Source: Dehalococcoidales bacterium (GTDB lineage: Bacteria; Chloroflexota; Dehalococcoidia; Dehalococcoidales; G020351185). Taken from it: a stretch of 64,000 bases of DNA. A model generated the notes under the pieces. The model was given only the letters and a program-made list of their open reading frames with translations, ran no database searches and was not told where the DNA came from. Shown in pieces: positions 1 through 64,000 of the stretch. The position numbers and the translations under genes were made by a program. How positions within the stretch are numbered: position 1 is the first letter of the stretch; each line of letters opens with the position of its first letter. The stretch lies in the NCBI GenBank assembly GCA_963674855.2, contig CAXXST010000001.1, forward strand, positions 458,744 to 522,743. Direction: 5' to 3'.

Positions 1-146
1 CAGCGGGACAGACGTTAAGCATAAAACACGATACCGTCAGCCGCGAATGCTATATGCCGGGGGTTATGCTGGCTGCCAGGGAAGTTGTTAAGCGCAAGGG
101 TTTAACAAAAGGGCTTGACAGCCTGCTGGGTCTATAGGAGGGCTCT

Positions 147-1166
147 ATGAAGGGGTACAGCGTAGCCGTTGTCGGCGCTACCGGCATGGTCGGGCAGGAA
201 TTCATAAAGATACTGGAACAGCGCAGCTTTCCGCTGTCTAAAATAAAGCTGCTGGCATCAGACCGCTCCGCCGGTAAAAAGCTTTTCTTCAACCATGATG
301 AAATAGAAGTTCAGGAGACAACGCCGGAATCATTCAAGGATGTTGATATCGCCCTTTTTTCCGCTGGCGGAGATGCCAGCCGCCACTTTTCACCGATAGC
401 GGCGCAATCCGGGGCGGTGGTTATAGATAACAGTTCCGCCTTTCGCATGGATCCCAAAGTGCCGCTGGTTGTGCCGGAAATAAACCCGGAAGATATAAAA
501 AAGCACAATGGAATTATCGCCAATCCCAACTGCTCAACAATCCAGATGGTGGTGGCTTTATATCCGCTGCACAGGGTTAATGCTATAAAGCGCATTGTGG
601 TCAGCACTTATCAGGCTGTATCGGGAACAGGTATAGCGGCGGTGGATGAACTGACGCTTCAATCTAAAAAAGTATTGGATGGGCAGGCTGTTACGCCGCA
701 CGTATATCCGCACCAGATAGCCTTTAACGTGCTGCCGGAAATAGATGTGTTTCTGGATAATGCTTATACAAAGGAAGAATGGAAGATGGTGGAAGAGACG
801 CGCAAGATTATGCACGCTGATAACATGGCAATATCAGCGACATGCGTCCGTGTGCCGGTGTTTACAAGTCATAGTGAGGCGGTAAGTATAGAGTTTGCCA
901 GCCAGATGTCGCCGGAAGAAGCCCGCCAGATTCTTTCCAATGCCCCTGGGGTTAAACTGCTTGACGATCCGGCTATTAGCCTTTATCCGCAGGCGTGGTC
1001 AGCGGCTGGCACAGACGATGTATATGTTGGCAGGATAAGGCGTGATGTTTCCCATGATAATGGGCTGGTTATGTGGGTGGTGGCTGATAATTTAAGGAAG
1101 GGCGCCGCCCTTAACGCCGTCCAGATTGCCGAAGAGGTTATAAAAAGAGACTGGTTGAAACCGTAA
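147..1166 (+). CDS. asd: aspartate-semialdehyde dehydrogenase
   Basis: 339-aa ORF with N-terminal Rossmann motif VGATGMVGQ and active-site Cys motif IANPNCSTI. It lies directly upstream of dapA. Confidence 0.95.
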   Translation: MKGYSVAVVGATGMVGQEFIKILEQRSFPLSKIKLLASDRSAGKKLFFNHDEIEVQETTPESFKDVDIALFSAGGDASRHFSPIAAQSGAVVIDNSSAFRMDPKVPLVVPEINPEDIKKHNGIIANPNCSTIQMVVALYPLHRVNAIKRIVVSTYQAVSGTGIAAVDELTLQSKKVLDGQAVTPHVYPHQIAFNVLPEIDVFLDNAYTKEEWKMVEETRKIMHADNMAISATCVRVPVFTSHSEAVSIEFASQMSPEEARQILSNAPGVKLLDDPAISLYPQAWSAAGTDDVYVGRIRRDVSHDNGLVMWVVADNLRKGAALNAVQIAEEVIKRDWLKP

Positions 1167-1231
1167 GATTAGGAAGTCTATTGACAAAGAGATAAGTATA
1201 GCGCAGAATGTGCACCTTCGGGAGATAAGCT

Positions 1232-2122
1232 ATGAAAGATTTAGGACGCGTAATAACAGCAATGGTAACCCCCTTTGATGAAAAGGGCGAGGTTGATTAT
1301 GAACAGGCAAAGCGGCTGGCGCTGGCGCTGCTGGATTCGGGCAGCCAGGGATTGGTGATTGTCGGCACTACCGGTGAATCACCAACGCTGCTGCGTGATG
1401 AAGAATTACGCCTTTTCAGAGAGATTAAGGCTGCTGTGGGTGATAGAGGTTCGGTAATTGCCGGCACCGGCAGTAACAGCACCGCCGAAGCAATATCAGC
1501 AACCAGGGCTGCCGAACAGCAGGGCGTAGATGCCTGCTTGCTGGTAGTGCCGTATTATAACAAGCCCACGCAGGATAATTTATACAACCACTTCAAGGCT
1601 ATCGCCGAAAGCACCGGCCTGCCCTGCATACTTTATAATGTGCCTTCACGCACCGTTACCAGCCTTTCGGCGGATACGGCGATACGGTTAAGTGAGATAG
1701 AAAACATTATCGGTGTGAAGGAAGCCAGCGGCAATATGGATGAAATCTCAAAGATTATAGAAAACACGCCTGATGATTTTATTGTATGGAGCGGCAACGA
1801 TGGCGATACCCTGCCCATAATGGCGCTGGGTGGTTATGGTGTTATAAGTGTGGCTTCTAACATTGTCGGCACGCAGATACGCCAGATGATAGACAGTTTT
1901 CTGGGGGGAGAAACAGCCGATGCCGCGGCGATACACCGAAATATGTTGCCGCTGATAAAGGCGCTTTTTGCAATCGCAAACCCAATGCCGGTGAAATATG
2001 CTATGAATTATGCGGGCTTTAAGGTGGGAAGCCCGCGCCCGCCCCTTTACGAGCCGGACGAAAAGACAGCCGCCCTGATACGGGAAACGCTTAAGAATTA
2101 TAAGATAGACCTGCCTGTTTAG
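1232..2122 (+). CDS. dapA: 4-hydroxy-tetrahydrodipicolinate synthase
   Basis: 296-aa ORF with DapA family motifs VGTTGESPTL and PYYNKP, and the catalytic Lys context GVKEASG. It follows asd. Confidence 0.95.
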   Translation: MKDLGRVITAMVTPFDEKGEVDYEQAKRLALALLDSGSQGLVIVGTTGESPTLLRDEELRLFREIKAAVGDRGSVIAGTGSNSTAEAISATRAAEQQGVDACLLVVPYYNKPTQDNLYNHFKAIAESTGLPCILYNVPSRTVTSLSADTAIRLSEIENIIGVKEASGNMDEISKIIENTPDDFIVWSGNDGDTLPIMALGGYGVISVASNIVGTQIRQMIDSFLGGETADAAAIHRNMLPLIKALFAIANPMPVKYAMNYAGFKVGSPRPPLYEPDEKTAALIRETLKNYKIDLPV

Positions 2123-3402
2123 AGGACAGGTCTCACTTCTATACTCTGCTCTCTTGAAGGTCCAACGCAGACGATATTAGTCTGGCAGCCGGTAAGTTCC
2201 TCCAGCCTGTTTATGTAGTTTCTGGCTTCAATGGGCAAATCTTCAAAATGCTGTATTGCGGTGGTATCGCTTAACCAGCCTTCCATTTCTTCATAAACAG
2301 GCTTGCATTTTTCCAGGTCTGAAGCAGCGGCGGGGAAGTAATCAATCTTCTTGCCGCCCAGTTCATAGGCGGTGCATATCTTAAGGTGAGAAAGGTTATC
2401 CAGCACGTCCAAACGGGTAAGCACCATTCCGCTGAAGCCGTTAATCTGGCGTGAAAAACGGGCGGCAACGGAATCAAACCAGCCGCAGCGTCGGGGTCTG
2501 CCGGTGGTGGTGCCGAATTCGTGGGCGCACTGGCGTATTTTTTCGCCGGTTTCATCAAGAAGCTCGGTGGGGAATGGTCCGCTGCCAACACGGGTGCAGT
2601 AAGTCTTGTAAACACCAAGGACACGGTCAACGTTTAATGGTCCGATGCCAGAACCCAGGCAAGCGCCTGCGGAAAGCGGCGATGAAGAAGTGGCATAGGG
2701 ATATGTGCCGAAATCAGTATCAAGCAGGGCGCCCTGCGCCCCCTCAAGAATGATAAGCTCGTTATGGGAAAGGGCAGCCTGCACCAGAACGACACTGTCC
2801 TTAATATAAGCCGAGAGACGCTCGCCCTGTTGGCATAACTGATCATAAACTTCGTCAAGCGAAAGCGGCTCTGCGCCATAGACTTTGGTAAGTATTTTAT
2901 TTTTGTGCGCCAGCACCGGGCGCAGCCTTTCCAGCAGGGCGTTTTTATCAAGCAGATCACCAATGCGGATGCCCAGGCGGGCACTTTTATCGGCAAAAGC
3001 AGGACCGATGCCGCGGCGTGTCGTGCCGATGGCATTGCCGGCGCGTGATTCCTCTTCAAGCCCATCCAAACGGATGTGGTAGGGCATAACCAGATGGGCG
3101 CGGTTGCTTATAACCAGGCGGCTGGTGTCTATGCCTCGCTGGTTAAGATTGTCAATTTCATCAATAAGTTTACCGGGGTTGATAACTACGCCATTACCGA
3201 TTATACAGGTGGCGGCGGTGGTAAAGATGCCGGAAGGAACTATATGCAGTTTGAATTCACCGTGCTGATTGATAACGGTATGACCGGCGTTATCACCGCC
3301 GGAAAAGCGGACGACCATTTGTGCTTTCTCGGCAAGCTGGTCAACTACCTTGCCTTTGCCTTCGTCTCCCCATTGTGCGCCCAGAATAGCGATAACCGGC
3401 AT
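2119..3402 (-). CDS. purA: adenylosuccinate synthetase
   Basis: 427-aa ORF with P-loop GAQWGDEGKGK and the motifs GGDNAGHT and TTRRGIGPAF. Confidence 0.96.
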   Translation of the reverse strand: MPVIAILGAQWGDEGKGKVVDQLAEKAQMVVRFSGGDNAGHTVINQHGEFKLHIVPSGIFTTAATCIIGNGVVINPGKLIDEIDNLNQRGIDTSRLVISNRAHLVMPYHIRLDGLEEESRAGNAIGTTRRGIGPAFADKSARLGIRIGDLLDKNALLERLRPVLAHKNKILTKVYGAEPLSLDEVYDQLCQQGERLSAYIKDSVVLVQAALSHNELIILEGAQGALLDTDFGTYPYATSSSPLSAGACLGSGIGPLNVDRVLGVYKTYCTRVGSGPFPTELLDETGEKIRQCAHEFGTTTGRPRRCGWFDSVAARFSRQINGFSGMVLTRLDVLDNLSHLKICTAYELGGKKIDYFPAAASDLEKCKPVYEEMEGWLSDTTAIQHFEDLPIEARNYINRLEELTGCQTNIVCVGPSREQSIEVRPVL

Positions 3403-3411
3403 AGCTCCCCC

Positions 3412-4005
3412 TTATAACTGCCTGTCTTTTGCCCGCTGCCAGACATGGAACAATCTGTGTCCGGCAGTAAACAGGCTAAAAGCGGCTATAACCGCCAGGG
3501 CAATAAACAACTGGTCTGTAAAAAGCCCCAGCGACAGTATGATAATTCTTTCCGGGCGGGTGAAAACCCCCACCGTGCATGAAATACCGGCTCCCTCTGC
3601 CCTGGCTCTTATATAGCTTACCAGCATGGAAGAAAGCATAACCGCACCGACCAAAACGACCCCGCCTGTGGAGCCTTCATTGGCGAATAGATAGAGAATG
3701 GCGATAAGCGTAACGCCTTCTGACATTCTATCCAGCGTTGAATCAAAAACGGCGCCGAAGCGTGTAGAGCGGTTGGTATGGCGTGCCAGCGCGCCGTCCA
3801 GCATATCCAGAAAACTGCCGAAAAGCACAACAAAACCGGCTGCCAAAAGGTAATCCGTGGCGATAAGCGCTGCCGCGCCGCCAGCCAGCAGAAAGCTGAA
3901 AACAGTCAGCGCATTGGGCGTAACGGGGGTTTTGGCTAATAATTTAACTATAGGGTCTGTTATAAAAACAGACACAATCTTGCGAAACCGTGATAAAGCC
4001 GTCAT
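3412..4005 (-). CDS. CDP-alcohol phosphatidyltransferase, candidate phosphatidylinositol-phosphate synthase
   Basis: 197-aa polytopic ORF carrying the full CDP-alcohol motif D-x2-DG-x2-AR-x8-G-x3-D-x3-D (LDMLDGALARHTNRSTRFGAVFDSTLDRM). The inositol specificity is inferred only from its clustering with ino1 and the PimA-like GT. Confidence 0.75.
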   Translation of the reverse strand: MTALSRFRKIVSVFITDPIVKLLAKTPVTPNALTVFSFLLAGGAAALIATDYLLAAGFVVLFGSFLDMLDGALARHTNRSTRFGAVFDSTLDRMSEGVTLIAILYLFANEGSTGGVVLVGAVMLSSMLVSYIRARAEGAGISCTVGVFTRPERIIILSLGLFTDQLFIALAVIAAFSLFTAGHRLFHVWQRAKDRQL

Positions 4006-4045
4006 TAAATATACTCACCTGAAAATAATATTTTATGATAATCCT

Positions 4046-5218
4046 TCAAACAGAATTTGATACAGAATTGTTTTTAGCCGCAGAATGCCGGTTAGGAGCG
4101 GATTCAAGGGTTTTGGTATAGTAATCAGCAACCCGGCGGGCAATTATATCCCAACTGTGTTCCTGTGCGTTAACCAGTCCCCTTTTCCCCATCCTTTGCC
4201 GCAGCGGCTGATTTTCTATAAGCGACGAAATGGCACGAGATAACGCTATTTCGTTCTTTGGTTCTACCAGCAAACCTTCCTTGCCGCTGGTAATAACACT
4301 GGCATAACCTTCAATGTTAGTAGCAACCACTGGCTTACCCAGAGCCATAGCCTCTAAAAGGACGATGCCGAAGCTTTCGCCGCCGGTTGCAGGAGAGCAA
4401 AAAATATCAGCCGTTTTATAATAGCGCGGCAGTTCGTCATAGGAAACCATACCGCGAAATACGATATCTTCAATATCGTTGCGTTTAACAAACTTTTCGT
4501 ATTTACGGCGGAATCTGACGCCGGGACCAACGACAATAAGACGGCAGTTGGGGTGGGTCCTCTTGACGCGGCGGTAAGCCCGCAGCAGATAGTTCAGCCC
4601 CTTGCGCTTTTCAAGGCGTCCTACGAATAGGATGTTCAGTTTGTCATCAACGAACTCCTCAATGGGTGCAGCATCAGGACAAAAATGCTTAAGGTCTATG
4701 CCGTTGGGAATAATATCATATTCGCCGTTTATATACTTGCTGGCATAGTTCTTGGCAGCGTTGGAAACGGCTATCCTGCCGTCCAGCTTGCGCTGGCGCA
4801 GCCGCAGTAAAATCTTGGAAAAAGGCCAGCCAAAGTTATAGCCGGGGCTGCCGTGGCAGGCATGGAAGGTGCCGATGTTAACCGCATTTGAAAAACGCAG
4901 CACGGCGCTGCATAGCATCGGCATAAACGGCTCATGAAGGTGAACAATATCAAACTTTTCACGCTCCATCACTTCTTGTATCTTGGACGCCAGTCGTAAT
5001 GAAAAACTTATGCGGATAGTAGTGCCGCGCACGGGGAACGGGCGCGCCTTGCCGATATGCAGAAAACGGTCATCATCAGCAGCGATTGAATGTGAAAGGG
5101 GAGATATAATCTTGACCTCGTGCCCCATATCTGTAAGCTGCTGATTAAGGGCGAGGATATGGTTGACAACACCCCCCGGATGACTAAAGTCATAAGGCGA
5201 AACCAGCGCAATCTTCAT
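4046..5218 (-). CDS. GT4 (GT-B fold) glycosyltransferase, PimA-like (candidate phosphatidylinositol mannosyltransferase)
   Basis: 390-aa ORF. The N-terminus MKIALVSPYDFSHPGGVVNHILAL..GHEV, the HLHEP motif and the GGESFGIVLLEAMALGKPVVA (E-x7-E region) closely resemble mycobacterial PimA as I recall it. It lies between a CDP-alcohol transferase and ino1. Confidence 0.7.
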   Translation of the reverse strand: MKIALVSPYDFSHPGGVVNHILALNQQLTDMGHEVKIISPLSHSIAADDDRFLHIGKARPFPVRGTTIRISFSLRLASKIQEVMEREKFDIVHLHEPFMPMLCSAVLRFSNAVNIGTFHACHGSPGYNFGWPFSKILLRLRQRKLDGRIAVSNAAKNYASKYINGEYDIIPNGIDLKHFCPDAAPIEEFVDDKLNILFVGRLEKRKGLNYLLRAYRRVKRTHPNCRLIVVGPGVRFRRKYEKFVKRNDIEDIVFRGMVSYDELPRYYKTADIFCSPATGGESFGIVLLEAMALGKPVVATNIEGYASVITSGKEGLLVEPKNEIALSRAISSLIENQPLRQRMGKRGLVNAQEHSWDIIARRVADYYTKTLESAPNRHSAAKNNSVSNSV

Positions 5219-5286
5219 AAAAAAACCGCCTTAATTACTTTGTTCCGTGTTTTATGTACCGCAAATCTATACAGCCTGATTCCCTG

Positions 5287-6390
5287 TTATTTTGAAGGCT
5301 TTTCAACAGGTTTGCACTCCGGTTGCTGGGTTATATATTCCTCAACCTTGCGGTGGGCTTCGTCATCTGTGTACTGCACCGGCGGTGACTTCATAAAATA
5401 TGAAGAGGGAGCTTTAAGCGCGCCCTTGATACCCCTGTCCAGAGCCAGCTTGCAGCAGCGGATGGCGTCTATAACCACGCCGGCAGAGTTGGGGCTGTCC
5501 CAGACCTCCAGCTTAAGCTCAAGGTTCAGCGGCACATCTCCGAATGCTTTGCCCTCCATGCGGATGTGGCAGAACTTACGGTCATCCAGCCAGGGAACAT
5601 GGTCGCTGGGACCTATATGGATATCGTCCGGGTCCAGCTTGTAGTCTAATTGGGAAGTAACAGAGTTTGTCTTGGATATCTTCTTGGATTCAAGGCGCTC
5701 GCGCTCCAGCATATTAAGAAAGTCAGTATTGCCGCCGAAGTTGAGCTGGTAGGTTTTTTCCATCCTGACGCCGCGGTCCTGGAAGAGGCGCGTCAGCACG
5801 CGGTGGACTATGGTTGCCCCCACCTGGGATTTAATATCATCACCGATGATGGGCAAACCCCTCTTTTCAAAGCGCTGCTGCCAGTATTTCTCACGGGCGA
5901 TAAAGACCGGAATGCAGTTTATAAAACCGCAGCCGGCTTCCAGTATCTGCTCTACATACCATTTGGTGGCTTCTTCGCTGCCTACCGGCAGGTAACTTAT
6001 GACTACATCTGTCTTGGTGTCTTTCAGGATTTTAACAATATCGGCGGTTGGTCCGGGCGCCTTTTCTATAACCTGTGATAGATATTTACCCAACCCGTCA
6101 TGCGTCATACCGCGTTCAACTTTGACGCCTAAAGGCGGCACTTCGCTGAATTTGAAGGTGTTGTTGGGAGGAGCGAAGATAGCCGTTGCCATATCCTTGC
6201 CGACCTTGTTCTTATCAATATCAAAGGCGGCTACGAAGTTAATATCGCTTATGTGATAACCGCCGAGGTTTGTGTGCATCAGACCGGGGATAAACTCAAT
6301 ATCCTTTGCTTTTTTATAGTATTCAACGCCTTGCACAAGCGATGAACAACAGTTGCCGACACCTATTACTGCTACATTTATTTTACCCAA
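5287..6390 (-). CDS. ino1: myo-inositol-1-phosphate synthase
   Basis: MIPS family ORF with NAD-binding N-terminus [18 protein letters not shown] and a conserved core. The track ORF runs to 6540, but that part has no homology-like sequence and overlaps a small conserved gene. I place the start at TTG 6390, preceded by GAAAGGGG (SD-like), giving 367 aa. Confidence 0.88.
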
Positions 6391-6505
6391 GTTAAGACCC
6401 CTTTCCAGTAAAAGCCAGGATTTTGGCGCAGGCTTCACTGCGATTAATAAGTTGTTTCTTTGCACGTTCCGGATATACGCTGCGAGTGCCGTTTTTAAGT
6501 TACAA

Positions 6506-6664
6506 CTAACACTTGCCGATGCGGAATACCCTGGTATCACAAACGGGGCAGATACCCTGCGTAGCCGGACGACCGTTCTTAAGGGTAATACGTTGCGGAT
6601 TCTTTATATCCCTCTTGGCGCGGCATTTAACACAATAAGCCTGCAACGATTTTACCCCCTGCAA
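6506..6664 (-). CDS. small zinc-ribbon protein (CxxC...CxxC), DUF5679-like, paralog of 40429..40569
   Basis: Hand-translated 52-aa ORF below the track cutoff: (TTG)[52 protein letters not shown]. It is about 75% identical by eye to the 46-aa ORF at 40429. The start is TTG and the SD is weak. Confidence 0.7.
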
Positions 6665-6723
6665 AACACTTTCTGAACTATAGCTATTTATAGCTGGATT
6701 GTCAAGGGTTGTGCCTGCTGGCT

Positions 6724-7614
6724 TCAGGCAAAGACCTTTTGCGGATGCCAGTTATCCTTTTCGGCATCAAAAACAAGTATCGCCAGCAGGTCATCCTCAT
6801 TATCATAGGCAAGGCATCTTTCGGTAACATCAGCCTTGACATGAATGTCCGTAATATCAATGCCGCTGCCGTATCTTATAAGCTGCGCTTTTTCATCATC
6901 AACGGTAATTTTCTGCCAGCTTTGCAGCACGCTGTCTATTGCATATACATATTTTTGCCAGTCATTGTCTTTTACCGCAGTCTCAAGCAGGGAAGGGGAA
7001 ACGGCGTCTTCAATAATAAAAGGTCCATAGGCAAGGCGGGCAAGCGCGCTGACGTGGGCGCCGCAGCCCAGCGCCTCTCCCAAATCATGCGCCAGAGAAC
7101 GGATATAAGTGCCGCGGCTGCATTCAATATCCAGCACAACAAGAGGCGGTTTGAATGAAACCAGATCCAGGCGGTATATGTGAGCCGGACGGCTCTTGCG
7201 TTCAACGCTGACGCCTTCTCTGGCAAGGCTGTATAGACGCTGCCCGTTATGCTTGACGGCGCTGAACATCGGTGGTGTCTGCTGTATATCCCCCCGAAAA
7301 CCTTCCAGAGACTTTTCAAGTTGCCGGCGGCTGACGGAGGAATAATCCGCCTGCATGGTTATTTTACCGGCGGCATCGTATGAATCAGTGGAAGTGCCAA
7401 GCACTATTTCTGCGCGGTAGAGCTTGTTGTCTTCCTGAAGGTATTCAATAACCCTGGTAGCCTTCCCGAAGCATATTGGAAGCACGCCTTCTGCCATCGG
7501 GTCAAGTGTGCCGGCATGACCGACACGTTTTTCCCCGATGAGCCTTCTGACAGCGGAAACGACACCAAAAGAAGTAATACCCGCAGGTTTACAGATATTG
7601 AGTATGCCGTTCAT
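6724..7614 (-). CDS. truB: tRNA pseudouridine(55) synthase
   Basis: 296-aa ORF with catalytic Asp motif GHAGTLDPMAEGVL and a C-terminal PUA-like region. It occupies the conserved position after rbfA. Confidence 0.94.
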   Translation of the reverse strand: MNGILNICKPAGITSFGVVSAVRRLIGEKRVGHAGTLDPMAEGVLPICFGKATRVIEYLQEDNKLYRAEIVLGTSTDSYDAAGKITMQADYSSVSRRQLEKSLEGFRGDIQQTPPMFSAVKHNGQRLYSLAREGVSVERKSRPAHIYRLDLVSFKPPLVVLDIECSRGTYIRSLAHDLGEALGCGAHVSALARLAYGPFIIEDAVSPSLLETAVKDNDWQKYVYAIDSVLQSWQKITVDDEKAQLIRYGSGIDITDIHVKADVTERCLAYDNEDDLLAILVFDAEKDNWHPQKVFA

Positions 7615-7617
7615 TAA

Positions 7618-7974
7618 TCATTCCTGGCGGTATTGATTTGAAACCCTGTCTATAAGCTCCTGTAAATGAGCCCCTTTTTCAATGGAATCGTCCCAGAAGA
7701 ATTCAAGTATGGGAACGTGGCGCAGCGTCAGGCGTTTCATGAGTTCATTGTGAAAAAAGCCGGAAGCGGATGACAGCGCAGCCATAAGCTCTTCTCTTTC
7801 CTCTTCGCTACACAGGCAGCTTACATATACTTTTGCATATTTGAGGTCGGCGGCGGTATCTACTTCGGTTATGGAAATCAACCCGCCCAGACGCGGGTCT
7901 TTAACCTCGCGGCGCAGAAGCTCGCTTATTTCCTGGCGGATGAGTTGGTTCACCCGCTCTATACGGTGAGACAT
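7618..7974 (-). CDS. rbfA: ribosome-binding factor A
   Basis: 118-aa ORF with RbfA-like N-terminus RVNQLIRQEISELL..DPRL, located in the infB-rbfA-truB order. Confidence 0.92.
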   Translation of the reverse strand: MSHRIERVNQLIRQEISELLRREVKDPRLGGLISITEVDTAADLKYAKVYVSCLCSEEEREELMAALSSASGFFHNELMKRLTLRHVPILEFFWDDSIEKGAHLQELIDRVSNQYRQE

Positions 7975-7986
7975 AATAAAAATATC

Positions 7987-9819
7987 CTAGCCGGATTTCT
8001 GGCGTTTAAAGAACTCCAGCGTGTCACCGGTCTTAAAATCAGCAAAATCCTTAACTACAATACCGCACTCGTAACCAGAGGTAACCTCTTTGACATCGTC
8101 CTTAAAACGCCTCAGGCTGTCAACGGAGGATTCTGTAAGGATTTTAGTACCACGGCGCAGCCTTACAGATGACCCCCGGCTGGCTTTACCTTCAGTGATA
8201 TAAATACCGGCGACAACCTTCTTTTTACTGCTGGGGAATACAGCCCTTACCTCTGCCCGTCCTTCAACCACCTCTACATATTCCGGCTCAAGCATACCCT
8301 TGAGCGCCTTTTCAACGTCGTCAATCATTTTATAGATAATCTTATAGTTACGGATGTCTATGCCTTCGGCGTCCGCCAGACGCTGCGCCCCGGATTCAAC
8401 CCCCGTATTAAAGGCGACGATAAGACCCTTTGAGGCGATAGCCAGCATAACATCGCTTTCGGTTACGTTGCCGCTGCCGCTGTGAATAAGGTTTACCTTT
8501 ATCTTGTCTGTGCTGAGTTTTTCAATGGAATCCTTGATAGGCTCAATGCTGCCCTGGACGTCCACTTTAACAACTATATTAAGCTCTTTAACCTGACCGG
8601 CGTCAATCTGGTCCAGGATATTGGTGAGGCTGACGCCTTTAACCGCAGCAGCATACGCCTGCCTGTTTTTCTCTGCTATATCGCGCGCCTGATGTTCATC
8701 TGTTACGGCGCTAAGCGTATCGCCTACCTGGGGAACTTCGTGCAGCCCAAGCACAACCACCGGTGTTGAAGGTTTGGCTTTGCGGACGCGCTTGCCGGCA
8801 TCGTTAAACATTGCCTTTACGCGTCCCCATGTTGTGCCGACAACAACAGTATCACCAGCTTTAAGGCTGCCGTCATGCACCAGCACAGTTGCCAGCGGGC
8901 CTTTGGTCTTATCCATTTTAGCTTCAACGACAACACCCTTGGCGGATTGTGAGGGGTCTGCCTTGAGATTTTCCATTTCGGAAACCAGCAGCAGGTTTTC
9001 AAGCAGTTCAGGGATGCCCTTGTTAGCCTTTGCCGAGGTCATTACGCAGATTGTTTCACCACCCCATTCCTCTATAACCAGCCCGTTATCGGCAAGCTGT
9101 TGCTTGACGACATCCGGGTTAGCGTTGGCTTTATCTATCTTGTTTATAGCCACTACGATAGGTACACCGGCGGCTTTGGCATGGTCAATGGCTTCCAGTG
9201 TCTGCGGTTTTACTCCGTCATCAGCGGCGACGACAAGAATGGTTATATCAGTAGCCCTTGCGCCGCGGGCGCGCATAGCTGTAAAGGCTTCATGCCCCGG
9301 CGTATCCAGAAAGGTAATCTTGTGACCTTCAATCTCCACCTGGTAAGCGCCTATATGCTGGGTGATACCGCCGGCTTCGGTATCCATAACGTTTGTCTGG
9401 CGGATGGCGTCCAGCAGCCTGGTCTTACCGTGATCTACATGCCCCATAATGGTTACTACCGGCGGGCGGGATTTAAGGTTGCCGCCTTCTTCGGCTAGTA
9501 GTTGCTGCTTTTTTATTTCGCTTATAACGCTGGCTGCTTTGCGTGAAGATTGCGGTTGGGGTTGGGCTTTGAAACCGAAACTGGCAGCCACCAGCGAAGC
9601 GGCATCATAGTCTACAACCTGGTTAATATTCGCCATAATACCGCCCTTCATAAGCTGTTTTATGGCATCCACAGCGCTGACGTTAAGCAATTCGGAAAGC
9701 TGCCTGACGCTGAGGCTGTGCGGCAGTTCTATGCTTTTAGTTTCTGCCTCTGGCGTGGTGTCATCACCGGTTGCCGGTGATGGTGTATCCGTATTTTCAT
9801 TTTCATCTAATGCAGACAT
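7987..9819 (-). CDS. infB: translation initiation factor IF-2
   Basis: 610-aa ORF with G-domain motifs [16 protein letters not shown] and NKID, plus C-terminal IF2 domains. It has a short N-terminal region. Confidence 0.96.
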
Positions 9820-10130
9820 TAAAGACCCCCGATCAATGACCTGCCATATTCGGCAAGCTGCTCCCGGTTTTCACTGCTAATTTTAGCTTTCAGGGCATGC
9901 TCAATTTGGTTACCCGCCAACCCTTTTTGCCAGCATTGCGGCAGTTGGCAAAGGTAGGCGCCGCGCCCCGGCTGCCGTCCGGCGCTATCAACTGATACAA
10001 CGCCGCTGGCGTTGCTTACCAGGCGCACAAGTTGCCGCTTATCTTTAACCTGGCGACAGGCAACACAGGTGCGCTGTGGTGTGCGTTTATTCGAATTCGA
10101 CCTCGTCGTCATCATATATCTCAACGTCAC
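9819..10130 (-). CDS. ylxR: YlxR/DUF448 family RNA-binding protein
   Basis: ORF with the RTCVACR...GRGAYLC signature, sitting between nusA and infB. The true start is probably one of the internal Met codons (10115 or 10112), because the 5' end overlaps the nusA 3' end. Confidence 0.8.
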
Positions 10131-11496
10131 GTTTCTGCTTCTTCAGGCGAATGCCGTCAACAGCAGATTCCTTCTTGCGCATGACTTTCTTTTTCTTCTT
10201 CTTGGCTTTGGTATCTGGTTTGGGAGCTGTCGGCAGTATTATTTCCTCTGCAAAACGCAGCTCTTTTTTGGCAACTCTTTTAGCCGGAAGAATAAGAGAT
10301 TCCTGTTTTACGGGAGCGCTAACAGTTGCCTTGGTGGCATCAGCCTTTTTATCCTCTGCCACAGGGATAGCGGGGGTTTCTTCCTCTGTTGCCGTTATTT
10401 CGCTTACAAGCTCTTCTTCGGCGGTGGCATCTTCTTCTTCGGCAGTTTCAGCCCTTTCCTTTTCGGCATCAGAAGCGCTTTGGATATCTATACGCCAGCC
10501 GGTAAGTTTAACCGCCAGCCGGACATTCTGCCCTTCTTTGCCGATAGCCAGCGAAAGCTGCTTGTCCGGGATAACCACCGTGGCGGATTGTTCCTCTTCA
10601 TTGGTAATTACATCAGTCACCTTGGCAGGGCTGAGGGCGCTGGTTATAAAAGCGGCTATATCCTCGCTCCAGGTAACAACATCTATCTTTTCGCCACCCA
10701 ATTCGTTGACGATATTCTGTATGCGGATGCCGCGCAAGCCGACGCAACAACCAACGGGGTCAATGCCTTCCTGGCGTGCCATAACGGCTACCTTACTGCG
10801 AAAACCGGCTTCACGGGCGACAGATTTTATCTCTACGCTGCCGTTATAGACTTCGGGCACTTCAAGCTCAAATAAACGCCGCAGCAGGTTGGGGTGAGAA
10901 CGCGAAACCAGCAGCAGCGGACCCTTGGCAGACTGGGCAATTTCCAGCAGAAAAACCTTGAGCCGTTGACCAACCCGGTATCTTTCATTGGGCGCCTGTT
11001 CAGATGCCGGCATAACCGCTTCGGCGCGCCCAAGGTCTATAAATACCTGGCGTGTCTCTATGCGCCTTACCACGCCGGTAATTACCTCCCCCTCTTTATC
11101 AGCGTATTCTTCAAAAATGGCGCTGTGTTCAGCTTCGTGAAGACGCTGCAGGATAACCTGCTTGGCCGTCTGGGCGGCAATGCGCCCGGCATTGTGCGGT
11201 GTATCCTCTATGAGAATAAGGTCCTCAAGGCTGGCTTCGGCGTTGGTTTTTTTAGCATTGGCAAGCGATACTTCGGTTTGGGGGTCTGTAACCTTTTTGA
11301 CCACTGTTTTTTCTACCCATACCGTTACGCTTCCGTTGGAAGGGTCTATCTTGACGGATAGATTCTGCTCTGGATTAAAATTATTCTTGCGGTAAGCCGA
11401 TACCAGCGCTGATTCAACAGCGCCCAGTACCACCTCTCTAGAGAGGTTTTTTTCCGCCGCCAGCTGTGTTATAGCCAGTAAGAATTCACTCTTCAT
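10087..11496 (-). CDS. nusA: transcription termination/antitermination factor NusA
   Basis: 469-aa ORF with an N-terminal RNAP-binding domain, an S1 domain and two KH domains ([20 protein letters not shown]). It ends in an unusual acidic-then-poly-Lys C-terminal tail. Confidence 0.94.
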
Positions 11497-11699
11497 TCTG
11501 GAATCAGCCCTCCAATTCCATATTACATATCCTCTTTACAACAAAAAAGCGGGAATCAAACCCACTCTAATAACACATATTCAACTTATAAGAACAATAT
11601 AACACAATAAGGGGGGTATATGCAATACCGAGAATAAAAAACAGCCGTCATCAAATTGACACTTATGCGGCATAAGCGTAACATAATGAGAATTACAAA

Positions 11700-13223
11700 A
11701 TGCTAGCCAAGGTTACAAGCTGCGCACTGGTAGGGCTGGAAGGCGCTACGGTAGAAGTAGAAGTGGACATATCCCCCGGGCTGCCGGTGTTTACTATCGT
11801 CGGTTTGCCGGATACCGCTGTTCAGGAAGCCAAGGAAAGGGTGCGGGCGGCGATAAAGAATTCCGGGTTTACATTTCCCCTGAAGCGCATAATAGTCAAC
11901 CTGGCGCCGGCAGATCTTAAAAAAGCCGGACCTTCCTATGATTTACCCATTGCCGTCGGTATACTGATAAGCTCTGAACAGCTTGCGGCTGATGTCTCCG
12001 GGACGCTTCTAATGGGCGAACTTTCGCTGGACGGAAGTTTACGCCATACCAACGGCATATTGCCGATGGTAGCGTTGGCGCATCAGAAGGGCATAGAAAA
12101 TATAATCGTGCCGCAGAGCGATACCCGTGAGGCTTCCCTGGTTGAAGGCGCCGGAATTATACCTTTTGAATCGCTGGCGCAGCTGGCAGCATATCTGCGC
12201 GGCGAAATAGAAGCCCCCGAATGTAAAACAGATTTAGCAGATATTGAAAAAACCATTTCTGCAAAGCCGGAGGTGGAACTGGCGCATGTAAAGGGGCAAG
12301 AACATGTAAAGCGCGCTTTGGAGGTGGCGGCAACCGGAGGGCACAATGTTATAATGTGCGGTCCGCCCGGCAGCGGCAAGACGATGCTGGCGCGTTCCCT
12401 GCCGGGAATACTGCCGCCGATGACCAACGAGGAATCATTGGAAGTAACCAAGATATACAGCGTCACCGGTTTGCTGCCGCCGGATACACCGCTTATAAAA
12501 AGAAGGACGTTCCGCGCGCCGCATTATACAATCTCTAATGCGGGGCTGGTGGGCGGCGGGCATTGGCCCAGACCGGGTGAAATCAGCCTTAGCCATCGTG
12601 GGGTATTGTTTCTTGATGAGCTGCCGGAGTTTGGTCATGCACTGCTTGAAATATTGCGCCAGCCGATGGAAGACAAAATGGTTACCATCAGCCGGGCGCG
12701 TGGCAGCCTTACCTTTCCTTCAAACTTTATGCTGGTGGGGGCGATGAATCCCTGCCCCTGCGGTTACTACGGAGACCCTTTTCGCCAGTGCAGTTGCCAG
12801 CCCAGCATGGTATCACGTTACCAGAAGCGCATAAGCGGGCCGTTTTTGGACAGGGTGGATATATTTATTGAAGTGCCGCATATTGACTATGAAAAGCTAT
12901 CTGATGACAGGCTGGGTGAATCATCAGAAAAAGTGCAACAGAGGGTCGCTGCTGCCCGTTTGCTCCAGCAAAAACGGTTTGAGGGCACTAAACTGGCTTC
13001 AAATAACGAAATGACACCGCTTGAAGTCCGGGAATACTGCCAGACGGAAGAAGATGCCAAGGGGCTGCTAAAGGCAGCTATGAAACAGCTTTATCTTTCC
13101 GCGCGTGCTTTTCACCGCATATTGAAACTGGCGCGCAGCATCGCAGACCTGGAAAATAGTGATATAATAAAAGCAGGGCATATCGCCGAAGCCATCCAGT
13201 ACAGGCCAAGGCGAACGCAGTAA
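11700..13223 (+). CDS. comM: YifB/ComM family Mg-chelatase-like AAA ATPase
   Basis: 507-aa ORF with a Lon-like N-terminal domain, Walker A GPPGSGKT, Walker B VLFLDE and a C-terminal Cys cluster CPCGYYGDPFRQCSC. Confidence 0.92.
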   Translation: MLAKVTSCALVGLEGATVEVEVDISPGLPVFTIVGLPDTAVQEAKERVRAAIKNSGFTFPLKRIIVNLAPADLKKAGPSYDLPIAVGILISSEQLAADVSGTLLMGELSLDGSLRHTNGILPMVALAHQKGIENIIVPQSDTREASLVEGAGIIPFESLAQLAAYLRGEIEAPECKTDLADIEKTISAKPEVELAHVKGQEHVKRALEVAATGGHNVIMCGPPGSGKTMLARSLPGILPPMTNEESLEVTKIYSVTGLLPPDTPLIKRRTFRAPHYTISNAGLVGGGHWPRPGEISLSHRGVLFLDELPEFGHALLEILRQPMEDKMVTISRARGSLTFPSNFMLVGAMNPCPCGYYGDPFRQCSCQPSMVSRYQKRISGPFLDRVDIFIEVPHIDYEKLSDDRLGESSEKVQQRVAAARLLQQKRFEGTKLASNNEMTPLEVREYCQTEEDAKGLLKAAMKQLYLSARAFHRILKLARSIADLENSDIIKAGHIAEAIQYRPRRTQ

Positions 13224-13261
13224 CAGAAAAAGGAACGAAAAGGAAGAATCAGGGGAAGAAA

Positions 13262-13978
13262 ATGGATGAGAAGGGTAAGAAAAACGGTTACCGAACATTA
13301 AAGCGGATGAGGAAAAACCTGCTAGCCGGCATGCTGGTGGTTGTGCCGCTTGTACTTGCCGTCTGGATTTTATGGTGGGTATTTTCAAGCGTGGACAACA
13401 TGCTGCAGCCGTTGATAGAAGCGATAACCGGCAGTGAAATCCAGGGGCTTGGTTTTGCCATATTCCTGGTGCTCATATATATAACCGGCGTGGTTGCCAG
13501 TAACTTCCTGGGTAGAAAAATAATCAACTTTATGGAGGCGTTGCTTAGAAGGGTGCCGGTTTTCCGACAAATTTATACTGGCGCCAAGCAGGTGGTGGAG
13601 GGGCTTTCTGGGACTGGGATGAATAAAGCGGCATTCAGGGAAGTTGTTTTCGTGGAGTTCCCCAGGCCGGGGATGACTACTATCGCCTTTGTTACCAATG
13701 TAATAACAGACAGGCAAGGCACTAAATACTATGGACTATATGTGCCGACGGCGCCGATACCAACATCAGGCTATTTTGAGGTTGCCACCGAAGAACAGGT
13801 CATTCACACAAGTATAACAATAGACGAGGGCATAAAGATTGTTGTTTCCAGCGGTATGATACTGCCGGACAAGGTAGCTACCGGCAAACTGGAAGTAGAG
13901 GGAGAGCCTGAACATCTGGCAGATGCCTTTACATCACTGGGAAAGCCAGAAAATAAAACCCATAACAAGCATGGCTAG
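13262..13978 (+). CDS. DUF502 family membrane protein
   Basis: 238-aa ORF with two N-terminal TM helices and the conserved P.F..IY / PTAP.PTSGY pattern typical of DUF502. Confidence 0.75.
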   Translation: MDEKGKKNGYRTLKRMRKNLLAGMLVVVPLVLAVWILWWVFSSVDNMLQPLIEAITGSEIQGLGFAIFLVLIYITGVVASNFLGRKIINFMEALLRRVPVFRQIYTGAKQVVEGLSGTGMNKAAFREVVFVEFPRPGMTTIAFVTNVITDRQGTKYYGLYVPTAPIPTSGYFEVATEEQVIHTSITIDEGIKIVVSSGMILPDKVATGKLEVEGEPEHLADAFTSLGKPENKTHNKHG

Positions 13979-14278
13979 CCCAACGATAACAGTTATAAAA
14001 CCGCCTGTCTTCAAGCCAACTGGTTCGGGCACTTCGGGTGATTGCTGCATATATTCACGGACATCATGGCGTCCGGCGATAGCCTTGTAATAACCTTCCC
14101 TTTCTTTCCTGCCCCAGAACAGGGCGCCTATTCCAAGCAGAATGAAAAGACCGCCAAGCCCCATTACTATAAAAAGATCTGTATTCGGCATATGTATATT
14201 ACCCCAAAGCGGGTTGTTTCCAGGAAAAAAGTATACCTGTTCCCGGCACTGCTTGCAAGAAAGGATTGTAATCCCCAT
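13934..14278 (-). CDS. hypothetical small membrane protein
   Basis: 114-aa ORF with two predicted TM segments. The start is uncertain (an internal Met at about 14191 is possible). It overlaps the DUF502 3' end convergently by 45 nt. Confidence 0.4.
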   Translation of the reverse strand: MGITILSCKQCREQVYFFPGNNPLWGNIHMPNTDLFIVMGLGGLFILLGIGALFWGRKEREGYYKAIAGRHDVREYMQQSPEVPEPVGLKTGGFITVIVGLAMLVMGFIFWLSQ

Positions 14279-14310
14279 GCAGACAGCGCCGGAAGGTATT
14301 TAATTATAAA

Positions 14311-14790
14311 CTAGCTGATTTCAGCGGTGGCGCCGGCGGCTTCAAGCTTGGCTTTGGCGGCGGCGGCATCATCTTTGCTGACGGCTTCTTTGACCATCTT
14401 GGGAGCGGCTTCAACCAGGTCTTTTGATTCCTTCAGTCCAAGAGCGGTAAGCTCACGCACTGCCCTGATTACATTGATTTTGTTAGCGCCGACATCTTTA
14501 AGGGTAACGTTGAATTCTGTCTTTTCCTCTTCTTCAGCGGCAGGTGCGCCACCAGCAGGAGCTGCCGCGGCTGCCATAACCGGTGCGGCGGCGCTGACGC
14601 CAAACTCTTCCTCAAGGGCTTTTACAAGCTGGGAAAGATCCAGGACGGTCATATTTTTGACTTTGTCTATAATCTCCTGTGCCGAAGCCGTTACGTCAGC
14701 GGATTCTTTCTTGGCGGCTTTCTTGGCTTTGGGTTTTTCCTCGGCGGCTTTAGCCGGGGCTGCTTCTTCTGTTTTTTCTTCTTCAGTCAT
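14311..14790 (-). CDS. rplL: 50S ribosomal protein L7/L12 with N-terminal Lys/Ala/Glu-rich extension
   Basis: 159-aa ORF with a canonical L12 core ([26 protein letters not shown] ... [24 protein letters not shown]). The ATG abuts the rplJ stop, and GGAGG lies 10 nt upstream. Confidence 0.93.
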
Positions 14791-15315
14791 TTAATTTTCC
14801 TCCAATTGTTTTATTCTGGCTTGCAGTATTCCGTTAAAATCCCTCAAGGGGTTGGCAAGGCAGTTAACTAATCCGGTAATGGGTGCCTGCATACCGGCGA
14901 GAACCTGGGCTATAAGAATTTCTCTTGGTGGTATCGTCGCCAGTGATTTAACATCTTCCTGGCTGAGCAGTTGTTTACCCAGAAAACCGCCAAAAATGCT
15001 CAGTGTCGTATCGGAAGAGTCAATATAGCTTGTCAGCGTTTTTGCCGGCTGGGTAATCTCGTCATGGCAAAAGGCAATCGCCACCGTGCCGTTAAAAGCA
15101 TCTGCCAGGAAATCCTTGCCGGCTTCTTCAGCGGCAAAACGGGCAAGTGTGTTTTTAACCACCCTGTATTCAATGCCAAGCTGGCGCAACTTATTACGCA
15201 GCGTTGTCAGCTCTGCATTGGAAAGCCCTTTATAGCTGGTAAGAATACCGCTGTCATTTTCCGAAAGAGCCTCTTTAAGCTCTGCGACAATCTGTTTTTT
15301 CTGCTCTCTGTTCAA
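14791..15315 (-). CDS. rplJ: 50S ribosomal protein L10
   Basis: 174-aa ORF of the L10 family, immediately upstream of rplL. It has a TTG start preceded by AAGGGAGGTG. Confidence 0.93.
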   Translation of the reverse strand: MNREQKKQIVAELKEALSENDSGILTSYKGLSNAELTTLRNKLRQLGIEYRVVKNTLARFAAEEAGKDFLADAFNGTVAIAFCHDEITQPAKTLTSYIDSSDTTLSIFGGFLGKQLLSQEDVKSLATIPPREILIAQVLAGMQAPITGLVNCLANPLRDFNGILQARIKQLEEN

Positions 15316-15484
15316 TAATCACCTCCCTTTTGTTTATTATAAAAAGACCCCTGCGCCAAGAGGTGCAGGGGCTTGAAAACCAGTGGTTTAAGCTCCTCTA
15401 TCCTCGGCAGGTATATATTAAGCCGTGAGACGGCACCCGCTGTCTGTGGACGAGACAGGCAAATATTATTCGTTTGTTAAAACT
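15316..15484 (-). promoter_or_regulatory. candidate L10 (rplJL) leader with attenuator/terminator-like hairpin
   Basis: This 169-nt rplA-rplJ spacer contains stems CTGTCT/AGACAG and GCCGT/ACGGC. A GC-rich hairpin CCCCTGCaCC-TCTT-GGcGCAGGGG follows, then TCTTTTTAT (plus-strand coordinates about 15341..15374). Confidence 0.45.
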
Positions 15485-16198
15485 TTATGCAGCGCTAAGG
15501 CTAAGTGCCGCTCTCATGTCCAGCTTGATGGCAGGAGACATGGTAGTGGTTAGATAGGCGCTTTTTATATACTGACCCTTGGCGCTTACGGGTTTTGCCT
15601 TCATAATGGCGTCAACAACCGCCGTCAGGTTTGCTGTTAGCTTATCGGCTTCAAAACTTATTTTGCCAATCGGCAGGTGGATTATTGCCGTGCGGTCAAG
15701 CTTGAATTCAACGCGTCCTTTGCGGGCGTCCTCTATAACACGCGGCAGGTCACCTGCCGGAACAACAGTGCCGGCTTTAGGGTTGGGCATAAGACCTTTG
15801 CGTCCCAGCACTTTGCCCAGCTTGCCGACCTTGCCCATCATTTCCGGTGTGGCAATGGCGGTGTCAAACTCCAGCCAGCCGCCCTCAATCTTTTTAACCA
15901 GTTCTTCGCTGCCGACAATATCCGCGCCGGCAGTGGTGGCAATTTTTTCTGCTTCTCCCTGGGCGAAAACAAGCACACGCACCTCTTTGCCGAGGCCGTG
16001 CGGCAGGAGGGCAACACCACGCACCTGCTGGCTGGCATTGCGCGGATCTACACCCATTCGCAGGTGAAGCTCTACCGTTTCATCAAACTTGGCAGGAGGA
16101 AGCTGTTTCGCCAGTTCAACTGCCTCTTGCATGGTGTAGTCTTTGCTTTTGTCTATAATCTTGGCTGATTCCAGATAATTTTTACTGTGTTTTGTCAT
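15485..16198 (-). CDS. rplA: 50S ribosomal protein L1
   Basis: 237-aa ORF of the L1 family ([16 protein letters not shown]), in the rplK-rplA order. Confidence 0.95.
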
Positions 16199-16201
16199 AA
16201 T

Positions 16202-16624
16202 TTACTCTACTTTAATCCCCATACTGCGGGCGGTGCCGGCAACTGTCTTTTCCGCTCCTTCAATATCAATCGCATTAAGGTCCTGGGCTTTCTGTTCGGC
16301 TATCTGGCGCAACAGGGCGCGGGATAAAACCTTTTCCTCTTCATGACCAACAGAGCTGGCGCCTTTTTCTACACCCAGGGCTTTTTTCAGAAGGTCTGTA
16401 GTTGGCGGTGTCTTGGTAATGAACTTTAAAGACCGGTCCTGAAAGATGGTAATCTCCACCGGTATAATAGAGCCGGCGTGTTTTGAGGTGCGCTCGTTGT
16501 ATTCCTTGCAGAAAGCCATAATGTTAACGCCGTGCTGCCCCAAGGCAGTACCCACGGGCGGCGCGGGATTTGCCTGCCCGGCTGGCAATTGCAATTTAAT
16601 TATAGCCTTTATTTTCTTTGCCAC
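16202..16624 (-). CDS. rplK: 50S ribosomal protein L11
   Basis: 140-aa ORF with the L11 N-terminus [27 protein letters not shown]. Confidence 0.96.
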
Positions 16625-16679
16625 ATCTATCTCCTAAACAGGTTAATTAAACCTGATATGTTATCTATAGTTAGGTTTC

Positions 16680-17234
16680 TTAGAGTTTCTCTACCTGTAA
16701 AAAGTCCAGCTCTACCGGTGTTTCACGTCCGAAAAGCGATAAAAGCACCTTCACCTTGCCCTTTTCGGCATCTATCTCATCAACAGTGCCGATAAAGTCT
16801 ATAAAGGGGCCGTCTATAACCCTTACGCTTTGCCCCTGGCGGAAACCGACTTTTACGCGCGGCGCTTCGGCTTCCATCTGCTTCATAATACGGGAAACCT
16901 CATCCTTGCCCAGTGGTATCGGTTTGTTGCCGCTGGCAACGAAGCCGGTGACGCCGGGCGTATTGCGCACTATGCTCCAGCTAAAATCGTTAAGGTTCAT
17001 CTGTACCAGGATATAACCCGGCAGTATCTTTTTGGTTACTGTGCGCCGTTGCCCGTTCTTAACCTCAATCTCTTCCTCGGTGGGGATAACAACCTCGGCG
17101 ATGTCTGCATCGGCGTCCATAGACTTTATGCGCTGCTCCAGATTTTTGCGCACACGTTCTTCATAACCAGAGTAGGTGTGAACTACAAACCAGTCCTTTT
17201 CGTTTTCAGCCATCTTTACTTCACTCATAATCAA
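16680..17234 (-). CDS. nusG: transcription termination/antitermination protein NusG
   Basis: 184-aa ORF with an NGN domain (WFVVHTYSGYE) and a KOW domain (GQSVRVIDGPF). It lies between secE and rplK. Confidence 0.95.
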   Translation of the reverse strand: MIMSEVKMAENEKDWFVVHTYSGYEERVRKNLEQRIKSMDADADIAEVVIPTEEEIEVKNGQRRTVTKKILPGYILVQMNLNDFSWSIVRNTPGVTGFVASGNKPIPLGKDEVSRIMKQMEAEAPRVKVGFRQGQSVRVIDGPFIDFIGTVDEIDAEKGKVKVLLSLFGRETPVELDFLQVEKL

Positions 17235-17240
17235 GAACTA

Positions 17241-17456
17241 TTAGCCGCCGATAATCAGGTTATCCACGATAAAGGAAAAACCGTAGTCAATACCTCCCAG
17301 TATAGCTCCTACCGTAACGGCGACCAGTAGTACCAGTCCCGTAAGGCGCAATACCTCATCAGGCCATTTAAGCCAGGTTACCTTTTTCAGCTCGGCAATA
17401 ATATCACCGAAAAAGTTAGACTTGGTTTCCTTCTTTTTAGCAGCCTGGTTAGACAT
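17241..17456 (-). CDS. secE: preprotein translocase subunit SecE
   Basis: The track ORF (98 aa) overlaps rpmG. An internal Met at 17456 gives a 71-aa protein with a basic N-terminus and a single C-terminal TM helix. It occupies the conserved rpmG-secE-nusG position. Confidence 0.85.
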   Translation of the reverse strand: MSNQAAKKKETKSNFFGDIIAELKKVTWLKWPDEVLRLTGLVLLVAVTVGAILGGIDYGFSFIVDNLIIGG

Positions 17457-17491
17457 AAAAGATATATTCAACAACCCGGAATAAGGGGGCG

Positions 17492-17659
17492 TTACTTTAC
17501 CTCCTTGTGGAGTCTGGTAGCGCGGCAGCGCGGACAATACTTCTTAAGCTCAAGGCGCTGCGGATCATTGCTCTTATTCTTGGCAGTAGTATATGTCCTC
17601 TCTTTGCACTCGGTGCAGGAGAGATGAATTATAATTCTTTTATCTTTACCCTTTGCCAT
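17492..17659 (-). CDS. rpmG: 50S ribosomal protein L33
   Basis: Hand-translated 55-aa ORF below the track cutoff: [55 protein letters not shown]. It is the Cys4 zinc-ribbon type and lies between tuf and secE. Confidence 0.9.
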
Positions 17660-17660
17660 G

Positions 17661-18863
17661 CTATTCTAGAATCTTTGTAAAGGCTCCGGCGCCCACAGTT
17701 CTTCCCCCTTCTCTGATAGCAAAACGCAGACCCTCCTCCAGGGCTACCGGATAAAGCAGTTTTATCTTCATTTTTGTGTTGTCGCCGGGCATCACCATTT
17801 CCACGCCTTCGGGAAGCTCTATGCTGCCGGTCACATCTGTAGTCCTGATAAAGAACTGGGGTTTGTAACCGTTGAAGAACGGGGTATGGCGTCCGCCCTC
17901 TTCCTTGGTAAGCACGTAAACCTCGGCTTCGGCATAGGTATGCGGTTTAATGGAGCCGGGGGCTGCCAGTACCTGCCCGCGTTCAATATCTTCGCGCTCA
18001 ACACCGCGCAGCAGAACACCAACGGCATCGCCGGGTTCGCCGCCGTCAAGCAGTTTATGGAACATTTCAAGGCTGGTGGCAGTTACTTTTTTCGGCTCGT
18101 GGTGCAAGCCAACAATTTCAACCGTATCGCCTGGTTTTATAACGCCGCGTTCAACCCTGCCGGTCGGTACCGTGCCTCTGCCCTTGATGCTGAATACATC
18201 TTCAATAGACATAAGGAAGGGCTGGTCCTTGGGGCGGGGCGGAATGGGAACATAGCTATCGACTGCGTCCATAAGTTTAAGCACGGCGCCGCACCATTGG
18301 CAATCTCTCTTGCCGCAACCGCATTCAAGGGCTTTAAGGGCGCTCAAGCGGATAACGGGTACTTCGTCTCCGGGGAACTTGTATTTACTGAGAAGCTCTC
18401 GGACTTCCATTTCAACAAGCTCCAGAAGCTCCTCGTCTTCCATCATATCAACTTTATTAAGGGCGATTACCATAGAAGGCACCTGCACCTGGCGCGCCAG
18501 AACGACGTGTTCCCGCGTTTGCGGCATGGGGCCGTCCGGGGCGCTGACAACCAGGATAGCGCCGTCCATCTGGGCTGCGCCGGTTATCATATTTTTAACA
18601 AAGTCGGCATGTCCGGGACAATCTATATGAGCATAATGCCGTTTTTCGGTTTCATACTCAATGTGGGCGATAGCAATGGTAAGACCCCTGGCTTTTTCCT
18701 CCGGGGCGTTATCAATGCTTTCGAATGAACGGTATTCGCCGCCTATACTCTTTGAAAGCACGAAGCTTATCGCCGAAGTAAGGGTTGTCTTGCCATGGTC
18801 AACGTGACCAATGGTACCGACGTTGCAGTGTGGTTTGGTCCTTTCAAATTTCTGTTTTGCCAT
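17661..18863 (-). CDS. tuf: elongation factor Tu
   Basis: 400-aa ORF with motifs [17 protein letters not shown] and NKVD. It contains an unusual Cys4 segment, [12 protein letters not shown]. Confidence 0.97.
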
Positions 18864-18883
18864 ATCAGCCTCCCTTTATTCTA

Positions 18884-18956
18884 AGCCCACAACCAGACTC
18901 GAACTGGTGACCTCGTTCTTACCAAGAACGCGCTCTACCAACTGAGCTATGTGGGC
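18884..18956 (-). tRNA. tRNA-Thr (anticodon GGT)
   Basis: The cloverleaf folds by hand: acceptor GCCCACA/TGTGGGC, D arm GCTC..GAGC, anticodon stem CGTTC/GAACG with loop TTGGTAA, T arm ACCAG-TTCGAGT-CTGGT. CCA is not encoded. Confidence 0.9.
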
Positions 18957-19030
18957 ACATTCCCGTGCTTATATTATATAGAAGAATGAAGCCGGATGTC
19001 TAGCCCTCTATATTATATACCATTAAACAA

Positions 19031-19118
19031 TGGTGGAGGGGACAGGATTCGAACCTGTGTAGCCCTTCCAGGCGGCAGATTTACAGTCTGCTCCGATTAA
19101 CCACTCCGGCACCCCTCC
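19031..19118 (-). tRNA. tRNA-Tyr (anticodon GTA), long variable arm, CCA encoded
   Basis: Acceptor GGAGGGG/CCCCTCC, anticodon stem GCAGA/TCTGC with loop CTGTAAA, a long variable arm, T arm ACAGG-TTCGAAT-CCTGT, and a 3' ACCA. Confidence 0.9.
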
Positions 19119-19144
19119 CCAACTCCATAAAAATTAGCAGGCTC

Positions 19145-19217
19145 AGCCCGAGAGGGGACTCGAACCCACTAACCTGCCGATTACAAGTCGGCTGCGCTAC
19201 CATTGCGCTACTCGGGC
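19145..19217 (-). tRNA. tRNA-Thr (anticodon TGT)
   Basis: Acceptor GCCCGAG/CTCGGGC, D arm GCGC..GCGC, anticodon stem GCCGA/TCGGC with loop CTTGTAA, and T loop TTCGAGT. The T stem has one mismatch. Confidence 0.85.
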
Positions 19218-19335
19218 ATATTGTTACAGATTAGCTGTAAAATGTCAACTTTACGGTAACAATCAGTGGTAACAATTATACGTAAAGAATGAGAGATAAG
19301 TCAACCGTAATTACGGGGGAGAGATTGACAGGGGG

Positions 19336-20001
19336 GTGTATGATGGAAAGGTGAGAAGCAGCAAAGCGAAGATTTTAGCATTAACTTTACTGTGTGCAAT
19401 TGTGACGTTGGGTAGTTCCTGTAGCACTAAGATGGTAGAGGCGGATATTCCCAACCTGGATGGAATAACCGAAGTGCTGGGTTACAGCCTTGCCCCGGCA
19501 CAGCTACCCGAAGGCTACGAGTTTGAAAAATATAATTTGCAGGGGGTTGACGAATTGGCGGTTTCTCTAATGGAGGAACTCTCTGCCATCCTTGTTTATG
19601 AGAAACATGAAAACAATGCCACCAACAAATTTACTATTCATTACCCTGCGGACTTTCCGTCATCAGAAAACGATGACCTTGTACTGGAAAAGCTGGGGCT
19701 TGAATGGCAGCGCCCGGATGATGCGGTTTTAGAGGTAGAAGTGAATGGAAAAACTGCCCATCTTTTTCAGGGATTTTGGTCTTTAGAAAGTTCTTCGCAC
19801 CTGATAAAACCGGATATGGACTTTTTAGCCACCTATACCCCGGAATGGGACTACGATTTGTATTTTTCACTGTTTTTTGAATTTGAACTGTCTTCGGGTG
19901 AAACTGTTGGCGTGATGATAAGTGATTCGATTCATATCAACGAGAAAGTAACACAGGAAGAGCTAATTAAAATCGCCGAGTCTATGCAACAAGTGGATTA
20001 A
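19336..20001 (+). CDS. hypothetical lipoprotein
   Basis: 221-aa ORF with a GTG start. It has a signal peptide with a lipobox-like LGSSC, and I recognised no family. Confidence 0.55.
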   Translation: MYDGKVRSSKAKILALTLLCAIVTLGSSCSTKMVEADIPNLDGITEVLGYSLAPAQLPEGYEFEKYNLQGVDELAVSLMEELSAILVYEKHENNATNKFTIHYPADFPSSENDDLVLEKLGLEWQRPDDAVLEVEVNGKTAHLFQGFWSLESSSHLIKPDMDFLATYTPEWDYDLYFSLFFEFELSSGETVGVMISDSIHINEKVTQEELIKIAESMQQVD

Positions 20002-20172
20002 GCGAAAAACGCCCCCTGAAAATTACACAAGCCAACCATGCGCAGCCTCTCTTTAACTAGTTAATCCTATCCCTTTGTCCGAATTTAAATGTATAGGGGT
20101 ATTTTTATCAACTCATAGAATAAAATATGTCAATAAAAATGCAGAAAAAAATTAAAAAAATTAAGAAAAGTA

Positions 20173-20201
20173 TTGACAAAGATGATAAAATATGTTATCT
20201 T
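20173..20201 (+). promoter_or_regulatory. candidate sigma-70-type promoter for the DUF2089 module
   Basis: TTGACA, a 17-nt spacer, then TATCTT, set in an AT-rich spacer about 50 nt upstream of the ATG at 20254. Confidence 0.35.
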
Positions 20202-20253
20202 AAATTAAGAAAGTTAAGAAATGGCTTAACAATATGAAAGGAGGAAGCGGAAG

Positions 20254-20616
20254 ATGGCAAAGGACTGGCAGGAGCTTACCCGCCTGACACAAGCCAAGCC
20301 GCTGATTGTGGAAAGGGTGCGGATGGTGGATAGCGATATTGCCATAGAAGGCAGCTTTGAATTGCCTTATCTGGCGCGCCTTTCCACTGAAGACCAGGTA
20401 TTTATCGCCGCTTTTATAGGATGCCACGGTTCTATAAAAGAGATGGAGCGCCTTTTTAGCATAAGCTATCCCACGGTCAAAAATCGGCTGGACAAGATTG
20501 CCAAAAAGCTGGATTTTGTTGAGGTGCTGCCGTTGCAGACAAAAGATGAAACACTGGAGGAACTGGAAAAGGGAGAAATAACGGCGGAAGAAGCCATAAG
20601 GAGGTTATCCGAATGA
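20254..20616 (+). CDS. DUF2089 family protein (HTH-containing)
   Basis: 120-aa ORF whose pattern (FELPYLARLS.EDQ.FI..F....GSIKEMERL..ISYPTVKNRLD.I) matches DUF2089 as I recall it. It has a SHOCT-like C-terminal helix, EKGEITAEEAIRRL. Confidence 0.7.
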   Translation: MAKDWQELTRLTQAKPLIVERVRMVDSDIAIEGSFELPYLARLSTEDQVFIAAFIGCHGSIKEMERLFSISYPTVKNRLDKIAKKLDFVEVLPLQTKDETLEELEKGEITAEEAIRRLSE

Positions 20617-20891
20617 AAGCGCCACCAATGATAATCAGGCTGCGTATGAAGAAAAATGGAAGCCGGGGTTTCAGGCTGTGCTTGCCGATGCTATTGATAT
20701 ACATACCACTGTTCCTGATAGGGCTGATTTTACTGCCGCTGATATTGATAGTTGCCATACTTATGCTGCCTTGGGGCGGCTGGCGATTCATGCTGTTTTA
20801 CCCGCGTTTTTATGCGCTGTTATGCGCCCTGAAAGAGCTAGAGGTGGATATTGAGGATAAAGAACAGATATTTTTCATTTCATTATCATAA
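20613..20891 (+). CDS. hypothetical small membrane protein
   Basis: 92-aa ORF with two hydrophobic helices. It is translationally coupled to the upstream gene by a 4-nt overlap. Confidence 0.5.
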   Translation: MKAPPMIIRLRMKKNGSRGFRLCLPMLLIYIPLFLIGLILLPLILIVAILMLPWGGWRFMLFYPRFYALLCALKELEVDIEDKEQIFFISLS

Positions 20892-20906
20892 AAAGGAGAT
20901 AAAAAA

Positions 20907-21323
20907 ATGATACACAACAGGACCAAAATATTGGATATGCTGGCAAATGGAAAGATAAGCACGGAAGAAGCCGAAAGGCTGCTGGAACTGGTGGACGAGC
21001 CGCAAGAAAGAGTGAAAACAGGCAAGAAGATGAAATACCTGAGGGTCACAATAAATCCGAATTCCGGGTGTGACGGAAAATCAGATGTGGAAAGGGTTAA
21101 CGTAAGGGTGCCGCTGGCGCTTATACGCGCCGGTGTGAAATTTACCTCGCTTATACCTAACGAAGCCGCCGATAAGGTGGATGACGCCCTGAGGGAAAAG
21201 GGTATAAACTATAACATAAAAAACCTGAAGGATGAAGATATAGAGCAGCTTATAGAAGCATTAAGTGACCTTGAAGTTGACATAGAAGATGGCAAAGCCA
21301 AGATAAACGTCTATGTGGAATAG
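20907..21323 (+). CDS. SHOCT-like domain protein
   Basis: 138-aa ORF with an N-terminal LANGKISTEEAERLLEL (SHOCT-like) motif. It is the third gene of the DUF2089 module. Confidence 0.55.
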   Translation: MIHNRTKILDMLANGKISTEEAERLLELVDEPQERVKTGKKMKYLRVTINPNSGCDGKSDVERVNVRVPLALIRAGVKFTSLIPNEAADKVDDALREKGINYNIKNLKDEDIEQLIEALSDLEVDIEDGKAKINVYVE

Positions 21324-21406
21324 ATAGGCTTATAAACTGATTGACAGATAAAACAAGAGGCTTTAGACTCAAGCCGGGATATCTAAAATGAAAAAGGGGA
21401 TGCGGA

Positions 21407-22516
21407 ATGAAAAACGGCAGCATACCAATTGGTAAAGTATTCGGTATCCCCTTAAGGCTTCATTTCTCATGGTTTTTTATTTTTGCCATTGTTATATGGG
21501 CATTAACTGCCAGCTATTCTGAGGAATGGGGCATGGCGATATCCATAATCACCGCCACAATAACCAGCCTGCTTTTTTTCTCATCGGTTACGCTGCATGA
21601 GCTTATGCACAGCATAGTCGCCAAGAAATCAGGCATACCGGTAGATTCAATAACGCTGTTTCTGTTTGGCGGTGTTTCACGTATAACCAGGGAGCCGTCA
21701 AACCCAAAAATGGAGCTTAAGATAGCCCTTGCCGGACCGCTTACAAGCCTGCTGCTAGGCGTTGCATTCTGGCTTATCCGGTATATCGTGCCGGCTTCGT
21801 GGGAACATATAATAGTAGTAACTTTCTGGCTGGGGCTGATAAACCTGTCTTTGGGTGTATTCAACATGCTGCCGGGTTTTCCGCTGGACGGCGGCAGGGT
21901 GCTGCGGGCGATACTGTGGTGGCGTACTAACAATCTTAAAAAGGCTACGCGCTGGGCTTCCAGAGCCGGACAGGGCTTGAGCTTCCTAATGATAGCCGGA
22001 GGCGTATGGCTTGTATTTGCAGGATTCTGGGAAAACGGGCTCTGGCTGGCTTTTATCGGCTGGTTTCTGGGTAATGCGGCGGCGGGCAGTTATCGCCAGC
22101 TAACGCTGCAGCAGACGTTGCAGGGGCATAAAGTAAGCGAAGCCATGACAAAAGGCTGCCTGGCGGTGCCGCAGCAATTGACGCTGGAGAAGCTGGTAAG
22201 CGAATATATACTGCTATACGGCAACCAGTGCTTTACCGTCAAAGATGGTGACAGCATAAAAGGTGTAATCACGGTAGAAGATGTTAAGAAAATAAAACGC
22301 GAACTATGGGCAGAGAAAAGGGTTGAGGAAGCTATGACGCCTCTTGATAAAATGAGAAAAGTGCGCCCGGATGATGCATTAATAGGCGTTTTTGATATGA
22401 TGATACAGCAGAACATAAACGAGCTGCCGGTGGTAGAAGGCGGTAATATCGTTGGTATGATAAGGCGGGAAAACCTGCTGTCTTTTATAAACCTGCGAGA
22501 CAAAATGGGCGTATAG
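21407..22516 (+). CDS. site-2 protease family (M50) zinc metalloprotease with C-terminal CBS pair
   Basis: 369-aa ORF with HELMHS (HExxH) in a TM helix, the second motif NMLPGFPLDGGRV, and tandem CBS-like domains at the C-terminus. Confidence 0.88.
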   Translation: MKNGSIPIGKVFGIPLRLHFSWFFIFAIVIWALTASYSEEWGMAISIITATITSLLFFSSVTLHELMHSIVAKKSGIPVDSITLFLFGGVSRITREPSNPKMELKIALAGPLTSLLLGVAFWLIRYIVPASWEHIIVVTFWLGLINLSLGVFNMLPGFPLDGGRVLRAILWWRTNNLKKATRWASRAGQGLSFLMIAGGVWLVFAGFWENGLWLAFIGWFLGNAAAGSYRQLTLQQTLQGHKVSEAMTKGCLAVPQQLTLEKLVSEYILLYGNQCFTVKDGDSIKGVITVEDVKKIKRELWAEKRVEEAMTPLDKMRKVRPDDALIGVFDMMIQQNINELPVVEGGNIVGMIRRENLLSFINLRDKMGV

Positions 22517-22528
22517 CTGCCCGTATTG

Positions 22529-23395
22529 CTAAATCTCTATATGCCAGAAAGTTCTTGCCAGGAAGCCAACCAGAAAGGCGATGCTGGCAATGCCGAGGCT
22601 GATAAACGCCATTTCAAAAAAGCCCTTGCGCATTGATGTTTCACGCGTAACGGAAATATAATAGTTAAAGATGTATATGGCAATGATGGCATTGGTAATC
22701 ATCCAGCCGAGTGAAGCATAGATATTTATCGGCAGGAAATAGGGGAAGACCAGAAACAGGACGGTAAGCAGGTTGGCAAAGCCGGTATAAACGGCAGCTT
22801 TCAGGGGGCGCTGGTTGCCGTCCTCCGCCTTGGTAGCCAGATATTCAGTACCGGCCAGTGAAAGGGACATAACCAGCCCGGTTATCACGCCGATAGTGGC
22901 TATAATATCCTCACTCTGGAAGGCAAAGGTAAGCCCGGAAAGGGCGCCGGTAAGCTCCACAAGCGCTTCATTCAAGCCGCGCACCACGGCGCCGGTGTAT
23001 CTCAGCCTTTCCTCGTCTATAAGGGCTATAAGTTCCTGTTCGTGTTCATGCTCATCGTCCATAATAGCCTTGGCGTCCGGCACAAATCTGGAGATGTCAT
23101 CATAGTTTACCTGGGCGCCCTCTTCGCCGCTTTCCATAAGTTTTATGGCAAAGGTTATGCCGAAAACCCTTGAAATCAGGTTATACAGCCAAATCTTAAA
23201 GCGGTAGGGTTTTACCACGGCGCCGGTATGTTTTTTCCAAATGCCGTGGTGTTCCAGCTCTTCATCAGAGATACGGCGCAGGATATCTGCGTTATTTTTA
23301 TCATTGCAGCGATGCGCCAGCTTACGGTAGATGAAATATTCGGTAAGCTCGTTTCTCTGGGCTACTATAAGCCTGTCTTTTATCGCCTGATCCAT
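22529..23395 (-). CDS. VIT1/CCC1-family iron transporter with N-terminal ferritin/rubrerythrin-like domain
   Basis: 288-aa ORF with an N-terminal di-iron-like E..H motif region (EELEHH, DDEHEHE). The C-terminal membrane domain carries GLNEALVELTGALSG, typical of the VIT1 family. Confidence 0.82.
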   Translation of the reverse strand: MDQAIKDRLIVAQRNELTEYFIYRKLAHRCNDKNNADILRRISDEELEHHGIWKKHTGAVVKPYRFKIWLYNLISRVFGITFAIKLMESGEEGAQVNYDDISRFVPDAKAIMDDEHEHEQELIALIDEERLRYTGAVVRGLNEALVELTGALSGLTFAFQSEDIIATIGVITGLVMSLSLAGTEYLATKAEDGNQRPLKAAVYTGFANLLTVLFLVFPYFLPINIYASLGWMITNAIIAIYIFNYYISVTRETSMRKGFFEMAFISLGIASIAFLVGFLARTFWHIEI

Positions 23396-23443
23396 AGCTT
23401 ATTAATTTTAGGCTATTACAGGCGCCCTGTCTATTATTGGCGA

Positions 23444-25444
23444 TCAGGAAATTAAAAGACTGCCGATTTGATAGATAGCCACGGCGGTAATCCACGCCAG
23501 GGCAAAGGTGTAAAAGATAACGAAGCCGGTCCACTTTAAAGAGCCGGTTTCACGTTTGACGGTAGCCAGGGTGGCGACACAGGGGGTATATATAAGCGAC
23601 ATTGCCATAAAAGCAAAAGCGACAAGAGGCGTCCAGCCAAGCTGGGCAGCGATAGTAGCGCCAAGGGTGCCCTCGCTGACACCAAACATAGTGCCGAAAG
23701 CGCCAACGACAATCTCCTTGCCAAGAATGCCAAAAACAAGGGCGGATGAAGCCTGCCATTGCCCGAATCCTGCCGGGGCGAAAATCGGCGAGATAAACCT
23801 GCCTATAGGCTCTATAGCTCCAATGTAGTTGAGAAACCAGAAAGCAACAACCGCAAGGAAGATAATAGTGCCGGCGCGTGAAAGAAAAGCGCGCACCTGC
23901 TGCCAGGTATAGGTGAATATGCCAGCAACCGGCGGCAGGCGGTAGGGCGGCAGCTCCATAACAAAGTGGCTGCTTTCACCCTTGAATATTACTTTCCTGA
24001 AAAACCATGCCAGCAGAATCGCCAGTGTTATACCCAGCACATACATAGAGAATATAACCAGCCCCTGGTAAGCGCTGAAGAAGGCGCCTGCAAGCAGGAT
24101 ATATACAGGCATACGGGCGCCGCAGGACATAAGCGGCGTAACCAGAATCGTTACCAGCCTGTCTCTGGGATTGTCTATCGTCCGGGCAGCCATAATTGCC
24201 GGAACGCTGCAACCAAAACCAAGCACCAGCGGCACGAAAGACCTGCCGTGCAGACCAATACGGTGCATAAGGCGGTCCATAACGAAGGCAGCACGGGAGA
24301 AATAGCCGCTGTACTCCAGAATTGAAAGGCACAGGTAAAGCAGAAAAATAACCGGCACAAAGGCTACCACCGTGCCCAGCCCTCCAATTATGCCATCTGA
24401 CAGCAGTGAGCCCAGCCACTCCGGTGAAATATCAGCAGTAGATTGGCTAAGGCGGCTGAAGCCGCTGTTAATCCAGTCTATTATAGGTGAAGAAAGGCTG
24501 AAAGTAAGCTGAAACAAGCCGAAAAGAATAGCGGCAAAGATAGGGATACCCAGCCAATTGTTGAGGACTACGTCATCAATCCTGTCAGAGAGGGTCTTTT
24601 TTTCAGTAGGCGGCTTCTCAAGAATATCTTTCATAAGCCCGCCGATAAAGCCGTATCTGGCATCGGTGATGAATATTCCGGCTTCCTTGCCGTGAACCCT
24701 TGACAGATGTGCCAGACTTTTATCCTTTATCCTCAGCACTTCTTCACCGGCGATGCCGATTTTGATGAATTGCTTTATAATCCGTTCGTCGTCCTCCAAC
24801 AGCTTAAGAGCCAGCCACCGGGAGATAAAAAGGTGCGAAACAGGGGTTGTAACGATAGCCTTTTCAAGTTTGGTTATTTCCTCCTCTGCCTCCTGTCCGT
24901 AGTTAAGATCTATTCCCTCAACCTTAATATCACTGCGGGCGGCGGCGATGGCTGCATTCAGTATATCTTCGGTTCCCTGATTGTGTGCCGCTACAAGTGG
25001 CACTACAGGCACACCCAGCAGGCGTGAAAGCTCATCTACATCAATATGGTAATCACGGGAACGGGCAATATCCATCATATTGAGAGCCACCACAACCTTT
25101 ACCTTCATCTCCAGCAATTGCATGGTGAGATAGAGATTGCGTTCAAGATTAGAGGCATCTACGATGTTAATAACAACATCCGGTTTACTGCTGATAATAA
25201 AGTCACGGGCAATAATTTCATCCATGGAATAAGCCGTCAGGCTATAAACGCCGGGCAGGTCAAAAACCTTTATATCAATACCCTTATGCTTAAGGCTGCC
25301 CTCTTTTTTCTCCACGGTCACACCGGGCCAGTTACCAACGTGCTGTTTAGAACCGGTGAGGTTGTTAAAAAGTGAAGTCTTACCGGCGTTAGGGTTGCCG
25401 GCTAAAGCCAGGGTAATACTGTTTTTTGTTTTAATAAATGGCAT
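23444..25444 (-). CDS. feoB: ferrous iron transport protein B
   Basis: 666-aa ORF with an N-terminal G-domain (GNPNAGKTSLFN, DLPG, NMMD) followed by a polytopic permease domain. Confidence 0.96.
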   Translation of the reverse strand: MPFIKTKNSITLALAGNPNAGKTSLFNNLTGSKQHVGNWPGVTVEKKEGSLKHKGIDIKVFDLPGVYSLTAYSMDEIIARDFIISSKPDVVINIVDASNLERNLYLTMQLLEMKVKVVVALNMMDIARSRDYHIDVDELSRLLGVPVVPLVAAHNQGTEDILNAAIAAARSDIKVEGIDLNYGQEAEEEITKLEKAIVTTPVSHLFISRWLALKLLEDDERIIKQFIKIGIAGEEVLRIKDKSLAHLSRVHGKEAGIFITDARYGFIGGLMKDILEKPPTEKKTLSDRIDDVVLNNWLGIPIFAAILFGLFQLTFSLSSPIIDWINSGFSRLSQSTADISPEWLGSLLSDGIIGGLGTVVAFVPVIFLLYLCLSILEYSGYFSRAAFVMDRLMHRIGLHGRSFVPLVLGFGCSVPAIMAARTIDNPRDRLVTILVTPLMSCGARMPVYILLAGAFFSAYQGLVIFSMYVLGITLAILLAWFFRKVIFKGESSHFVMELPPYRLPPVAGIFTYTWQQVRAFLSRAGTIIFLAVVAFWFLNYIGAIEPIGRFISPIFAPAGFGQWQASSALVFGILGKEIVVGAFGTMFGVSEGTLGATIAAQLGWTPLVAFAFMAMSLIYTPCVATLATVKRETGSLKWTGFVIFYTFALAWITAVAIYQIGSLLIS

Positions 25445-25460
25445 ATTATCAATCTAAAAA

Positions 25461-25688
25461 CTAAGAAACAGGCTCTACCAGTATCTTGTTGGATATACCG
25501 CGCCCCAGCGCCAGCCTTGAGCCGCGCACATCCAGCACCACTGAGCCGGGACGCTGGCTGCCGACAACCTTGACATTCAAGCCGGTGGTAAGCCCCATAT
25601 CCGCCAGACGCCTCTGTAAGCCAGAGCCGGCATCAATGCTTAATATCTTTACCTGTTTGCCCGCTTTTGCGTTACTCAAGGGTATCAT
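25461..25688 (-). CDS. feoA: ferrous iron transport protein A
   Basis: FeoA/SH3-like small protein. I chose the internal Met at 25688 (75 aa: MIPLSNAKAGKQVKILSI...) over the track start at 25733. Confidence 0.85.
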   Translation of the reverse strand: MIPLSNAKAGKQVKILSIDAGSGLQRRLADMGLTTGLNVKVVGSQRPGSVVLDVRGSRLALGRGISNKILVEPVS

Positions 25689-25738
25689 TTCAAAGTTTTC
25701 CTTATTAAAAAATTGAACTTGTATAAAATCCAAAGAAG

Positions 25739-25836
25739 ATTATAACAACTGAAAATGAAAAAGTCAAGGGTATGCTAAAACATAAATAAGGGTAGCCTAA
25801 AAATATATTGACATAGCCTAAAAAATAGTGTATAGT
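25739..25836. promoter_or_regulatory. divergent feoA / dtxR-family promoters with three iron-box-like repeats
   Basis: The minus strand has TTGACT (25767..25762), a 17-nt spacer and TATAAT (25744..25739). The plus strand has TTGACA (25808..25813), a 17-nt spacer and TATAGT (25831..25836). Repeats TATGCTAAAA (25771), TAGCCTAAAAA (25793) and TAGCCTAAAAA (25814) are spaced 22 and 21 nt apart. The core TAGCCTAA matches the centre of the IdeR/DtxR consensus. Confidence 0.5.
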
Positions 25837-25880
25837 CAGCTTTGGGATGATGGTATTTACAGGAGTGCGGAGGTTATGAG

Positions 25881-26543
25881 TTGAGCCGTCAGACGGTTGA
25901 AGAATATATGGAAACCATAAACACCCTGCAGGAAACGCAGGGTTCGCCGGTTAAAACATCTTCCCTGGCGCGTTTTATGGGGGTTTCGGCGGCATCGGTA
26001 AGTGAAATGCTGCGCCGCCTTTCCGAAAAGGGGATGGTGGATTACACACCATATGGCGGTGTCAGCCTGACCGAAGAAGGGCAAAAGCAGGTGATGAAGC
26101 TGACGCGCCGCCACCGCTTGTGGGAGGTATTTTTAACACAGTATCTGGATATGGGTTGGGAAGAGGTCTATGACGAAGCCTGCGAACTGGAACACAGCAC
26201 CTCTGATATGCTGGCAGAAAAGCTGGCGCAGTTCCTTGGCAATCCGCAAACCTGCCCACATGGCAGCCCTATACCGGACAGCCAGGGCAGGTATAAAAAC
26301 GAAGCCGGAGTGCCGCTTACAGAGCTACCGATGGATAAAAAAGCTGTCATTTTGCAGATTACCAATGAAAGTAACAAAGAACTGCTTGTATGCCTGAATG
26401 AGTTGGGGCTTACCCCTGATACAGAGGTTAAGGTAATCCGGAAGTCCTCTTTTGACGGAACGCTAACGCTTGAAGCGAAAGATACAATTAAAGCCGTTGG
26501 CACGGAAGCGGCTTCTTACATTATTGTAAAACCGTTAAACTAA
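25881..26543 (+). CDS. DtxR-family metal-dependent transcriptional regulator with C-terminal FeoA/SH3-like domain
   Basis: 220-aa ORF with an N-terminal wHTH (VSAASVSEMLRRL), a dimerisation/metal-binding domain (RRHRLWEVFL, ACELEH, CPHG) and a C-terminal FeoA-like domain. Confidence 0.9.
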   Translation: MSRQTVEEYMETINTLQETQGSPVKTSSLARFMGVSAASVSEMLRRLSEKGMVDYTPYGGVSLTEEGQKQVMKLTRRHRLWEVFLTQYLDMGWEEVYDEACELEHSTSDMLAEKLAQFLGNPQTCPHGSPIPDSQGRYKNEAGVPLTELPMDKKAVILQITNESNKELLVCLNELGLTPDTEVKVIRKSSFDGTLTLEAKDTIKAVGTEAASYIIVKPLN

Positions 26544-27169
26544 AACCTGTCCTTCAGATTGTGCCGCAGGACTACATGCTTCCAGCTACCGCCCTTTCTG
26601 CGCATTTCTATTACCCTTGGGATATACCTGAGATAGGGAATAAGCAGTGTCAGGCAGGTAAAAAGCACATAGCTGCCGTTATGATAAATCAACCAGGCAA
26701 CAAACGGATAGCAAAGCAGCGCAAGCCCATAGCTGAGGGTGGGGAAACGGGTCAGCGCCATAAAGACGCCAAGGAAGCCGAAGCCGATGGGTATGCCCCA
26801 GGGCATAAGGAAGAAAAAGACGCCGATAAGCGGCGCGCCACCCTTGCCGCCATGAAATTTAAGCCATACCGGAAGGTTATGACCTATGACGGCGAATACC
26901 CCGGCGACAAGTTCCATTTCAAAAGAAACGCCCAGCCAGCGTGCCAGGGCAACGGCGGCTGCTCCCTTGCCGATGTCCATTACAAGAACCAATAGTCCGG
27001 AAAAGAAGCCGACATTATAAAAGGTGTTCATGGCGCCCATGTTATGGCTGCCGACCTTGCGGATATCTATGCCTTTTCTTATGCGCCCAATAAGATAAGC
27101 CGAGGGGATAGAACCCAGAAGATAGGCGCCTATCAGGGAAAGGGTGATAGCCAAAGCTTCATTTTCCAT
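26540..27169 (-). CDS. plsY: glycerol-3-phosphate acyltransferase PlsY
   Basis: 209-aa polytopic ORF with the PlsY motifs GSIPSAYLIG, GSHNMGAMN and HGGKGGA. Confidence 0.92.
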   Translation of the reverse strand: MENEALAITLSLIGAYLLGSIPSAYLIGRIRKGIDIRKVGSHNMGAMNTFYNVGFFSGLLVLVMDIGKGAAAVALARWLGVSFEMELVAGVFAVIGHNLPVWLKFHGGKGGAPLIGVFFFLMPWGIPIGFGFLGVFMALTRFPTLSYGLALLCYPFVAWLIYHNGSYVLFTCLTLLIPYLRYIPRVIEMRRKGGSWKHVVLRHNLKDRF

Positions 27170-27193
27170 ATACGCTCCCTTAATTACAGGATT

Positions 27194-28888
27194 TTATGAT
27201 AGAGCCTGATTTTCAGATGCAATGTCAAGGATATTCAGCCGCAGGTTTTCCTCGCCACGCCACTTGTTCATTTCAACATTATATACGATGTCTATAGACG
27301 GTTGCATCTTTGGAAGGCAATCACCCAGACCGAAGGCTACAGCCTCCCAGGAAGCTTTGTCCTGTTTAAGTTTCAGCCTCAGGTGATTGCCGTTATTGCC
27401 CATCGGCTGGCAGTCTGTAACCTTTACGCTACGGCTGACAAAAACCGGTAGCTGGTTGCCCTTCCCGAACGGGGCAAGCATCTGGAGCGTGCTAAAGGTT
27501 TCACCGGCAAGGCTATCCAGCCTAACCTCGGCGTCAATATCTATATGCGGCTTAAGATCAAGACCGCCAAGCTTTTCAGAAGCTATCTGGCATATCTGCT
27601 GTTCAAGCCGGGGGAGGTTTTGCGTAAGCAGGCTGAAACCTGCTGCCTGCGAATGACCGCCATAGCGGCTAAGCAGGCTGCTGCAATTGCTTACAGCCTG
27701 CATAATATCAAATTCGGGGATGCTGCGGCAGCTTGCCGAACTGTATCTATCACCGATTCTGATGGCAATGGAAGGGCGGTAGAATTCATTGGAAAGCTTT
27801 CCGGCGACAAGTCCCAGGATACCCCCCGCATAGCCGTTGTCGCTGGTGATAAGTATGTCGGAAATCCCTTTATCAAGGACTTGTTTTCTGGCGTTAGCCA
27901 AAGCCGAGGCTGTCAGCTTTTGGCGTTCTGCATTGGTTTCTTCCAGCAGCGAAGCCAGCCTGTAAGCCTCTGAAGGCAGATTGGTGGTTAACAAATCATA
28001 GCTTGCCATGGCGTCTTCCAGCCTGCCGGCGGCATTCAGGCGCGGCGCCAGTACCCAGGAGATATCTTCGGCGCTGAGGCTGCCGGTGTCCTTGTTTGCC
28101 AGCGCTGCCATCTGGCTGATGCCCAGCCTGGGAGCGGCATTCAATAGTTCCAGCCCGCGCCTCACCAGGTAACGGTTTTCTCCCAGCAGGGGAGACATAT
28201 CGGCAACGGTTCCCAGCGCGGCAAGGTCAAAGAAATTTTCAAGTTGTTCCTCCTTGCCCATATTGATATAAAGAGCCTGAAGCAGTTTGAAAGCAACGCC
28301 AACACCGGCAAGCTCACGGAAGGGATATTTGGAATCAACCCGCATAGGGTCGATAACGGCAAGGGCAGGCGGCAGCTCTTCAAGCGGGACGTGGTGGTCG
28401 GTAATAATAATATCCAGCCCTTTTTTGTTAGCCTTTTTAACGGTATCCACGCCGGTAACGCCGCAGTCAACGGTTATAACCAGGCTTGCTCCCCGCTGCC
28501 GCAAATGCTCAAGGGCGGCAAAGTTAAGCCCGTGCCCTTCTTTAAGGCGGTGGGGTATATGTATAACAGTGTCTGCGCCGAGGGCGCCAAGTCCCTCTTT
28601 TAAAAGGGCTGTGCTGCTGATGCCATCTACGTCAAAATCGCCGAAAACGGCGATTTTTTCGCCTGACAGCAAAGCCCGGTATATCCTGGCGATAGCCTGG
28701 TGCATATCCGGCAGCAGGAAAGGGTCAAAAGAAAGGCGGCTGTCGGCGTTTAAGAAAAGCTCTATATCGTTATCTTTGGTGATGCCGCGGTTATATAGAA
28801 GCTGAATTACAAGCGGCGGCAGGTCTGAATTGTTTAAACTGTGTTCGGTGGGGACGGGCGGCAGGAGATTCCACCTATAGTGGTTCAA
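27194..28888 (-). CDS. recJ: single-stranded-DNA-specific exonuclease RecJ
   Basis: 564-aa ORF with DHH family motifs (GDFDVDGISS, ITVDCG, ITDHH) and a DHHA1 region (GGHSQAAGF). Confidence 0.94.
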   Translation of the reverse strand: MNHYRWNLLPPVPTEHSLNNSDLPPLVIQLLYNRGITKDNDIELFLNADSRLSFDPFLLPDMHQAIARIYRALLSGEKIAVFGDFDVDGISSTALLKEGLGALGADTVIHIPHRLKEGHGLNFAALEHLRQRGASLVITVDCGVTGVDTVKKANKKGLDIIITDHHVPLEELPPALAVIDPMRVDSKYPFRELAGVGVAFKLLQALYINMGKEEQLENFFDLAALGTVADMSPLLGENRYLVRRGLELLNAAPRLGISQMAALANKDTGSLSAEDISWVLAPRLNAAGRLEDAMASYDLLTTNLPSEAYRLASLLEETNAERQKLTASALANARKQVLDKGISDILITSDNGYAGGILGLVAGKLSNEFYRPSIAIRIGDRYSSASCRSIPEFDIMQAVSNCSSLLSRYGGHSQAAGFSLLTQNLPRLEQQICQIASEKLGGLDLKPHIDIDAEVRLDSLAGETFSTLQMLAPFGKGNQLPVFVSRSVKVTDCQPMGNNGNHLRLKLKQDKASWEAVAFGLGDCLPKMQPSIDIVYNVEMNKWRGEENLRLNILDIASENQALS

Positions 28889-28891
28889 GCC

Positions 28892-30145
28892 CTACGCCTC
28901 GTTGTATTTCTTAAATATGAGGGTTGAATTATGACCGCCAAAGCCAAAGGAATTGGAAAGGGCGATGTTAACCGGCTTGCGGCGGGCGGTGTTGGGGACA
29001 TAGTCAAGGTCACAATCCGGGTCTGGATCATCAAGATTAATCGTTGGCGGGATAACGCCTTCCTGGATAGCCCTGATGCAGGCGGCTGCCTCTATGGCGC
29101 CGGCGCCGCCGATAAGATGCCCCGTCATAGATTTGGTGGAGCTTACCGGAACTTTGTAGGCGTAATCGCCAAAGACGGTTTTTATAGCCATGGTTTCCAT
29201 TTTGTCATTTAGCGGCGTGGAAGTGCCGTGGGCGTTAATATAGTCAATATCAGTCGGTTTCAAATCTGCCCTGTCCATGGCAAACTGCATAGACCTGGCA
29301 GCGCCTTCGCCGTCGGCAGTTGGTTGGGTAACATGGAAGGCATCAGCAGTTGCGGCATAGGAAATAATCTCTGCCAGGATATTGGCGCCGCGCTTAACGG
29401 CGTGCTTAAGGTTTTCAAGAACAAAGATAGTTGCCCCTTCGCCGATGACAAATCCATCACGGTCAACATCAAAGGGACGTGATGCTTTCTGCGGTTCATC
29501 ATTTCTTGTGGAAAGGGCTTTAAGGGCGTTAAAAGCGGCAAACCCCATGGGACCCATTATGGATTCGCTGCCGCCGGTAAACATGGCAATTGAATCACCG
29601 CGCCTGATAAAATCGTAAGCCGAGCCGATGGAATCAGAGGCGCTGGAGCAGGCGGTAGTGGTGCAAAGGTTGGGGCCCTTAAGCCCCAGCATGATGGATA
29701 CCTGGGCGGCAGCCATATCGGAAATCATCATTGGCGTAAGGAATGGGCTTACCCTGTCGGGCCCCTTTTCCAGCAGAATTTTCATCTGGGTGAAGAGGGT
29801 GGTAAGGCCACCGATTGCGCTGCCGATAATACTGCCGATTTTATTCTGGCTTTGGGGGTTAATGCTGATGCCGGAACTCTCAAGCGCCTGAAAACCGGCG
29901 GCTACCGCAAGCTGGGAAAACCTGTCCATGTGGCGGGCTTCCTTGCGGTTCATATAGTCGGTGGCTTCAAAACCCTTGACCTCGCCGCCGAACTTGGTCT
30001 GAATATCCGTGGTGTCAAAAAGAGTGATGTAGTCAATGCCGGACTTGCCGGCAATCATAGCTTCCCAAGTGGAATCCATATCGGAGCCCAGGGGATTAAA
30101 GGTGCCTATGCCAGTGACTACTACTCTGTTGTTTTCGTAAGACAT
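28892..30145 (-). CDS. fabF: beta-ketoacyl-ACP synthase II
   Basis: 417-aa ORF with active-site Cys in TTACSSASDS, His residues in NAHGTSTP and GHLIGGAG, and a C-terminal SNSFGFGGHN. Confidence 0.95.
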   Translation of the reverse strand: MSYENNRVVVTGIGTFNPLGSDMDSTWEAMIAGKSGIDYITLFDTTDIQTKFGGEVKGFEATDYMNRKEARHMDRFSQLAVAAGFQALESSGISINPQSQNKIGSIIGSAIGGLTTLFTQMKILLEKGPDRVSPFLTPMMISDMAAAQVSIMLGLKGPNLCTTTACSSASDSIGSAYDFIRRGDSIAMFTGGSESIMGPMGFAAFNALKALSTRNDEPQKASRPFDVDRDGFVIGEGATIFVLENLKHAVKRGANILAEIISYAATADAFHVTQPTADGEGAARSMQFAMDRADLKPTDIDYINAHGTSTPLNDKMETMAIKTVFGDYAYKVPVSSTKSMTGHLIGGAGAIEAAACIRAIQEGVIPPTINLDDPDPDCDLDYVPNTARRKPVNIALSNSFGFGGHNSTLIFKKYNEA

Positions 30146-30233
30146 AATAAAATTACAAGAAATAAACCTACTATTTATACCATAAATACACGCTTGACTG
30201 CAAGAAAAAGCCCCCTTTGATATAATTCAATAT

Positions 30234-31499
30234 ATGACTAAAAAAGTGAAATCAAAGAGCGCAGTAGCTATAGAAACGCTGGGATGCAAACTTAACCAGG
30301 CGGAATCAGAGAAACTGGCAGAAGGGCTTGCGAAAGCGGGTTATCGGCTGGTTTCGGATATCAAAGAGGCGGATATATACATACTTAACACCTGCACTGT
30401 TACCCATATCGCAGACCGGAAATCACGCCAGCGTTTGCGTATGGCGCAGCGGCAAAATCCGAAGATTTTACTGGCAGCCATTGGTTGTTATGCCCAACGC
30501 GCCGGAGATGAGCTGGCTGAAATAGGCGGCGTAAAACTGGTGCTGGGTAATGATGAAAAGATGGAACTGCCAAAATTATTGAAAAATATAACTGGTGCAA
30601 CAGAAAATGAAGGATTAAAACAGGGGCATTATTATGCTTTCAGGAGCCGCGCCTTCATAAAGGCGCAGGATGGGTGTAGTAATTTCTGCGCATATTGCAT
30701 AGTGCCGCTTGTAAGAAAAAGGCAATACAGCTTGCCCGCAGAACAAATTGTGGCTGAAATCAGGCAAAAGGTAGAGGCGGGCTATCAGGAGGTGGTGCTG
30801 ACCGGCACTGAAATAGGCTCTTACAGCCATAATGGTTTAAACCTGAAGGATCTGCTGCAAAAAGTGCTGGATGAAACAGAAATAGAGAGGCTGCGGCTGT
30901 CTTCATTGCAACCGAATCATATAACATCAGGGCTTATAGGGTTGTGGCAAAATCCAAGGTTATGCCGTCATTTTCACCTATCACTGCAAAGCGGTAGTGA
31001 TGCCGTGTTGCAAGGAATGCGGCGGCGCTATTCGGTAAAGGACTATGAAAAAGCATTGTCGTTAATACGCTCACAACTGCCGGATGCCGCTTTAACTACA
31101 GATATCATTGTTGGTTTCCCCGGCGAAAATGAGGCGGAATTTGAGGAAAGCCATGACTTCTGCCGAAAAGCCGGGTTCGCCCGTATACACGTGTTTTCAT
31201 ATTCCGTACGCCCCGGCACGGCGGCAGCGGGGATGCCTGCGCAGGTCAGCTCTGAAGTAAAAAAGCAGCGCAGCCGGAAGATGCTGGCTTTGGCGGAAGA
31301 AAGCGCGGAAGGTTTCCGAAGGCGTTTTCTGGGCAGGACAATGACTGTGTTATGGGAGCAGAAAAAGAGAAATATATGGGAAGGACTTACCGGTAATTAT
31401 ATAAGGGTATATACTCGCACCAAAGAAGATTTAACCAGCAGGATAACCGAAGTGAATTTGAAGGAACTATATAAAGACGGGGTGTGGGGCAAAATATAA
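30234..31499 (+). CDS. mtaB: tRNA (t6A37) methylthiotransferase MtaB
   Basis: 421-aa ORF with an N-terminal UPF0004 domain (ETLGCKLNQAES), the radical-SAM motif CSNFCAYCIVP and a C-terminal TRAM-like domain. Confidence 0.88.
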   Translation: MTKKVKSKSAVAIETLGCKLNQAESEKLAEGLAKAGYRLVSDIKEADIYILNTCTVTHIADRKSRQRLRMAQRQNPKILLAAIGCYAQRAGDELAEIGGVKLVLGNDEKMELPKLLKNITGATENEGLKQGHYYAFRSRAFIKAQDGCSNFCAYCIVPLVRKRQYSLPAEQIVAEIRQKVEAGYQEVVLTGTEIGSYSHNGLNLKDLLQKVLDETEIERLRLSSLQPNHITSGLIGLWQNPRLCRHFHLSLQSGSDAVLQGMRRRYSVKDYEKALSLIRSQLPDAALTTDIIVGFPGENEAEFEESHDFCRKAGFARIHVFSYSVRPGTAAAGMPAQVSSEVKKQRSRKMLALAEESAEGFRRRFLGRTMTVLWEQKKRNIWEGLTGNYIRVYTRTKEDLTSRITEVNLKELYKDGVWGKI

Positions 31500-31728
31500 G
31501 CCTGTATCACAGAATCAAAATATTTGAATTCTGTCTTAAGAAACTGCAATTCCGCCATACAGGCGGACTTATCAGCCTCAGGGAGATGGCGCGCCGGAAT
31601 TGATAACAAGTCCGGTAACCAGAATGACAACGGCAAGTATAAATACACCAACTCCTATTATTCTACCCATAAGAAAATAATAGGCTATTCCGGTAAGGCT
31701 GTATGTGACAATAGTCGCATTTAAAAAA

Positions 31729-31804
31729 TGGCGCGCCCGGGGGGATTCGAACCCACGACACCCGGTTCCGAAGACCGGTGCTCTGTCCGCTGAGCTACAG
31801 GCGC
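31729..31804 (-). tRNA. tRNA-Arg (anticodon TCG), CCA encoded
   Basis: Acceptor GCGCCTG/CGGGCGC, D arm GCTC..GAGC, anticodon stem CCGGT/ACCGG with loop CTTCGGA, and T loop TTCGAAT. The T stem has one mismatch. Confidence 0.85.
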
Positions 31805-32022
31805 ATTGTATAATTAAGGCATGCAACAGCGGGGATGTCAAGTAAAATCCGAATTGCTTATTTATATTCAATGTTTTTGTTAATATAGCTTTTATTCCCT
31901 GGCTTGTCTGCCATTGAAAACAGAATAGTAAATAGAAAGCCTGCCGAGGGCGGGTGGGCAGTGAAAAAGAAAAGATAATAAAGAACGCAAGTGGAAAAAG
32001 GGATTACAAAAGAAAGAAATAT

Positions 32023-32099
32023 TGGGGTGAGTGAAGGGATTTGAACCCTCGATCTCCAGGGCCACAACCTGGCGCCTTAACCGCTAGGCCACACTCACC
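32023..32099 (-). tRNA. tRNA-His (anticodon GTG) with encoded G-1 and CCA
   Basis: An extra 5' G pairs with discriminator C. Acceptor GTGAGTG/CACTCAC, anticodon stem CCAGG/CCTGG with loop TTGTGGC, and T loop TTCAAAT. Confidence 0.9.
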
Positions 32100-32154
32100 G
32101 CGTAAAGCCATTATAGCCGAAAATACAGGTCTCTTTCAATGCAATGGCGGCTTA

Positions 32155-32433
32155 TCAACGGTAAACAAGCTCTACAATAGTGACGCCGGCATCACCTTCA
32201 CCATGTTCACCTGGGCGGTAAGATTGCACAAGCGGGTGCTTCTTGAGTTCATTACGCACAAAATTACGTAAAACGCCTGTTCCCTTGCCATGTACGATTC
32301 TTATCTGAACAAATCCGCGCATAAAGGCATCGTCAAGGTATTTATCCAGCTTAAGGCGAGCCTCTTCAATTGTAAGGTGGCGCAGGTACAGCTCATTCTC
32401 CATAGAAGACCGGTTGATTTTATCATCATACAT
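32155..32433 (-). CDS. Smr (small MutS-related) domain protein
   Basis: Contains the Smr signature IRIVHGKGTGVLR. I preferred the internal Met at 32433 (92 aa) over the track start at 32460. Confidence 0.8.
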   Translation of the reverse strand: MYDDKINRSSMENELYLRHLTIEEARLKLDKYLDDAFMRGFVQIRIVHGKGTGVLRNFVRNELKKHPLVQSYRPGEHGEGDAGVTIVELVYR

Positions 32434-32524
32434 TGCAAAGCCTCTCTTAAATACTAGCACTTTTGTTTAAAAAACCACAAACAAGGGAGCAATCCTGAAA
32501 AAGGTATAAAGATAACCAAAAGTA

Positions 32525-32553
32525 TTGACGCGGAATATGAAAATACTTATAAT
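32525..32553 (+). promoter_or_regulatory. candidate promoter of the GltB-like/nrpR unit
   Basis: TTGACG, a 17-nt spacer, then TATAAT, about 215 nt upstream of the ATG at 32769. This implies a long 5' leader. Confidence 0.4.
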
Positions 32554-32768
32554 ACGGCAGGAATACGGCAAGTGTATGCCATATACTGAAACAAGTTCCG
32601 GCATTTCTTTTTACATCTGTTTACAGGCAAACGCTGAAAAAATAATTGATAAAATGCGGCAGGGCGGGGTGGCGGTTTCAGCACAAGATTTCAGCAGAAA
32701 ATAACCTCCGGGCAGAAATCCCCGGAGTAAATATATAACAATGGCTAAAACAGAAAAAAAGGAGAAGT

Positions 32769-34361
32769 ATGAACCTGCAAAGACCAAATGCAAACGATGC
32801 CACCCAAACCGCCAACCGCTCCAAGAGCGTAGTGCCGATGAGCGGGATATGCAGCCGCTGTGTTGATGGCTGTACCGGCAACTGCGAAATTTTCAAATCC
32901 ACCTTTCGCGGAAGAGAATTAATCTATCCGGGACCATTCGGTGATGTAGTCGCCGGCGCTGATAAAGACTATCCGGTGGATTATTCTCACTTCAGCATAC
33001 ACGGCTATGCCATGGGCGCCAACGGGCTTCCCGAAGGCGTGGTTGGAGACCCGGATACGGCAACCTTCCCGGCAGTGAATACAGAGACGGATTATGGCTG
33101 GGACAAGAAAGTTAAGATGACGGTGCCTATTTTTACAGGCGCATTAGGCTCAACGGAAATCGCCCGTAAAAACTGGGAACATTTTGCCATCGGCGCTGCC
33201 ATCAGCGGCGTAACACTGGTGTGCGGCGAAAACGTCTGCGGTATTGATCCGCAACTGGAACGTAACAAGGACGGCAAGGTAACCAAGGCGCCGGATATGG
33301 ACAGGCGGATAGAGATATACCGCCGGTATCATCGCGGCTATGGTGAGATACTGGTGCAGATGAACGTGGAGGACACGCGGTTGGGTGTGGGCGAATATGT
33401 CATAGAAAAACACGGACTGGATACCATAGAGCTTAAGTGGGGGCAGGGCGCAAAGTGCATCGGCGGCGAGATAAAAGTAGGCAGCCTGGAGCGCGCTTTG
33501 GAACTGCAGAAGCGCGGCTATATTGTTACCCCGGACCCTTCAGACCCAGTCAATCAGGCAGCCTTTAAAGACGGCGCACTAAAAGAGTTTGAAAGGCACA
33601 GCCGCCTTGGCTTCATAGATGAAGAAGGTTTCTACAATGAAGTGCAGCGTTTAAGGGATATGGGTTTCAAGCGTATAACACTGAAAACCGGCGCTTACGG
33701 AATGCGTGAACTGGCGATGGCAATTAAGTGGAGTTCAAAAGCTAAGATAGACCTGCTTACCATAGACGGCGCCCCCGGCGGAACTGGCATGAGTCCCTGG
33801 CGCATGATGGAAGAATGGGGTGTCCCCAGCGTTTACCTTCATTCAGCGGCTTACAAGTTCGCCAAAAAACTGGCAGATAAGGGAGAACGCGTGCCGGATA
33901 TGGCATTCGCCGGTGGCTTCAGCACCGAAGACCATGTTTTCAAGGCGATAGCATTGGGCGCGCCTTTCACAAAAGCGGTCTGTATGGGCAGGGCATTGAT
34001 GATTCCGGGTATGGTTGGCAAGAATATAGCCAAATGGATGGAAAAGGGCAAGTTGCCCAATACCGTCGGGCAGTTCGGCTCTACGGTGGAAGAAATATTC
34101 GTGAACTACGAAGACGTTAAAAATATCGTCGGCAGCAATGAAATAAAGAACATACCGCTGGGAGCCATCGGTATATACAGCTACAGCGAAAAGATAAGAA
34201 TAGGCTTGCAGCAGCTTATGGCTGGCGCGCGCTGCTTCAGCATACCGGCGATAGAGAGAAAAGAGCTGATGTCGTTGACGGAAGAGTGTGCTAAAATATC
34301 CGGCATACCCTATGTAATGGAAGACCGCCTTGAAGAGGCTATGAAGATTATAGAGAGCTAA
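32769..34361 (+). CDS. glutamate synthase-related FMN-binding protein (archaeal-type GltB domain-2 homolog)
   Basis: 530-aa ORF with an N-terminal Cys cluster CSRCVDGCTGNC and a TIM-barrel GltS FMN-domain pattern (GALG, KWGQGAK, IDGAPGGTG, AFAGG). It has no amidotransferase domain. Confidence 0.82.
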   Translation: MNLQRPNANDATQTANRSKSVVPMSGICSRCVDGCTGNCEIFKSTFRGRELIYPGPFGDVVAGADKDYPVDYSHFSIHGYAMGANGLPEGVVGDPDTATFPAVNTETDYGWDKKVKMTVPIFTGALGSTEIARKNWEHFAIGAAISGVTLVCGENVCGIDPQLERNKDGKVTKAPDMDRRIEIYRRYHRGYGEILVQMNVEDTRLGVGEYVIEKHGLDTIELKWGQGAKCIGGEIKVGSLERALELQKRGYIVTPDPSDPVNQAAFKDGALKEFERHSRLGFIDEEGFYNEVQRLRDMGFKRITLKTGAYGMRELAMAIKWSSKAKIDLLTIDGAPGGTGMSPWRMMEEWGVPSVYLHSAAYKFAKKLADKGERVPDMAFAGGFSTEDHVFKAIALGAPFTKAVCMGRALMIPGMVGKNIAKWMEKGKLPNTVGQFGSTVEEIFVNYEDVKNIVGSNEIKNIPLGAIGIYSYSEKIRIGLQQLMAGARCFSIPAIERKELMSLTEECAKISGIPYVMEDRLEEAMKIIES

Positions 34362-34376
34362 AGTATAAAGGAACAG

Positions 34377-35405
34377 GTGGTAACGGATAAGAGGAATGGT
34401 CTTATGATAGGCCAGGAAGACAGGGAAGTTGAAAGGGCAAAGATAGCCATTCTGGCTATTCTGGCTGATTCGCAGAACGCAGTCGGCGGGCATGTGATTG
34501 CCCGCCGACTGAAGAACGACTATGGCATAGCCCTTTCCGAAAGGGCGGTCCGCTATCACCTCAAGCTGCTGGATGAGCGTGGTTTAACCAGCAAGGTGAG
34601 CCGCCGGGACGGACGCAGCATAACACCGCAGGGGCAAGAGGAGCTGAAAAACGCAATGGTAGCTGATAAAGTGGGCTTTGTTATAGATAAAATAGAGTTG
34701 CTGGCTTATCAGGCATCATTTGATATCAAGAGGTGCACTGGAAAAGTACCGGTGAATATATCGGTATTCAAGAAGCAAGAGTTTAAGGTCGCGCTAAGGG
34801 AGATGGAGGCTGCCTTTAAAAGCGGGCTGGGAGTAAGCCGGCTGGTGGAGGTGGCAGAAGAAGGCGAAAAGCTGGGTGACATATTGATACCACCGGGAAG
34901 CATCGGCATGGCTACTGTTTGCAGCGTTATAATAAACGGAGCTTTGTTGAAAGAGGGTATTCCCATGGATTCAAGGTTCGGCGGTATATTGCAATTGCGG
35001 AATAACCAGCCCTGGCGCTTCAGCGAACTTATAGAATACGCCGGTTCTTCGTTGGATCCCTCAGAGATTTTTATTACCAGCCGGATGACCAGCGTAAAGG
35101 AAGTGCTTAAAAATGGTAATGGTAAGATACTGGCTAACTTCCGGGAGATTCCGGCGGTGTGTGTTCCGGCAGCCGAAAAAATATTCAAAAAACTTGCAGC
35201 AGCCGGTATAGATGGTTTGATAACGATGGGAGAGCCGGGAAAACCGGTATGTGAGATGCCGGTGGGGCGCAACAAGGTAGGAATTATATTAATCGGTGGC
35301 TTGAACCCTGTGGCGGCGGCTGCTGAAGCCGGCATAGAGGTATCCAACAGGGCTATGAGCCGACTGATTGAATATGAGGAATTAAAGAGCTTTACGGAAC
35401 TGTAA
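34377..35405 (+). CDS. nrpR: NrpR-type regulator (winged HTH plus DUF128 regulatory domains)
   Basis: 342-aa ORF with an N-terminal wHTH (ILAILADS..VGGHVIARRL......SERAVRYHLKLLDERGL) followed by two DUF128-like repeats, as in the methanogen nitrogen repressor NrpR. Confidence 0.78.
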   Translation: MVTDKRNGLMIGQEDREVERAKIAILAILADSQNAVGGHVIARRLKNDYGIALSERAVRYHLKLLDERGLTSKVSRRDGRSITPQGQEELKNAMVADKVGFVIDKIELLAYQASFDIKRCTGKVPVNISVFKKQEFKVALREMEAAFKSGLGVSRLVEVAEEGEKLGDILIPPGSIGMATVCSVIINGALLKEGIPMDSRFGGILQLRNNQPWRFSELIEYAGSSLDPSEIFITSRMTSVKEVLKNGNGKILANFREIPAVCVPAAEKIFKKLAAAGIDGLITMGEPGKPVCEMPVGRNKVGIILIGGLNPVAAAAEAGIEVSNRAMSRLIEYEELKSFTEL

Positions 35406-35415
35406 CAAAGGAAAG

Positions 35416-35460
35416 GGCGGCTGTTTCATTGCTTTTCAGAAACATTGCCGCCTTTAATTA
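35416..35460 (+). terminator. intrinsic terminator-like hairpin after nrpR
   Basis: GGCGGCTGTTTC-loop-GAAACAttGCCGCC forms 12 bp with a 2-nt bulge and is followed by TTTAATT. Confidence 0.55.
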
Positions 35461-35602
35461 TGCCCATTTTTAAAGCATATGCCTATTGCTGCAATGACTG
35501 TTGTGCTATAGTAAAACCGTTAAACAGAGTTTTAAGGCGAAAGAACCAGAGAAAAGTTTGAGCAAATAAAGCAGGATTTGAAAAAAAAGGAAACAAAGTA
35601 AA

Positions 35603-38080
35603 TTGCCGCAGCAAAGCAAAAAACAGAAGTATAAAAAGGCGGCGGTAAGCATTGCCGGTATGCACTGCGCCAGTTGCGCTGTTAACATAGAAAAAGGATT
35701 GGCGATGCTGCCCGGTGTCCGGCAGGCAAGGGTGAATTACGCCTCTGAAAAAGCCTTTGTGGAATATGACCCCGCTGAAACAAGCCTTGTTAAAATAAGA
35801 AATGCCATTTTGGGCGCGGGCTATGAAGCTGCCACAAAGAAATCTGCTTTTCCGGTAAAGGGAATGCATTGCGCTTCCTGCGTTTCGCGCGTTGGAAAAG
35901 CCATCGGTAACGTTCCCGGCGTGGTATCAGCCAGCGTTAACCTGGCGACTGAAAAAGCCATCGTAGAATACATAGAAGGCACAGAAACGGCAGAGATTAA
36001 AGCGGCAGTAAAAGACGCCGGATTTGAGGTCGGTCCGGAGGCGGAAAGCCTGGAAGACGTAGGTGTAACCGCCGCCCGTGAGATAAAAGCGATAAGAAAC
36101 CGTTTCATAATGGCGGTGGTGCTGGGTGGCATTATAATGGCTGTAAGCATGCTCACCCCGGACTTTTCCGGCAAACCGTATATATTATGGGCTTTGGCAA
36201 CACCGGTGCAGTTCTGGGCGGGGCTGCGTTTCTACAAAGGCTTCTGGGGAGCGCTGAAACACCGCACCGCCGATATGAATACCTTGATTGCCGTTGGCAC
36301 TTCGGCGGCATATTTCTACAGTGTGGTTGCCGTATTATTCCCGGGGGCGTTCATAAGCGGTGTTATAGAACCGCACCTTTATTTTGATACCTCGGCGATG
36401 ATTATCGCCCTTATCCTGCTGGGGCGCTTTCTGGAAGCGCGGGCAAAGGGGCAGACATCGCAGGCTATAAAAAAACTGATAGGCTTGAAGCCGAAGACGG
36501 CGCTGGTTATAAAAGACGGACAGGAGACAGAGGTGGCGGTGGATGATGTGCAGCCGGGAGATATTATACTTGTGCGCGCCGGTGAAAGGGTGCCGGTGGA
36601 CGGCATAATCCGCAAGGGTTATTCAAGCGTTGATGAATCAATGATTACCGGCGAAAGCATACCGATGGAAAAAAAGGTTGGCGATGAAGTTGTCGGCGCT
36701 TCCATAAACAAAACCGGAAGCTTCCAGTTTGAAGCCACCAGGGTAGGTGAAAACACAACGCTGGCGCAGATAATAAAGCTGGTAGAGGAAGCCCAGGGCA
36801 GTAAAGCCCCCATTCAAAGGCTGGCGGATATAGTCGTCAGCTACTTTGTGCCCACTGTAATAACCATAGCTATTATTACTTTTATAATCTGGTATTTTGC
36901 CGGGCCGCCGCCGGCGCTTACCTTTGCCATCCTCAACTTTGTGGCTGTGCTTATAATCGCCTGTCCCTGCGCTCTTGGACTGGCAACGCCGACGGCAATA
37001 ATCGTTGGCACCGGCAAGGGGGCGGAATACGGTGTGCTTATCAGAAGCGCCGAAACACTGGAGAAGGCAAAACAGGTAAATACGATACTGCTGGATAAAA
37101 CCGGCACGCTGACAGTTGGCGAACCAAAGGTAACAAATATAAAAACCATAGGGAAATATTCAGGCGAAGACGTATTAAGGCTGGCAGCGGCAGCCGAAAG
37201 AGGCTCTGAACACCCGTTGGGTGAAGCCATAATAAAAGCCGCCAAAAAGAAGAAGATTGAAGTAGGGCAGGCAGAAAAGTTCAATGTGCTGCCGGGGCAC
37301 GGCATAGAAGCCGCCGTTAACGGCAAAAATATATTACTGGGAAACCTGAAGCTTATGCAGGACAGGAAAGTGTTGTTGAACGGCATGGAAAAAGAAGCCT
37401 CAAAGATGTGGGCGATGGGGAAAACGGTGATGTTCCTGGGGGTTGATGGGCAGGCGGTTGGTTTGATTGCGCTGGCGGATACCATTAAACCGAAAGCCAA
37501 AGAGGCATTGAAAAAGCTGCATGGGATGGGTATAGAAATGGTGATGATAACCGGAGACAACAAGCGCACCGCCGAAGCAATCGCCAGGCAGCTTGGCATA
37601 GACCGTGTCTTATCAGAAGTATTGCCGAAACACAAGGCACAGGAAGTAAAGAAAATGCAGCAGGCGGGCAGGGTGGTGGCGATGGTGGGTGACGGAATAA
37701 ACGATGCCCCGGCGCTGGCGCAGGCGGACATTGGTATTGCAATCGGCACGGGGACGGATATCGCCGTGGAAACAGGTGACATAACGTTGATAAGCGGCGA
37801 CCTGAACGGCATAGCCACTGCCATATTGTTAAGCAAGCGAACAATGCGCACCATAAAACAAAACCTGTTCTGGGCTTTCGCTTATAACGCGGCGCTGATA
37901 CCGGTGTCTGCCGGTATCCTTTATCTGGTGTTTCAGAATAGCGGTGTGCCGCCAAGCCTTAACTTTATACTGGGTGACTACGGCTTTTTGAATCCTATAA
38001 TGGCGGCGGCGGCAATGGCGGTCAGCTCTCTTACTGTTGTATCCAATTCGCTGCGCCTGCGGCGATTCAAACCCCTGTAA
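35603..38080 (+). CDS. copA: copper-translocating P1B-type ATPase
   Basis: 825-aa ORF with a TTG start. It has two N-terminal HMA domains (GMHCASC twice), the TM CPC motif ([12 protein letters not shown]), DKTGTLT and GDGINDAP. Confidence 0.94.
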
Positions 38081-38095
38081 AAAGGAGGGAACGAT

Positions 38096-38689
38096 ATGGA
38101 AGAAGAGATTATAATCAGCCCGGATACGAAAAGGGAAAACAGGGTCCCGCCGGGGCAGAGGCTTACCGATGACTGGCCGGTGCTGCAGCACGGGGATATC
38201 CCCCGCATAAAGCCGGAAGACTGGCGTTTTAAAATATCCGGTTTGGTGAAGCAGCAGAAAGAGATGTCTTACGAAGAGTTTACTATGCTGGAACAGGTGA
38301 AGGTATTTTCGGATATCCATTGCGTAACAACCTGGTCAAAAAAGGACAACTTGTGGGAAGGACCCAGCTCAAGGATTGTAACGGAACTGGTGCAGGTTTT
38401 GCCGGAAGCAAAGTTTGTCATAATACATGCCGCCGGTGGGTTTACCACAAACCTGAAGATAGAAGATTTTCTTGAAAAAGATGTTCTTTTCGCGTTGAAG
38501 CATAACAATAAAGGGATGACACCTGAACACGGACACCCGGTAAGGCTGGTTGTTCCCCGGCTTTATTTCTGGAAGAGCGCCAAGTGGGTAAACGGCATAG
38601 AGTTTACTGCCGAAGACAGACCCGGTTTCTGGGAGAGCCACGGATATCACAACCGCGGCAATCCGTGGGCAGAGGAACGCTACGGCTAG
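38096..38689 (+). CDS. sulfite-oxidase-family molybdopterin oxidoreductase (small YedY/MsrP-like catalytic domain)
   Basis: 197-aa ORF with Mo-ligand Cys context DIHCVTTWS and the motifs HGHPVRLVVP and YFWKSAKWV. It begins 15 nt after the copA stop. Confidence 0.8.
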   Translation: MEEEIIISPDTKRENRVPPGQRLTDDWPVLQHGDIPRIKPEDWRFKISGLVKQQKEMSYEEFTMLEQVKVFSDIHCVTTWSKKDNLWEGPSSRIVTELVQVLPEAKFVIIHAAGGFTTNLKIEDFLEKDVLFALKHNNKGMTPEHGHPVRLVVPRLYFWKSAKWVNGIEFTAEDRPGFWESHGYHNRGNPWAEERYG

Positions 38690-38698
38690 AAGCAATAA

Positions 38699-39613
38699 TT
38701 ATTTAACCAGATGCTGCAGATAGCGGTGCGCCTGCAATGAGGCTTTAGCCCCCTCGCCGGCAGCGATAACAATCTGCTTTTCAGACACATCGGTAACATC
38801 ACCGGCAGCAAAAAAGCCGGCAATACCGGTTTCGCCGGAACAGCCGACGGGTACTTCACCGTATTTGTTCAGCTCTAAAAGGTGCTTAACCGGCTCTGAA
38901 TTGGGTACCATGCCGATTTCAATAAACACACCGCCAACTTTAAGGTTTTTAATCTGCTTGGTATGAATGTTCTGTATAACAATGCCGCTGACAAAGGCAT
39001 TGCCTTCTATCTCCAGCGTTTGGTATTCAAGGTAAATATCCAGATTTTTGGCTTTTTCAAGCTGGTCTATAAGAATTTTGTCTCCGGTAAGCTGCGTTAA
39101 GGAAACCATATCCACGTGGTTGGCAATCTTGACCAGGTCTAGTGCGGCTTCAAGGGCAGAGTTGCCGCCGCCGATTATAGCTACCCTTTGCCTGATGAAG
39201 ACGGGGCCGTCGCAAATGGCGCAGTAGCTTACCCCTTTGCCGGTATATTTTTTTTCACCGGGAACGCCCAGCTTGCGGGACTTCTTGCCGGCGGCATAAA
39301 TAACAGACCGGGAGTTATATTTATCGCCGTCTTCGGTAATTACCTGAAAACCGCTTTTTATCTTTTTAATCCGGCTGACCCTGACGCCGATTTGCTGCTC
39401 TATAGGGTAGCTGTCAAGCTGGGTGGTAAAATTGTCTATAAGCTCAGGTCCTTCAATGAACTGGTAGCCAAGGTAGTTTTCAATGCCGAGGGTGTTGTTT
39501 ATCTGCCCGCCGATGTCATCGCTTATCAAAAGCGCTTTAAGCTGTTTGCGGGCAACATACACGCTGGCGGAAAGACCGGCGGGGCCGGCGCCGATTATTA
39601 TAATATCGTACAT
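38699..39613 (-). CDS. thioredoxin-disulfide reductase-like flavoprotein
   Basis: 304-aa ORF with FAD motif IIIIGAGPAGLSA, redox CxxC in YCAICDG, NADPH motif IIGGGNSALEAA, and GDV. Confidence 0.85.
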   Translation of the reverse strand: MYDIIIIGAGPAGLSASVYVARKQLKALLISDDIGGQINNTLGIENYLGYQFIEGPELIDNFTTQLDSYPIEQQIGVRVSRIKKIKSGFQVITEDGDKYNSRSVIYAAGKKSRKLGVPGEKKYTGKGVSYCAICDGPVFIRQRVAIIGGGNSALEAALDLVKIANHVDMVSLTQLTGDKILIDQLEKAKNLDIYLEYQTLEIEGNAFVSGIVIQNIHTKQIKNLKVGGVFIEIGMVPNSEPVKHLLELNKYGEVPVGCSGETGIAGFFAAGDVTDVSEKQIVIAAGEGAKASLQAHRYLQHLVK

Positions 39614-39751
39614 ATAAAATCCTGCCTTAAATATTACCGGGTTATAAAAGCATATTATAATCAGATTAAAAAGATGTCAAGAAGTATGTATATAAGGCGA
39701 AGCCTGGTATATAATAAAACTATAGCTGGGGATAAAAAAGGAGGCTGAAAA

Positions 39752-40345
39752 ATGGCTTATATGGCGATAGATTACAGTGGCTTGCTGGGAATGCCGGGTT
39801 TCAGTGATACTATGCTGAATAATCACTTCACCTTATATCAGGGATATGTCAACAATACAAATAAGTTAATAGAGACGCTGGCAACGATGTTGAAAGAGGA
39901 TAAAACCGGCACACCGGAATATGCCGAAATAAAGAGGCGCATGGGTTTTGAGTTCAACGGTATGCGCCTGCACGAATTGTATTTCGGCAGCCTTGGCGGT
40001 AAAAAGGCTGTAGATAAAGATTCAGAGATAGCAAAAAAAATGGCAGAGGACTTCGGCAGTTATGAGGAGTGGCAAAAGGATTTTAAGGCAACGGGTATGA
40101 TGCGCGGTATCGGCTGGGTTGTCCTGTATCAGGACAATATAAGCGGCAGGTTGCTGAACCAGTGGATAAACGAACACGAAAGCGGGCATTTAGCCGGCTG
40201 CGCGCCGCTGCTGATAATGGATGTCTTTGAGCATGCCTTTATAACCGATTACAGCCTGAAAAGAGCCGATTATATAGAAGCATTTTTCAGCAATATAAAC
40301 TGGGGCGTGGTAGAGGGGCGGTTAAAATGGAAGCAACGGTTGTAA
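39752..40345 (+). CDS. Fe/Mn-family superoxide dismutase (divergent N-terminus)
   Basis: 197-aa ORF with C-terminal ligand motif MDVFEHAF, a His in NGMRLHELYF, and an N-terminal NNHFTLYQGYVNN that aligns to the HHxKHHxxYVNN region. Confidence 0.8.
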   Translation: MAYMAIDYSGLLGMPGFSDTMLNNHFTLYQGYVNNTNKLIETLATMLKEDKTGTPEYAEIKRRMGFEFNGMRLHELYFGSLGGKKAVDKDSEIAKKMAEDFGSYEEWQKDFKATGMMRGIGWVVLYQDNISGRLLNQWINEHESGHLAGCAPLLIMDVFEHAFITDYSLKRADYIEAFFSNINWGVVEGRLKWKQRL

Positions 40346-40428
40346 AAAGTAATGTAAACGCTATTGACAATCGTTTGGGAATGGTTTATTCTGCAAGCTA
40401 AAGCCAACTATAAACAAGGAGGCAAGAG

Positions 40429-40569
40429 ATGCAAGGATACTGTGTAAAATGTCGTGCCAAGAGAGACATGAAAGATGCAAAATCCATAACAATGAAGAAC
40501 GGCAGGCCGGCAACGCAGGGCATTTGCCCCGTATGCGGCACCAAAATGTTCAAGATAGGCAAATGCTAA
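40429..40569 (+). CDS. small zinc-ribbon protein (CxxC...CxxC), DUF5679-like, paralog of 6506..6664
   Basis: Hand-translated 46-aa ORF below the track cutoff: [47 protein letters not shown] strong SD, AAGGAGG, lies 7 nt upstream of the ATG. Confidence 0.8.
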   Translation: MQGYCVKCRAKRDMKDAKSITMKNGRPATQGICPVCGTKMFKIGKC

Positions 40570-40832
40570 GACACTTATAGAAAAGGCATAACAAATTATT
40601 AAGCGCTGGGATAACCCAGCCGGATAATCAGCCTGAGAAATCAGCAGGCATCTATTTTATAGATGCCATAAAAAAATAGCTAATAGGCGCCGGTGTTGTG
40701 TTGAGCAGGCGCCAGGTGTTCTGTTTGCAAGCAAATCCGGTTATTACATAGCAATAAAGAGGGCAAACGGGATTTGATGGTATTTCAATTCCTGAATGCT
40801 TTTGTTTTTAAATTCTGTATAGATAAAAAAAT

Positions 40833-41465
40833 ATGCCGGAATCAAACAGAGCAGACGGGGTTATAAAAAGGCTGGAAAAAGAATACCCGGATGCCGAAAT
40901 AGCCTTGCGTTACACAAACCCCTTCGAACTGCTGGTAGCTACTATCCTTTCGGCGCAATGCACAGATGTAATGGTAAACAGGGTAACAACACCCCTTTTC
41001 AAAAAATACACAAGTATAAGAGATTACGCTGCCGCTGACCCGGAAACATTCGGGCAAGACATAAGATCAACCGGCTTCTACCACAACAAGGCAAAAAATA
41101 TCATAAACACTGCCGCAATTATACTGGAAAAATATGGAGGCGGCGTCCCGCAGACGATGGCAGAACTGCTTATTTTACCCGGTGTTGCCAGAAAAACAGC
41201 CAACATAGTGCTCTACAACGCTTTTGACATAACTGAAGGCATCGCCGTTGATACACACGTAAAAAGGCTTTCAAAACTGCTGGGTTTAACGCAGAATACA
41301 GACCCGCAAAAGGTTGAAAAAGACCTTATGCCGCAGATTCCCAAAGCAAAGTGGGGCAGTTTTCCATATCTTTTGATTGAGCATGGGCGTGCCGTTTGTA
41401 AAGCACGCAAACCGCAACATGAAAAATGCGTCCTGCAAGATATTTGCCCTTCGGCATCAATCTGA
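40833..41465 (+). CDS. nth: endonuclease III
   Basis: 210-aa ORF with HhH-GPD motif LPGVARKTANIVL (catalytic Lys) and catalytic Asp in VDTHV. The C-terminal Fe-S loop reads C-x6-H-x2-C-x5-C. Confidence 0.92.
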   Translation: MPESNRADGVIKRLEKEYPDAEIALRYTNPFELLVATILSAQCTDVMVNRVTTPLFKKYTSIRDYAAADPETFGQDIRSTGFYHNKAKNIINTAAIILEKYGGGVPQTMAELLILPGVARKTANIVLYNAFDITEGIAVDTHVKRLSKLLGLTQNTDPQKVEKDLMPQIPKAKWGSFPYLLIEHGRAVCKARKPQHEKCVLQDICPSASI

Positions 41466-41469
41466 ATCG

Positions 41470-42930
41470 CTAAAAGCCAAGCATACTGGCGGCAGCTTCG
41501 GTAATCCTGATAACAAGTGTCGGGGTGATGCCGGCAATAAGAACTCCGGCGCAGGCAAGCACCAGCGCAAGTTTAGGCAGAGGCGAAGCTGTGATTTTTT
41601 CATTGATAACGGGCTTGTCAAGCCACATAACCTTTACTACCCTAAGGTAATAGAAAGCCGAAATGACGCTGGCGATGACAGCGATAATTACAAGCCACAA
41701 AAGACCACTTTCCATAGCCCCGCTGAAAATATAAAACTTGGCGATAAAACCGGCTGCCGGTGGAAGCCCAGTCAGCGAAATAAGGCTAAGTGTAAGGGCA
41801 GCTGCCAGCAGCCGGGAACGGCGCCCGATGCCGGCGTAATCTTCAATAAGGCTGCTGTTGAGCTTGTTAGAGATGATTATAACGGCGCTAAAAGCCGCCA
41901 AATCCGCCAGGGTGAAGGCGGTGATATAGAAAAGCAGGTTGCTTTGCAGTTCCAGTGACGCCGTTGAAGACAGCCCGATGGCTGCCAGTCCAATCATAAT
42001 ATAACCGGAATGGGCGATGCCTGAATACGCCAGCATACGTTTTATATTACCCTGCTGAATGGCGAGGATGTTGCCAACCAACATGCCGGCAGCGCTTAAT
42101 ATGGCAAACATAACACCCCAGTCTGAACTAAGCGTTTGAGGCTGGCTGAATGCAGAGAAAAAGATCCTCAGTATTATGGCAAAACCGGCTGCCTTGCTGC
42201 CTACCGAAAGGAAAAGCGTAACCGGCGTCGGTGCGCCTTCATAGACATCCGGCGCCCACATATGGAATGGAACGGCGGCAATCTTAAAGCCAAAGGCGGC
42301 AACCATCAGCACAATGCCAAGCATCAGCCCGGGGCTGTCCATCAGGCTTTGGGCAGACATGCTGCCGATAGTTGCGGATATTTCTGCCAACCCGGTTTCA
42401 CCGGTAAAGCCAAAGACCAGCGCCATTCCGTAAAGCAGCGCCGCCGAGGCGATGCCGCCCAGCAAAACGAATTTCAGGGAAGCTTCTGTTGACTTCTTGT
42501 TCTTGAGAAGCGCAACCAGGATATAGCAGGATATAGCTACCAGTTCAAGAGAAATAAAAGCAGAGATAAGGCTAGCGGAAGAAGCCATAAGTATCATACC
42601 CAGTGTGGCTACCAGCAGCAGGGCATGATATTCAGCCCGGAAACGTGAAAACCTGGCGGAATAATCCACTGAAGCCATAACAACCAGCGCCGAAATCATG
42701 ATAAAAAGAATCTTGAAAAATATGGCGTAGTTATCAAGGGCGAACAGACCATTGAAGATAGACCGGGAATCGCCGCCCCACAGAGCCAGGCTGAAATTAA
42801 GCGCAACCGCCAGACCGGTCAGGCTTATAATGACGGAAAAAGCCCGCCGCCTGACAACAAGGTCAACCAGAATTACCAGCAGGGCGGTAATGGCGATGCT
42901 TATCTCCGGTAAAAACAGGTCAAAATTCAA
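41470..42930 (-). CDS. nuoN: NADH-quinone oxidoreductase subunit N
   Basis: 486-aa polytopic antiporter-like ORF. It is the last gene of the nuo array. Confidence 0.92.
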   Translation of the reverse strand: MNFDLFLPEISIAITALLVILVDLVVRRRAFSVIISLTGLAVALNFSLALWGGDSRSIFNGLFALDNYAIFFKILFIMISALVVMASVDYSARFSRFRAEYHALLLVATLGMILMASSASLISAFISLELVAISCYILVALLKNKKSTEASLKFVLLGGIASAALLYGMALVFGFTGETGLAEISATIGSMSAQSLMDSPGLMLGIVLMVAAFGFKIAAVPFHMWAPDVYEGAPTPVTLFLSVGSKAAGFAIILRIFFSAFSQPQTLSSDWGVMFAILSAAGMLVGNILAIQQGNIKRMLAYSGIAHSGYIMIGLAAIGLSSTASLELQSNLLFYITAFTLADLAAFSAVIIISNKLNSSLIEDYAGIGRRSRLLAAALTLSLISLTGLPPAAGFIAKFYIFSGAMESGLLWLVIIAVIASVISAFYYLRVVKVMWLDKPVINEKITASPLPKLALVLACAGVLIAGITPTLVIRITEAAASMLGF

Positions 42931-42939
42931 CTCATACTC

Positions 42940-44439
42940 CTATCCGCCAAAAAATGAAGCTATGGGCGCAATCCCGGTTTGCAAAACATCGGTAAGTATT
43001 GACGGAAAGATACCGACGGCGAACATAACAATAATAAATATAGAGCAATATAATATTTCGGTTTTATCAGCGTCCAGCACCGCATTGAAACGGCTGATGG
43101 GAGAGCCGAAAAAGACACGCTGCACCAGCCAAAGCACATATATAGCCGCCAGCACGATACCAAGCAGGCATATAAAGGTGAAGATATAAGCGTTGCCTAT
43201 CGTGTTGCTGGAAAAAGCCCCAAGGAATATGGAAACCTCGGCGACAAAACCGCTGGTGGAAGGCAGGGCGATGGCGCCCAGCCCGCCGATAATAAAAAAC
43301 AAGGCGATAAGCGGTATCTGGCGTGCCAGACCTCCAAGCTTCTTGATATTGCGCTCGCCGGTATTGTGCATAATAATACCGGTAACGGCAAACAGCAGCC
43401 CGGTGATGATGCCGTGGCTGAACATTTGCAATCCGGCGCCGATAAGGCTGAGTTCACCCAGGGCAAAGATGCCCAGCAGCACAAATCCCATGTGACTGAT
43501 ACTGCTGTAGGCGATAAGCCGCTTGATGTCTGTCTGGCGCAGTGTTACAGCAGCTCCGTAAATGACACTGATGGTCGCCAGCGCCAACAGCAGCGGGGCG
43601 TATTGCTGGGACGTCTGCGGGAAAATGCTGACGCAGACGCGTATCATGCCGTAGCCACCCATCTTGATAAGCGCGCCGGCAAGCATAACACTGGCGGCAG
43701 TGGGGGCATCGGTATGGGCGTCTGGCAGCCAGGTATGCAGGGGGAAGACCGGCAGTTTGACGGCAAAGCCGGTCAGCAGCAGGAAGAAAATGGGCGCTGC
43801 CGGCATAACCGCCTGCGCTACAGCCAGCCCCTGCTGTGAAATATCCACCATATTCAGGCTGCCGGTGGCGAAGTATAAACTTAAAATACCGGCAAGCATA
43901 AGGGCGCTGCCGAAGAGGGTGTATAAAACGTATTTAGTTGCCGAATATTCTTTTCTGCCGCTGCCCCAGATGGATATCAGGAAGAACATCGGGATAACCT
44001 CTATCTCCCAGAAGACGAAGAAAAGCATCAGGTCAAGGGAGCAGAAGACGCCAAGAATGCTGGTTTCCAGCAGCAGCAGCCAGAAGAAATATTGGCGCAC
44101 ACGCAGATTAATCTTCCAGGAAACAAGCACCACGATAAAACCAAGCAGGGTAGTAAGCAGTAAAAGCGGCAGGCTCAAACCGTCAACGCCAAGGTGATAG
44201 TCGGCGTTGATAGCCGGAATCCAGGACAGTGATTCCTCAAACTGCATAACGCCTGCCATTGAAGCAGATCTGTCAAAGGCGGTAAACAGGTAAATGGCAA
44301 TGCCCAGAGGTATAAGGGAGAAAAGGGCGGCAATATATCTGGTAAGGCGTGCAGAAAGCCCCGGTACAAGGGCGATAATCAGCGCCCCTGCCAGCGGCAG
44401 GAATATGATTGCCGAAAGATAACTAAAATCCAAAACCAA
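42940..44439 (-). CDS. nuoM: NADH-quinone oxidoreductase subunit M
   Basis: 499-aa antiporter-like ORF (WLPDAHTDAPTAASVMLAG), located between nuoL and nuoN. Confidence 0.93.
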   Translation of the reverse strand: MVLDFSYLSAIIFLPLAGALIIALVPGLSARLTRYIAALFSLIPLGIAIYLFTAFDRSASMAGVMQFEESLSWIPAINADYHLGVDGLSLPLLLLTTLLGFIVVLVSWKINLRVRQYFFWLLLLETSILGVFCSLDLMLFFVFWEIEVIPMFFLISIWGSGRKEYSATKYVLYTLFGSALMLAGILSLYFATGSLNMVDISQQGLAVAQAVMPAAPIFFLLLTGFAVKLPVFPLHTWLPDAHTDAPTAASVMLAGALIKMGGYGMIRVCVSIFPQTSQQYAPLLLALATISVIYGAAVTLRQTDIKRLIAYSSISHMGFVLLGIFALGELSLIGAGLQMFSHGIITGLLFAVTGIIMHNTGERNIKKLGGLARQIPLIALFFIIGGLGAIALPSTSGFVAEVSIFLGAFSSNTIGNAYIFTFICLLGIVLAAIYVLWLVQRVFFGSPISRFNAVLDADKTEILYCSIFIIVMFAVGIFPSILTDVLQTGIAPIASFFGG

Positions 44440-44448
44440 AACCTTTCA

Positions 44449-46335
44449 TCAGCCGAATATAAACATTGCCAGTATAATCAGGGTAATACCCAGTATAATA
44501 AAGATACCGTAAAGCTGAAGCTGCCCGCTATGTGTTTTTCTTGCACGCCTGCCGGCGTTGTTTATACTGGCGGCGGCTCCGTTTACAAGCCCGTCAATCC
44601 CATGGCTGTCAATAAAGCTTAAACCGGAAAACAGCCCTTCGTAGAAAATTTTCCTGGCGATAATTCTTTCGTAAAGCTCATCAAGCAGATACTTACGGGA
44701 TAACAATGAATACACCGGCGAAAACAGCTTGCCAATGCGTTCTGCCGAAAGCCACCTGGCGCTGTATATGGCATAAGACAGAAGAACACCGGCGCCTGCC
44801 ATAATCAGCGATACCCATGTAAGCGGGTGGGAGAAAATGCCGAAAAAGCCTTCAATAAATCCGTGCGTTTCGCCGTGACCCATAAAGCTGCCAAACCAGC
44901 CGCTGACATTCAGCAGACCGGTAACAATCGCCAGCACTGCCAGAACAACCATCGGCAGCGTCATCACTGCTGATGATTCGTGCGGTTTACCCTCGCCGCG
45001 GTAGCTGCCGCCGAAGGTAAGAAAGACGACACGGAACATATAGAAAGCCGTCATAAAAACGGTAATCAGGGCAAGTACGAAAAGGACAGGCTGATTCTCC
45101 AGTGCGCTGGCGAGAATTTCGTCCTTGCTCCAGAAACCGGCTAAAGGCCAGATGCCGATGATACTCAGCGAGGCGATAAGAAAAGTGGCGTAGGTCCAGG
45201 GCATAATCTTTTTCAGCCCGCCCATACGGCGCATATCAAACGTGCCGGTGGCGTGGTTGACGCTGCCGGCGCCCAGGAACAGAAGCGCCTTGAAGAAGGC
45301 GTGATTAAACAGATGAAATATGCCGACAGCCACACCGCCGGTGCCAAGCCCCAGCATCATATACCCAAGCTGGCTGATGGTGGAATATGCCAGCACGCGT
45401 TTTATGTCCGTCATAACAAGCGCTATGCCGGCGGATAAAATAGCCGTAACAGCACCGATAATGGAAACGGTTAAAAGAGCCTCTGGTGAATGCTCAAACA
45501 GTGGATACATACGGGCAACCAGGAAGATACCGGCGGCAACCATGGTGGCGGCGTGTATCAGCGCGCTGACGGGGGTAGGCCCTTCCATGGCGTCCGGCAG
45601 CCAGACGTGCAGTGGGAACTGGGCAGACTTGCCGGCAGCCCCCATAAAGATACCGATGGCAGCCCAGGTGAGTGCTGCGCCGCCAAGCGTTCCGGCAACC
45701 GCCAGCCCGTGAAGCTGGGCGATATCCAGCGTGCCTGTTTGTGAAAATAATAATAATATAGCCGCCAGAAAACCGAAATCGCCGATACGGGTGATAATAA
45801 AAGCCTTTTTAGCCGCATTAGCTGCTGCCGGGCGGTTGAACCAGAAACCAATAAGCAGATAAGAACAAAGACCAACAAGCTCCCAGAAAAAGAACATCAT
45901 AAGCAGGTTATCAGCCAATACCAGCCCAAGCATAGAGGCGGTAAAGAGAGACATAAAGGCGTAATAACGGTGATAGCCGGGGTCGTTGTGCATATAGCCC
46001 TGTGAATATATCTGCACCATCAGGCTGACAATAGTAACAACCAGCAGCATAATAGCAGTAAGCGAATCCATTATGATACCCAGCCGTATATCTATAACGC
46101 CGTCAATAAACAGCCATTTGAATCCTGGAATCACAAGCTCATGATGAGGTGATGAAATAACGCTGAACAATGCCCAGAAGGCAAGGCAGGTTGAAGCAAG
46201 GATTGCGCCTATAGAGAGATAGCCGCTGAACTTTGGATTACCCAACAGGCGGGTTATAAAAGATATAACTATGAATGAAGCCAGCGGCAACAGGAATATC
46301 AGCCAGACCAGTTCATTCGGCATTGTAACTTGCAT
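44449..46335 (-). CDS. nuoL: NADH-quinone oxidoreductase subunit L
   Basis: 628-aa antiporter-like ORF (WLPDAMEGPTPVSALIHAATMV) with the C-terminal lateral-helix extension. Confidence 0.94.
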   Translation of the reverse strand: MQVTMPNELVWLIFLLPLASFIVISFITRLLGNPKFSGYLSIGAILASTCLAFWALFSVISSPHHELVIPGFKWLFIDGVIDIRLGIIMDSLTAIMLLVVTIVSLMVQIYSQGYMHNDPGYHRYYAFMSLFTASMLGLVLADNLLMMFFFWELVGLCSYLLIGFWFNRPAAANAAKKAFIITRIGDFGFLAAILLLFSQTGTLDIAQLHGLAVAGTLGGAALTWAAIGIFMGAAGKSAQFPLHVWLPDAMEGPTPVSALIHAATMVAAGIFLVARMYPLFEHSPEALLTVSIIGAVTAILSAGIALVMTDIKRVLAYSTISQLGYMMLGLGTGGVAVGIFHLFNHAFFKALLFLGAGSVNHATGTFDMRRMGGLKKIMPWTYATFLIASLSIIGIWPLAGFWSKDEILASALENQPVLFVLALITVFMTAFYMFRVVFLTFGGSYRGEGKPHESSAVMTLPMVVLAVLAIVTGLLNVSGWFGSFMGHGETHGFIEGFFGIFSHPLTWVSLIMAGAGVLLSYAIYSARWLSAERIGKLFSPVYSLLSRKYLLDELYERIIARKIFYEGLFSGLSFIDSHGIDGLVNGAAASINNAGRRARKTHSGQLQLYGIFIILGITLIILAMFIFG

Positions 46336-46359
46336 ATAATTTACTCCGCTATCGCTCCG

Positions 46360-46665
46360 TTACCATTTCAAAAGGTTAATTTTAGAGGCGTCTATAGTTT
46401 CATGACGCCGGTAAATAGCTATAATTATCGCCAAGCCGATGGTTACTTCTGCAGCGGCCACCAGAATGCTGAAAATAGAAAATACCTGACCCGTAAGCAG
46501 TGTTGGCGTGATATAGCGGGAAAAAGCCACCAAAGCGATGTTTGCCGCATTCAGCATAAGTTCAATGCACATCAGGATAACCACGGCGCTGCGCTTGGAG
46601 AGCGCGCCGTAAAGACCGATGCAAAAGATAACGGCTGAAAGCACAAGATAATGCTCTAATGACAC
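46360..46665 (-). CDS. nuoK: NADH-quinone oxidoreductase subunit K
   Basis: 101-aa ORF with three TM helices. The conserved Glu residues are in context (CIELMLNA, AAAEVTIGLA). Confidence 0.93.
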   Translation of the reverse strand: MSLEHYLVLSAVIFCIGLYGALSKRSAVVILMCIELMLNAANIALVAFSRYITPTLLTGQVFSIFSILVAAAEVTIGLAIIIAIYRRHETIDASKINLLKW

Positions 46666-46666
46666 T

Positions 46667-47155
46667 TTATTTATCCCTCACTATGGTTATTGCGCCAATT
46701 ATGGTTGCCAGCAGCAGCATTCCGCCAATCTCCACCAGCAGGAACATACCGTCACGGCTGAAAAGTATATTAGCCAGTGTGGAAGTGGTGGTTTCAAGCG
46801 GCGCTTCGGCGGAAACGGGCCAGGCTGTGTTGAGCATGGCAAAAATGGTTATCCCCAATAAAACGGCGCAAATTATAAAAGACGGCAGCCTGAGCTTGTT
46901 GGAAAGGTTGCCGTGCTGCACCTCTTTGGTTAACATAATAGAAAGTATTATAAGAATGGCGATGGCGCCGACATATATAAGCACCTGCACGGCAGCCAGA
47001 AAGTCTGCGCTCAACGTAACGAAGATACCGGCGACTGCCAGAAAGCAGACCACCAGAGCCAATGCTGAGCGGAAGATGTTAGGCAGCAGAACAACAGCTA
47101 AAGCAGAAGCTGTCATCAGCGTTGCCAGCACCCAGAAAGCGATTTCTAATCCCAT
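46667..47155 (-). CDS. nuoJ: NADH-quinone oxidoreductase subunit J
   Basis: 162-aa polytopic ORF (VQVLIYVGAIAILI), located between nuoI and nuoK. Confidence 0.9.
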   Translation of the reverse strand: MGLEIAFWVLATLMTASALAVVLLPNIFRSALALVVCFLAVAGIFVTLSADFLAAVQVLIYVGAIAILIILSIMLTKEVQHGNLSNKLRLPSFIICAVLLGITIFAMLNTAWPVSAEAPLETTTSTLANILFSRDGMFLLVEIGGMLLLATIIGAITIVRDK

Positions 47156-47185
47156 TTTGTTTCCATAATAATAATTTATATTTTC

Positions 47186-49069
47186 CTATTTTTTATCTAT
47201 AAGCAGGCTCTGCTGCGGCAGACCGGCGGCGATATCCGGGCGGTAGTAGCCGCTGGGTTTCACCCTGTCCGGCGTCAGCAGGTCCTCTTTATTCAGTTTT
47301 TGTTCTTCAAAGCGGTAGGTAGCCCGTTCATAGCTGTAGCCCATGTAAAGGGCATCAAAGGGGCAGGATTCAACGCAAAGACCGCAGTAAATACACATCC
47401 CGCCATTAAGGTTGTATTCTTTAACTTCATAGGCGAGGTCGCAGCGCAGGCAGCGGCTGGTTTCTTTTATGGCGGAATCCTCATCCCAGCCGATTTCAAC
47501 CCCATCAAAGCTGCTAATGCGCCGTTTGTGTTCAATGGCGCAGGTGGGAGGGCGGATGCCGTTATCCGGTTTGCCGCAACGTTCCGGTATTTCTTCAGCC
47601 GGAGCAAAAGTCTCTTCTATATTGCCGCTGCCGCCAAGGTATTTGTCTATAGAAACAGCAGCCTGCCGCCCGTGGGCGATGGCTTCTATGGCGGTTGCCG
47701 GTCCGGTTACGGCGTCTCCGCCGGCAAATATGTATTCGCTGCCGGTGGCGGAAAGGGTATCCGGGTTAACAATAATCCTGTTGCTTTTGGCGGTTTCCAG
47801 CCCGAAGGAATCGGAAATATACGGCATCTGGCTGGTGGCGGCGATGATGTTATCCAGAGGGATATTAAACTGGCTGCCTTCAATCGGTTCGGGACGGCGC
47901 CTGCCGCTGGAATCGGCTGCCACCAGCTTCATACGCACGCATTCAAGCGTTAAACCGTCTTTATTATGGGATACTTTAGACGGCATCGCCAGAAAGATAA
48001 ACTTTATACCTTCGTCAATGGCTTCCTCAACCTCTTCAGGGCTGGCGGGCATTTCATAACGGCTGCGCCGGTAGATTATGGATACCTCTTCAGCTCCCAG
48101 CCGCAGCGCTGTTCTGGCGGAATCCATGGCGGTATTCCCGCCGCCGATAATCGCCACCCGGCTGCCCAGTTCCACTTTGTTGCCCAGGTTGACCTCGCGC
48201 AGGAAATCTATACCGCGAAGGACACCGGGGACATCTTCGCCCGGCACACCCAGACCAATCGCCTGGTGCGCGCCAACGGCAACAAAAACGGTGTCAAATC
48301 CCTGCTGTGCAAGGCTTTCGGGGCAGTCTATCTTCTTACCTGTAATAATCTCAACACCGATGTCGGTTATCTCTTTAATATCCGCTTTTAGCCTGTCTTT
48401 TGGCAGGCGGTAATCCGGGATGCCATAGCGCAGCATGCCGCCCGGTTCCGGCAGAGCTTCAAAAATGGTAACACTGTGCCCGCCGAGTTTAGCCAGATAA
48501 TAAGCCGCGCTGAGCCCAGCCGGACCGGCGCCGATTATTGCCACCTTCCGATGGCTTTCAGGGGCGCATTTTGAATTCTGCTTCCACAAATCATTGCCGT
48601 TATCCACAGCAAAACGTTTTAACATGCGGATGGCAATCGGCTGGTCTATGATGCCGCGGCTGCATGATGATTCACAGGGGTGGGCGCAGATATAGGCGCA
48701 AACAGAAGGGAAAGGAATCTTCTCTCGCACTACGGCTAAGGCTTCGGATGGCTTCCCCTGCCCTATAAAACGGATATATCTGGCGGCATCCACGTGGGAG
48801 GGGCAAGCTTGGCTGCAGGGCGCCGGAATAACACCTTTTTTGCCCTTTCCAGAAGTCTTTATCTCAATGCAACCGGTGGGGCAGCTATCGGCGCAGGTAT
48901 GGCAGCCGATGCATTTATCAGCAGACCAGGCAAGGATATTGCCGCGTATCCGCTTTGAAACGGTCAGCTTTTCCTCTGGGTATTGCGTGGTTATCGGCTT
49001 CCTGAAAAGATGCTTAAAGGTAACCGCCATACCCCTGGCTATGCCGTTGCCGTATCTTTCAAGCCGCAA
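47186..49069 (-). CDS. nuoI: NuoI (2x[4Fe-4S] ferredoxin subunit) with an inserted GltD-like NAD(P)H/FAD/Fe-S oxidoreductase module
   Basis: 627-aa ORF in the nuoI slot. It has the NuoI N-terminus (KPITTQYPEEK, CIGCHTCADSCP) and C-terminus (CIYCGLCVESCP). These are separated by about 480 aa carrying a Cys-rich region, VAIIGAGPAGLSAA, VAIIGGGNTAMDSA and FAGGDAV. Confidence 0.85.
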   Translation of the reverse strand: MRLERYGNGIARGMAVTFKHLFRKPITTQYPEEKLTVSKRIRGNILAWSADKCIGCHTCADSCPTGCIEIKTSGKGKKGVIPAPCSQACPSHVDAARYIRFIGQGKPSEALAVVREKIPFPSVCAYICAHPCESSCSRGIIDQPIAIRMLKRFAVDNGNDLWKQNSKCAPESHRKVAIIGAGPAGLSAAYYLAKLGGHSVTIFEALPEPGGMLRYGIPDYRLPKDRLKADIKEITDIGVEIITGKKIDCPESLAQQGFDTVFVAVGAHQAIGLGVPGEDVPGVLRGIDFLREVNLGNKVELGSRVAIIGGGNTAMDSARTALRLGAEEVSIIYRRSRYEMPASPEEVEEAIDEGIKFIFLAMPSKVSHNKDGLTLECVRMKLVAADSSGRRRPEPIEGSQFNIPLDNIIAATSQMPYISDSFGLETAKSNRIIVNPDTLSATGSEYIFAGGDAVTGPATAIEAIAHGRQAAVSIDKYLGGSGNIEETFAPAEEIPERCGKPDNGIRPPTCAIEHKRRISSFDGVEIGWDEDSAIKETSRCLRCDLAYEVKEYNLNGGMCIYCGLCVESCPFDALYMGYSYERATYRFEEQKLNKEDLLTPDRVKPSGYYRPDIAAGLPQQSLLIDKK

Positions 49070-50180
49070 TCTTTTTGCCTCCGGGATTAAATAATCGGGA
49101 TAGAAGGATAATGAACACTATCATGAATAACAGGTTTATAATCATAAGTGACCATGCAGGCGCGCCGGGCCAGAAAACAACCTGGGCGCTGGTGATAAGC
49201 AGGTTTATAAGCGCCAGCGGCAACAAAAACTTCCATGCGAAAGACATAACCTGGTCTATGCGCAGCCTGGCGAGGGTTGCGCGTATCCAGACAACCAGGA
49301 AGAAAACGGCAAAGACCTTTATCAGAAACCAGATGAAAGGCGGCAGAAAAGGTCCGTTCCAGCCGCCGAGGAAAAGGGTGGTTACGATAACCGAAAGAAG
49401 GGCGGCTTCGGAATATTCTGTAAGAAAAAACATGGCAAACTTCATGCCGGAAAGCTCTATGTTAAAGCCGGATACCAGTTCGGAATCTGCTTCCAGCAGG
49501 TCAAAAGGGCATCGGTTAATTTCGGCAAGCGAAGACGTAAAGTAAATAAAGAAACCCAGAGGCTGGAGAAGAATAAAGGGAACGCTTTGCGCATTGACGA
49601 TATCGGTAAGCGAAAGCGAGCCGGTAATAAGCACAACACCAACGATAGAAAGAACCATTGGGATTTCATAGCTGATAAACTGGGCGGTATCACGCATGGC
49701 TGCGATGAGTGAATACTTATTGTTGGAAGACCAGCCTGCCATAAAAATACCGATGGAAGCAACTGAACTGACGGCAAGAACATAGAGGATGCCGATATTA
49801 AGGTCAACCAGCGATGCCCCGTCCCAGAAGGGGATAACGGCGAAAGCCAGTAAAACCGGTGTAAAAGCCACTATCGGCGCCAGCCAGAAAACCAGCTTGT
49901 CACTTTTGGCGGGGACATTATCCTCTTTGGTAAGGATTTTAAGAACATCGGCTATCGGCTGAAAGATGCCGGCAGGTCCAGAGCGGTTGGGACCATAACG
50001 TGCCTGAAAACGTCCAATCAGGCGGCGTTCCAGCCAGATGAATATGATAACAGAACCCAGAACGAATATAATGATGCCGATGACATAAACAAAGAGATGG
50101 GAAAGAAAGCCGCCGGGCCAATCCGGGGCTACTGCCATAGAAGCAGAGCAGGCATTGAAAGCCTGTGGGGCAGATATCAT
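49059..50180 (-). CDS. nuoH: NADH-quinone oxidoreductase subunit H
   Basis: Polytopic ORF with ERRLIGRFQARYGPNR and the IFQPIADVLKIL motif. The start is set at the ATG at 50180, overlapping the nuoD stop (TAATG), giving 373 aa. Confidence 0.92.
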   Translation of the reverse strand: MISAPQAFNACSASMAVAPDWPGGFLSHLFVYVIGIIIFVLGSVIIFIWLERRLIGRFQARYGPNRSGPAGIFQPIADVLKILTKEDNVPAKSDKLVFWLAPIVAFTPVLLAFAVIPFWDGASLVDLNIGILYVLAVSSVASIGIFMAGWSSNNKYSLIAAMRDTAQFISYEIPMVLSIVGVVLITGSLSLTDIVNAQSVPFILLQPLGFFIYFTSSLAEINRCPFDLLEADSELVSGFNIELSGMKFAMFFLTEYSEAALLSVIVTTLFLGGWNGPFLPPFIWFLIKVFAVFFLVVWIRATLARLRIDQVMSFAWKFLLPLALINLLITSAQVVFWPGAPAWSLMIINLLFMIVFIILLSRLFNPGGKKIAA

Positions 50181-51283
50181 TACCTGTCCACCTCTCCCAG
50201 GCATATGTCAATGCTCCCCAGTGTTATCATAACGTCGGCTATCTTATAGCCAATGACCATTTCACGCAGAACGGTCAGGTTTATAAGGGAAGGTGGCCTG
50301 ACATGAAAGCGATAGGGCTTATCCGAGCCGTCTGAAACAAGGTAAAACCCCAGTTCGCCCTTGGGAGATTCTATGGCGGCATAGGCTTCGCCGGCGGGTG
50401 GCATAAGGTGGAGAGGGGTGCGGTTAAGAACTTCTCCCTTTGGTATTTGCTCTACCGCCTGTTCAATAATGCGCAGGCTCTGGCGCATCTCAGCCATTCT
50501 TATACGGTAGCGGTCATAGCAATCACTATTACTGCCGGTGGGTATATCAAATTCAAAGCGGTCATAGACGCAGTATGGGTTTGCCTTGCGGATATCCCAT
50601 TCAACGCCGCAGGCACGCAGTGTCGGCCCGCTAACGGAGCTGTTAATAGCCGATTCTCTGGTAAGAATGCCAACGCCCTTGGTGCGCGCCAGCAGTATCT
50701 CGTTCTGCGCCAGAAGCTGGTCGTATTCATCCAGATAACCCGGCATCTCTTTAAGGAACTTCTTAAGCGCCGGAAAGAACTCTTCGGGGACATCGTGGCT
50801 GATGCCGCCGAAACGCATATAGTTATAAAGAAGGCGTTGCCCGCAGACCATCTCAAAAAGGTCAATAATTTTTTCTCTTTCGCGGTACATATACATAAAG
50901 GGCGTAAAGAAGGCGCCCAGGTCATTAACAAAAGTGCCGACGGCTATAAGGTGGCTGACTATGCGCTGAAGCTCTGCCATAATCACCCGAAGATATTCAG
51001 CCCTCTCTGGAACCTGAATACCGGCAAGCTTCTCAACTGCCAGCACATAGGGCAGGTTGTTGCTCATTGAAGCCACATAATCCAGCCTGTCGGTAAAGGG
51101 GATGTTTTGTTTGTAGGTGCGCCCTTCTGCCAGTTTTTCAATACCGCGATGCAGATAACCGAAGACTGGCTCCAGGTCAACCACCACTTCGCCGTCAAGG
51201 GTAGCACGCATACGGAATACACCGTGCGTGCTGGGGTGCAGCGGTCCCAGGTTAATTATAAAAGGTTCTGTTTTAAGCGTCAT
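50180..51283 (-). CDS. nuoD: NADH-quinone oxidoreductase subunit D
   Basis: Contains [12 protein letters not shown] and the C-terminal [10 protein letters not shown] chose the internal Met at 51283 (367 aa) because the track start lies inside nuoC. Confidence 0.93.
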
Positions 51284-51722
51284 GGCAGAAGTCCTTGCGC
51301 AATGGATGCCCCTCAAAGCCGTCCCAAAGTAAAATGCGCTTCAAATTGGGGTGGCTTTCAAACCTGATGCCGAAAAGATCGTAGATTTCACGCTCTTGAA
51401 AGTCAGCGCTGCGCCATAAACCGCTAAGCGATGGCAGGCTGGCAGCTTCCTTATTGGTAAGGCGCACCTTCAGGGTAAGGCTGTGGTTATGCTTAAGCGA
51501 AACAAGGCTGTAAACCAGTTCAAAATAATCATTGTAATCAACGGCGATGATATAATTAAGGCAGTTAAAATCAAAGCCGGTGGTATCTTTCAGGTAAGCG
51601 GCGATGCCGGTAAGGGTTCGGCTGTCCACAAGAATATAGTCATCGCCGTTTTCAACTATGCTTTCAGCAAATTCCTTCTTTAACTCACTGGCTATTTCAC
51701 TGCCGCAAAGGGGTTTTGTCAT
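51273..51722 (-). CDS. nuoC: NADH-quinone oxidoreductase subunit C
   Basis: 149-aa ORF with the 30-kDa subunit motif [20 protein letters not shown]. Confidence 0.92.
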
Positions 51723-51726
51723 AATC

Positions 51727-52317
51727 TTACTCTTTGGAAATACTCCTCTTGGAAATCTTTTTGCGCAGCATCTCTATGCCGTGCAGCAGGGTTTCGGGGC
51801 GTGGCGGGCAGCCGGGGATATAGACATCTACCGGCACGATGTGGTTATATCCCGGAACCACTGAATAAGAGCCTTTAAACAATCCGCCGCTGATACCACA
51901 GGCGCCCATGGCGATTACCCACTTTGGCTCTGCCATTTGGTCATACAACCGCTTGACCTGGGGCGCCATTTTCCAGGTTAGCGTGCCGGCAGTAATCATT
52001 AAATCAGCCTGGCGCGGTGAAGCGCGCAGTATCTCCATACCGAAACGGGAGATATCAAAGCGATGAGAAGAAGCGCTGATAACCTCAAAGGCGCAGCAGG
52101 CGGGAAAACAGATTACAGGCCAGAGAGATGTCCTGCGAGACCAGTTAAGCACGGCATCTACGGTGGTTGTCAGTACATTGCGTTGCAACTCTTCGGTAAG
52201 CCAGCTATCAGGGTCTTCAATGGCAAACTGGCTGCCAGCTTTCAGCGATTCTATGACCACGCCCTCGTATTTGTCCAGATCTTTATCAGAATAGGGCTGT
52301 TTCTTATCTATTTCCAT
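51727..52317 (-). CDS. nuoB: NADH-quinone oxidoreductase subunit B
   Basis: 196-aa ORF carrying the cluster N2 ligands ([19 protein letters not shown]). It has an N-terminal extension of about 40 aa relative to typical NuoB. Confidence 0.93.
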
Positions 52318-52679
52318 TCCAGAGCCTTTTTGCGCCAGGCGTACAGATAGCCGATGACGATAATAAGAATAAAAACCATGGCGGCAAAAAAGCCGAATGC
52401 TCCCAAGCTCTTAAGCTCAACCGCCCAGGGATACAGAAAGATAACCATAACATCCAGGGCGATAAGCAACAGCGCGAAGAAATAGTAGCGGAAGTTAAAC
52501 TGCACCCAGGAGCGGCCGATGGTTTCCATGCCGCATTCAAAGGTTTGCGCCTTTACCGGATTTGGCTTTCTTGGCACTATCCTGAGCAGCCCCAGGATAA
52601 CGGGCAGCAGAATAAGAAAGGACGAAAATATAGAAGCAATCAACAGAAAAAGTGCTATATAACTGAAATTTTCTAACAA
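52308..52679 (-). CDS. nuoA: NADH-quinone oxidoreductase subunit A
   Basis: Three-TM NuoA core ([12 protein letters not shown]-like [11 protein letters not shown]). The start is set at the TTG at 52679, preceded by AGGAG, giving 123 aa. The track ORF extension to 52889 looks spurious. Confidence 0.85.
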
Positions 52680-52844
52680 TGGCAGTCTCCTATAGCGATG
52701 AGATTCTGCTGGAAACACGAAGCAAAGCAGTATATCACTTTTAGTGTTTTGAGACAAGCAGCCTGCCTTAACAAATCTGTAATGCACGCTGAATATAAGG
52801 CAGTATGCAATATATTGAGAGGGAATAAGGGTATTTCTGGCATA

Positions 52845-52884
52845 TTGACAAAGGGTTATTTTACAGCTAGACTTCAAGTCTTGA
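52845..52884 (+). promoter_or_regulatory. candidate promoter plus overlapping palindromes upstream of CetZ-like gene 1
   Basis: TTGACA (52845..52850), a 17-nt spacer and TAGACT (52868..52873). The palindromes AGACTTcAAGTCT (52869..52881) and TCAAGtCTTGA (52874..52884) overlap the -10/+1 region. Confidence 0.35.
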
Positions 52885-52903
52885 AACACAAGGAGGTGGC
52901 AAA

Positions 52904-54079
52904 ATGAAACTGGTCGTAGTTGGCTTTGGGCAGTGCGGCGGCAGGATTGCAGATGAGTTTGAAAGACTGGATAGAAGGGCGCGCAGCCTGCGCGGCATAG
53001 AGATAATTATAGACGCCTTTGCTGTTAATACAGATTCAACCGATATGTCCGGATTACACTCAATAAAACCGGATTACCAGCACCGCATACTTATAGGTTC
53101 CGGTACCACCCATGGTCATGGCGTAGCCAAGATAAATGAAGTTGGCGCTGATATAGCCAGGGAAGACTCTGATAAGGTAATAGACGCCATGAGGGGCAAC
53201 CAGAGGCTCTTTGAAACGGATGCCTTTTTGCTGGTTGCCAGCGCTGCTGGCGGTACTGGTTCCGGGGCGGTATCGGTGATAGCTAAGGCATTGAAGGAAC
53301 GCTTCGCTGAAAAGCCGGTATATGCTCTTATAGCGCTGCCTTTTGAGCATGAAGAGGTAAATGAAGAAAGGGCTTTATATAATACGGCTGTCTGCCTTAA
53401 ATCGGTCTATTCTATAGCAGATGCCGTTATACTGGTGGATAACCAGAGATACGTAAGAAAAGACTATTCATTGCAAAGCAATATGACGAAGATAAACCAG
53501 CTTATAGTAGAGCCGTTCTTTGATATGCTGTGTGCCGGTGAAGAGAAAAAGAAACGGCACATTGGCGCCAAGACGCTGGACGCCGGCGATATAATACAAA
53601 CTCTCTGTGGATGGACGGCTATCGGTTACGGCGAAATAAAGTTACCGCTTATTACATTGCCTACAGACTGGTCAAAGAATTTCAGAAAGCGCGGCACCAA
53701 GACGCACAAGGGGCTGGAAGCGATGGACCAGGCGCTGAGTGATATGTCTATAGAGTGCAATCCGCAAGATGTTAACCGGGCGCTCTACCTGCTTTCGGCG
53801 CCGGTTAAAGAGATGAACATGGACATGGTAAAAGAGATGGGAGACTATCTGCGGACTTTTGCGCCGCAGGCAATTATAAGGAATGGAGACTATCCCAGGG
53901 AAAAGGGCTTGCTGGATGTTAGCGTTATACTGTCTGAGCTCAGCGATGTTGAAAAGGTAAGGTATTATTACGAGAAATCAGCGGCACTGGCGCAAGAGAT
54001 GAAGAGAAGGCAAAAAGCGAAGACTTCAAAGGCTGCCCTAACCGAAGATGCAGGCAAGGATGTGCCGACACTGCTTTAG
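52904..54079 (+). CDS. tubulin/FtsZ-superfamily GTPase, CetZ-like (paralog 1)
   Basis: 391-aa ORF with T1 loop VVGFGQCGGRIADEF, T4 signature AAGGTGSG, VDNQRY, a T7-like LDAGDIIQTL, and GDYP in the C-terminal domain. The SD AAGGAGG is present. Confidence 0.8.
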   Translation: MKLVVVGFGQCGGRIADEFERLDRRARSLRGIEIIIDAFAVNTDSTDMSGLHSIKPDYQHRILIGSGTTHGHGVAKINEVGADIAREDSDKVIDAMRGNQRLFETDAFLLVASAAGGTGSGAVSVIAKALKERFAEKPVYALIALPFEHEEVNEERALYNTAVCLKSVYSIADAVILVDNQRYVRKDYSLQSNMTKINQLIVEPFFDMLCAGEEKKKRHIGAKTLDAGDIIQTLCGWTAIGYGEIKLPLITLPTDWSKNFRKRGTKTHKGLEAMDQALSDMSIECNPQDVNRALYLLSAPVKEMNMDMVKEMGDYLRTFAPQAIIRNGDYPREKGLLDVSVILSELSDVEKVRYYYEKSAALAQEMKRRQKAKTSKAALTEDAGKDVPTLL

Positions 54080-54117
54080 ACTGTCCTGAATAACAAGAAA
54101 ACTGATAGCGATAACCG

Positions 54118-54969
54118 CTAAATATAAAAGGCAATCCCCAAAGTGCCGGGTCCGGTGGCGTAACCAATAATGGGGCTGACCTCGGTAAGCAGCAGTTCAA
54201 CGCAGTTGAATTCGTCTGATATACGCTGCTTTAACGCCTTTGCCTCTTTGAGGATGGCGGTGTGCATAACGGCAACATGCAGCGGCTTCCCGTCGGTTTT
54301 TTGACTAAGCTCCCCGATAAGCCTGTCTATACCCTGTTTGTTTGTCCTGACCATGCCGATAAATTGAACCCCTCCGTCCCTGATAGTTAGCAGTGGTTTA
54401 ACGCCCAGCATGGAACCCACCTGGGTGGCGATTTTGGGAACCCTGCCGGTGCGGTAGGCGTGGCGGATGGTATCAAGGAAAAGAAACATCTGCACACTCT
54501 CCTTAACTGAAAGGGCTGCCTTTGTAACATCGTTAAGGCTGCCGCCACAGGCAGCGGCTTGCGCTGCCGCCAGGGCGATAAAACCCTGCGAGGCAGTGGC
54601 GTTTCTGGAATCCATAATCTCTATGGAACAACCGGGCATGTCCTGCCTGACATGCTTTGCCGCAAGACAAACGACATTATAAGTAGTGCTGAGTTCGGAA
54701 GAAACGGTAAGGCAGAAAACATCCTGTCCATTGGTAGCAAGCTCGCTAAAAATATCAATATAATCTGAAGGCGAGGAAGGGGATGTAGAAAACTTGTCAG
54801 GCTCTCTGGCTAAAAGGTTGTAGGCTTCAGTGGTGGTAATGTCCACTCCGTCAAGATACACCTTATTCCCAAAAAAGATCTTAATGGGCAAAACGCAGAT
54901 TCCGTATTGCGCCACTATATCGGCGGGCAGGCAGGCTACGCTATCGGTAACGACGGCAACCTTAGCCAC
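54118..54969 (-). CDS. DegV family fatty-acid-binding protein
   Basis: 283-aa ORF with the DegV pattern (VAVVTDSVACLP, ST.PSP..Y, LS..LS.TY). Confidence 0.9.
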   Translation of the reverse strand: MAKVAVVTDSVACLPADIVAQYGICVLPIKIFFGNKVYLDGVDITTTEAYNLLAREPDKFSTSPSSPSDYIDIFSELATNGQDVFCLTVSSELSTTYNVVCLAAKHVRQDMPGCSIEIMDSRNATASQGFIALAAAQAAACGGSLNDVTKAALSVKESVQMFLFLDTIRHAYRTGRVPKIATQVGSMLGVKPLLTIRDGGVQFIGMVRTNKQGIDRLIGELSQKTDGKPLHVAVMHTAILKEAKALKQRISDEFNCVELLLTEVSPIIGYATGPGTLGIAFYI

Positions 54970-55088
54970 AATAATCCCCCTGAAGAAGATAGCTGCGGTG
55001 TGTATTATAGCACAAAAAAAAAGACGGTGGTTAAGGTTTGCAATAGAGGCTTTATATATTTGACACTTACAGCATGAGGTGATATATT

Positions 55089-55270
55089 CATAAAAAGGAA
55101 TATAGTTGATTACCAGCCCTTCGAGTTGCCCCTCCTAACGGCTTTTGGTCTATGGAATGCAACCGATAAGGTACAAGGGGAAACCTTTATGCCGCCCGTA
55201 TTTGGAAAGGAGGGTGAACAGGATAGCGGATTTCCTGTTTATAACGCCTCCATAGGGGGCGTTTTGTTTA
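55089..55270 (+). promoter_or_regulatory. candidate Moco (molybdenum cofactor) riboswitch with terminator, upstream of moaA
   Basis: It lies downstream of TTGACA-17-TATATT (55060..55088). Long-range pairing CCCTCC...GGAGGG is possible, and the 3' element GCCGCCCGTATTTGGAAAGGAGGG resembles the conserved Moco-motif 3' half as I recall it. A terminator hairpin AACGCCTCC-ATA-GGGGGCGTT plus TTGTTTAT follows (55243..55270). Confidence 0.5.
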
Positions 55271-55324
55271 TAGAAAAAATGAGAAAAGACAGCCCGTATA
55301 TTTTATTATTATGGAGATGATGTC

Positions 55325-56308
55325 ATGACAGGACTTTTGGATAAATACCACCGGCGAATTGATTATATGCGGATTTCGGTAACTGACCGCTGTAACCTGT
55401 GTTGTATCTATTGCACTGAACGAGATATGCCCCACCTGACGCATGAAGACGTCTTACGCTATGAAGAGATAGAAAAAATAGTGCAGGCGGCTGCCGCGAT
55501 GGGTGTTAAAAGCCTGCGCCTGACAGGCGGTGAGCCTTTGGTAAGACCGAATCTCGGTAAGCTGGTTAAAATGCTGACTAACATTGAAGGGATTGATGAT
55601 ATCAGCCTGACAACCAATGGTACAATGCTTGCCGGATGCGCCCGGGAATTGAAAGAAGCCGGTCTTATGAGGGTCAATATAAGCCTGGATACATTCAAGC
55701 CGGAAAAATTCAAGCAGATAAGCGGCGCTGATAAACTGAAGGATGTATTTGAAGGCATTGAAGCCGCTAAAAAAGCCGGGTTGATGCCGGTTAAGATAAA
55801 TACAGTGGTTATGCGTGGTATAAATGATGATGAGTTGCTTGATTTTGCTGATAAAACAAAGGAAGATGACTGGCATATAAGATTTATAGAAAAGATGCCG
55901 CTGGTGGCAAGCGAACCCGGGAATAACGATATGGTATCCATAGAAGAAATGATGGCTATTATACAGAAGGAATATGGAAAACTGGAGCCGTGCATGTCAA
56001 AATCCGGGAAAGGGCCGGCGAAATATTACAGGTTGCCGGGCGCCAAGGGAACACTGGGTTTCATAGGCCCGGTAACGGATTGTTTCTGCGCCACCTGTAA
56101 CCGCTTCCGCCTGACCGCAGATGGCAGATTACGACCATGCCTGCTGGAAGAGGATGAGGTAGATATAAAAGGGCCGTTGCGTGCCGGCGCCAGCATAGAA
56201 GAACTGGCAAAATTGATGCAGCAGACGGCTGAACTGAAAAGGGAACGTCATCGCATCGGTAAGGACTTTGTTTCCGGTAAACGTAAGATGTGGCAGATTG
56301 GCGGATAG
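55325..56308 (+). CDS. moaA: GTP 3',8-cyclase MoaA
   Basis: 327-aa ORF with the radical-SAM motif CNLCCIYC and a C-terminal auxiliary cluster CFCATCNRFRLTADGRLRPC. Confidence 0.95.
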   Translation: MTGLLDKYHRRIDYMRISVTDRCNLCCIYCTERDMPHLTHEDVLRYEEIEKIVQAAAAMGVKSLRLTGGEPLVRPNLGKLVKMLTNIEGIDDISLTTNGTMLAGCARELKEAGLMRVNISLDTFKPEKFKQISGADKLKDVFEGIEAAKKAGLMPVKINTVVMRGINDDELLDFADKTKEDDWHIRFIEKMPLVASEPGNNDMVSIEEMMAIIQKEYGKLEPCMSKSGKGPAKYYRLPGAKGTLGFIGPVTDCFCATCNRFRLTADGRLRPCLLEEDEVDIKGPLRAGASIEELAKLMQQTAELKRERHRIGKDFVSGKRKMWQIGG

Positions 56309-56329
56309 TATATAATAGGGGCTGAAATT

Positions 56330-56812
56330 ATGGATGAACTGAGTCATGTAAATAAAAAAGGTGAAGCGCGAATGGTGGATGTGTCGCAGAAGGATGATAC
56401 GCTGCGGAAAGCGGTGGTAAGCGGCGGCGTCAGGATGAAACCTTCAACGCTGGAAATGATAAAGCAGAACCAGATAAAGAAGGGGGATGTGCTTTCGGTA
56501 GCCAGGGTAGCCGGCATCATGGCGGCAAAGAAAACTCCAGAGCTTATCCCGATGTGCCACCCGATTATTATAGATAATATAACCATAGATTTTTCCTTTG
56601 AGGGTGCAGATTACATAAAGATAACCGCCGGCGCTAAAAGCAGCGGTAAAACCGGTGTAGAGATGGAAGCCCTGCTGGCGGCGACGGTTGCCGCCGCAAC
56701 CATATACGATATGTGCAAGGCGGTTGACCGCGGCATGGTCATAGAGAAAGTTTGCCTGGAATCAAAAAGCGGCGGGAAAAGCGGTGTTTTCAAGAGGTGC
56801 GAAAGTGGCTAA
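56330..56812 (+). CDS. moaC: cyclic pyranopterin monophosphate synthase MoaC
   Basis: 160-aa ORF with the MoaC pattern (KGDVLSVARVAGIMAAKKTPELIPMCHP, TGVEMEALLA). Confidence 0.94.
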   Translation: MDELSHVNKKGEARMVDVSQKDDTLRKAVVSGGVRMKPSTLEMIKQNQIKKGDVLSVARVAGIMAAKKTPELIPMCHPIIIDNITIDFSFEGADYIKITAGAKSSGKTGVEMEALLAATVAAATIYDMCKAVDRGMVIEKVCLESKSGGKSGVFKRCESG

Positions 56813-57239
56813 GATAGTGGCGGTCTGCGTCAGTGACAAAAAAGGGCAGAAGAAAAAGGATGTTGGACAAGGGGATTTCAGAGAAGGCTATGGCATTATA
56901 GGTGATGCCCACGCCGATGCCAAAAGCCACCGCCAGGTAAGCCTGCTGGCAATAGCAAGTATTGAGAAGATGCAGAATATGGGCGCTGATGTTGGTCCCG
57001 GAGCATTTGCTGAAAACCTTACCGTGGAAGGCCTGGAAGTGCATACGCTGCCGCTGGGCACACGTTTTGCCATAGGTGAAAGCGTAATTCTGGAAATGAC
57101 GCAAATAGGTAAGAAGTGCCATGACCGCTGCGCCATTTTCAAGCAGGTAGGTACATGTGTAATGCCGCTTGAGGGCGTATTCACAAAGGTAATAAAGGGT
57201 GGTGCGGTAAAGGTGGGGGATGAGCTTAAACTAACCTAG
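56805..57239 (+). CDS. MOSC domain-containing protein
   Basis: A MOSC-like beta-barrel ORF follows moaC. I chose the GTG at 56805, which overlaps the moaC stop, whereas the track start at 56784 lies inside moaC. The exact start is uncertain. Confidence 0.7.
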   Translation: MAKIVAVCVSDKKGQKKKDVGQGDFREGYGIIGDAHADAKSHRQVSLLAIASIEKMQNMGADVGPGAFAENLTVEGLEVHTLPLGTRFAIGESVILEMTQIGKKCHDRCAIFKQVGTCVMPLEGVFTKVIKGGAVKVGDELKLT

Positions 57240-58441
57240 AAAAGGGTCACTTTTACCATATTGCCCTTTTCCATTATATCCACATTTTCATTGAGAACTA
57301 TATAACCATTGGCTTTTGCTGTGCCGGTAATAGAGCCGGATTCCTTGAATATAGGCACAGCAGTGCTGCCCTCCAGACGAACCGGTAAAAATTGTTTCCT
57401 GCCGGTACTGCCGGGAACCCTCTCGCTGAGTTCGGCATCTATAATAACACTGGTTTTTTGCGGCAGGTGCGCCATTTTCCTTAATGCCGGTAGCAGCAGT
57501 ATATAGGCATTCATAAGACAAGAAGTTGGATAGCCGGGCATACCGAAAATAGGTTTTCCTTTGACGATGGCAAACATCGTCGGCTTGCCCGGTTTTATCT
57601 GGATGCCGTGGAAAAGCACTTCACCCATCTCCTCCAGAATGCCAAAAAGCAGGTCACGCTCGCCAACGGACGAACCGCCGGAGAAAACAAGCATATCGTA
57701 TTCCAGCCCTGCTTCAATAGTCTCTTTTAATTCCCCAATGCTGTCGCCGGAAATAGCAAAACTGATTGGTTGGCAGCCGTTATTGGCTACCACAGCGCTT
57801 ATAGTGTGTGAATTAATATCATAAATCTGGGTTGGTTTTAGCTTATTACCAACAGAGCCGATTTCTTCGCCGGTAGGGATAACTGCTACCCTGGGTTTCC
57901 TGTATACACTGGCATGGATCAAGCCTTGCGAAGCCAGCACACCAATGTTAGCCGGGCTTAAGAAGTAGCCTTCTTTAAGCACCAGCTCTCCCTTTTTAAT
58001 ATCCTCGCCGATGGGGGCTATATTTGAACCGGGAGAGGTGGACTTTATGACCTTTATGCGGTTGCCTTCGCGGCTGACGTTTTCAATCATTACCACGGCA
58101 TCTGCGCCGCGTGGCATCTTGGCGCCGGTGGCAACCTGTATGCATTCTCCGGCATTTACCATTTTTTGCGGCAATCCGCCGGCGTAAACGGCATCGGTTA
58201 CATCCAGCATAACGGGATTCTGACGGGAAGCGCTGAAGGTGTCTTTGGCTTTAAGCGCATAGCCGTCAACGGCGGCTCTGTCAAAGGGGGGCGTGCTGCG
58301 GTTGGCAACAATGTCCTCTGCCAGTATGCGGTTAAGGCAGTCATCAATTTTAAGTTTTTCGGTTGCGGTAACAGGTAATATGCTGGTGTTTATTATATCG
58401 GTGGCTTTTTCAAAGGAGAGCAGTGTTCCAAAGGGTTTCAT
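57236..58441 (-). CDS. moeA: molybdopterin molybdenumtransferase MoeA
   Basis: 401-aa ORF with MoeA N-terminal, MoCF-biosynthesis (SGGSSVGERD) and C-terminal domains. Confidence 0.92.
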   Translation of the reverse strand: MKPFGTLLSFEKATDIINTSILPVTATEKLKIDDCLNRILAEDIVANRSTPPFDRAAVDGYALKAKDTFSASRQNPVMLDVTDAVYAGGLPQKMVNAGECIQVATGAKMPRGADAVVMIENVSREGNRIKVIKSTSPGSNIAPIGEDIKKGELVLKEGYFLSPANIGVLASQGLIHASVYRKPRVAVIPTGEEIGSVGNKLKPTQIYDINSHTISAVVANNGCQPISFAISGDSIGELKETIEAGLEYDMLVFSGGSSVGERDLLFGILEEMGEVLFHGIQIKPGKPTMFAIVKGKPIFGMPGYPTSCLMNAYILLLPALRKMAHLPQKTSVIIDAELSERVPGSTGRKQFLPVRLEGSTAVPIFKESGSITGTAKANGYIVLNENVDIMEKGNMVKVTLF

Positions 58442-58941
58442 CTTGTTGCTTCTCTGACCATATGACCGGCTTCAGGCAGGATAATCTGCTGCATTGCCAT
58501 CTTAACCGCTCCCAGTGAACCCGGCAGGCATATAATTACCTTGCCCTGGGATACGCCCGCCAGCGCTCGGCTCATAATGCTGCCCGTTTTGATTTCCTGA
58601 TAGGATAGATGGCGGAAAAGTTCACCGAAACCGTCCATCTTTTTATCCAGAACGGGTAACAATGTTTCTATAGTAACATCACGGTGGCTTATGCCGGTGC
58701 CGCCGCTGATTATAATAACCTGCAAGCCGTTTTCATAGAGCAATTCGTCTATCGTCTGGTAGATGGAATCGGCATCGTTTTTTAGAATAAGGTATGAAAG
58801 CACCTTGTGCCCGTTGTCTTTAAGCGCCTGCATAATGAACTTGCCTGATTCGTCGTTTTCCTGGGTGCGGCTGTCTGAAACAATAACGACAGCGAAACTG
58901 ACGCTTACGGGAGAAAGATGTTTGTGTTCCTGATAGCCCAT
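58438..58941 (-). CDS. moaB: MoaB/Mog family molybdenum cofactor biosynthesis protein
   Basis: MoCF_biosynth domain (VIVSDSR, IISGGTGISHRD). I preferred the internal Met at 58941 over the track start at 58980. It overlaps the moeA start by 4 nt. Confidence 0.85.
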   Translation of the reverse strand: MGYQEHKHLSPVSVSFAVVIVSDSRTQENDESGKFIMQALKDNGHKVLSYLILKNDADSIYQTIDELLYENGLQVIIISGGTGISHRDVTIETLLPVLDKKMDGFGELFRHLSYQEIKTGSIMSRALAGVSQGKVIICLPGSLGAVKMAMQQIILPEAGHMVREATR

Positions 58942-59042
58942 TACAATAAATATTATACACATACAACAAAAATGGCGCAAGAAAACTTGAGTTTTACATG
59001 GCTGTCAGTATATTATAAAGGCTGCAACCTGGAGGTAAATAA

Positions 59043-59939
59043 ATGTATAAGAATATACTTGTTCCGCTGGACGGCTCTGAGCTTGCTAATATAGCGCTCA
59101 CCTATGCCAACGAAATGGCAAACAGGCTGCCGGGGATAAATATAGAACTTCTGCATGTTCATAACCAGAAGGAAGGCATCCATGATGCCATGCACAAAGC
59201 CTATATAGAAAATACAGTCGCCAAAAGCATAGAACAGTGGGGTAAAGGCGCCGAAAAAAGAATAAAGGGTAAGTTGGTCATCAGCGGTAATCCGGCGGAT
59301 GAGATTATTAAATACGCGGATAAGCAGAAAACAGACCTTATAATAATGGCTACTCATGGACGCTCTGGGGTAAGCCGCTGGGCAATGGGCAGCGTCGCCT
59401 ATAAAGTAATACGCTCGGTAAACATTCCCATTTGCCTGGTGCATGCCGGAATAAGCGAGGAAGTAATCCGTCAGAAATCAGGCGGCAAGGTATGTATAGT
59501 GCCGCTGGATGGCACAAAAAAGGCTGAATCGGTATTACCGCATGTGAAGGCGCTGGCGAAACAGTATAACGATGATCTGGAGGTTGTCCTGCTGCGCGTT
59601 TGCCCGAAACCGGAAATATCATCAGACTACCCACATAGTATGCCTGTAAGCTGGGAAGACCATGTAGAGCAGGAACAGGCTAAATGCAAGATAGAATCCG
59701 GCGTATATTTAGCTGGAATAGTTAAACAATTCAAGAAAGAGGGCATAAATACGCGCATGGAACTGCCCATTGGAGACCCGGCGAAACAGATTATAAAATA
59801 TGACGCTGCCAGTGAAAGCCGTTTTATAATAATGAGTACACACGGACGTTCCGGTATAAGCCGCTGGGCTTACGGCAGCGTTGCCGAAAGCGTTATGCTG
59901 GGGACTCAAACACCTATAATAATGGTCAGACAAGAATAA
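59043..59939 (+). CDS. universal stress protein, tandem UspA domains
   Basis: 298-aa ORF with two Usp domains, each carrying the ATP-binding G-x2-G-x9-G(S/T) region (ATHGRSGVSRWAMGSVA and STHGRSGISRWAYGSVA). Confidence 0.9.
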   Translation: MYKNILVPLDGSELANIALTYANEMANRLPGINIELLHVHNQKEGIHDAMHKAYIENTVAKSIEQWGKGAEKRIKGKLVISGNPADEIIKYADKQKTDLIIMATHGRSGVSRWAMGSVAYKVIRSVNIPICLVHAGISEEVIRQKSGGKVCIVPLDGTKKAESVLPHVKALAKQYNDDLEVVLLRVCPKPEISSDYPHSMPVSWEDHVEQEQAKCKIESGVYLAGIVKQFKKEGINTRMELPIGDPAKQIIKYDAASESRFIIMSTHGRSGISRWAYGSVAESVMLGTQTPIIMVRQE

Positions 59940-60219
59940 TATATTACATAATATATTAAGCCACTCCTCACCTTATATTTGGAAATAATTTAAAATCCCC
60001 CTAACCCCCCCCTTTTTTCCAAGAGGGGGATAAAAATCTCTCCCTTTACGAAACGGAGATTAAGAGGGATTTATAGCGCAATAATACAATTTAAACCTGT
60101 GCTACATAGTATTGCTGTTGATATTCGGTATAGGCTGTTATAAAATTATCCTGTAATACACCAGCCAACCAAAAGACCGAAATTCCGGGCAAAATACAAA
60201 CATAAGGGAAGGTATTGCT

Positions 60220-62106
60220 ATGCTGAAAGATGAAATAAACGAAGGTGAAGAGATAGCAAAATCAACCAAAGCAGCGGTTGAGGAGTCTATAAAGGTATCG
60301 CGGGAAGCCATAAAAAGCGCCCAGAGAATCAGCAAAGCTAACAAAAAATACGCCGATGAAACAAAAAAGGCGGCTCAGGAAGCTATAAACCGGGCTGATA
60401 GAACTGCAAGAACAGCAGAGGAGATGGCGCAGGAATATGCCAGAAAATATGAAACGGCGATAGCCCGCGCCGAAAAGGCTGCCGAGATAGCCGCTGAAAC
60501 AACCGATGCGCTGAACAGGGGTTTCATGCAGGCAATGGAAAGAGCCGAAGCCAGCCTGAAATCAACACAGGAAAGCGCAGAGGCATTAGCTGTTTCGTAT
60601 AGGGAAGCAATTAAAAAGGCAGAGGAAAGAGCAGAGGCAAGCATACAATCAACGCAAAGAACTGCCGAAGAAAACATAAAATCAACACGGGAAAACGCCG
60701 AAGCATTAGCTGCTTCCTATCGGGAAGCAACAAGACAGGCGGAAGAAAGGGTTGAAGAAAATATACGGTCAGCACGGAAAATCGCTGAGGAAAGTATAAA
60801 GTCAACCAAAGAAACCGCAGAGGCTTTGACGGCGGCTTATAAAGAAACAGCCATTCAGGCTGAAGAGCAGGTAAACGAAGTAAAAGAAAGCGTGAGAGCA
60901 GCCATACGGGAATCCCAGAAGACAATGAAAAAGGTTGATAAGAATATAAGGACGACACAGGAAAAGGCAGAGCGCTCTATAAGCGTAGCCCGGGAGGTGC
61001 TTTTAACAGCCGATGAAATGGAAAGAACGGTTGGCGAAGACGCCAGCGAGGCTCTGCGCGTATCCACAGAAGCCAAAAGCCGGGTTGAAGAGGTGGTTGA
61101 ACTGGCACGAAAAGTTACATCAGAGGCCAAGATAGCCTCGAGGGATGCGGTGCGCAGCGCTGAAAAGGCGGCAAAAACCGCAGAAGATTCGGTGAAAACA
61201 TATAATACGGATTTCAACAAGGCGATAAGAAAAGCCGAAGAAGCCAGTGGCTGGGCAAGGCAGGCAGCCGAGAAATCAATGAACAAATCGCAGGAGGCCA
61301 TAAAGCGCATAGAAGAAATGAGCCGATCCTCCAGAGAGGTTGCCGAGGAGTCTATAGAAGTATCGCGCGGGGCAATAGCCCGAGCCGAGGAAGTGGGCAA
61401 GGAAGCGTTAACCGCCGCCGAAGAAGCGCAAAAAGCATCGCGGGAGGCGGCGCATATAGCCGAAGAGATGAGCAAATCAGCCAGACAGTTGGCTGAAGAA
61501 TCAGTGGCAGAGTCCCGGGAATCAGCCAAAAAAGCTTATGAAATCAGCAAATCGGCAATGGATACAGTTATTGCATGGAAGGAAGAGTTCCAGCAGGCAT
61601 TAAGTAAGGCGGAGGAAATAGTCAATTCCGCTATAGAGATAACCGGAAGCTCAAAGAAAACATCGCAGGAAGCCATAAAGCAGATTGAGGAAAAGAGCCT
61701 GTCGGCAAAGCAGGAAGCAGGGAAAGCAATAGCCGCCGCCAGACAAGCTGCCGAAACATCCAGAAAAGCCGCTCAGAAGGCTGCCGATGCCTGGATAGGC
61801 ACTTTCCGAGAGCTGGCTGACGAAGCCGGAGACGTCCGGCGCACGACGGGCAGAATAACCCGTAATATAGCCGAAGAAATGGCAAAGCTGCCGGAAGATA
61901 TTGAAGACGGAGTGGTGCTGGAATGCAGCAATGAAGCGGCGCCAACAGAAGTAAAGGAAAATGGCAAGGGCGGAAAGAAAGCGGAAAAGAAGGGCGTTAA
62001 AGATATGCGCAAATCCCGCCTGGAAGCCCTGGAAAAGATGTTTGCTTCTAACAAGGGCGAAACGGAAGACGACAGCCCGTCTATAGATTTAGAAGACGAC
62101 GACTAG
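60220..62106 (+). CDS. Ala/Glu/Lys-rich, predicted all-alpha coiled-coil protein with 40-aa tandem repeats and acidic C-terminal tail
   Basis: 628-aa ORF with no TM segment or signal peptide. It has a pervasive A-x-E-x-[SA]-x-K/R heptad- or 11-mer-like pattern, three exact-period 40-aa repeats, and the tail GETEDDSPSIDLEDDD. The SD AAGGGAAGG is present. Confidence 0.75.
   Translation: MLKDEINEGEEIAKSTKAAVEESIKVSREAIKSAQRISKANKKYADETKKAAQEAINRADRTARTAEEMAQEYARKYETAIARAEKAAEIAAETTDALNRGFMQAMERAEASLKSTQESAEALAVSYREAIKKAEERAEASIQSTQRTAEENIKSTRENAEALAASYREATRQAEERVEENIRSARKIAEESIKSTKETAEALTAAYKETAIQAEEQVNEVKESVRAAIRESQKTMKKVDKNIRTTQEKAERSISVAREVLLTADEMERTVGEDASEALRVSTEAKSRVEEVVELARKVTSEAKIASRDAVRSAEKAAKTAEDSVKTYNTDFNKAIRKAEEASGWARQAAEKSMNKSQEAIKRIEEMSRSSREVAEESIEVSRGAIARAEEVGKEALTAAEEAQKASREAAHIAEEMSKSARQLAEESVAESRESAKKAYEISKSAMDTVIAWKEEFQQALSKAEEIVNSAIEITGSSKKTSQEAIKQIEEKSLSAKQEAGKAIAAARQAAETSRKAAQKAADAWIGTFRELADEAGDVRRTTGRITRNIAEEMAKLPEDIEDGVVLECSNEAAPTEVKENGKGGKKAEKKGVKDMRKSRLEALEKMFASNKGETEDDSPSIDLEDDD
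60556..60915 (+). repeat. three tandem 120-nt (40-codon) in-frame repeats inside the coiled-coil gene
   Basis: The units start at 60556, 60676 and 60796, with the consensus [LI]KST[QRK]E[SNT]AEAL[AT][VA][SA]Y[RK]E[AT]..[KQ]AEE[RQ]. DNA identity between units is clearly visible by eye. Confidence 0.85.
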
Positions 62107-62115
62107 ATTATTAAA

Positions 62116-63291
62116 TTAAAGCAGCGAGGGAATGTCCTTGAAGGCTTCCTCTATGCCCCTGTGCTGGAAATCTATGCTTCCCTGACGCCTCTTGGCAGTA
62201 GATATATAGCTTATCGCTTTTGTGAAGTAGTTCATCACTTTCTTTGAATTGACCAGTTCTGAAAGTATGGTGGTTACCTCAATCGTGTTCTTGCCTCTGG
62301 GGTAATCACCGCTTCTTATGACGGCTTCGGTTGCCATACTCTTCAGTGAAGAAGAAAGCTCTTTTATAAGGTCCATGCTCATCAGTTCGTGCGGCGCCGT
62401 CAGCAGGTATAAGCCCTTTCTTGCGTCTGTGGGGTTGCACTTCAGTGAAAGCTCTCCCAGTGCTTCATCCATAACCTGGATACCCTTTTGTGTAGAGCCG
62501 CCTTTATCCCTGAAATCGCGTTTGCCGTCAAAGGGAAGCCTCATGCGGGACATCTTCTCCCTGCCATGACCGATAACCGTCCAGCCTGCCAGCGTCTGGA
62601 TAATGTCTCCGGCGTCCAGTACACGGGAACCGACATACCTGGAATCCGTCTCTTCGCCGGCGCAAAGCAGGTTATAAAACGGCTTGACGATATGATAATT
62701 GATTTTAGCCAGGTTGTTTTTTATAGAGACGTTTTTGGTGATGTAACGCTGGTTATCAACCAGGAAAATGGCATCTGCCGCAAGATAGGCGGACTTGAGG
62801 CAGGTGCCTACATTATAGATAGACCTCTCCTCGGTAATCTCTTCATATTTGAAGGGCAGGACAATCATGTTGTAAACCGGCTTATCTACAAAACGCTCCT
62901 TAAGCTGCTGGGTGAATGCCGGAACAGAGCCCGAACCGGTTCCGCCGGCAGCCGAACCAACCACCAGAAAGGCATCCGTGTCAGCGAACTTATCGGTGGC
63001 GCGGATAGCTTCTATAACTTTGTCTCCATCATCATGGGCAATTTCAGCGCCGATGTCGTTCATCTTGCCGACGCCATGACCGCCGGTCTTCTTGCTGCCG
63101 ATGAGAATTCGGTGCTGGAAATCAGACTTTATATAGTTAAGCCCACTGAGGTCAGCCACATCTGTGTTGACCGCCAGGATATTGGTAACTATGGAAAGCC
63201 CGCGCTGGGCGCGGGCAACTCTATTCAAACGGGAGAATTCGTCGGCAATCCTGCCGCCGCACTGACCGCAACCTATAACCAGAAACTTCAC
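62116..63291 (-). CDS. tubulin/FtsZ-superfamily GTPase, CetZ-like (paralog 2)
   Basis: 391-aa ORF with a GTG start preceded by GGAGG. It has T1 VIGCGQCGGRIADEF, T4 AAGGTGSG, VDNQRY, LDAGDIIQTL and GDYP. About half of its positions are identical to paralog 1 by eye. Confidence 0.8.
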   Translation of the reverse strand: MKFLVIGCGQCGGRIADEFSRLNRVARAQRGLSIVTNILAVNTDVADLSGLNYIKSDFQHRILIGSKKTGGHGVGKMNDIGAEIAHDDGDKVIEAIRATDKFADTDAFLVVGSAAGGTGSGSVPAFTQQLKERFVDKPVYNMIVLPFKYEEITEERSIYNVGTCLKSAYLAADAIFLVDNQRYITKNVSIKNNLAKINYHIVKPFYNLLCAGEETDSRYVGSRVLDAGDIIQTLAGWTVIGHGREKMSRMRLPFDGKRDFRDKGGSTQKGIQVMDEALGELSLKCNPTDARKGLYLLTAPHELMSMDLIKELSSSLKSMATEAVIRSGDYPRGKNTIEVTTILSELVNSKKVMNYFTKAISYISTAKRRQGSIDFQHRGIEEAFKDIPSLL

Positions 63292-63389
63292 TTCAAACCT
63301 CCGTGTGCTGTTATTCGTATTACCCTGAGGATAATTGGGGCGTTCTGTAAATATCTACTGCGATTGGCGTTTGAAAAGCCAACCTATAA

Positions 63390-63418
63390 AGTTTAATTGT
63401 TTAAAGAATGTAAGTCAA
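63390..63418 (-). promoter_or_regulatory. candidate promoter of CetZ-like gene 2
   Basis: On the minus strand: TTGACT (63418..63413), a 17-nt spacer and TAAACT (63395..63390), about 100 nt upstream of the GTG. Confidence 0.35.
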
Positions 63419-63454
63419 TAGTTAATATGTAGTGGGGGGGGTGGGATATAGAAA

Positions 63455-63691
63455 CTACCAATTAAATATGGATTTAAGTGATTGATATAAAAAATAGTCA
63501 ACAACTCCCCAAGCAATTAAACCTGATGGCAACATAATAAATCCTATAAGCGATTGTATAGCCCCTGAACAATTCTCGCCAAAAACTGCGTCCGTGGTTT
63601 TCTCGAATAAATAGTAGACGAGTGCAGCAGCAGCTAAACCAGCTATAAATAGGATAACAACAACTACCACTGCCCCTAGGAAGTCACCCAT
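63455..63691 (-). CDS. hypothetical small membrane protein
   Basis: 78-aa ORF with two hydrophobic helices, located in the AT-richer right-end segment. Confidence 0.45.
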   Translation of the reverse strand: MGDFLGAVVVVVILFIAGLAAAALVYYLFEKTTDAVFGENCSGAIQSLIGFIMLPSGLIAWGVVDYFLYQSLKSIFNW

Positions 63692-63767
63692 TAACTAGCC
63701 TTTTCATAAATGCATAAAGAATTCGCGGAATTTTAAGTAGTTTGATTTCTGATGATAGCCCTTACTA

Positions 63768-64000
63768 TTACTCTCCACTTAAAAGCAAATCCTCTAAGGG
63801 TATATCGGAAAATACCGTGGAAAATAAAGGTCTAGGTTTTGAAAATCCCCGAAAAGCTCTAAATCCAAACTGTTTGAATGATTTAAAGGGTTCAAAAGAG
63901 GTAAAGTAAGGGTGTGTTGATTTTGTAAAACCTACTCTTTTCCCTTCTGTATCATATAATATCCCGTTTAGAAACCATCCAATATGCTTTCCGTTATATC
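63768..64000 (-). CDS. hypothetical protein, 5'-truncated by window edge (possibly 4-fold beta-flower-like repeat protein)
   Basis: Hand-translated open frame running off the right edge: ...YNGKHIGWFLNGILYDTEGKRVGFTKSTHPYFTSFEPFKSFKQFGFRAFRGFSKPRPLFSTVFSDIPLEDLLLSGE*. It is absent from the track because no start lies inside the window. The family name comes from memory only. Confidence 0.4.
   Translation of the reverse strand, partial: YNGKHIGWFLNGILYDTEGKRVGFTKSTHPYFTSFEPFKSFKQFGFRAFRGFSKPRPLFSTVFSDIPLEDLLLSGE

Follow-up and report, generated by a model that had tools for sequence, protein, structure and literature searches.

A GltD-type flavin module inserted into NuoI: probably a built-in electron entry (or exit) point of complex I in uncultured Dehalococcoidia

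The window analysed here, a stretch of 64,000 nucleotides from a Dehalococcoidales bacterium, carries a complex I operon with the gene order nuoABCDH-I*-JKLMN (Table 1), in which the place of nuoI is taken by a fusion gene (nuoI*) encoding a protein of 69 kDa. The eleven nuo genes are tightly spaced (-44 to +30 nt), and nuoL, nuoM and nuoN were identified by their position in the operon, the size of their products and the Proton_antipo families on record for the syntenic genes of relatives. The fusion gene lies on the minus strand, on which the preliminary description of this DNA was silent. The 627-aa ORF that had been placed there in the nuoI slot proved intact, overlapping nuoH by 11 nt and followed by nuoJ after 30 nt, and every motif quoted from it was located in the protein sequence. 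Translation starts at a TTG codon, and homologues share the same first residue in the alignment.

Table 1. Features of the complex I operon and of the nuoI* fusion gene (nucleotide positions refer to the window, residues to the fusion protein).
Feature	Residues	Position (nt)	Strand	Remarks
nuoA		52308..52889	(-)	listed ORF probably too long; true start likely near 52676
nuoB		51727..52317	(-)	N2 cysteines present
nuoC		51273..51722	(-)	domain scan
nuoD		50180..51316	(-)	quinone ligands H38, Y87 (Thermus Nqo4) conserved
nuoH		49059..50204	(-)	domain scan
Ribosome-binding site GGAGG		49078..49082	(-)	8 nt 5' of the TTG start, within the nuoH 3' end
nuoI* (NuoI-GltD fusion ORF)	1-627	47186..49069	(-)	stop codon 47186-47188
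NuoI N-terminal part	1-78	48836..49069	(-)	amphipathic helix, YPEEK, first CxxCxxCxxxCP, first hairpin strand
Ferredoxin motif 1, CIGCHTCADSCP	53-64	48878..48913	(-)	C53-C56-C59-C63-P64
Fer4_20-type domain	79-160	48590..48835	(-)	distal cluster: C85, C136; proximal cluster: C89, C128, C132
FAD and NAD(P) binding domains	175-482	47624..48547	(-)	GAGPAG 180, GGGNTAMD 309, FAGGDA 448
YRR motif	333-335	48065..48073	(-)	NADP(H) 2'-phosphate pocket
Linker and displaced Fer4_20 N-terminal element	483-543	47441..47623	(-)	ends in RCLRC
NuoI C-terminal part	544-627	47189..47440	(-)	second hairpin strand, second CxxCxxCxxxCP, NuoI tail
Ferredoxin motif 2, CIYCGLCVESCP	559-570	47360-47395	(-)	C559-P570
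nuoJ		46667..47155	(-)	domain scan
nuoK		46360..46665	(-)	domain scan
nuoL, nuoM, nuoN		41470..46335	(-)	nuoL 44449-46335, nuoM 42940-44439, nuoN 41470-42930

The sequence evidently comes from a metagenome-assembled contig, and automated annotation calls the fusion proteins only "FAD-dependent oxidoreductase" or "formate dehydrogenase beta subunit", both of which would agree with an assembly chimera, a frameshift-masked pseudogene or a mis-called ORF. However, at least 118 full-length protein clusters (612-648 aa) from independent Dehalococcoidia assemblies, collected from NCBI, ENA, JGI and Logan, share the architecture together with its junctions, and four independent contigs (L081-L084) show identical synteny, the fusion gene being flanked by nuoH and nuoJ. 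The reading frame itself has no internal stop in its 627 codons, is preceded by a good Shine-Dalgarno sequence and shows no compositional break. An artefact is effectively refuted by the independent copies, and we regard its probability as negligible. The carriers are all uncultured: a homology search that started from the most divergent member returned only proteins from MAGs and no entries from Dehalococcoides or Dehalogenimonas. When contigs were scanned with the generic pattern GGGN(T/S/A)A(M/I)D, the 80 loci listed were other GltD-like proteins with at most 54% identity, none of them a NuoI fusion. At three loci (L003, L017 and L022) the same module is inserted in HdrA-like proteins, in Hdr-, Etf- or NuoEF-like contexts.

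Models of NuoI matched the fusion protein in two separate stretches (residues 10-75 and 548-601, with E-values of 2e-27 to 1e-24), and Thermus Nqo9 and cyanobacterial NdhI matched it at ~2e-19; for both halves, these NuoI-type references score above the corresponding subunits of MBH, MBS and FHL. The best NuoI models stay below their curated cut-offs (95.8 vs. 163 and 86.2 vs. 113) because 465 residues split the ferredoxin domain. YPEEK at residue 30 represents the YPxEK motif of the NuoI N-terminus, and the cysteines of the first ferredoxin motif presumably provide three ligands of cluster N6a and one of N6b, by homology with Thermus Nqo9. The canonical NuoI N- and C-termini recognised in the preliminary description were thereby confirmed; the NuoI parts span residues 1-78 and 544-627, with the insert at 79-543. 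The best reading of these similarities is that the fusion gene encodes a working NuoI subunit.

The insert represents a module of the GltD/NfnB type that has sites for FAD, NAD(P) and two [4Fe-4S] clusters. Both domain families expected of such a module were found in the domain scan that had been suggested earlier, namely Fer4_20 (4.2e-18, residues 83-157) and Pyr_redox_2 (1.9e-32, residues 175-467), with the sequences PAPCSQACP at 82-90 and CAHPCESSC at 128-136. Two further elements had been absent from the preliminary description: the YRR motif (333-335) and a CxxC pair, RCLRC (539-543), which follows the flavin domains and constitutes the beginning of the Fer4_20 domain, displaced to this position. 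A circular permutation of the module accounts for this, as residues 506-548 followed by 79-482 align unbroken to residues 16-461 of Thermotoga maritima NfnB, with 305 bits for the re-ordered sequence vs. 295 bits in the native order, which covers only NfnB 46-464. In this alignment C540 and C543 match NfnB C39 and C42, and the seven module cysteines map onto NfnB C39, C42, C47, C51, C90, C96 and C100. Because the re-ordered sequence aligns without a break, C540, C543, C85 and C136 can be equated with the four ligands listed for the distal cluster of NfnB (PMC7596348). As a consequence of the permutation, both ends of the insert meet at this outer cluster, which would have to be the one that faces NuoI. 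The view that the insert holds a complete FAD, Fe-S and NAD(P)H module of GltD or SudA architecture therefore stood as regards completeness, but an identity as plain GltD or SudA was rejected, given the permutation of the module and its closer resemblance to Nfn-Bfu.

In an AF2 model (pLDDT ~90 over the insert and a low 36-68 in the NuoI parts), the module is attached at the tip of a two-stranded hairpin of ~10 residues between the NuoI motifs; for a module hung from such a tip, the distance from the distal cluster to N6a/N6b could be too long. The best matches in both sequence and fold (41-43% identity) were the NADP(H) domains of NfnABC/StnABC transhydrogenases, namely of C. saccharolyticus NfnA (9bov_A), S. 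ovata StnC (8oh5_C) and Thermococcus sibiricus NfnA (9n5u_A). These BfuA subunits have the same permuted module with RCLxC behind the flavin domains, and they likewise carry it as a plug-in NADP(H) site inside another Fe-S protein where it feeds a cluster wire. They also share the residue found at the position of NfnB E117, the Glu ligand of the proximal cluster: the fusion protein has Lys151 (within LKRF) instead of a Glu or Gln ligand, and LKRF occurs at this site in 9bov_A and 9n5u_A and LKSF in StnC. In those cases, however, the module sits in a NuoG/HydA-like subunit, and the BfuABC complex to which this belongs is soluble, bifurcates and has NuoE/F-like partners, whereas the host here is NuoI of a membrane-bound nuo complex of 11 subunits. 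BfuA subunits align only to the GltD-like part (query residues 78-545), their NuoG/HydA-like scaffold with a [2Fe-2S] N-terminal domain and A-clusters having no counterpart in the fusion protein, and no Bfu- or NuoE/F/G-like partner genes were found in the 64-kb window.

The homology to NfnB, whose FAD bifurcates, and the fact that the nearest solved relatives sit in bifurcating complexes raise the question of whether the FAD of the fusion protein passes one electron to NuoI and the other to a high-potential partner docked on the module. Bona fide NfnB is recognised by an nfnA gene directly upstream and by Arg333 (P. furiosus NfnI-B numbering; PMC12221290). Here the upstream gene is nuoH, no nfnA-like (FNR-like) gene was found in or beside the operon or in the relatives examined, and the position of Arg333 is occupied by Ser343, with S, N, D or A across the family. 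Moreover, Schut et al. predicted that the homologous FAD domain of Nfn-Bfu is an NADP(H) site feeding the Fe-S wire and not the site of bifurcation (PMC9304861). Proteins that consist of Fer4_20 and Pyr_redox_2 alone are ferredoxin:NADP+ oxidoreductases (PMC12221290), and NuoI, the host of the module, is a ferredoxin-type domain. The two [4Fe-4S] clusters of NfnB make up its low-potential branch, and feeding a quinone from such a branch would be wasteful. NfnB-type bifurcation was thus rejected on both the nfnA and the Arg333 evidence, and we consider a bifurcating FAD highly improbable.

In NfnB, the YRR motif binds the 2'-phosphate of NADPH, and among DsrL enzymes it goes along with NADP(H) specificity (PMC7596348); its presence in 115 of the 118 full-length clusters points to NADPH rather than NADH as the substrate. 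Among 30 fusion proteins sharing 56-83% identity, all eight NuoI cysteines and all seven module cysteines are invariant, as are GAGPAG, GGGNTAMD and YRR in the same alignment; the degradation of FAD- or NAD(P)H-binding residues that would argue against a functional module is thus not seen, and the invariance is best read as evidence for purifying selection on the cofactor sites. Such conservation speaks against an insert that is idle in respiration, whether it serves redox sensing or regulation, caps the structure in place of the N-module or is a decaying relic, with soluble ferredoxin or flavodoxin serving as the electron donor. For most 11-subunit complexes, ferredoxin is indeed thought to be the donor or no donor is known, the link between module and NuoI is a predicted one, and in one sub-family (P0121) the nucleotide-binding subdomain has diverged. 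Nevertheless, 465 useless residues would hardly be kept in a tightly packed operon, and the fusion recurs as a second architecture in other phyla, so that we regard an idle insert as improbable.

In this second architecture, represented by ~43 clusters from Actinomycetota, Firmicutes and unclassified MAGs, the NuoI N-terminus is followed by the module, RCLxC and then both ferredoxin motifs, the last distal-cluster cysteine standing only four residues before the first NuoI cysteine. The gene is located between nuoH and nuoJ in all five loci examined. That the same slot is filled by a differently built fusion argues for independent origins of the two architectures.

The remaining subunits indicate a complex I of the quinone type. 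The match of NuoD to Thermus Nqo4 reaches 378 bits vs. 195-219 bits for MBH/MBS, and HPSTHG and DRLDY are conserved in its alignment with 2fug_4, in which no Ni-Fe cysteines appear; by its NuoD, then, the complex would reduce or oxidise a quinone, and an assignment to the Mbx type was rejected. Homologues of NuoE, NuoF or NuoG were found neither in the operon nor in the 64-kb window, taken from a contig of at least 525 kb, nor in the flanks (±10 kb) of seven related loci, and the window holds no second nuoI. The earlier view of a complex without NuoEFG is thus supported within the operon and the window. The idea of the insert as a built-in electron-input domain, whose wiring had been put forward as an inference, likewise gains support from a complete and conserved module, a real NuoI, a quinone-type operon and the second, independently built fusion in the same slot of other phyla.

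Taken together, the insert probably gives a complex without the usual NADH-input module its own point of electron entry (or exit). Whereas the architecture, the cofactor motifs, their conservation, the gene context and the recurrence of the fusion follow from the sequences, we infer the electronic connection of the module to N6a/N6b, the use of quinone and the physiological direction, as follows. A non-bifurcating NADP(H)-FAD-2x[4Fe-4S] module would have entered NuoI at the beta-hairpin tip that lies between its two [4Fe-4S] motifs. NADPH would bind to the second Rossmann fold with its YRR pocket and reduce the FAD, from which single electrons would pass via the proximal and the distal cluster to N6a/N6b, and further via N2 in NuoB to a quinone held by NuoD and NuoH, while the NuoL/M/N arm would pump protons. 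On this reading, which we favour and hold to be reasonably probable, the complex would form a self-contained NADPH:quinone oxidoreductase, reversible in principle, in which the fused module takes over the part that NuoEFG plays in other complexes.

Complex I is reversible, and the module might instead be an electron exit, reducing NADP+ for biosynthesis either with electrons from a ferredoxin docked on NuoI, in a pumping mode, or from quinol by reverse transport driven by the proton motive force. The NADPH pool normally serves biosynthesis. Stand-alone relatives of the module run from ferredoxin to NADP+ in vitro (PMC12221290), and cultivated Dehalococcoides have been described as quinone-free in their respiration (PMC6005880). 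The same role, a site of NAD(P)+ reduction, was given by Degli Esposti (2015) to the gltD-like subunit of mbx-like operons of Thermotoga (PMC4758237); in these and in proteobacterial operons of the kind, a GltD-related NAD(P)-binding flavoprotein takes the place of NuoI. By description, however, such operons are of the Mbx/Mrp type, with NuoD homologues that retain vestigial Ni-Fe cysteines and that are thought to serve ferredoxin oxidation, whereas the genes here are a standard nuoA-N set whose NuoD retains both quinone-headgroup ligands and is far nearer to true complex I than to MBH/MBS. Furthermore, the operon shows no linkage to ferredoxin-docking subunits or to PFOR genes, and the thermodynamics of electron transfer from NADPH to menaquinone would favour the forward direction. 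We therefore think an electron exit unlikely, though worth serious consideration, and retain the NADPH:quinone oxidoreductase as our working model.

As an NADPH:quinone oxidoreductase, the complex would do the job of one with the N-module, in which a dinucleotide-oxidising flavin and an Fe-S relay lead to N6a in NuoI. NuoEFG is made of three subunits, with FMN in NuoF and 2Fe-2S clusters among its cofactors, oxidises NADH and has an unrelated fold, whereas the fusion protein combines FAD in a domain of two Rossmann folds, exclusively 4Fe-4S clusters and an NADPH signature in a single polypeptide with NuoI. Archaeal F420H2 dehydrogenases (FpoF/FqoF) and cyanobacterial NDH-1 (NdhS/V/O) also supply 11-subunit cores through dedicated inputs, which are separate subunits and take electrons from F420H2 and ferredoxin, respectively; to our knowledge, none of them is fused into NuoI. 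The cofactor chain of the fusion recurs in PRK12771-like and DsrL-type proteins, which offer NAD(P)H, FAD and two [4Fe-4S] sites followed by a ferredoxin domain and whose NADP(H)-specific members are marked by YRR. The PRK12771-like family NF009410 (NCBIfam) reaches 491.9 bits in the fusion protein vs. a cut-off of 516, in a match that covers residues 83-576 only. Those proteins are, however, soluble, serve DsrAB or partners that are not known, and carry the ferredoxin domain behind the module, whereas the first ferredoxin motif stands ahead of it in the Dehalococcoidia fusion. The fusion from Actinomycetota and Firmicutes follows the PRK12771-like/DsrL-type order, with NuoI as the ferredoxin domain.

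Apparently a NuoI-GltD fusion has no earlier description, as we found no account of it in the literature searched, which lay largely outside the subscription journals. The preliminary description, which knew of no characterised case, was right in this respect, with the qualification that the mbx-like operons of Thermotoga provide a partial precedent (PMC4758237). The electron donor of the 11-subunit complex I is an open question, for which a common partner protein has been sought without success (PMC3144371, PMC11238625). The fusion points straight to such a partner, since here the candidate for the input module shares one polypeptide with NuoI. More broadly, there may be a so far unrecognised class of respiratory complex I in which NADPH takes the place of NADH or ferredoxin as the substrate, oxidised by a GltD-type FAD/Fe-S module built into NuoI. 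This design would have arisen at least twice, at two insertion points, and would be the standard complex I in a large group of Dehalococcoidia that are uncultured, as well as in some Actinomycetota and Firmicutes that live anaerobically; we find this view about evenly balanced between being right and wrong. Given the labels that current pipelines assign to the fusion proteins, carrier genomes may appear to be without nuoI in metabolic reconstructions.

If the new class is real, it would answer the question of what feeds the 11-subunit complex I in the lineages that carry it. If the proposed wiring is correct, a flavin module that is not related to NuoEFG could drive complex I, whose Q and P modules would once more turn out to be a platform for interchangeable input modules. 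In that case, abundant subsurface Dehalococcoidia would couple their NADPH pool, rather than the NADH pool, to the membrane.

The gene under study, nuoI*, is an intact ORF (coordinates of all features are in the table) in the nuoI slot between nuoH and nuoJ of a minus-strand operon with the order nuoA, B, C, D, H, I*, J, K, L, M, N, in which adjacent genes overlap or are separated by gaps of at most 30 nt (nuoH and nuoI* overlap by 11 nt; 30 nt separate nuoI* from nuoJ). Homologues of its product, I*, share the same first residue in the alignment. Pfam places Fer4_20 at residues 83-157 (E 4e-18) and Pyr_redox_2 at residues 175-467 (E 2e-32), with a single ferredoxin motif on each side of the pair, and the NCBIfam NuoI models match residues 10-75 and 548-601 as separate stretches. 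The ORF, its operon slot, the split NuoI matches and the flavin domains therefore confirm the preliminary description of a flavoprotein module within NuoI, and the motifs it quoted were all found at their positions. I* falls below the curated NuoI scores because its NuoI part is split. Compared with solved structures, its two ends reach ~73 bits with Thermus Nqo9 and cyanobacterial NdhI and no more than 39-45 bits with the counterpart subunits of MBH, MBS and formate hydrogenlyase; the motifs and the position of the gene identify the host part as NuoI.

NuoD scores 378 bits against Thermus Nqo4, compared with 195-219 bits against MBH/MBS, and retains the quinone head-group ligands His38 and Tyr87, while the cysteines of cluster N2 are present in NuoB. 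As far as these features tell, the complex is therefore a quinone-type complex I, and an Mbx- or hydrogenase-type relative is ruled out by them. Searches (tblastn) with NuoE-, NuoF- and NuoG-like queries gave no match in the 64-kb window and only ferredoxin-motif noise in the regions flanking seven related loci; no second nuoI was found within the 64-kb window. The nuoA gene as listed is probably too long, since the Pfam match of its product is confined to residues 101-192 and the NuoA proteins of relatives have 122-123 aa, both of which point to a start near 52676.

In sequence and in fold, I* residues 79-545 come closest to the NADP(H)-binding domains of BfuA subunits (41-43% identity), namely those of Caldicellulosiruptor NfnABC (9bov_A), Sporomusa StnABC (8oh5_C) and Thermococcus sibiricus NfnABC (9n5u_A), followed by NfnB, the glutamate synthase small subunit and dihydropyrimidine dehydrogenase. 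An "...EAxRCLxC" element lies behind the flavin domains in I* and its BfuA relatives and at the start of Fer4_20 in NfnB and GltD. When residues 506-548 were placed before residues 79-482 in a permutation test, the re-ordered sequence aligned without a break to residues 16-461 of T. maritima NfnB (305 bits); the native order reached 295 bits and covered only residues 46-464. Following the NfnB ligand list (PMC7596348), C540, C543, C85 and C136 are the counterparts of the four ligands of the distal cluster, the one farther from the flavin, and C89, C128 and C132 those of three proximal-cluster ligands; the fourth, NfnB Glu117, aligns with Lys151 in I*, and likewise in 9bov_A and 9n5u_A. By these alignments the insert is a permuted member of the GltD/NfnB superfamily lacking the Glu ligand. 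The GltD/SudA-type architecture proposed earlier thus holds at the level of the superfamily and of its two domains, but the module is not GltD itself, being permuted and closest to BfuA domains. As a consequence of the permuted ligand order, both ends of the insert converge on the distal cluster, the one that must exchange electrons with the host protein, a geometry that suits an insertable redox module. In an AF2 model, pLDDT is ~90 over the insert and 36-68 over the NuoI parts, which is normal for a subunit modelled on its own. Strands 67-77 and 544-553 flank the insert and, from the Thermus Nqo9 alignment, would represent the usual hairpin between the ferredoxin motifs, so that the module would take the place of its tip loop.

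A search of 5.8 billion proteins with I* returned 120 clusters at 56-100% identity, all but two of them (118) full length (612-648 residues), and a second search seeded with the most divergent member added further clusters. The relatives stem from NCBI, ENA, JGI and Logan assemblies, those named are Chloroflexota, Dehalococcoidia or Dehalococcoidales MAGs, and all carriers of the fusion are uncultured. In a library clustered at 50% identity a single representative spans the entire query, and the relatives therefore form one coherent family. Four independent contigs (L081-L084) have the gene order of the window, with CetZ-like tubulin gene, nuoABCDH-I*-JKLMN, TatD and endonuclease III, with DUF5679 and superoxide dismutase next in those related contigs long enough to show them. 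An assembly artefact is all but ruled out as an explanation by the 118 full-length clusters, this synteny and a composition without a break across the ORF. Thirty members (56-83% identity to I*) share as invariant the eight NuoI cysteines, the seven module cysteines, the Glu after C132, both dinucleotide motifs and Tyr-Arg-Arg 333-335 (YRR); degraded FAD/NAD(P)H-binding residues, which would have spoken against the original proposal, were thus not seen among these thirty. That the insert is idle or regulatory is considered unlikely.

The YRR pattern was matched in 115 of the 118 full-length clusters. This motif forms the 2'-phosphate pocket in NfnB, and among DsrL enzymes with measured kinetics its presence or absence follows whether NADP(H) or NAD(H) is used (PMC7596348), so that the I* module probably uses NADPH. 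Within this NuoI fusion family, the sub-family of P0121 (with its 46-member cluster) differs in the nucleotide-binding subdomain, which has diverged, lacks YRR and reads "VHVACLE" with a strand that ends in an acidic residue; this sub-family might use NADH or another substrate. Electron bifurcation at the FAD of I* is unlikely. Bifurcating NfnB proteins are marked by an upstream nfnA gene, Arg333 and a long N-terminus, and proteins with Fer4_20 and Pyr_redox_2 that lack these marks are simple ferredoxin:NADP+ oxidoreductases (PMC12221290); the gene upstream of nuoI* is nuoH, not nfnA, and Ser343 aligns with NfnB Arg333. For Nfn-Bfu, Schut et al. predicted the homologous FAD domain to be an NADP(H) site feeding a cluster wire, not the site of bifurcation (PMC9304861).

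The best-supported account, which we favour with some reserve, is a built-in NADP(H) site through which I* would pass electrons from NADPH to quinone. They would run from NADPH to FAD, to the proximal and the distal [4Fe-4S] clusters, to N6a/N6b of NuoI, to N2 and finally to quinone, and the membrane arm, itself unchanged, would pump protons. Geometry is the weakest link: in the I* architecture the module hangs from a ~10-residue hairpin, which may leave its distal cluster too far from N6a/N6b. The main rival is the same wire run in reverse, making NADPH from ferredoxin or quinol; we hold it to be rather improbable, and give it that much weight because a sequence does not reveal direction and because quinone-free respiration is reported for cultivated relatives (PMC6005880). 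This reverse role, as a site of NAD(P)+ reduction, was proposed by Degli Esposti for a gltD-like subunit of Thermotoga mbx-like operons (PMC4758237).

A second type of fusion (621-653 aa), found in the 50%-clustered library, matches the I* query from residue 7-11 on and is built differently: a NuoI N-terminus with YPxEK and RFRG is followed by the module, RCLxC, ferredoxin motifs 1 and 2, and the NuoI tail. A profile search gave ~43 such clusters, the named ones being Actinomycetota/Actinobacteria and Firmicutes MAGs, and nearly all carry YRR. NuoI models match the C-terminal ferredoxin domain, and the gene lies between nuoH and nuoJ of a nuo operon in all five loci examined. In two of these operons (L086, an unclassified metagenome contig, 11196-17962; L090, a MAG named Actinobacteria, 12655-21077) four or five antiporter-like genes replace the usual L-M-N, and a small ORF of 107-108 aa lies behind nuoK. 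The modules of the two architectures share 42-45% identity, which is no more than each shares with Nfn-Bfu or other relatives, and we therefore read the two as separate acquisitions. In the second type four residues separate RCLxC from the first ferredoxin motif, and the last distal-cluster cysteine from the first NuoI cysteine, so that direct contact between the clusters is very likely; the same arrangement is found in the large PRK12771/DsrL-like family, whose module precedes a ferredoxin domain of its own. For I* such contact is plausible by analogy.

The same GltD-like module, whether or not it splits a ferredoxin, also occurs in NuoG-like BfuA subunits and in HdrA-like proteins of ~908 aa (L003 9722-12448; L017 8303-11032), the genes of the latter adjoining NuoE/F-like or Etf and Hdr/Mvh genes. 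A Chloroflexi protein (P0146; L087 7787-13798) combines ferredoxin motif 1, the GltD module, RCLRC and ferredoxin motif 2, with junctions exactly those of I*; it lacks NuoI parts and has a membrane helix at its C-terminus. Its gene is flanked by genes for an FMN_bind/Fer4_5 membrane protein and ApbE, then a reductive dehalogenase, and it may provide an NAD(P)H-fed route to RdhA. As the module recurs in several hosts, it is conceivable, as a speculation, that I* arose by recombination of nuoI with a P0146-like split-ferredoxin gene.

In all four of the related Dehalococcoidia contigs L081-L084, too, the CetZ-like gene adjoins the nuo operon. Its conservation in bacteria is unexpected, as CetZ is regarded as a family of archaea. 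The metal/oxidative-stress group encodes a Cu-type P-type ATPase (identified only by its translation), a small molybdopterin oxidoreductase domain protein, a thioredoxin-reductase-like flavoprotein and an Fe/Mn superoxide dismutase; in a member of a largely anaerobic class, these genes hint at contact with oxygen.

Features of the window, with positions, strand and basis or context
Feature	Position	Strand	Basis or context
nuoI* ORF, intact, 627 codons	47186-49069	-	ORF reading of window
TTG start of nuoI*	49069	-	GGAGG 8 nt upstream
nuoA as listed, 193 aa, GTG start	52308-52889	-	ORF listing
CetZ-like tubulin gene (Pfam Tubulin and CetZ_C), divergent beside nuoA	52904-54079	+	
Molybdenum-cofactor riboswitch, ahead of moaA and moaC	55107-55228	+	
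moaA, moaC	55325-56812	+	
MoeA, MogA-like gene	57236-58980	-	
Metal/oxidative-stress gene group, downstream of nuo operon	35603-40345		
Ribosomal-protein region	14311-19217	-	
L10 leader	15333-15467	-	within ribosomal-protein region
EF-Tu gene, probable	17661-18863	-	size and context
Three tRNAs	18884-19217	-	within ribosomal-protein region
Two further tRNAs	31732-32098		

I* would act like the NuoEFG N-module in function but belongs to none of the NuoEFG families; its insert is neither NfnB nor BfuA, and it scores under the PRK12771 cut-off. In line with the earlier remark that this architecture was not known to be characterised, no description of a NuoI-GltD fusion was found in the literature searched, the nearest precedent being a one-paragraph note on the gltD-like subunit of Thermotoga mbx-like operons (PMC4758237). 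Papers on Dehalococcoidia and 11-subunit complexes leave the donor undefined or propose input from FpoF-like proteins or ferredoxin (including PMC6005880 and PMC3144371). Both principles have precedents, since complex I cores are known to take exchangeable input modules and Fe-S scaffolds to carry plug-in NADP(H) modules of the GltD type; what would surprise a specialist is the fusion, which reduces the question of the missing donor of 11-subunit complex I to a single-protein experiment.

Follow-up and report, generated by a model that had tools for sequence, protein, structure and literature searches.

To our knowledge, no member of the tubulin family other than CetZ controls the shape of prokaryotic cells. 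Among Bacteria, cells of Dehalococcoides are discs, and lineages of Dehalococcoidia have been reported in which the peptidoglycan wall is replaced by an archaeal-style S-layer. Dehalococcoides mccartyi can be grown in culture and matters for bioremediation.

The CetZ family has been called "archaea-specific" (Brown & Duggin 2023). Its member from Haloferax volcanii, CetZ1, polymerises with GTP and binds liposomes (bioRxiv 10.1101/2024.04.08.588506). CetZ-like proteins have nevertheless been mentioned in "Chloroflexota-Dehalococcoidia", where they were matched by the CetZ C-terminal HMM at about 1e-10 and described, in one sentence, as "sparse paraphyletic" (PMC9871819, Santana-Molina et al. 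2023). In D. mccartyi, a "FtsZ/Tubulin GTPase" (btf_0551) was quantified alongside canonical FtsZ; strain BTF08 expresses both of them together with the nearby hypothetical protein btf_0548, and all three were less abundant in a co-culture in which the cells changed from discs to barrels (PMC8163811, Kruse et al. 2021). In Dehalococcoidales and SAR202, the dcw/peptidoglycan genes have been lost while mraZ-mraW-ftsA-ftsZ were kept (PMC10608941).

The Santana-Molina group almost certainly consists of the same proteins as the family described below, and btf_0551 is presumed to be one of its members. The view taken in the sequence-only reading, that nothing of the kind was known to be described in bacteria, was therefore too strong.

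Results

A CetZ-like gene and its upstream signals

The window, that is the whole stretch of 64,000 nucleotides that was analysed, contains the following gene and signals, the open reading frame and a ribosome-binding site being present as in the first reading.

52904..54079, forward strand: CetZ-like GTPase gene (paralog 1), ATG start, 391 aa
52890-52898, forward strand: Shine-Dalgarno sequence AAGGAGGTG, read from the sequence, 5 nt 5' of the ATG
52845-52873, forward strand: sigma-70-like TTGACA-17-TAGACT, pattern only, 10/12 match

The reading frame is not a chance one, because its product matched the Pfam domains Tubulin (PF00091, E 2.7e-30, residues 3-182) and CetZ_C (PF21011, E 3.2e-14, 53.2 bits for a cut-off of 21.6, residues 189-356), and because 5643 homologues were obtained at E<=1e-5. 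The proposal that the gene has its own promoter stood only in part: the pattern is present, but three sites of this type were counted in the region for 2.8 expected from shuffles, so that the match alone is not above chance. Since both neighbours, nuoA upstream and DegV downstream, lie on the opposite strand, paralog 1 is monocistronic by layout, in agreement with the first reading. The listed nuoA frame is over-extended, its Pfam match spanning residues 101-192 only; judged by sequence, nuoA likely starts at the TTG at 52679, preceded by GGAGA, which would leave a divergent intergenic region of 224 bp. The GC content of the CetZ-like genes (0.48-0.50, for 0.49 in the window) indicates a native composition.

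Family and fold assignment

When the sequence was compared with solved structures in the PDB, the best matches were Haloferax CetZ1 (4b46, E 1e-39, residues 1-365) and CetZ2 (E 1.6e-29), followed by the Methanosaeta CetZ (E 6.5e-11) and the best FtsZ (E 3e-10). Partial matches were obtained with gamma-tubulin (E 1.4e-7), BtubB (1.3e-6) and BtubA (1.5e-5). An AF2 model of paralog 1, calculated from a 102-sequence alignment, reached a pLDDT of 88.2 and a pTM of 0.87; it superseded a run on a shallower alignment of 36 sequences (pLDDT 59, C-terminal domain disordered). Upon comparison of this model with known structures by Foldseek, ranks 1 to 4 were all occupied by CetZ proteins (CetZ1 with TM 0.92 and rmsd 2.0 Å, CetZ2 with TM 0.92, 3zid with TM 0.82-0.83), after which came FtsZ proteins at rmsd of at least 3, and TubZ at rank 34. 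On sequence and on the predicted model, paralog 1 is a GTPase of the tubulin/FtsZ superfamily with the two-domain CetZ fold, closest to archaeal CetZ. The HMM search and the model comparison thus bore out the earlier view that CetZ is the nearest of the known families.

These and further searches excluded the other families, as had been anticipated for FtsZ, BtubA/B and TubZ. For FtsZ, the TIGR00065 score was 61.8 bits, below the cut-off of 295.2, no FtsZ_C domain was matched in Pfam, and a tblastn search of the window with E. coli FtsZ gave no match at E<=0.01; nor was an FtsZ-like gene other than the CetZ-like pair, or an ftsA/dcw context, encountered in the window. A tubulin or BtubA/B identity was rejected, with no Tubulin_C match in Pfam and only the partial, weak PDB matches given above (about 1e-6 to 1e-5 for BtubA/B). 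Tubulin_2 (PF13809) remained below threshold (20.2 bits for a cut-off of 27) and covered residues 108-205 only. TubZ and PhuZ were set aside on the Foldseek rank of TubZ, on the lack of a bacterial plasmid among the plasmid records named (30/32) and on a PHROG match that was weak and of unassigned function.

Nucleotide-binding and catalytic motifs

Every motif that had been quoted for paralog 1 was recovered, including VILVDNQRY at residues 175-183. The principal ones are located as follows.

52922..52942, forward strand: T1 loop G7-F-G-Q-C-G-G13, GxGQxGG, tubulin/CetZ type
53249..53266, forward strand: T4 signature GGTGSG, residues 116-121, with G116, G117, S120 and G121 invariant
53579..53590, forward strand: T7 acidic pair D226..D229, aligned with CetZ1 D215/E218
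53885..53896, forward strand: GDYP, residues 328-331, CetZ C-terminal domain, inside the CetZ_C match 189-356

The T1 segment (residues 5-19, VVGFGQCGGRIADEF) is of the GQCGG type, whereas the corresponding residues of E. coli FtsZ read GVGGGGG. Its residues G7, G9, Q10 and G12 were kept in all three sampled groups, with the exception of one gapped SAR202-type row. Within T4 (SAAGGTGSG, residues 113-121), T118 and G119 were also conserved, in at least 99 of the 102 aligned rows. In the tubulin/FtsZ superfamily, it is the T7 acidic pair of one protofilament subunit that makes the GTPase site of the following one complete. In paralog 1 (LDAGDIIQTL, residues 225-234), D226 is invariant (102/102 sequences), while position 229 is Asp in 82/82 bacterial sequences and Glu in 20/20 CetZ1 sequences; both residues also align with D209/D212 of E. 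coli FtsZ. The CetZ1 counterpart of this second acid has been mutated, E218A being a GTPase-blocked mutant (bioRxiv 10.1101/2024.04.08.588506). Further along, G328, Y330 and P331 are shared without exception by the bacterial groups and CetZ1.

Altogether, 27 columns were invariant across the 102 sequences, including N42, D47, G116, G117, S120, G121, N180 and D226, a pattern that points to selection on the active site. The GTP-binding residues were thus retained on alignment (G116, G117, S120, G121 and N180 are all invariant), and by its sequence paralog 1 carries a complete GTP pocket, made up of T1 GxGQxGG, T4 GGTGSG and N180.

Comparison with CetZ and FtsZ

Haloferax volcanii CetZ1 and CetZ2 (4b46, 4b45) have the same domain architecture as paralog 1 (PF00091 and PF21011) and nearly the same length (395 aa for 391 aa). 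Over the full length the identity is 31%, with a TM of 0.92 and an rmsd of 2.0-2.4 Å. Common to these proteins are the N-terminus MKLxxxGFGQxGG, GHGVG, GGTGSG, the T7 DxxD/E, GDYP and, at the C-terminus, a long helix that leads into a short hydrophobic tail. The bacterial proteins differ in that the T1 Ala of CetZ1 is replaced by Cys (GQCGG), the LPGxDEG and DND of CetZ1/2 read LPFExEE and DNQ, the second T7 acid is Asp instead of Glu, the host is bacterial, and the clade, separate from haloarchaeal CetZ1/2, is well supported (bootstrap 0.92). The gene neighbourhood is different as well, the coiled-coil proteins F1/F2 described below being found beside the bacterial genes.

The non-canonical CetZ of Methanosaeta (Methanothrix) thermophila, 3zid, has GQCG, LPF.EEG and ILVDNQ in common with the bacterial proteins. 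However, it is a much weaker match by sequence (E 6.5e-11, N-terminal domain only; TM 0.82), and it branches outside the grouping of CetZ1/2 with the bacterial sequences in the neighbour-joining (NJ) tree. With bacterial FtsZ, paralog 1 shares the superfamily fold, T4 GGTGxG, two Asp in T7 (NVDFAD in FtsZ, LDAGD in paralog 1) and a C-terminal D-I-P-x-(F/L)-L peptide, but the identity is about 20%, T1 is different, the C-terminal domain is of CetZ type and not FtsZ_C, and the gene lies outside a dcw/ftsA context.

The C-terminal tail

In the predicted model, a long helix (residues 350-384) precedes the last residues of paralog 1.

54056..54076, forward strand: extreme C-terminal peptide KDVPTLL, residues 385-391, after the long helix

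A tail of the form KD[VI]P[TSN][LV][LFI] ends 120/120 Dehalococcoidales-type homologues, and the endings of SAR202-type copies are ..LPNL, ..LPDL or DDVPLL. Among Dehalococcoidales-type homologues, the aligned sequences establish KD(V/I)P(T/S)LL as a strictly conserved peptide of docking type, with docking as its putative role. It resembles DIPAFL in the C-terminal peptide of E. coli FtsZ (..DYLDIPAFLRKQAD). A hydrophobic tail at the C-terminus is a general trait of the tubulin/FtsZ superfamily, and what the tail has in common with the FtsZ peptide may be an ancestral feature and no indication that FtsA is bound. At the same place, CetZ1 terminates in DELESLF, and it loses its function when LESLF is changed to AESGG (bioRxiv 10.1101/2024.04.08.588506).

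Host, distribution and phylogeny

The guess that the host belongs to Dehalococcoidia was borne out. All related genome loci (24/24) came from Dehalococcoidia MAGs, the labelled close relatives were all Dehalococcoidia, Chloroflexi or SAR202, and the window contains bacterial markers, namely an L10 leader, a Moco riboswitch and a long-arm tRNA-Tyr. This bacterial host departs from the "archaea-specific" range of the family, as a descriptive and not a mechanistic trait.

In an NJ tree of bacterial and archaeal CetZ-type sequences, with E. coli FtsZ alone as outgroup, the bacterial CetZ-like sequences, including a marine SAR202 branch, formed one clade with a bootstrap of 0.915. This clade was placed beside sequences containing archaeal CetZ1/2, with a support of 0.16-0.49 at the joint node, which is compatible both with a position nested in archaeal CetZ and with one sister to it. 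The archaeal CetZ set was not monophyletic (bootstrap 0.11). With Haloferax CetZ1 as query, only near-identical haloarchaeal CetZ1 orthologues were returned, and these, of little diversity, were added to the alignment.

A second paralog and the gene neighbourhood

The second paralog that the first reading had implied was found further along in the window, next to a gene for a helical protein.

62116..63291, reverse strand: CetZ-like paralog 2, 391 aa, 53% identical to paralog 1, same Pfam domains
60220..62106, forward strand: F1, 628-aa all-helical repeat protein, convergent with paralog 2 across a 10-bp gap

Paralog 2 scored 60.9 bits for CetZ_C and ends in KDIPSLL. On the basis of synteny, paralog 1 was assigned as the "B-type" and paralog 2 as the "A-type" copy; the corresponding split into orthologous clades has weak support in the tree (0.36 and 0.39). 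The neighbourhood CetZ-like A / F2 / F1 / CetZ-like B is kept in 13 related loci, and of these four genes the window retains paralog 2 and F1 as a pair, F2 not being detected in the window. These genes are convergent or divergent, without an operon arrangement.

In Dehalococcoidales, F1 lies beside CetZ-like genes as a conserved neighbour. It has a repeat of 25-residue period, rich in A/E/K/R/S, for which no underlying DNA tandem repeat was found, and its C-terminus carries a conserved RLxxLxxM(Y/F) motif followed by an acidic tail. The copy in the window gave weak matches to ApoLp-III (E 2e-4) and Phasin_2 (E 0.019), the latter reaching E 8e-15 for the homologue in locus L007; among solved structures, only designed helical bundles were obtained, at E>0.05. 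F1 was absent near the gene in loci L011 and L015 and, near paralog 1, also in L001-L004. A 614-aa neighbour in locus L001, considered as an F1 homologue, was rejected, as no similarity was found. SAR202-type copies adjoin another conserved protein, of about 290 aa with an N-terminal TM helix, and with this different neighbour no single partner is universal.

No meaning is attached to the linkage to nuoA, since the adjacency is not conserved and the place upstream is taken by endonuclease III or GAPDH in relatives. The DegV-moa adjacency was restricted to the closest relatives of the window (L001, L002, L004); elsewhere the conserved neighbours are the coiled-coil F1/F2 and the housekeeping genes for GAPDH and dnaX-ybaB-recR. 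No linkage to ftsA-ftsZ was seen in any locus examined.

Discussion

Taken together, we consider it rather probable that paralog 1 is a functional GTPase of the CetZ branch, forming a membrane-associated, GTP-driven polymer that scaffolds cell shape or envelope, with FtsZ-FtsA as the division machine. By analogy with CetZ1, paralog 1 would polymerise head-to-tail in a GTP-dependent manner, and the polymer would be anchored to the inner side of the membrane via the KD(V/I)P(T/S)LL tail. The partner of this tail might be FtsA, which is retained in these lineages, or the helical-repeat neighbours F1/F2. Paralog 1 would work jointly with paralog 2, possibly by co-polymerisation, so that both would act as a scaffold organising shape or envelope in peptidoglycan-less Dehalococcoidia, and canonical FtsZ-FtsA would stay the division machine. 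The bearing of the D. mccartyi proteomics and morphology (PMC8163811) on shape control is indirect.

A larger scenario, which is possible but on the doubtful side, can be drawn for the lineage. The ancestor of Dehalococcoidales and SAR202, on losing peptidoglycan, would have become dependent on a cytoskeleton of CetZ type, which it would either have taken over from archaea or have retained; in Dehalococcoidales a four-gene module, comprising two paralogs that possibly co-polymerise together with F1 and F2, would set the disc shape under an S-layer-like envelope. The putative link with peptidoglycan loss rests on the presence of the family in two wall-less lineages, Dehalococcoidales and SAR202.

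The most serious alternative, which we regard as unlikely, is an accessory tubulin of the divisome. The CetZ-like tails would share or compete for FtsA and assemble at the division site with FtsZ, and constriction would be driven or stabilised without septal peptidoglycan synthesis. Paired division tubulins do exist, in the form of archaeal FtsZ1/FtsZ2 and of plastid FtsZ. The resemblance of KD(I/V)P(S/T)LL to DIPAFL speaks for this role, as do the retention of FtsA and FtsZ in these lineages (PMC10608941) and the joint fall of the D. mccartyi tubulin-type GTPase and FtsZ in the co-culture of altered morphology (PMC8163811). However, the examined loci are devoid of ftsA-ftsZ linkage, the SAR202-type tails LPNL/LPDL are less FtsZ-like, and archaeal CetZ1 is reported to be a protein of shape, not of division (Brown & Duggin 2023; bioRxiv 10.1101/2024.04.08.588506).

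It is quite improbable that the protein is a scaffold positioning metabolic or respiratory complexes or surface structures, as suggested for some archaeal CetZ subfamilies. Multiple functions of CetZ have been proposed from gene neighbourhoods (Brown & Duggin 2023), and paralog 1 adjoins the nuo operon and molybdenum-cofactor genes in the window; but the first adjacency is not conserved, DegV-moa is confined to three loci, and the conserved neighbours are coiled-coil proteins, GAPDH and dnaX-ybaB-recR.

A TubZ/PhuZ-like tubulin segregating plasmid or prophage DNA is effectively refuted: TubZ does appear among the distant fold matches and phrog_17961 is weakly matched (E 1e-3 and 6e-6; function unassigned), but the plasmid matches listed are haloarchaeal (30/32 records named) with no bacterial plasmid among them, no TubR-like gene flanks paralog 1, and its composition is native, in a chromosomal housekeeping context conserved across many species. 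Finally, names of homologues such as "cell division protein FtsZ [Dehalococcoidia bacterium]" and "cell division GTPase FtsZ" would make paralog 1 simply the FtsZ of the organism, an identity with a negligible chance of being right in view of the TIGR00065 score, the missing FtsZ_C, a T1 of GQCGG and not GGGGG, the E. coli FtsZ search without result in the window, the separate canonical ftsZ beside ftsA in Dehalococcoidales (PMC10608941) and the presence of both proteins in D. mccartyi (PMC8163811). The name "cell division protein FtsZ", carried by thousands of database entries, is misleading.

The group had been mentioned briefly in 2023; PF21011 is already assigned in public annotation, where a single JGI entry bears the name "tubulin-like protein CetZ". 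In contrast to the earlier description (PMC9871819), the sequences are numerous here (5643) and monophyletic in the NJ tree. New features are the second paralog, the conserved A/F2/F1/B neighbourhood and the strictly conserved tail.

The clade likely reflects either inter-domain transfer or ancient retention within the tubulin superfamily; for FtsZ, no inter-domain transfer was found by Santana-Molina et al. 2023 (PMC9871819). As CetZ-like proteins are small and soluble, the scaffold hypothesis is directly testable by biochemistry and cryo-ET. A large and conserved clade of bacterial CetZ-like proteins bears on how wall-less bacteria keep their shape, and it amounts to a natural experiment on whether CetZ function tracks the type of envelope or the domain of life. 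Should the shape-setting module proposed above prove true, Bacteria would have an equivalent of the CetZ shape system of haloarchaea, and with it their first shape determinant from the tubulin family.

Paralog 1 and its immediate surroundings

The CetZ-like GTPase gene, paralog 1, is a 391-aa ORF with an ATG start, as the sequence-only reading had it, and all the motifs quoted there were found in its translation.

Features of paralog 1
52904-54079, + strand: paralog 1 ORF
52890-52898: strong Shine-Dalgarno sequence, AAGGAGGTG, 5 nt before the ATG
Residues 5-19: T1-region motif, VVGFGQCGGRIADEF
Residues 113-121: SAAGGTGSG
Residues 175-183: VILVDNQRY
Residues 225-234: LDAGDIIQTL
Residues 328-331: GDYP

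The strength claimed for the Shine-Dalgarno sequence was borne out. Because the genes on both sides (nuoA upstream, DegV downstream) lie on the opposite strand, paralog 1 stands alone, in agreement with its description as monocistronic. The promoter proposed for it, TTGACA-17-TAGACT, is indeed present at 52845-52873, but the region holds 3 promoter-like sites versus 2.8 in shuffled sequence, so that it is a pattern rather than evidence.

The mechanically listed nuoA ORF (52308-52889, minus strand, 193 aa, GTG start) is over-extended; its Pfam match is limited to residues 101-192. The start is likely the TTG at 52679, which follows GGAGA and would give a NuoA of about 123 aa and a divergent intergenic region of 224 bp. 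A TG-extended TTGTCT-17-TATACT lies there on the minus strand (52757-52729). Directly downstream of DegV, a Moco riboswitch (55107-55228, plus strand, 55 bits against a cut-off of 36) precedes moaA-moaC-MOSC.

Family and fold

When compared with Pfam, paralog 1 matched the Tubulin/FtsZ GTPase domain (E 2.7e-30) and PF21011, the C-terminal domain of CetZ (53.2 bits against a gathering score of 21.6), the Tubulin_2 match being partial and sub-threshold. The NCBIfam FtsZ equivalog model gave 61.8 bits, with a cut-off of 295.2. Structural relatives were ranked by searching paralog 1 against all PDB sequences.

PDB sequence matches to paralog 1
Haloferax volcanii CetZ1 (4b46): E 1e-39, aligned residues 1-365
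CetZ2 (4b45): E 1.6e-29
Methanosaeta CetZ (3zid): E 6.5e-11
Best FtsZ: E 3e-10
Gamma-tubulin: E 1e-7
BtubB: E 1e-6

With a shallow alignment the AlphaFold model was poor (pLDDT 59); with a 102-sequence alignment it reached pLDDT 88.2 and pTM 0.87. In the Foldseek comparison of this model with the PDB, CetZ1 came first (TM 0.92, rmsd 2.0 Å), followed by CetZ2 (TM 0.92) and both 3zid chains (TM 0.82-0.83); FtsZs ranked below the CetZs with an rmsd of at least 3 Å, and TubZ was found at rank 34. The model thus shows a predicted CetZ fold, and the Pfam match, the PDB sequence order and the Foldseek order all agree with the proposal that the protein is closest to archaeal CetZ.

In the same alignment N42, D47, G116, G117, S120, G121, N180 and D226 are invariant in all 102 sequences, and G7, G9, Q10 and G12 are kept across all three groups except in one gapped SAR202-type row. 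D226 and D229 of paralog 1 align with D215 and E218 of CetZ1. All bacterial sequences (82/82) have Asp at position 229, where all CetZ1 sequences (20/20) have Glu. The CetZ1 E218A mutant is GTPase-blocked and polymer-stabilising (bioRxiv 10.1101/2024.04.08.588506). As judged from the alignment, selection keeps the nucleotide-binding and catalytic positions intact, and the GTP-binding residues are retained.

A bacterial clade of CetZ-like proteins

When 1.84 billion cluster representatives were searched exhaustively with HMMER, 1214 relatives were found at E<=1e-3, including 69 at E<=1e-30. A neighbour-joining tree was built from 65 full-length representatives together with the two paralogs of the window and 14 labelled Dehalococcoidia sequences; CetZ1, CetZ2 and the 3zid fragment were added, and E. 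coli FtsZ served as outgroup. Both paralogs and all labelled bacterial sequences fell into a single clade of 40 sequences (bootstrap 0.915), within which a deep sub-branch (0.995) corresponds to marine Chloroflexi/SAR202, for example 'SAR202 cluster bacterium Io17-Chloro-G2'. The remaining sequences, which include Halobacteria, Thermococci and Nitrososphaerales, form no supported clade (0.11), and the bacterial clade is therefore either sister to archaeal CetZ or nested inside it. Methanosaeta CetZ and one Euryarchaeota MAG sequence branch outside both groups.

CetZ is usually described as euryarchaeal; two sequences labelled Nitrososphaerales (Thaumarchaeota), P0281 and P0286, are among the archaeal ones nearest the bacterial clade (32-33% identity). 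Two bacterial-clade members, P0242 (499 aa) and P0245 (480 aa), are extended at the C-terminus by roughly 100 aa and do not end in the DxPxLL peptide. One Dehalococcoidales MAG has three CetZ-like copies within 9 kb (L013, 386-1561, 1661-2833 and 6001-7179), the first of which is a deep branch of the bacterial clade with only 39% identity to paralog 1.

Gene neighbourhood

The second window copy, paralog 2 (62116-63291, minus strand), is also 391 aa long, with 53% identity to paralog 1 and the same domains. ORFs were clustered over 25 related loci and identified with Pfam. In 13 of these the following arrangement recurs: GAPDH(+) / CetZ-like A(+) / F2(-) / F1(-) / CetZ-like B(+) / dnaX-ybaB-recR ... 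recO(+). Synteny supports the A and B orthology, with weak support from the tree (0.36 and 0.39).

The F1 proteins are very long and all-helical (477-744 aa), with a 25-residue repeat, 69-81% of residues being A/E/K/R/S/Q/T; an N-terminal FEKAVARAE and a C-terminal ARLDFLARMY followed by an acidic tail are conserved. The copy in locus L007 (3506-5740, minus strand) matches Phasin_2 above threshold (E 8e-15) and the window copy (60220-62106, plus strand) weakly matches ApoLp-III and Phasin_2; these matches may be compositional. No relatives with a solved structure were found for F1. It may partner the CetZ-like proteins, as an amphipathic or surface-binding protein or in association with filaments. 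F2 proteins are coiled coils of 145-189 aa with a conserved C-terminal end, EQAWNIYAKLSR; they occur in L007 (2925-3446, minus strand) and 12 other loci, always between CetZ-like A and F1, and none was detectable in the window.

The window keeps the paralog 2/F1 pair, convergent with 10 bp from stop to stop. Some 6 kb with DegV, molybdenum-cofactor and Usp genes separate paralog 1 from this pair, and it adjoins nuoA. This adjacency is incidental, since the nearest relatives (L001, L002 and L004) share the DegV-moa side and have endonuclease III upstream instead.

Among the loci examined, F1 and F2 are absent beside SAR202-type CetZ-like genes; the next gene, on the same strand, encodes a conserved protein of about 290 aa (L027, 9320-10180; L030, 7374-8246; 35% identity, E 2e-28 between the two genomes). 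This protein matches no Pfam domain and has, in L027, an N-terminal transmembrane helix; possibly it is a membrane partner distinct from F1/F2.

The C-terminal peptide

Each of the 120 Dehalococcoidales-type homologues has KD[VI]P[TSN][LV][LFI] at its C-terminus, preceded in the paralog 1 model by a long helix (residues 350-384). This tail closely resembles the bacterial FtsZ C-terminal peptide (E. coli: ..DYLDIPAFLRKQAD), which in E. coli binds FtsA and ZipA. SAR202-type tails read ..LPNL, ..LPDL or DDVPLL, and CetZ1 orthologues end in DELESLF (120/120). Changing LESLF to AESGG in CetZ1 abolishes rod formation (bioRxiv 10.1101/2024.04.08.588506). Given its strict conservation, its similarity to the FtsZ peptide and the need of CetZ1 for its own C-terminal end, the tail is considered a conserved docking-type element, for which FtsA and the F1/F2 proteins are candidate partners.

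Host and canonical FtsZ

The Dehalococcoidia-type host guessed from the sequence was confirmed. The window carries bacterial features (an L10 leader, the Moco riboswitch, a long-arm tRNA-Tyr), and both CetZ-like genes have the GC content of the window. With each GTDB species represented by one genome, a scan gave 24 loci, all in Dehalococcoidia MAGs. The 120 best homologues of paralog 1 are all 387-392 aa long and, where named, come from a 'Dehalococcoidia bacterium', 'Dehalococcoidales bacterium' or 'Chloroflexota bacterium'.

No canonical ftsZ was found in the window, where tblastn with E. coli FtsZ gave no match at E<=0.01. The dcw/peptidoglycan genes were lost from Dehalococcoidales and the SAR202 cluster, which have kept mraZ-mraW-ftsA-ftsZ, wall genes being still present in basal Dehalococcoidia (PMC10608941). 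In D. mccartyi BTF08, FtsZ (btf_0595) and an 'FtsZ/Tubulin GTPase' (btf_0551) were both quantified (Kruse et al. 2021, PMC8163811). As these lineages retain ftsZ and D. mccartyi has both proteins, the CetZ-like proteins add to FtsZ and do not replace it.

Other genes in the window

The nuo operon lacks nuoE/F/G between nuoD and nuoH. Inside the operon, directly downstream of nuoH, a 627-aa gene (47186-49069, minus strand) combines a GltD-like NAD(P)H flavoprotein (Pyr_redox_2, Fer4_20) and a pair of 4Fe-4S motifs; it is possibly an alternative electron-input module. An NrpR-type regulator gene (34377-35405, plus strand; PF01995, E 1e-86) adjoins a glutamate-synthase-domain gene (32769-34361, plus strand). 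In methanogenic archaea NrpR serves as nitrogen repressor, the role for which it is best known; this would be a further archaeal-flavoured gene in a bacterial host. At 4046-6540 (minus strand) a myo-inositol-1-phosphate synthase gene adjoins a GT4 glycosyltransferase gene, a pair that may make inositol-containing lipids or solutes.

Proposed role

The GTP pocket and T7 residues are intact in the CetZ-like proteins, and the tail is conserved; the genes come as two paralogs with helical-repeat neighbours that are likewise conserved, and their distribution is lineage-wide and chromosomal. We infer that the protein would polymerise head-to-tail in a GTP-dependent manner, as in CetZ1, and that the tail would tether the polymer at the membrane. 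The polymer would then organise the shape or envelope of these wall-less cells of the S-layer type, division itself being left to FtsZ-FtsA. When D. mccartyi changes from disc to barrel in co-culture, FtsZ becomes less abundant, as do a tubulin-type GTPase (btf_0551) and a hypothetical protein encoded nearby (btf_0548) (PMC8163811). This is circumstantial backing for a role in shape, btf_0551 being presumably a family member and btf_0548 possibly an F1 protein.

The main alternative, an accessory role in the divisome in which FtsZ and this protein, through its tail, would have FtsA in common, appears rather unlikely to us. The protein is possibly a scaffold for metabolic complexes, but no conserved gene linkage accompanies such a function. 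A TubZ/PhuZ-type segregation role was rejected on the weak PHROG similarity, native composition and housekeeping context; the listed plasmid matches, like the organism tally, are haloarchaeal (2 of 32 records lack a name), with no bacterial plasmid among them. The commonest database name, FtsZ, was likewise rejected, given an equivalog score far below the cut-off, a separate ftsZ in the lineage and no match to E. coli FtsZ in the window.

CetZ has been described as archaea-specific in its field (PMC9856176). The statement in the sequence-only reading that no such role is known to have been described in bacteria is too strong as regards the proteins themselves: Santana-Molina et al. mention the Dehalococcoidia CetZ-like group, which their CetZ C-terminal HMM matches (PMC9871819). 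The name CetZ also stands in the Pfam annotation and in one or more JGI product names, so that the bare existence of bacterial CetZ-like proteins is known. In the literature found, there is no earlier account of the size or monophyly of the bacterial clade, of its presence in both wall-less lineages, or of the paired paralogs, the F1/F2 neighbourhood and the FtsZ-like tail. The bacterial CetZ-like proteins are directly testable in a cultured organism.

Follow-up and report, generated by a model that had tools for sequence, protein, structure and literature searches.

CetZ proteins are described as an archaea-specific family of the tubulin superfamily (PMC9856176, PMC11621097), and sequences from Chloroflexota-Dehalococcoidia have been called "CetZ-like", and paraphyletic, in passing (PMC9871819). 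In Haloferax volcanii, rods no longer form when the C-terminal tail of CetZ1, LESLF, is changed to AESGG (bioRxiv 10.1101/2024.04.08.588506). The terminal peptide of E. coli FtsZ, DYLDIPAFLRKQAD, binds FtsA, ZipA, MinC and SlmA, and within its DIPAFL core I374 and L378 are crucial to FtsA, ZipA and MinC (PMC4117426). Other examples are DIPTFLR (PMC6657595) and the C. glutamicum tail DDLDVPSFLQ, which has been seen bound to SepF (PMC7118173). The proline is near-universal in bacterial FtsZ tails, and archaeal FtsZ tails have GID (PMC8178401). The Dehalococcoidales have no wall and possess both FtsA and FtsZ (PMC10608941, PMC5102406): peptidoglycan has been lost, the envelope is an S-layer-like wall, and ftsA-ftsZ has been kept.

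We analysed a window of 64,000 nucleotides, by which we mean the whole stretch of DNA under study. It carries two genes of the CetZ type, and the host is a bacterium of the Dehalococcoidales (Chloroflexota), not an archaeon. The close relatives are without exception MAGs of the Dehalococcoidales, the named homologues of both genes are from Dehalococcoidia or Chloroflexota, 77 of the 78 related loci belong to MAGs of the Dehalococcoidia lineage, and the window itself has bacterial markers (an L10 leader, a Moco riboswitch, IF-2 with IF2_N, and RecJ). Relatives number at least 492 in species-representative genomes, the family of Dehalococcoides, an organism of bioremediation, included. A sequence-only reading of the window had described two tubulin-superfamily ORFs of 391 aa at a distance of 8 kb; the coordinates agree, with a spacing of 8,036 nt. 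The genes, start codons being those of the ORF listing, and their features are as follows.

52904..54079, plus strand: par1 (paralogue 1), a CetZ-family tubulin-superfamily GTPase of 391 aa, ATG start
53576..53605, plus strand: T7 loop and H8 of par1, LDAGDIIQTL, identical to the par2 segment
53984..54043, plus strand: variable linker of par1, residues 361-380, entropy 1.62-1.68 bits
54044..54076, plus strand: tail of par1, EDAGKDVPTLL, residues 381-391, entropy 0.33 bits per column
62116..63291, minus strand: par2 (paralogue 2), a CetZ-family tubulin-superfamily GTPase of 391 aa, GTG start
62119..62151, minus strand: tail of par2, EEAFKDIPSLL, residues 381-391, entropy 0.35 bits per column
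62152..62211, minus strand: variable linker of par2, residues 361-380, from the end of H11 to the tail, entropy 1.15-1.30 bits
62590..62619, minus strand: T7 loop and H8 of par2, LDAGDIIQTL, residues 225-234, with the putative catalytic Asp229
63298..63302, minus strand: Shine-Dalgarno sequence GGAGG of par2, 6 nt upstream of the GTG start, read directly from the sequence

Both proteins have the same anatomy, in which a GTP-binding core is followed by T7, a CetZ C-terminal domain with H11, a variable linker and the tail. Their earlier designation as CetZ-like is upheld by Pfam, phmmer and Foldseek. The two match PF00091 Tubulin (E 2.7e-30 and 3.5e-28) and PF21011 CetZ_C (53.2 and 60.9 bits; cut-off 21.6), and the best PDB sequence matches in phmmer are 4b46, 4b45 and 3zid, all CetZ. 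An AF2 model of par2 (pLDDT 84.3, pTM 0.88) retrieved the same three structures at the first ranks in Foldseek, with target-normalised TM of 0.90, 0.90 and 0.80. E values were 7e-28 to 1e-21 for CetZ structures and from 8e-20 for FtsZ structures, the latter with target-normalised TM of 0.69-0.83. An identity as FtsZ is ruled out by scores of 61.8 and 55.1 bits with the FtsZ equivalog NCBIfam TIGR00065, far below its cut-off of 295.2, and by the neighbourhood, which comprises nuoA-H, degV, moaA/C, a MOSC gene, moeA, moaB, a USP gene and ccL (see below) and has no mraZ-mraW-ftsA-ftsZ cluster. A tblastn search with an approximate B. subtilis FtsZ query found no ftsZ in the window or the 78 loci at E <= 1e-3. 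An NJ tree with midpoint rooting, built from 75 mostly unlabelled sequences and without support values, has the Dehalococcoidia clade and HvCetZ1 in different halves. D229 lies opposite the Glu of SSE in CetZ1 (4b46), where VVDSSEIINTL is aligned to T7 of par2; it is the putative equivalent of that acidic T7 residue, and a catalytic role is predicted.

By sequence comparison, par1 and par2 are ancient paralogues of a CetZ-type GTPase. BLASTP aligns them with 208/391 identities, 74% positives and 0 gaps (E = 4e-156), and the 53% identity matches the former estimate by eye of about half of the positions. The segments singled out at that time as identical or nearly so, GQCGGRIADEF, AAGGTGSG (here extended to SAAGGTGSG), VDNQRY, LDAGDIIQTL and GDYP, are all identical in the alignment. 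The GTP-binding core is complete in both copies (T1 GQCGG, T4 GGTGSG), and in an alignment of 70 sequences covering both paralogue groups GQCGGR, AAGGTGSG and the T7 residues D226, G228 and D229 are invariant. Conserved positions that are identical across the groups number 129, and group-specific fixed differences are limited to 11 positions, all conservative except F384G in the tail. The database holds a protein identical to par2 (P0001) and 119 further orthologues of at least 68% identity; par1 has 120 orthologues. Compared with the nearest orthologue DNA, par1 and par2 have dN of 0.11-0.13 with saturated synonymous sites (pS 0.72-0.84), and each has the modal length of its own orthologue group, 391 aa. 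Both copies are under strong purifying selection, and because of these substitution patterns and the modal length neither is a pseudogene. Promoter-like matches upstream of par1 and par2 were not enriched over shuffled sequence.

The two genes belong to a conserved module, to which the window adds the following features.

60220..62106, plus strand: ccL, an all-helical repeat protein of 628 aa, convergent with par2, with 9 nt between the stop codons
61993..62046, plus strand: C-terminal helix of ccL, residues 592-609 (...SRLEALEKMF...), a conserved motif followed by an acidic tail

The conserved order is par2, a short helical protein (ccS), the long helical-repeat protein (ccL) and par1, such that in most relatives par1 and par2 flank ccS and ccL in a four-gene module. 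In this common arrangement, two opposite-strand genes lie between the paralogues. The distance between par1 and par2 is ~3 kb in 29 loci, and in 4 loci they are in tandem with gaps of 35-228 nt. In the window, par1 is separated by a Moco-biosynthesis/USP/DegV block and par2 still adjoins ccL; ccS is absent beside par2 in the window's own clade. By tblastn, a ccL homologue is found directly downstream of par2 in ~70 of the 78 loci. The protein has a 25-residue internal repeat with a hydrophobic period of 3.59 residues, and its AF2 model is all-helical with four long helices, at low confidence (pLDDT 62.7, pTM 0.30). No significant Pfam family was found for ccL, the sole match being ApoLp-III at 21.9 bits (cut-off 36.3), and the Pfam search returned none for ccS. 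In the PDB, the ccS profile matched nothing but designed helical bundles, which we discounted as an effect of composition. A homologue search with ccL gave 8,000 word-sharing candidates, none at <=1e-5, probably because it was swamped by low-complexity candidates, and relatives were therefore traced by synteny and the C-terminal motif. Of the 6,840 six-frame ORFs of the loci, 71 contain the pattern R[LM]..L[ASTK].M[FYL], and 69 of these 71 are the par2-adjacent gene; in ccL of the window the corresponding sequence is RLEALEKMF, a near match. In the AF2 model this helix (592-609) has disorder on either side. Its hydrophobic moment is low (0.63-0.70), and we rejected it as a membrane-targeting amphipathic helix. 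Another rejected candidate is a 78-aa ORF with two TM segments just upstream of par2 (63455-63691, minus strand), considered as a conserved anchor and found in no related locus. In a third Dehalococcoidia clade, of the P0241 type, the gene adjoins a terminase-like gene and is without ccL.

Synteny is what links ccL and ccS, as candidate partners, to the tubulin pair. The common tail and the conserved clustering with long helical proteins, themselves uncharacterised, suggest a bacterial cytoskeleton as yet unstudied. A correlative observation comes from D. mccartyi, in which three proteins, annotated as "tubulin/FtsZ GTPase" (btf_0551), as "FtsZ" (btf_0595) and, nearby, as hypothetical (btf_0548), reach high levels in pure cultures, where the cells are discs, and low levels in co-cultures, where they are barrel-shaped (PMC8163811). 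From annotation and gene numbering, we infer that these btf genes are the orthologues of par1, par2 and ccL.

One reading of the close association is that par1 and par2 co-assemble, either as a heterodimer like BtubA/B or alpha/beta-tubulin or in mixed protofilaments, with the tail decorating a composite filament. The paralogues are on the same contigs, always co-occur and are clustered, down to the ~3 kb spacing and the tandem loci mentioned above; since their old duplication they have accumulated zero indels and strictly kept 391 aa; the T7/H8 segments are identical, as are the 129 shared positions; and several of the 11 fixed differences fall in interface loops of the nucleotide face (G75A in T3, Y149H in T5 and S222A preceding T7). 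However, nucleotide-binding and T7 residues are full in both copies, without a division of labour of the alpha/beta type, and because D229 is kept in par1 and par2 there is no sign of an asymmetry like that of alpha/beta-tubulin. Furthermore, the archaeal paralogues that have been studied, CetZ1 vs CetZ2 and FtsZ1 vs FtsZ2, have distinct functions (PMC9856176; bioRxiv 10.1101/2020.06.04.133736), and the two opposite-strand genes of the common arrangement do not allow for co-transcription. We hold co-assembly to be rather improbable.

The sequence-only reading had also drawn attention to the ends of the two proteins, ...AGKDVPTLL and ...AFKDIPSLL, behind a variable linker. They read as described, and the entropy is high in the linker; in the tail it drops to the level of the GTP-binding loops. 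Across 240 orthologues from the database, 120 for each paralogue and with identities down to 68%, the core D-[IV]-P-[ST]-L-L hardly varies. The consensus is F[KR]DIPSL[LF] for par2, with D386, I387 and P388 unchanged throughout 114 orthologues, and [GS]KD[VI]P[TS][LV]L for par1. Similarly, at the 78 loci, which are from species-representative genomes of GTDB, 110 of the 111 complete CetZ-like genes have the terminus [DE][ILV]P.L[LFI] with 0-1 additional residue. The two tails are not equivalent: at the position two before the tail Asp, par2-type genes have a hydrophobic residue (193/193) and par1-type genes have Gly, Ser or Ala (156/156), a systematic difference next to the core. The AF2 model of par2 has a short helix at 378-390 (pLDDT ~70) after a disordered stretch at 370-377, and the linker falls to pLDDT <50 at residues 372-376. 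Such a layout, in which a variable linker leads to a short conserved peptide, is that of a docking peptide.

A trivial explanation would be that two short C-termini resemble each other by chance, or that one gene is a decaying, unexpressed duplicate. We consider this refuted by the orthologue data and found nothing in its favour, the single weak point being the lack of enrichment of the upstream promoter-like matches. The question of chance that was raised with the initial observation is settled by tail conservation, seen in 240 orthologues and in 110 of the 111 genes of species-representative genomes, and the question of decay is answered for both copies by the low dN with saturated dS and by intact length and catalytic residues. 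In addition, presumed D. mccartyi orthologues (by inference) with a tubulin/FtsZ annotation have been detected by proteomics (PMC8163811).

Set against D-[IV]-P-x-[FY]-L, the core of the FtsZ peptide, the tails of par1 and par2 agree in the D, the I or V, the P and the last L and have Leu at position 5; they are without the basic extension found after the FtsZ core. The tail stops three residues after the proline, and a post-Pro helix of the FtsZ kind would therefore have only one turn. The Pro-type tail is also seen in diverged relatives, as KDIPPLL in Bathyarchaeia and FDLPPL in a Thermococci MAG. Its presence in these archaeal CetZ-like proteins weakens the idea that it is a mimic of bacterial FtsZ and speaks against its having been adapted to FtsA of bacteria; the original partner of the tail may be other than FtsA. 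Because of this distribution, the terminal code [DE]-[ILV]-P-x-L-L is suggested either to predate the split between FtsZ and CetZ or to be widely shared. A shared docking partner, reached through the tail, is the better-supported reading when compared with co-polymerisation, as far as sequence can indicate.

Alternatively, the tail could be a contact within the filament or an amphipathic element that binds the membrane directly. In an AlphaFold model of the CetZ1 filament from the Duggin laboratory, the tail lies on the adjacent subunit, where it would be an assembly element and not a docking peptide, and the failure of the CetZ1 tail mutant in rod formation is compatible with such a role (both bioRxiv 10.1101/2024.04.08.588506). 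The helix at 378-390 in the AF2 model of par2 (pLDDT ~70) would fit as well. The layout, a variable and disordered linker of 20 residues and then a conserved terminal peptide, is nevertheless the classic one of a docking motif. As regards the membrane, the helical hydrophobic moment (Kyte-Doolittle) of the par2 tail, RGIEEAFKDIPSLL, is high at 2.18. Approximate membrane-targeting sequences of FtsA and MinD give 1.0-1.4. On the other hand, par1 has a much lower moment (1.37) and no hydrophobic residue at -2, and neither the proline in the middle of the motif nor its acidic residues (EE, D) are typical of membrane-targeting helices. Taken together, we find a non-docking tail quite unlikely.

The reading that we prefer, with a probability of roughly 0.55, is that both proteins form GTP-dependent filaments, that their common tail docks both to one membrane adaptor, and that the system has a role in shape or division. 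par1 and par2 would each assemble into filaments in a GTP-dependent manner, and the tail would serve as a docking peptide by which filaments of both kinds are recruited to a single adaptor at the cell membrane. Candidate adaptors are FtsA, the natural ligand of which is the near-identical FtsZ tail, and the helical proteins of the module. The residue beside the core, hydrophobic in par2 and small in par1, may adjust the affinity or provide a further contact. By analogy with CetZ1 of S-layered haloarchaea, these disc-shaped cells without a wall would probably use the system to control their shape or division. A more specific version, which we regard as doubtful, is an archaeal-type second cytoskeleton in cells with an S-layer of archaeal style, made of the CetZ pair and the lineage-specific helical-repeat proteins ccL and ccS of the same module; its filaments would plug into the divisome anchor FtsA through the FtsZ-like tail, and the system would set the disc shape. 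If true, one membrane anchor would serve both FtsZ and CetZ polymers; Bacteria would have a first functional CetZ system, and a cytoskeleton would have been grafted naturally across domains by way of a shared tail code.

What is new beyond the known is that the CetZ-like pair of Dehalococcoidia is strictly conserved, together with a conserved module and an FtsZ-like tail. A large bacterial clade carries tubulins of a type described as archaea-specific and as controlling shape, in hosts that gave up the peptidoglycan wall, which raises the question of how a defined disc shape and division are kept. The FtsZ-like tail and the retained FtsA and FtsZ offer a testable model for the wiring of a second tubulin-type polymer to the membrane, and the distribution of the tail is relevant to how docking by C-terminal tails evolved within the tubulin superfamily.

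The closest known system is CetZ1/CetZ2 of H. volcanii (4b46, 4b45), which shares the Tubulin and CetZ_C domains and is the best match in sequence and structure (TM 0.90). Shared features are the acidic T7 residue, a short hydrophobic C-terminal tail following H11 (LESLF in CetZ1), several paralogues per genome and an S-layer-type envelope without peptidoglycan. In contrast, the present host is bacterial, and identity is just 25-29% over the structural alignment. Haloarchaeal CetZ tails such as DIDSLL, RIDGLL and LESLF are acidic or GID-like, whereas the par2 tail, DIPSLL, has a proline. Other neighbours are listed for archaeal cetZ neighbourhoods (PMC9856176), and a module with two helical proteins is not reported there.

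Bacterial FtsZ belongs to the same superfamily and has the same layout of a globular core, a variable disordered linker and a conserved terminal peptide. Putative equivalents of E. coli I374, P375 and L378 are found in the largely shared core D-[IV]-P-x-[FL]-L, and the docking protein FtsA is encoded in Dehalococcoidales genomes. The differences are the CetZ-type C-terminal domain and the tail Leu where FtsZ has Phe/Tyr.

Prosthecobacter BtubA/BtubB and alpha/beta-tubulin offer the comparison of a paralogue pair that always occurs together; like BtubA/BtubB, the present pair is in a bacterium and was probably acquired across domains. A helical accessory gene lies alongside, as does BtubC in Prosthecobacter. 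BtubC is a TPR protein, whereas the accessory proteins described here are long A/E/K-rich helical repeats. Unlike BtubA/B and alpha/beta-tubulin, both copies here are predicted to be catalytically complete, and by Foldseek the fold is closer to CetZ/FtsZ.

Finally, archaeal FtsZ1/FtsZ2 are likewise old paralogues with similar C-terminal motifs, for which a common SepF anchor is expected (PMC8178401). They differ in belonging to another family and in having the GID motif, and in the Dehalococcoidales a canonical FtsZ is additional to the pair. FtsZ1/FtsZ2 nevertheless provide the precedent for two polymers with one docking partner.

Paralogues 1 and 2 (par1 and par2), two CetZ-type proteins of the tubulin superfamily, are a bacterial CetZ system that is widespread in Dehalococcoidales and accompanied by a conserved module of partner genes. 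The elements concerned are as follows.

52904-54079, plus strand: par1, 391-aa ORF, 8 kb from par2
62116-63291, minus strand: par2, 391-aa ORF, GTG start, GGAGG 6 nt upstream
60220-62106, plus strand: ccL (long helical-repeat partner protein), 628-aa ORF, convergent with par2, 9 nt between stop codons
related loci L012-L078, e.g. L044 11249-11773, minus strand: ccS (short helical protein), between par2 and ccL in most Dehalococcoidales genomes
55107-55228, plus strand: Moco (molybdenum/tungsten cofactor) riboswitch, 55.2 bits
15333-15467, minus strand: ribosomal protein L10 leader (RF00557), 67 bits, ahead of the ORFs for L10 and L7/L12
18884-19217 and 31732-32098: tRNA genes

The sequence-only reading was correct in its observations. 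The second 391-aa ORF does lie 8 kb from the first, the T1, T4, VDNQRY, LDAGDIIQTL and GDYP segments are identical in the two proteins, the tails read AGKDVPTLL and AFKDIPSLL, and the identity judged by eye at about half is 53% over the full length (BLASTP; 74% positives, no gaps). Both proteins match Pfam Tubulin and CetZ_C beyond the gathering scores and, at 55-62 bits, fall below the NCBIfam FtsZ equivalog cut-off of 295. Both are under strong purifying selection (dN 0.11-0.13, synonymous sites saturated).

The AlphaFold2 model of par2 (70-sequence alignment, pLDDT 84.3, pTM 0.88) has a tubulin/FtsZ fold; beyond it, residues 350-369 form the long H11 helix, 370-377 are disordered and 378-390 make up a short helix at the end of the chain. 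Foldseek against the PDB ranked CetZ1 (4b46), CetZ2 (4b45) and Methanosaeta CetZ (3zid) at the top, with target-normalised TM of 0.90, 0.90 and 0.80, and all FtsZ and tubulin entries below them. Asp229 in the T7 loop, invariant across both paralogue groups, pairs with the T7 Glu of CetZ1 in the alignment. The M-loop region (residues 244-262; par1 53633-53689, plus strand; par2 62506-62562, minus strand) is the lowest-confidence part of the model (pLDDT ~48). Variability there is far greater for par2 (1.3-1.6 bits) than for par1 (0.5-0.9 bits); par1 retains a hydrophobic stretch, KLPLITLP..W..F, that recalls the essential amphipathic M-loop of CetZ1 (bioRxiv 2024.04.08.588506). In a neighbour-joining tree of 75 sequences, the par1 and par2 groups are sister clades, their next neighbour is another Dehalococcoidia group (that of the homologue P0241), with H. 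volcanii CetZ1 placed in the opposite half. From this nesting, the duplication is read as having happened inside the bacterial lineage.

The CetZ family is termed archaea-specific in the CetZ literature (PMC9856176, PMC11621097). The host of par1 and par2 is a bacterium: the window carries the L10 leader, the Moco riboswitch before moaA, bacterial IF-2, RecJ, a nuo operon and Shine-Dalgarno-led starts. The riboswitch, by a strong promoter-like site (55060-55088) and followed by a terminator-like hairpin (55243-55263), is directly upstream of moaA (55325-56308), moaC and a MOSC gene. Named homologues are labelled 'Dehalococcoidia', 'Dehalococcoidales' or 'Chloroflexota bacterium'. When one genome per species was scanned, 492 stretches encoding relatives came up, and the best 78 of these are all from Dehalococcoidia-lineage MAGs save one 2.5-kb contig assigned to Bathyarchaeota. 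This contig (L018; QMXQ01000207.1, 2,539 nt, deposited as 'Candidatus Bathyarchaeota archaeon') holds a par2-type gene (65% identity) and then a ccL fragment bearing the Dehalococcoidales C-terminal motif; given this same neighbouring gene, it is probably a mis-binned Dehalococcoidia contig. The 16-kb locus L012 has three CetZ-like genes (3623-4798, 5027-6190, 13531-14703), par1-type and par2-type in tandem and a second par1-type copy on the opposite strand. A third Dehalococcoidia CetZ-like clade (P0241/P0392; L082-L084) has the tail KDLPSLE and always, downstream, a convergent 457-aa protein whose C-terminal domain is that of a terminase large subunit, plus a 114-aa ORF; ccL and ccS are absent from these loci. 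A diverged CetZ-like gene with the tail LLPDL (P0417 clade; L080, L081) is followed by a conserved 327-aa ORF without a Pfam match. Its surroundings of resolvases, IS605 OrfB/TnpB, IS66 transposases and a group II intron reverse transcriptase point to possible carriage by a mobile element.

The partner module is defined by gene order. By tblastn of the window neighbours, a ccL counterpart is directly downstream of par2 in about 70 of the 78 loci. The order par2 (plus), ccS (minus), ccL (minus), par1 (plus) occurs in 29 loci, with 3.0-3.7 kb between the tubulin genes; in four others par1 and par2 follow one another in tandem at a spacing of 35-228 nt. The window's own copy of the module is disrupted: par1 is inverted, and a block of DegV, Moco-biosynthesis and USP genes stands between it and ccL-par2. 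The complete genome CP070676.1 has the same par1-side context (par1, DegV, MoaA, MoaC, MOSC). ccS is not next to par2 in the window or its closest relatives (L001-L011, the window's own clade). None of the 78 related loci has a conserved counterpart of the 78-aa ORF (63455-63691, minus strand) that begins the par2 side of the window's flank, ~165 nt upstream of that gene on its strand, and is predicted to contain two hydrophobic helices.

The ccL proteins are 500-900 aa long and rich in A, E, K and R. In the window copy there is a sequence repeat of 25 residues (autocorrelation 0.86 vs -0.23 +/- 0.08 in shuffles; peaks at 25, 50 and 75) and a hydrophobic period of 3.59 residues. As this is near 25/7, ccL looks less like a heptad coiled coil than like one long, straight amphipathic helix; AlphaFold2 predicts four long helices at low confidence. 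Its C-terminus bears the motif [IM]E.RL[ED].LA[RK]MY and then an acidic tail; the corresponding regular expression matches 71 of 6,840 six-frame ORFs, 69 of them the gene beside par2. The other conserved helical protein, ccS (130-190 aa), is marked by AY..Y and QAW.IF/Y, two motifs kept across the family. For ccL and ccS alike, there is no Pfam family and no natural relative in the PDB.

The C-terminal tail (residues 381-391) is conserved in orthologues and does not reflect chance similarity. Among at least 120 public orthologues of each paralogue (>=68% identity), par1 proteins end in [GS]KD[VI]P[TS][LV]L and par2 proteins in F[KR]DIPSL[LF]. In a 234-orthologue alignment, column entropy is 1.15-1.68 bits in the linker (361-380) vs 0.33-0.35 bits in the last 11 residues, as low as in the nucleotide-binding loops. 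The pattern recurs in an independent sample, 78 loci taken from species-representative genomes of GTDB: of the 111 complete CetZ-like genes there, 110 finish with [DE][ILV]P.L[LFI], followed by one residue at most. The paralogues have the core in common and differ in its flank: at the second position ahead of Asp, 193/193 par2-type genes have F, L, I or V and 156/156 par1-type genes have S, G or A. Some par2 orthologues (P0042, P0074, P0099; 404 aa) have 13 additional residues beyond the motif (...KDIPSLVSPPNSVRSFIEDR), so the motif is not always at the extreme C-terminus.

The analysis thus establishes that both CetZ-type GTPases are intact, that each carries a conserved tail behind a variable linker, and that a conserved module includes two helical proteins; from the literature, FtsA and FtsZ coexist with them in this lineage, which lacks a peptidoglycan wall. 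In the mechanism we propose, par1 and par2 would form GTP-dependent filaments, the tail would be a docking peptide common to both, the adaptor could be FtsA or the helical proteins of the module, and the role may lie in cell shape or division. Dehalococcoidales have lost peptidoglycan genes and kept mraZ-mraW-ftsA-ftsZ, and their wall is S-layer-like (PMC10608941); in D. mccartyi 195, ftsA and ftsZ are DET0342 and DET0343 (PMC5102406). With ftsA retained, an FtsA with a pocket for such a peptide would be available in the cells. Beyond DET0343, this strain has two more 'FtsZ' genes, DET0589 and DET0636 (PMC5102406). Proteomics of D. mccartyi offers support of a correlative kind: pure cultures, whose cells are disc-shaped, are rich in three proteins that are low in the barrel-shaped cells of co-cultures, namely a 'tubulin/FtsZ GTPase', another protein annotated 'FtsZ' and a hypothetical protein encoded nearby (PMC8163811). 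We infer that these tubulin/FtsZ-annotated proteins and DET0589/DET0636 are the par1/par2 pair. The sequence-only reading had offered co-polymerisation or a shared docking partner. Co-polymerisation is possible, as par1 and par2 constantly co-occur, align without indels and have identical T7/H8 segments; however, an alpha/beta-type division of labour is argued against by both appearing catalytically complete and by only 11 positions being fixed differently between the groups (G75A, E94D, Y149H, V161T, G162A, T163V, Y206F, S222A, F356Y, F384G, S389T). The shared docking partner is the better supported of the two.

CetZ-like genes in Dehalococcoidia are already known; no description of the paralogue pair, tail or module was found in the literature searched. 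The bacterial CetZ system, its partner module and the tail code lie outside the frame of the sequence-only reading and are of more interest. The tail appears, from its residues, to follow the FtsZ docking code. Bacterial FtsZ tails have this Pro almost without exception, and archaeal FtsZ tails centre on GID (PMC8178401). Tails of the Pro type are also seen elsewhere: a Bathyarchaeia protein has one (KDIPPLL), as do a protein from a Thermococci MAG (FDLPPL) and most of the diverged relatives within the par1/par2 half of the tree, which makes the motif long-standing in this branch and not a recent imitation of bacterial FtsZ. The FtsZ tails of E. coli (DYLDIPAFLRKQAD; PMC4117426) and B. subtilis (DIPTFLR; PMC6657595) and the C. 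glutamicum peptide co-crystallised with SepF (DDLDVPSFLQ; PMC7118173) are of the bacterial kind, which matches the core D-[IV]-P-[ST]-L-L at five of six positions, the fifth being Leu here and Phe in FtsZ. Haloarchaeal CetZ tails, in contrast, have a non-Pro form (DIDSLL, RIDGLL; LESLF in CetZ1; bioRxiv 2024.04.08.588506), whereas those of par1 and par2 have Pro.
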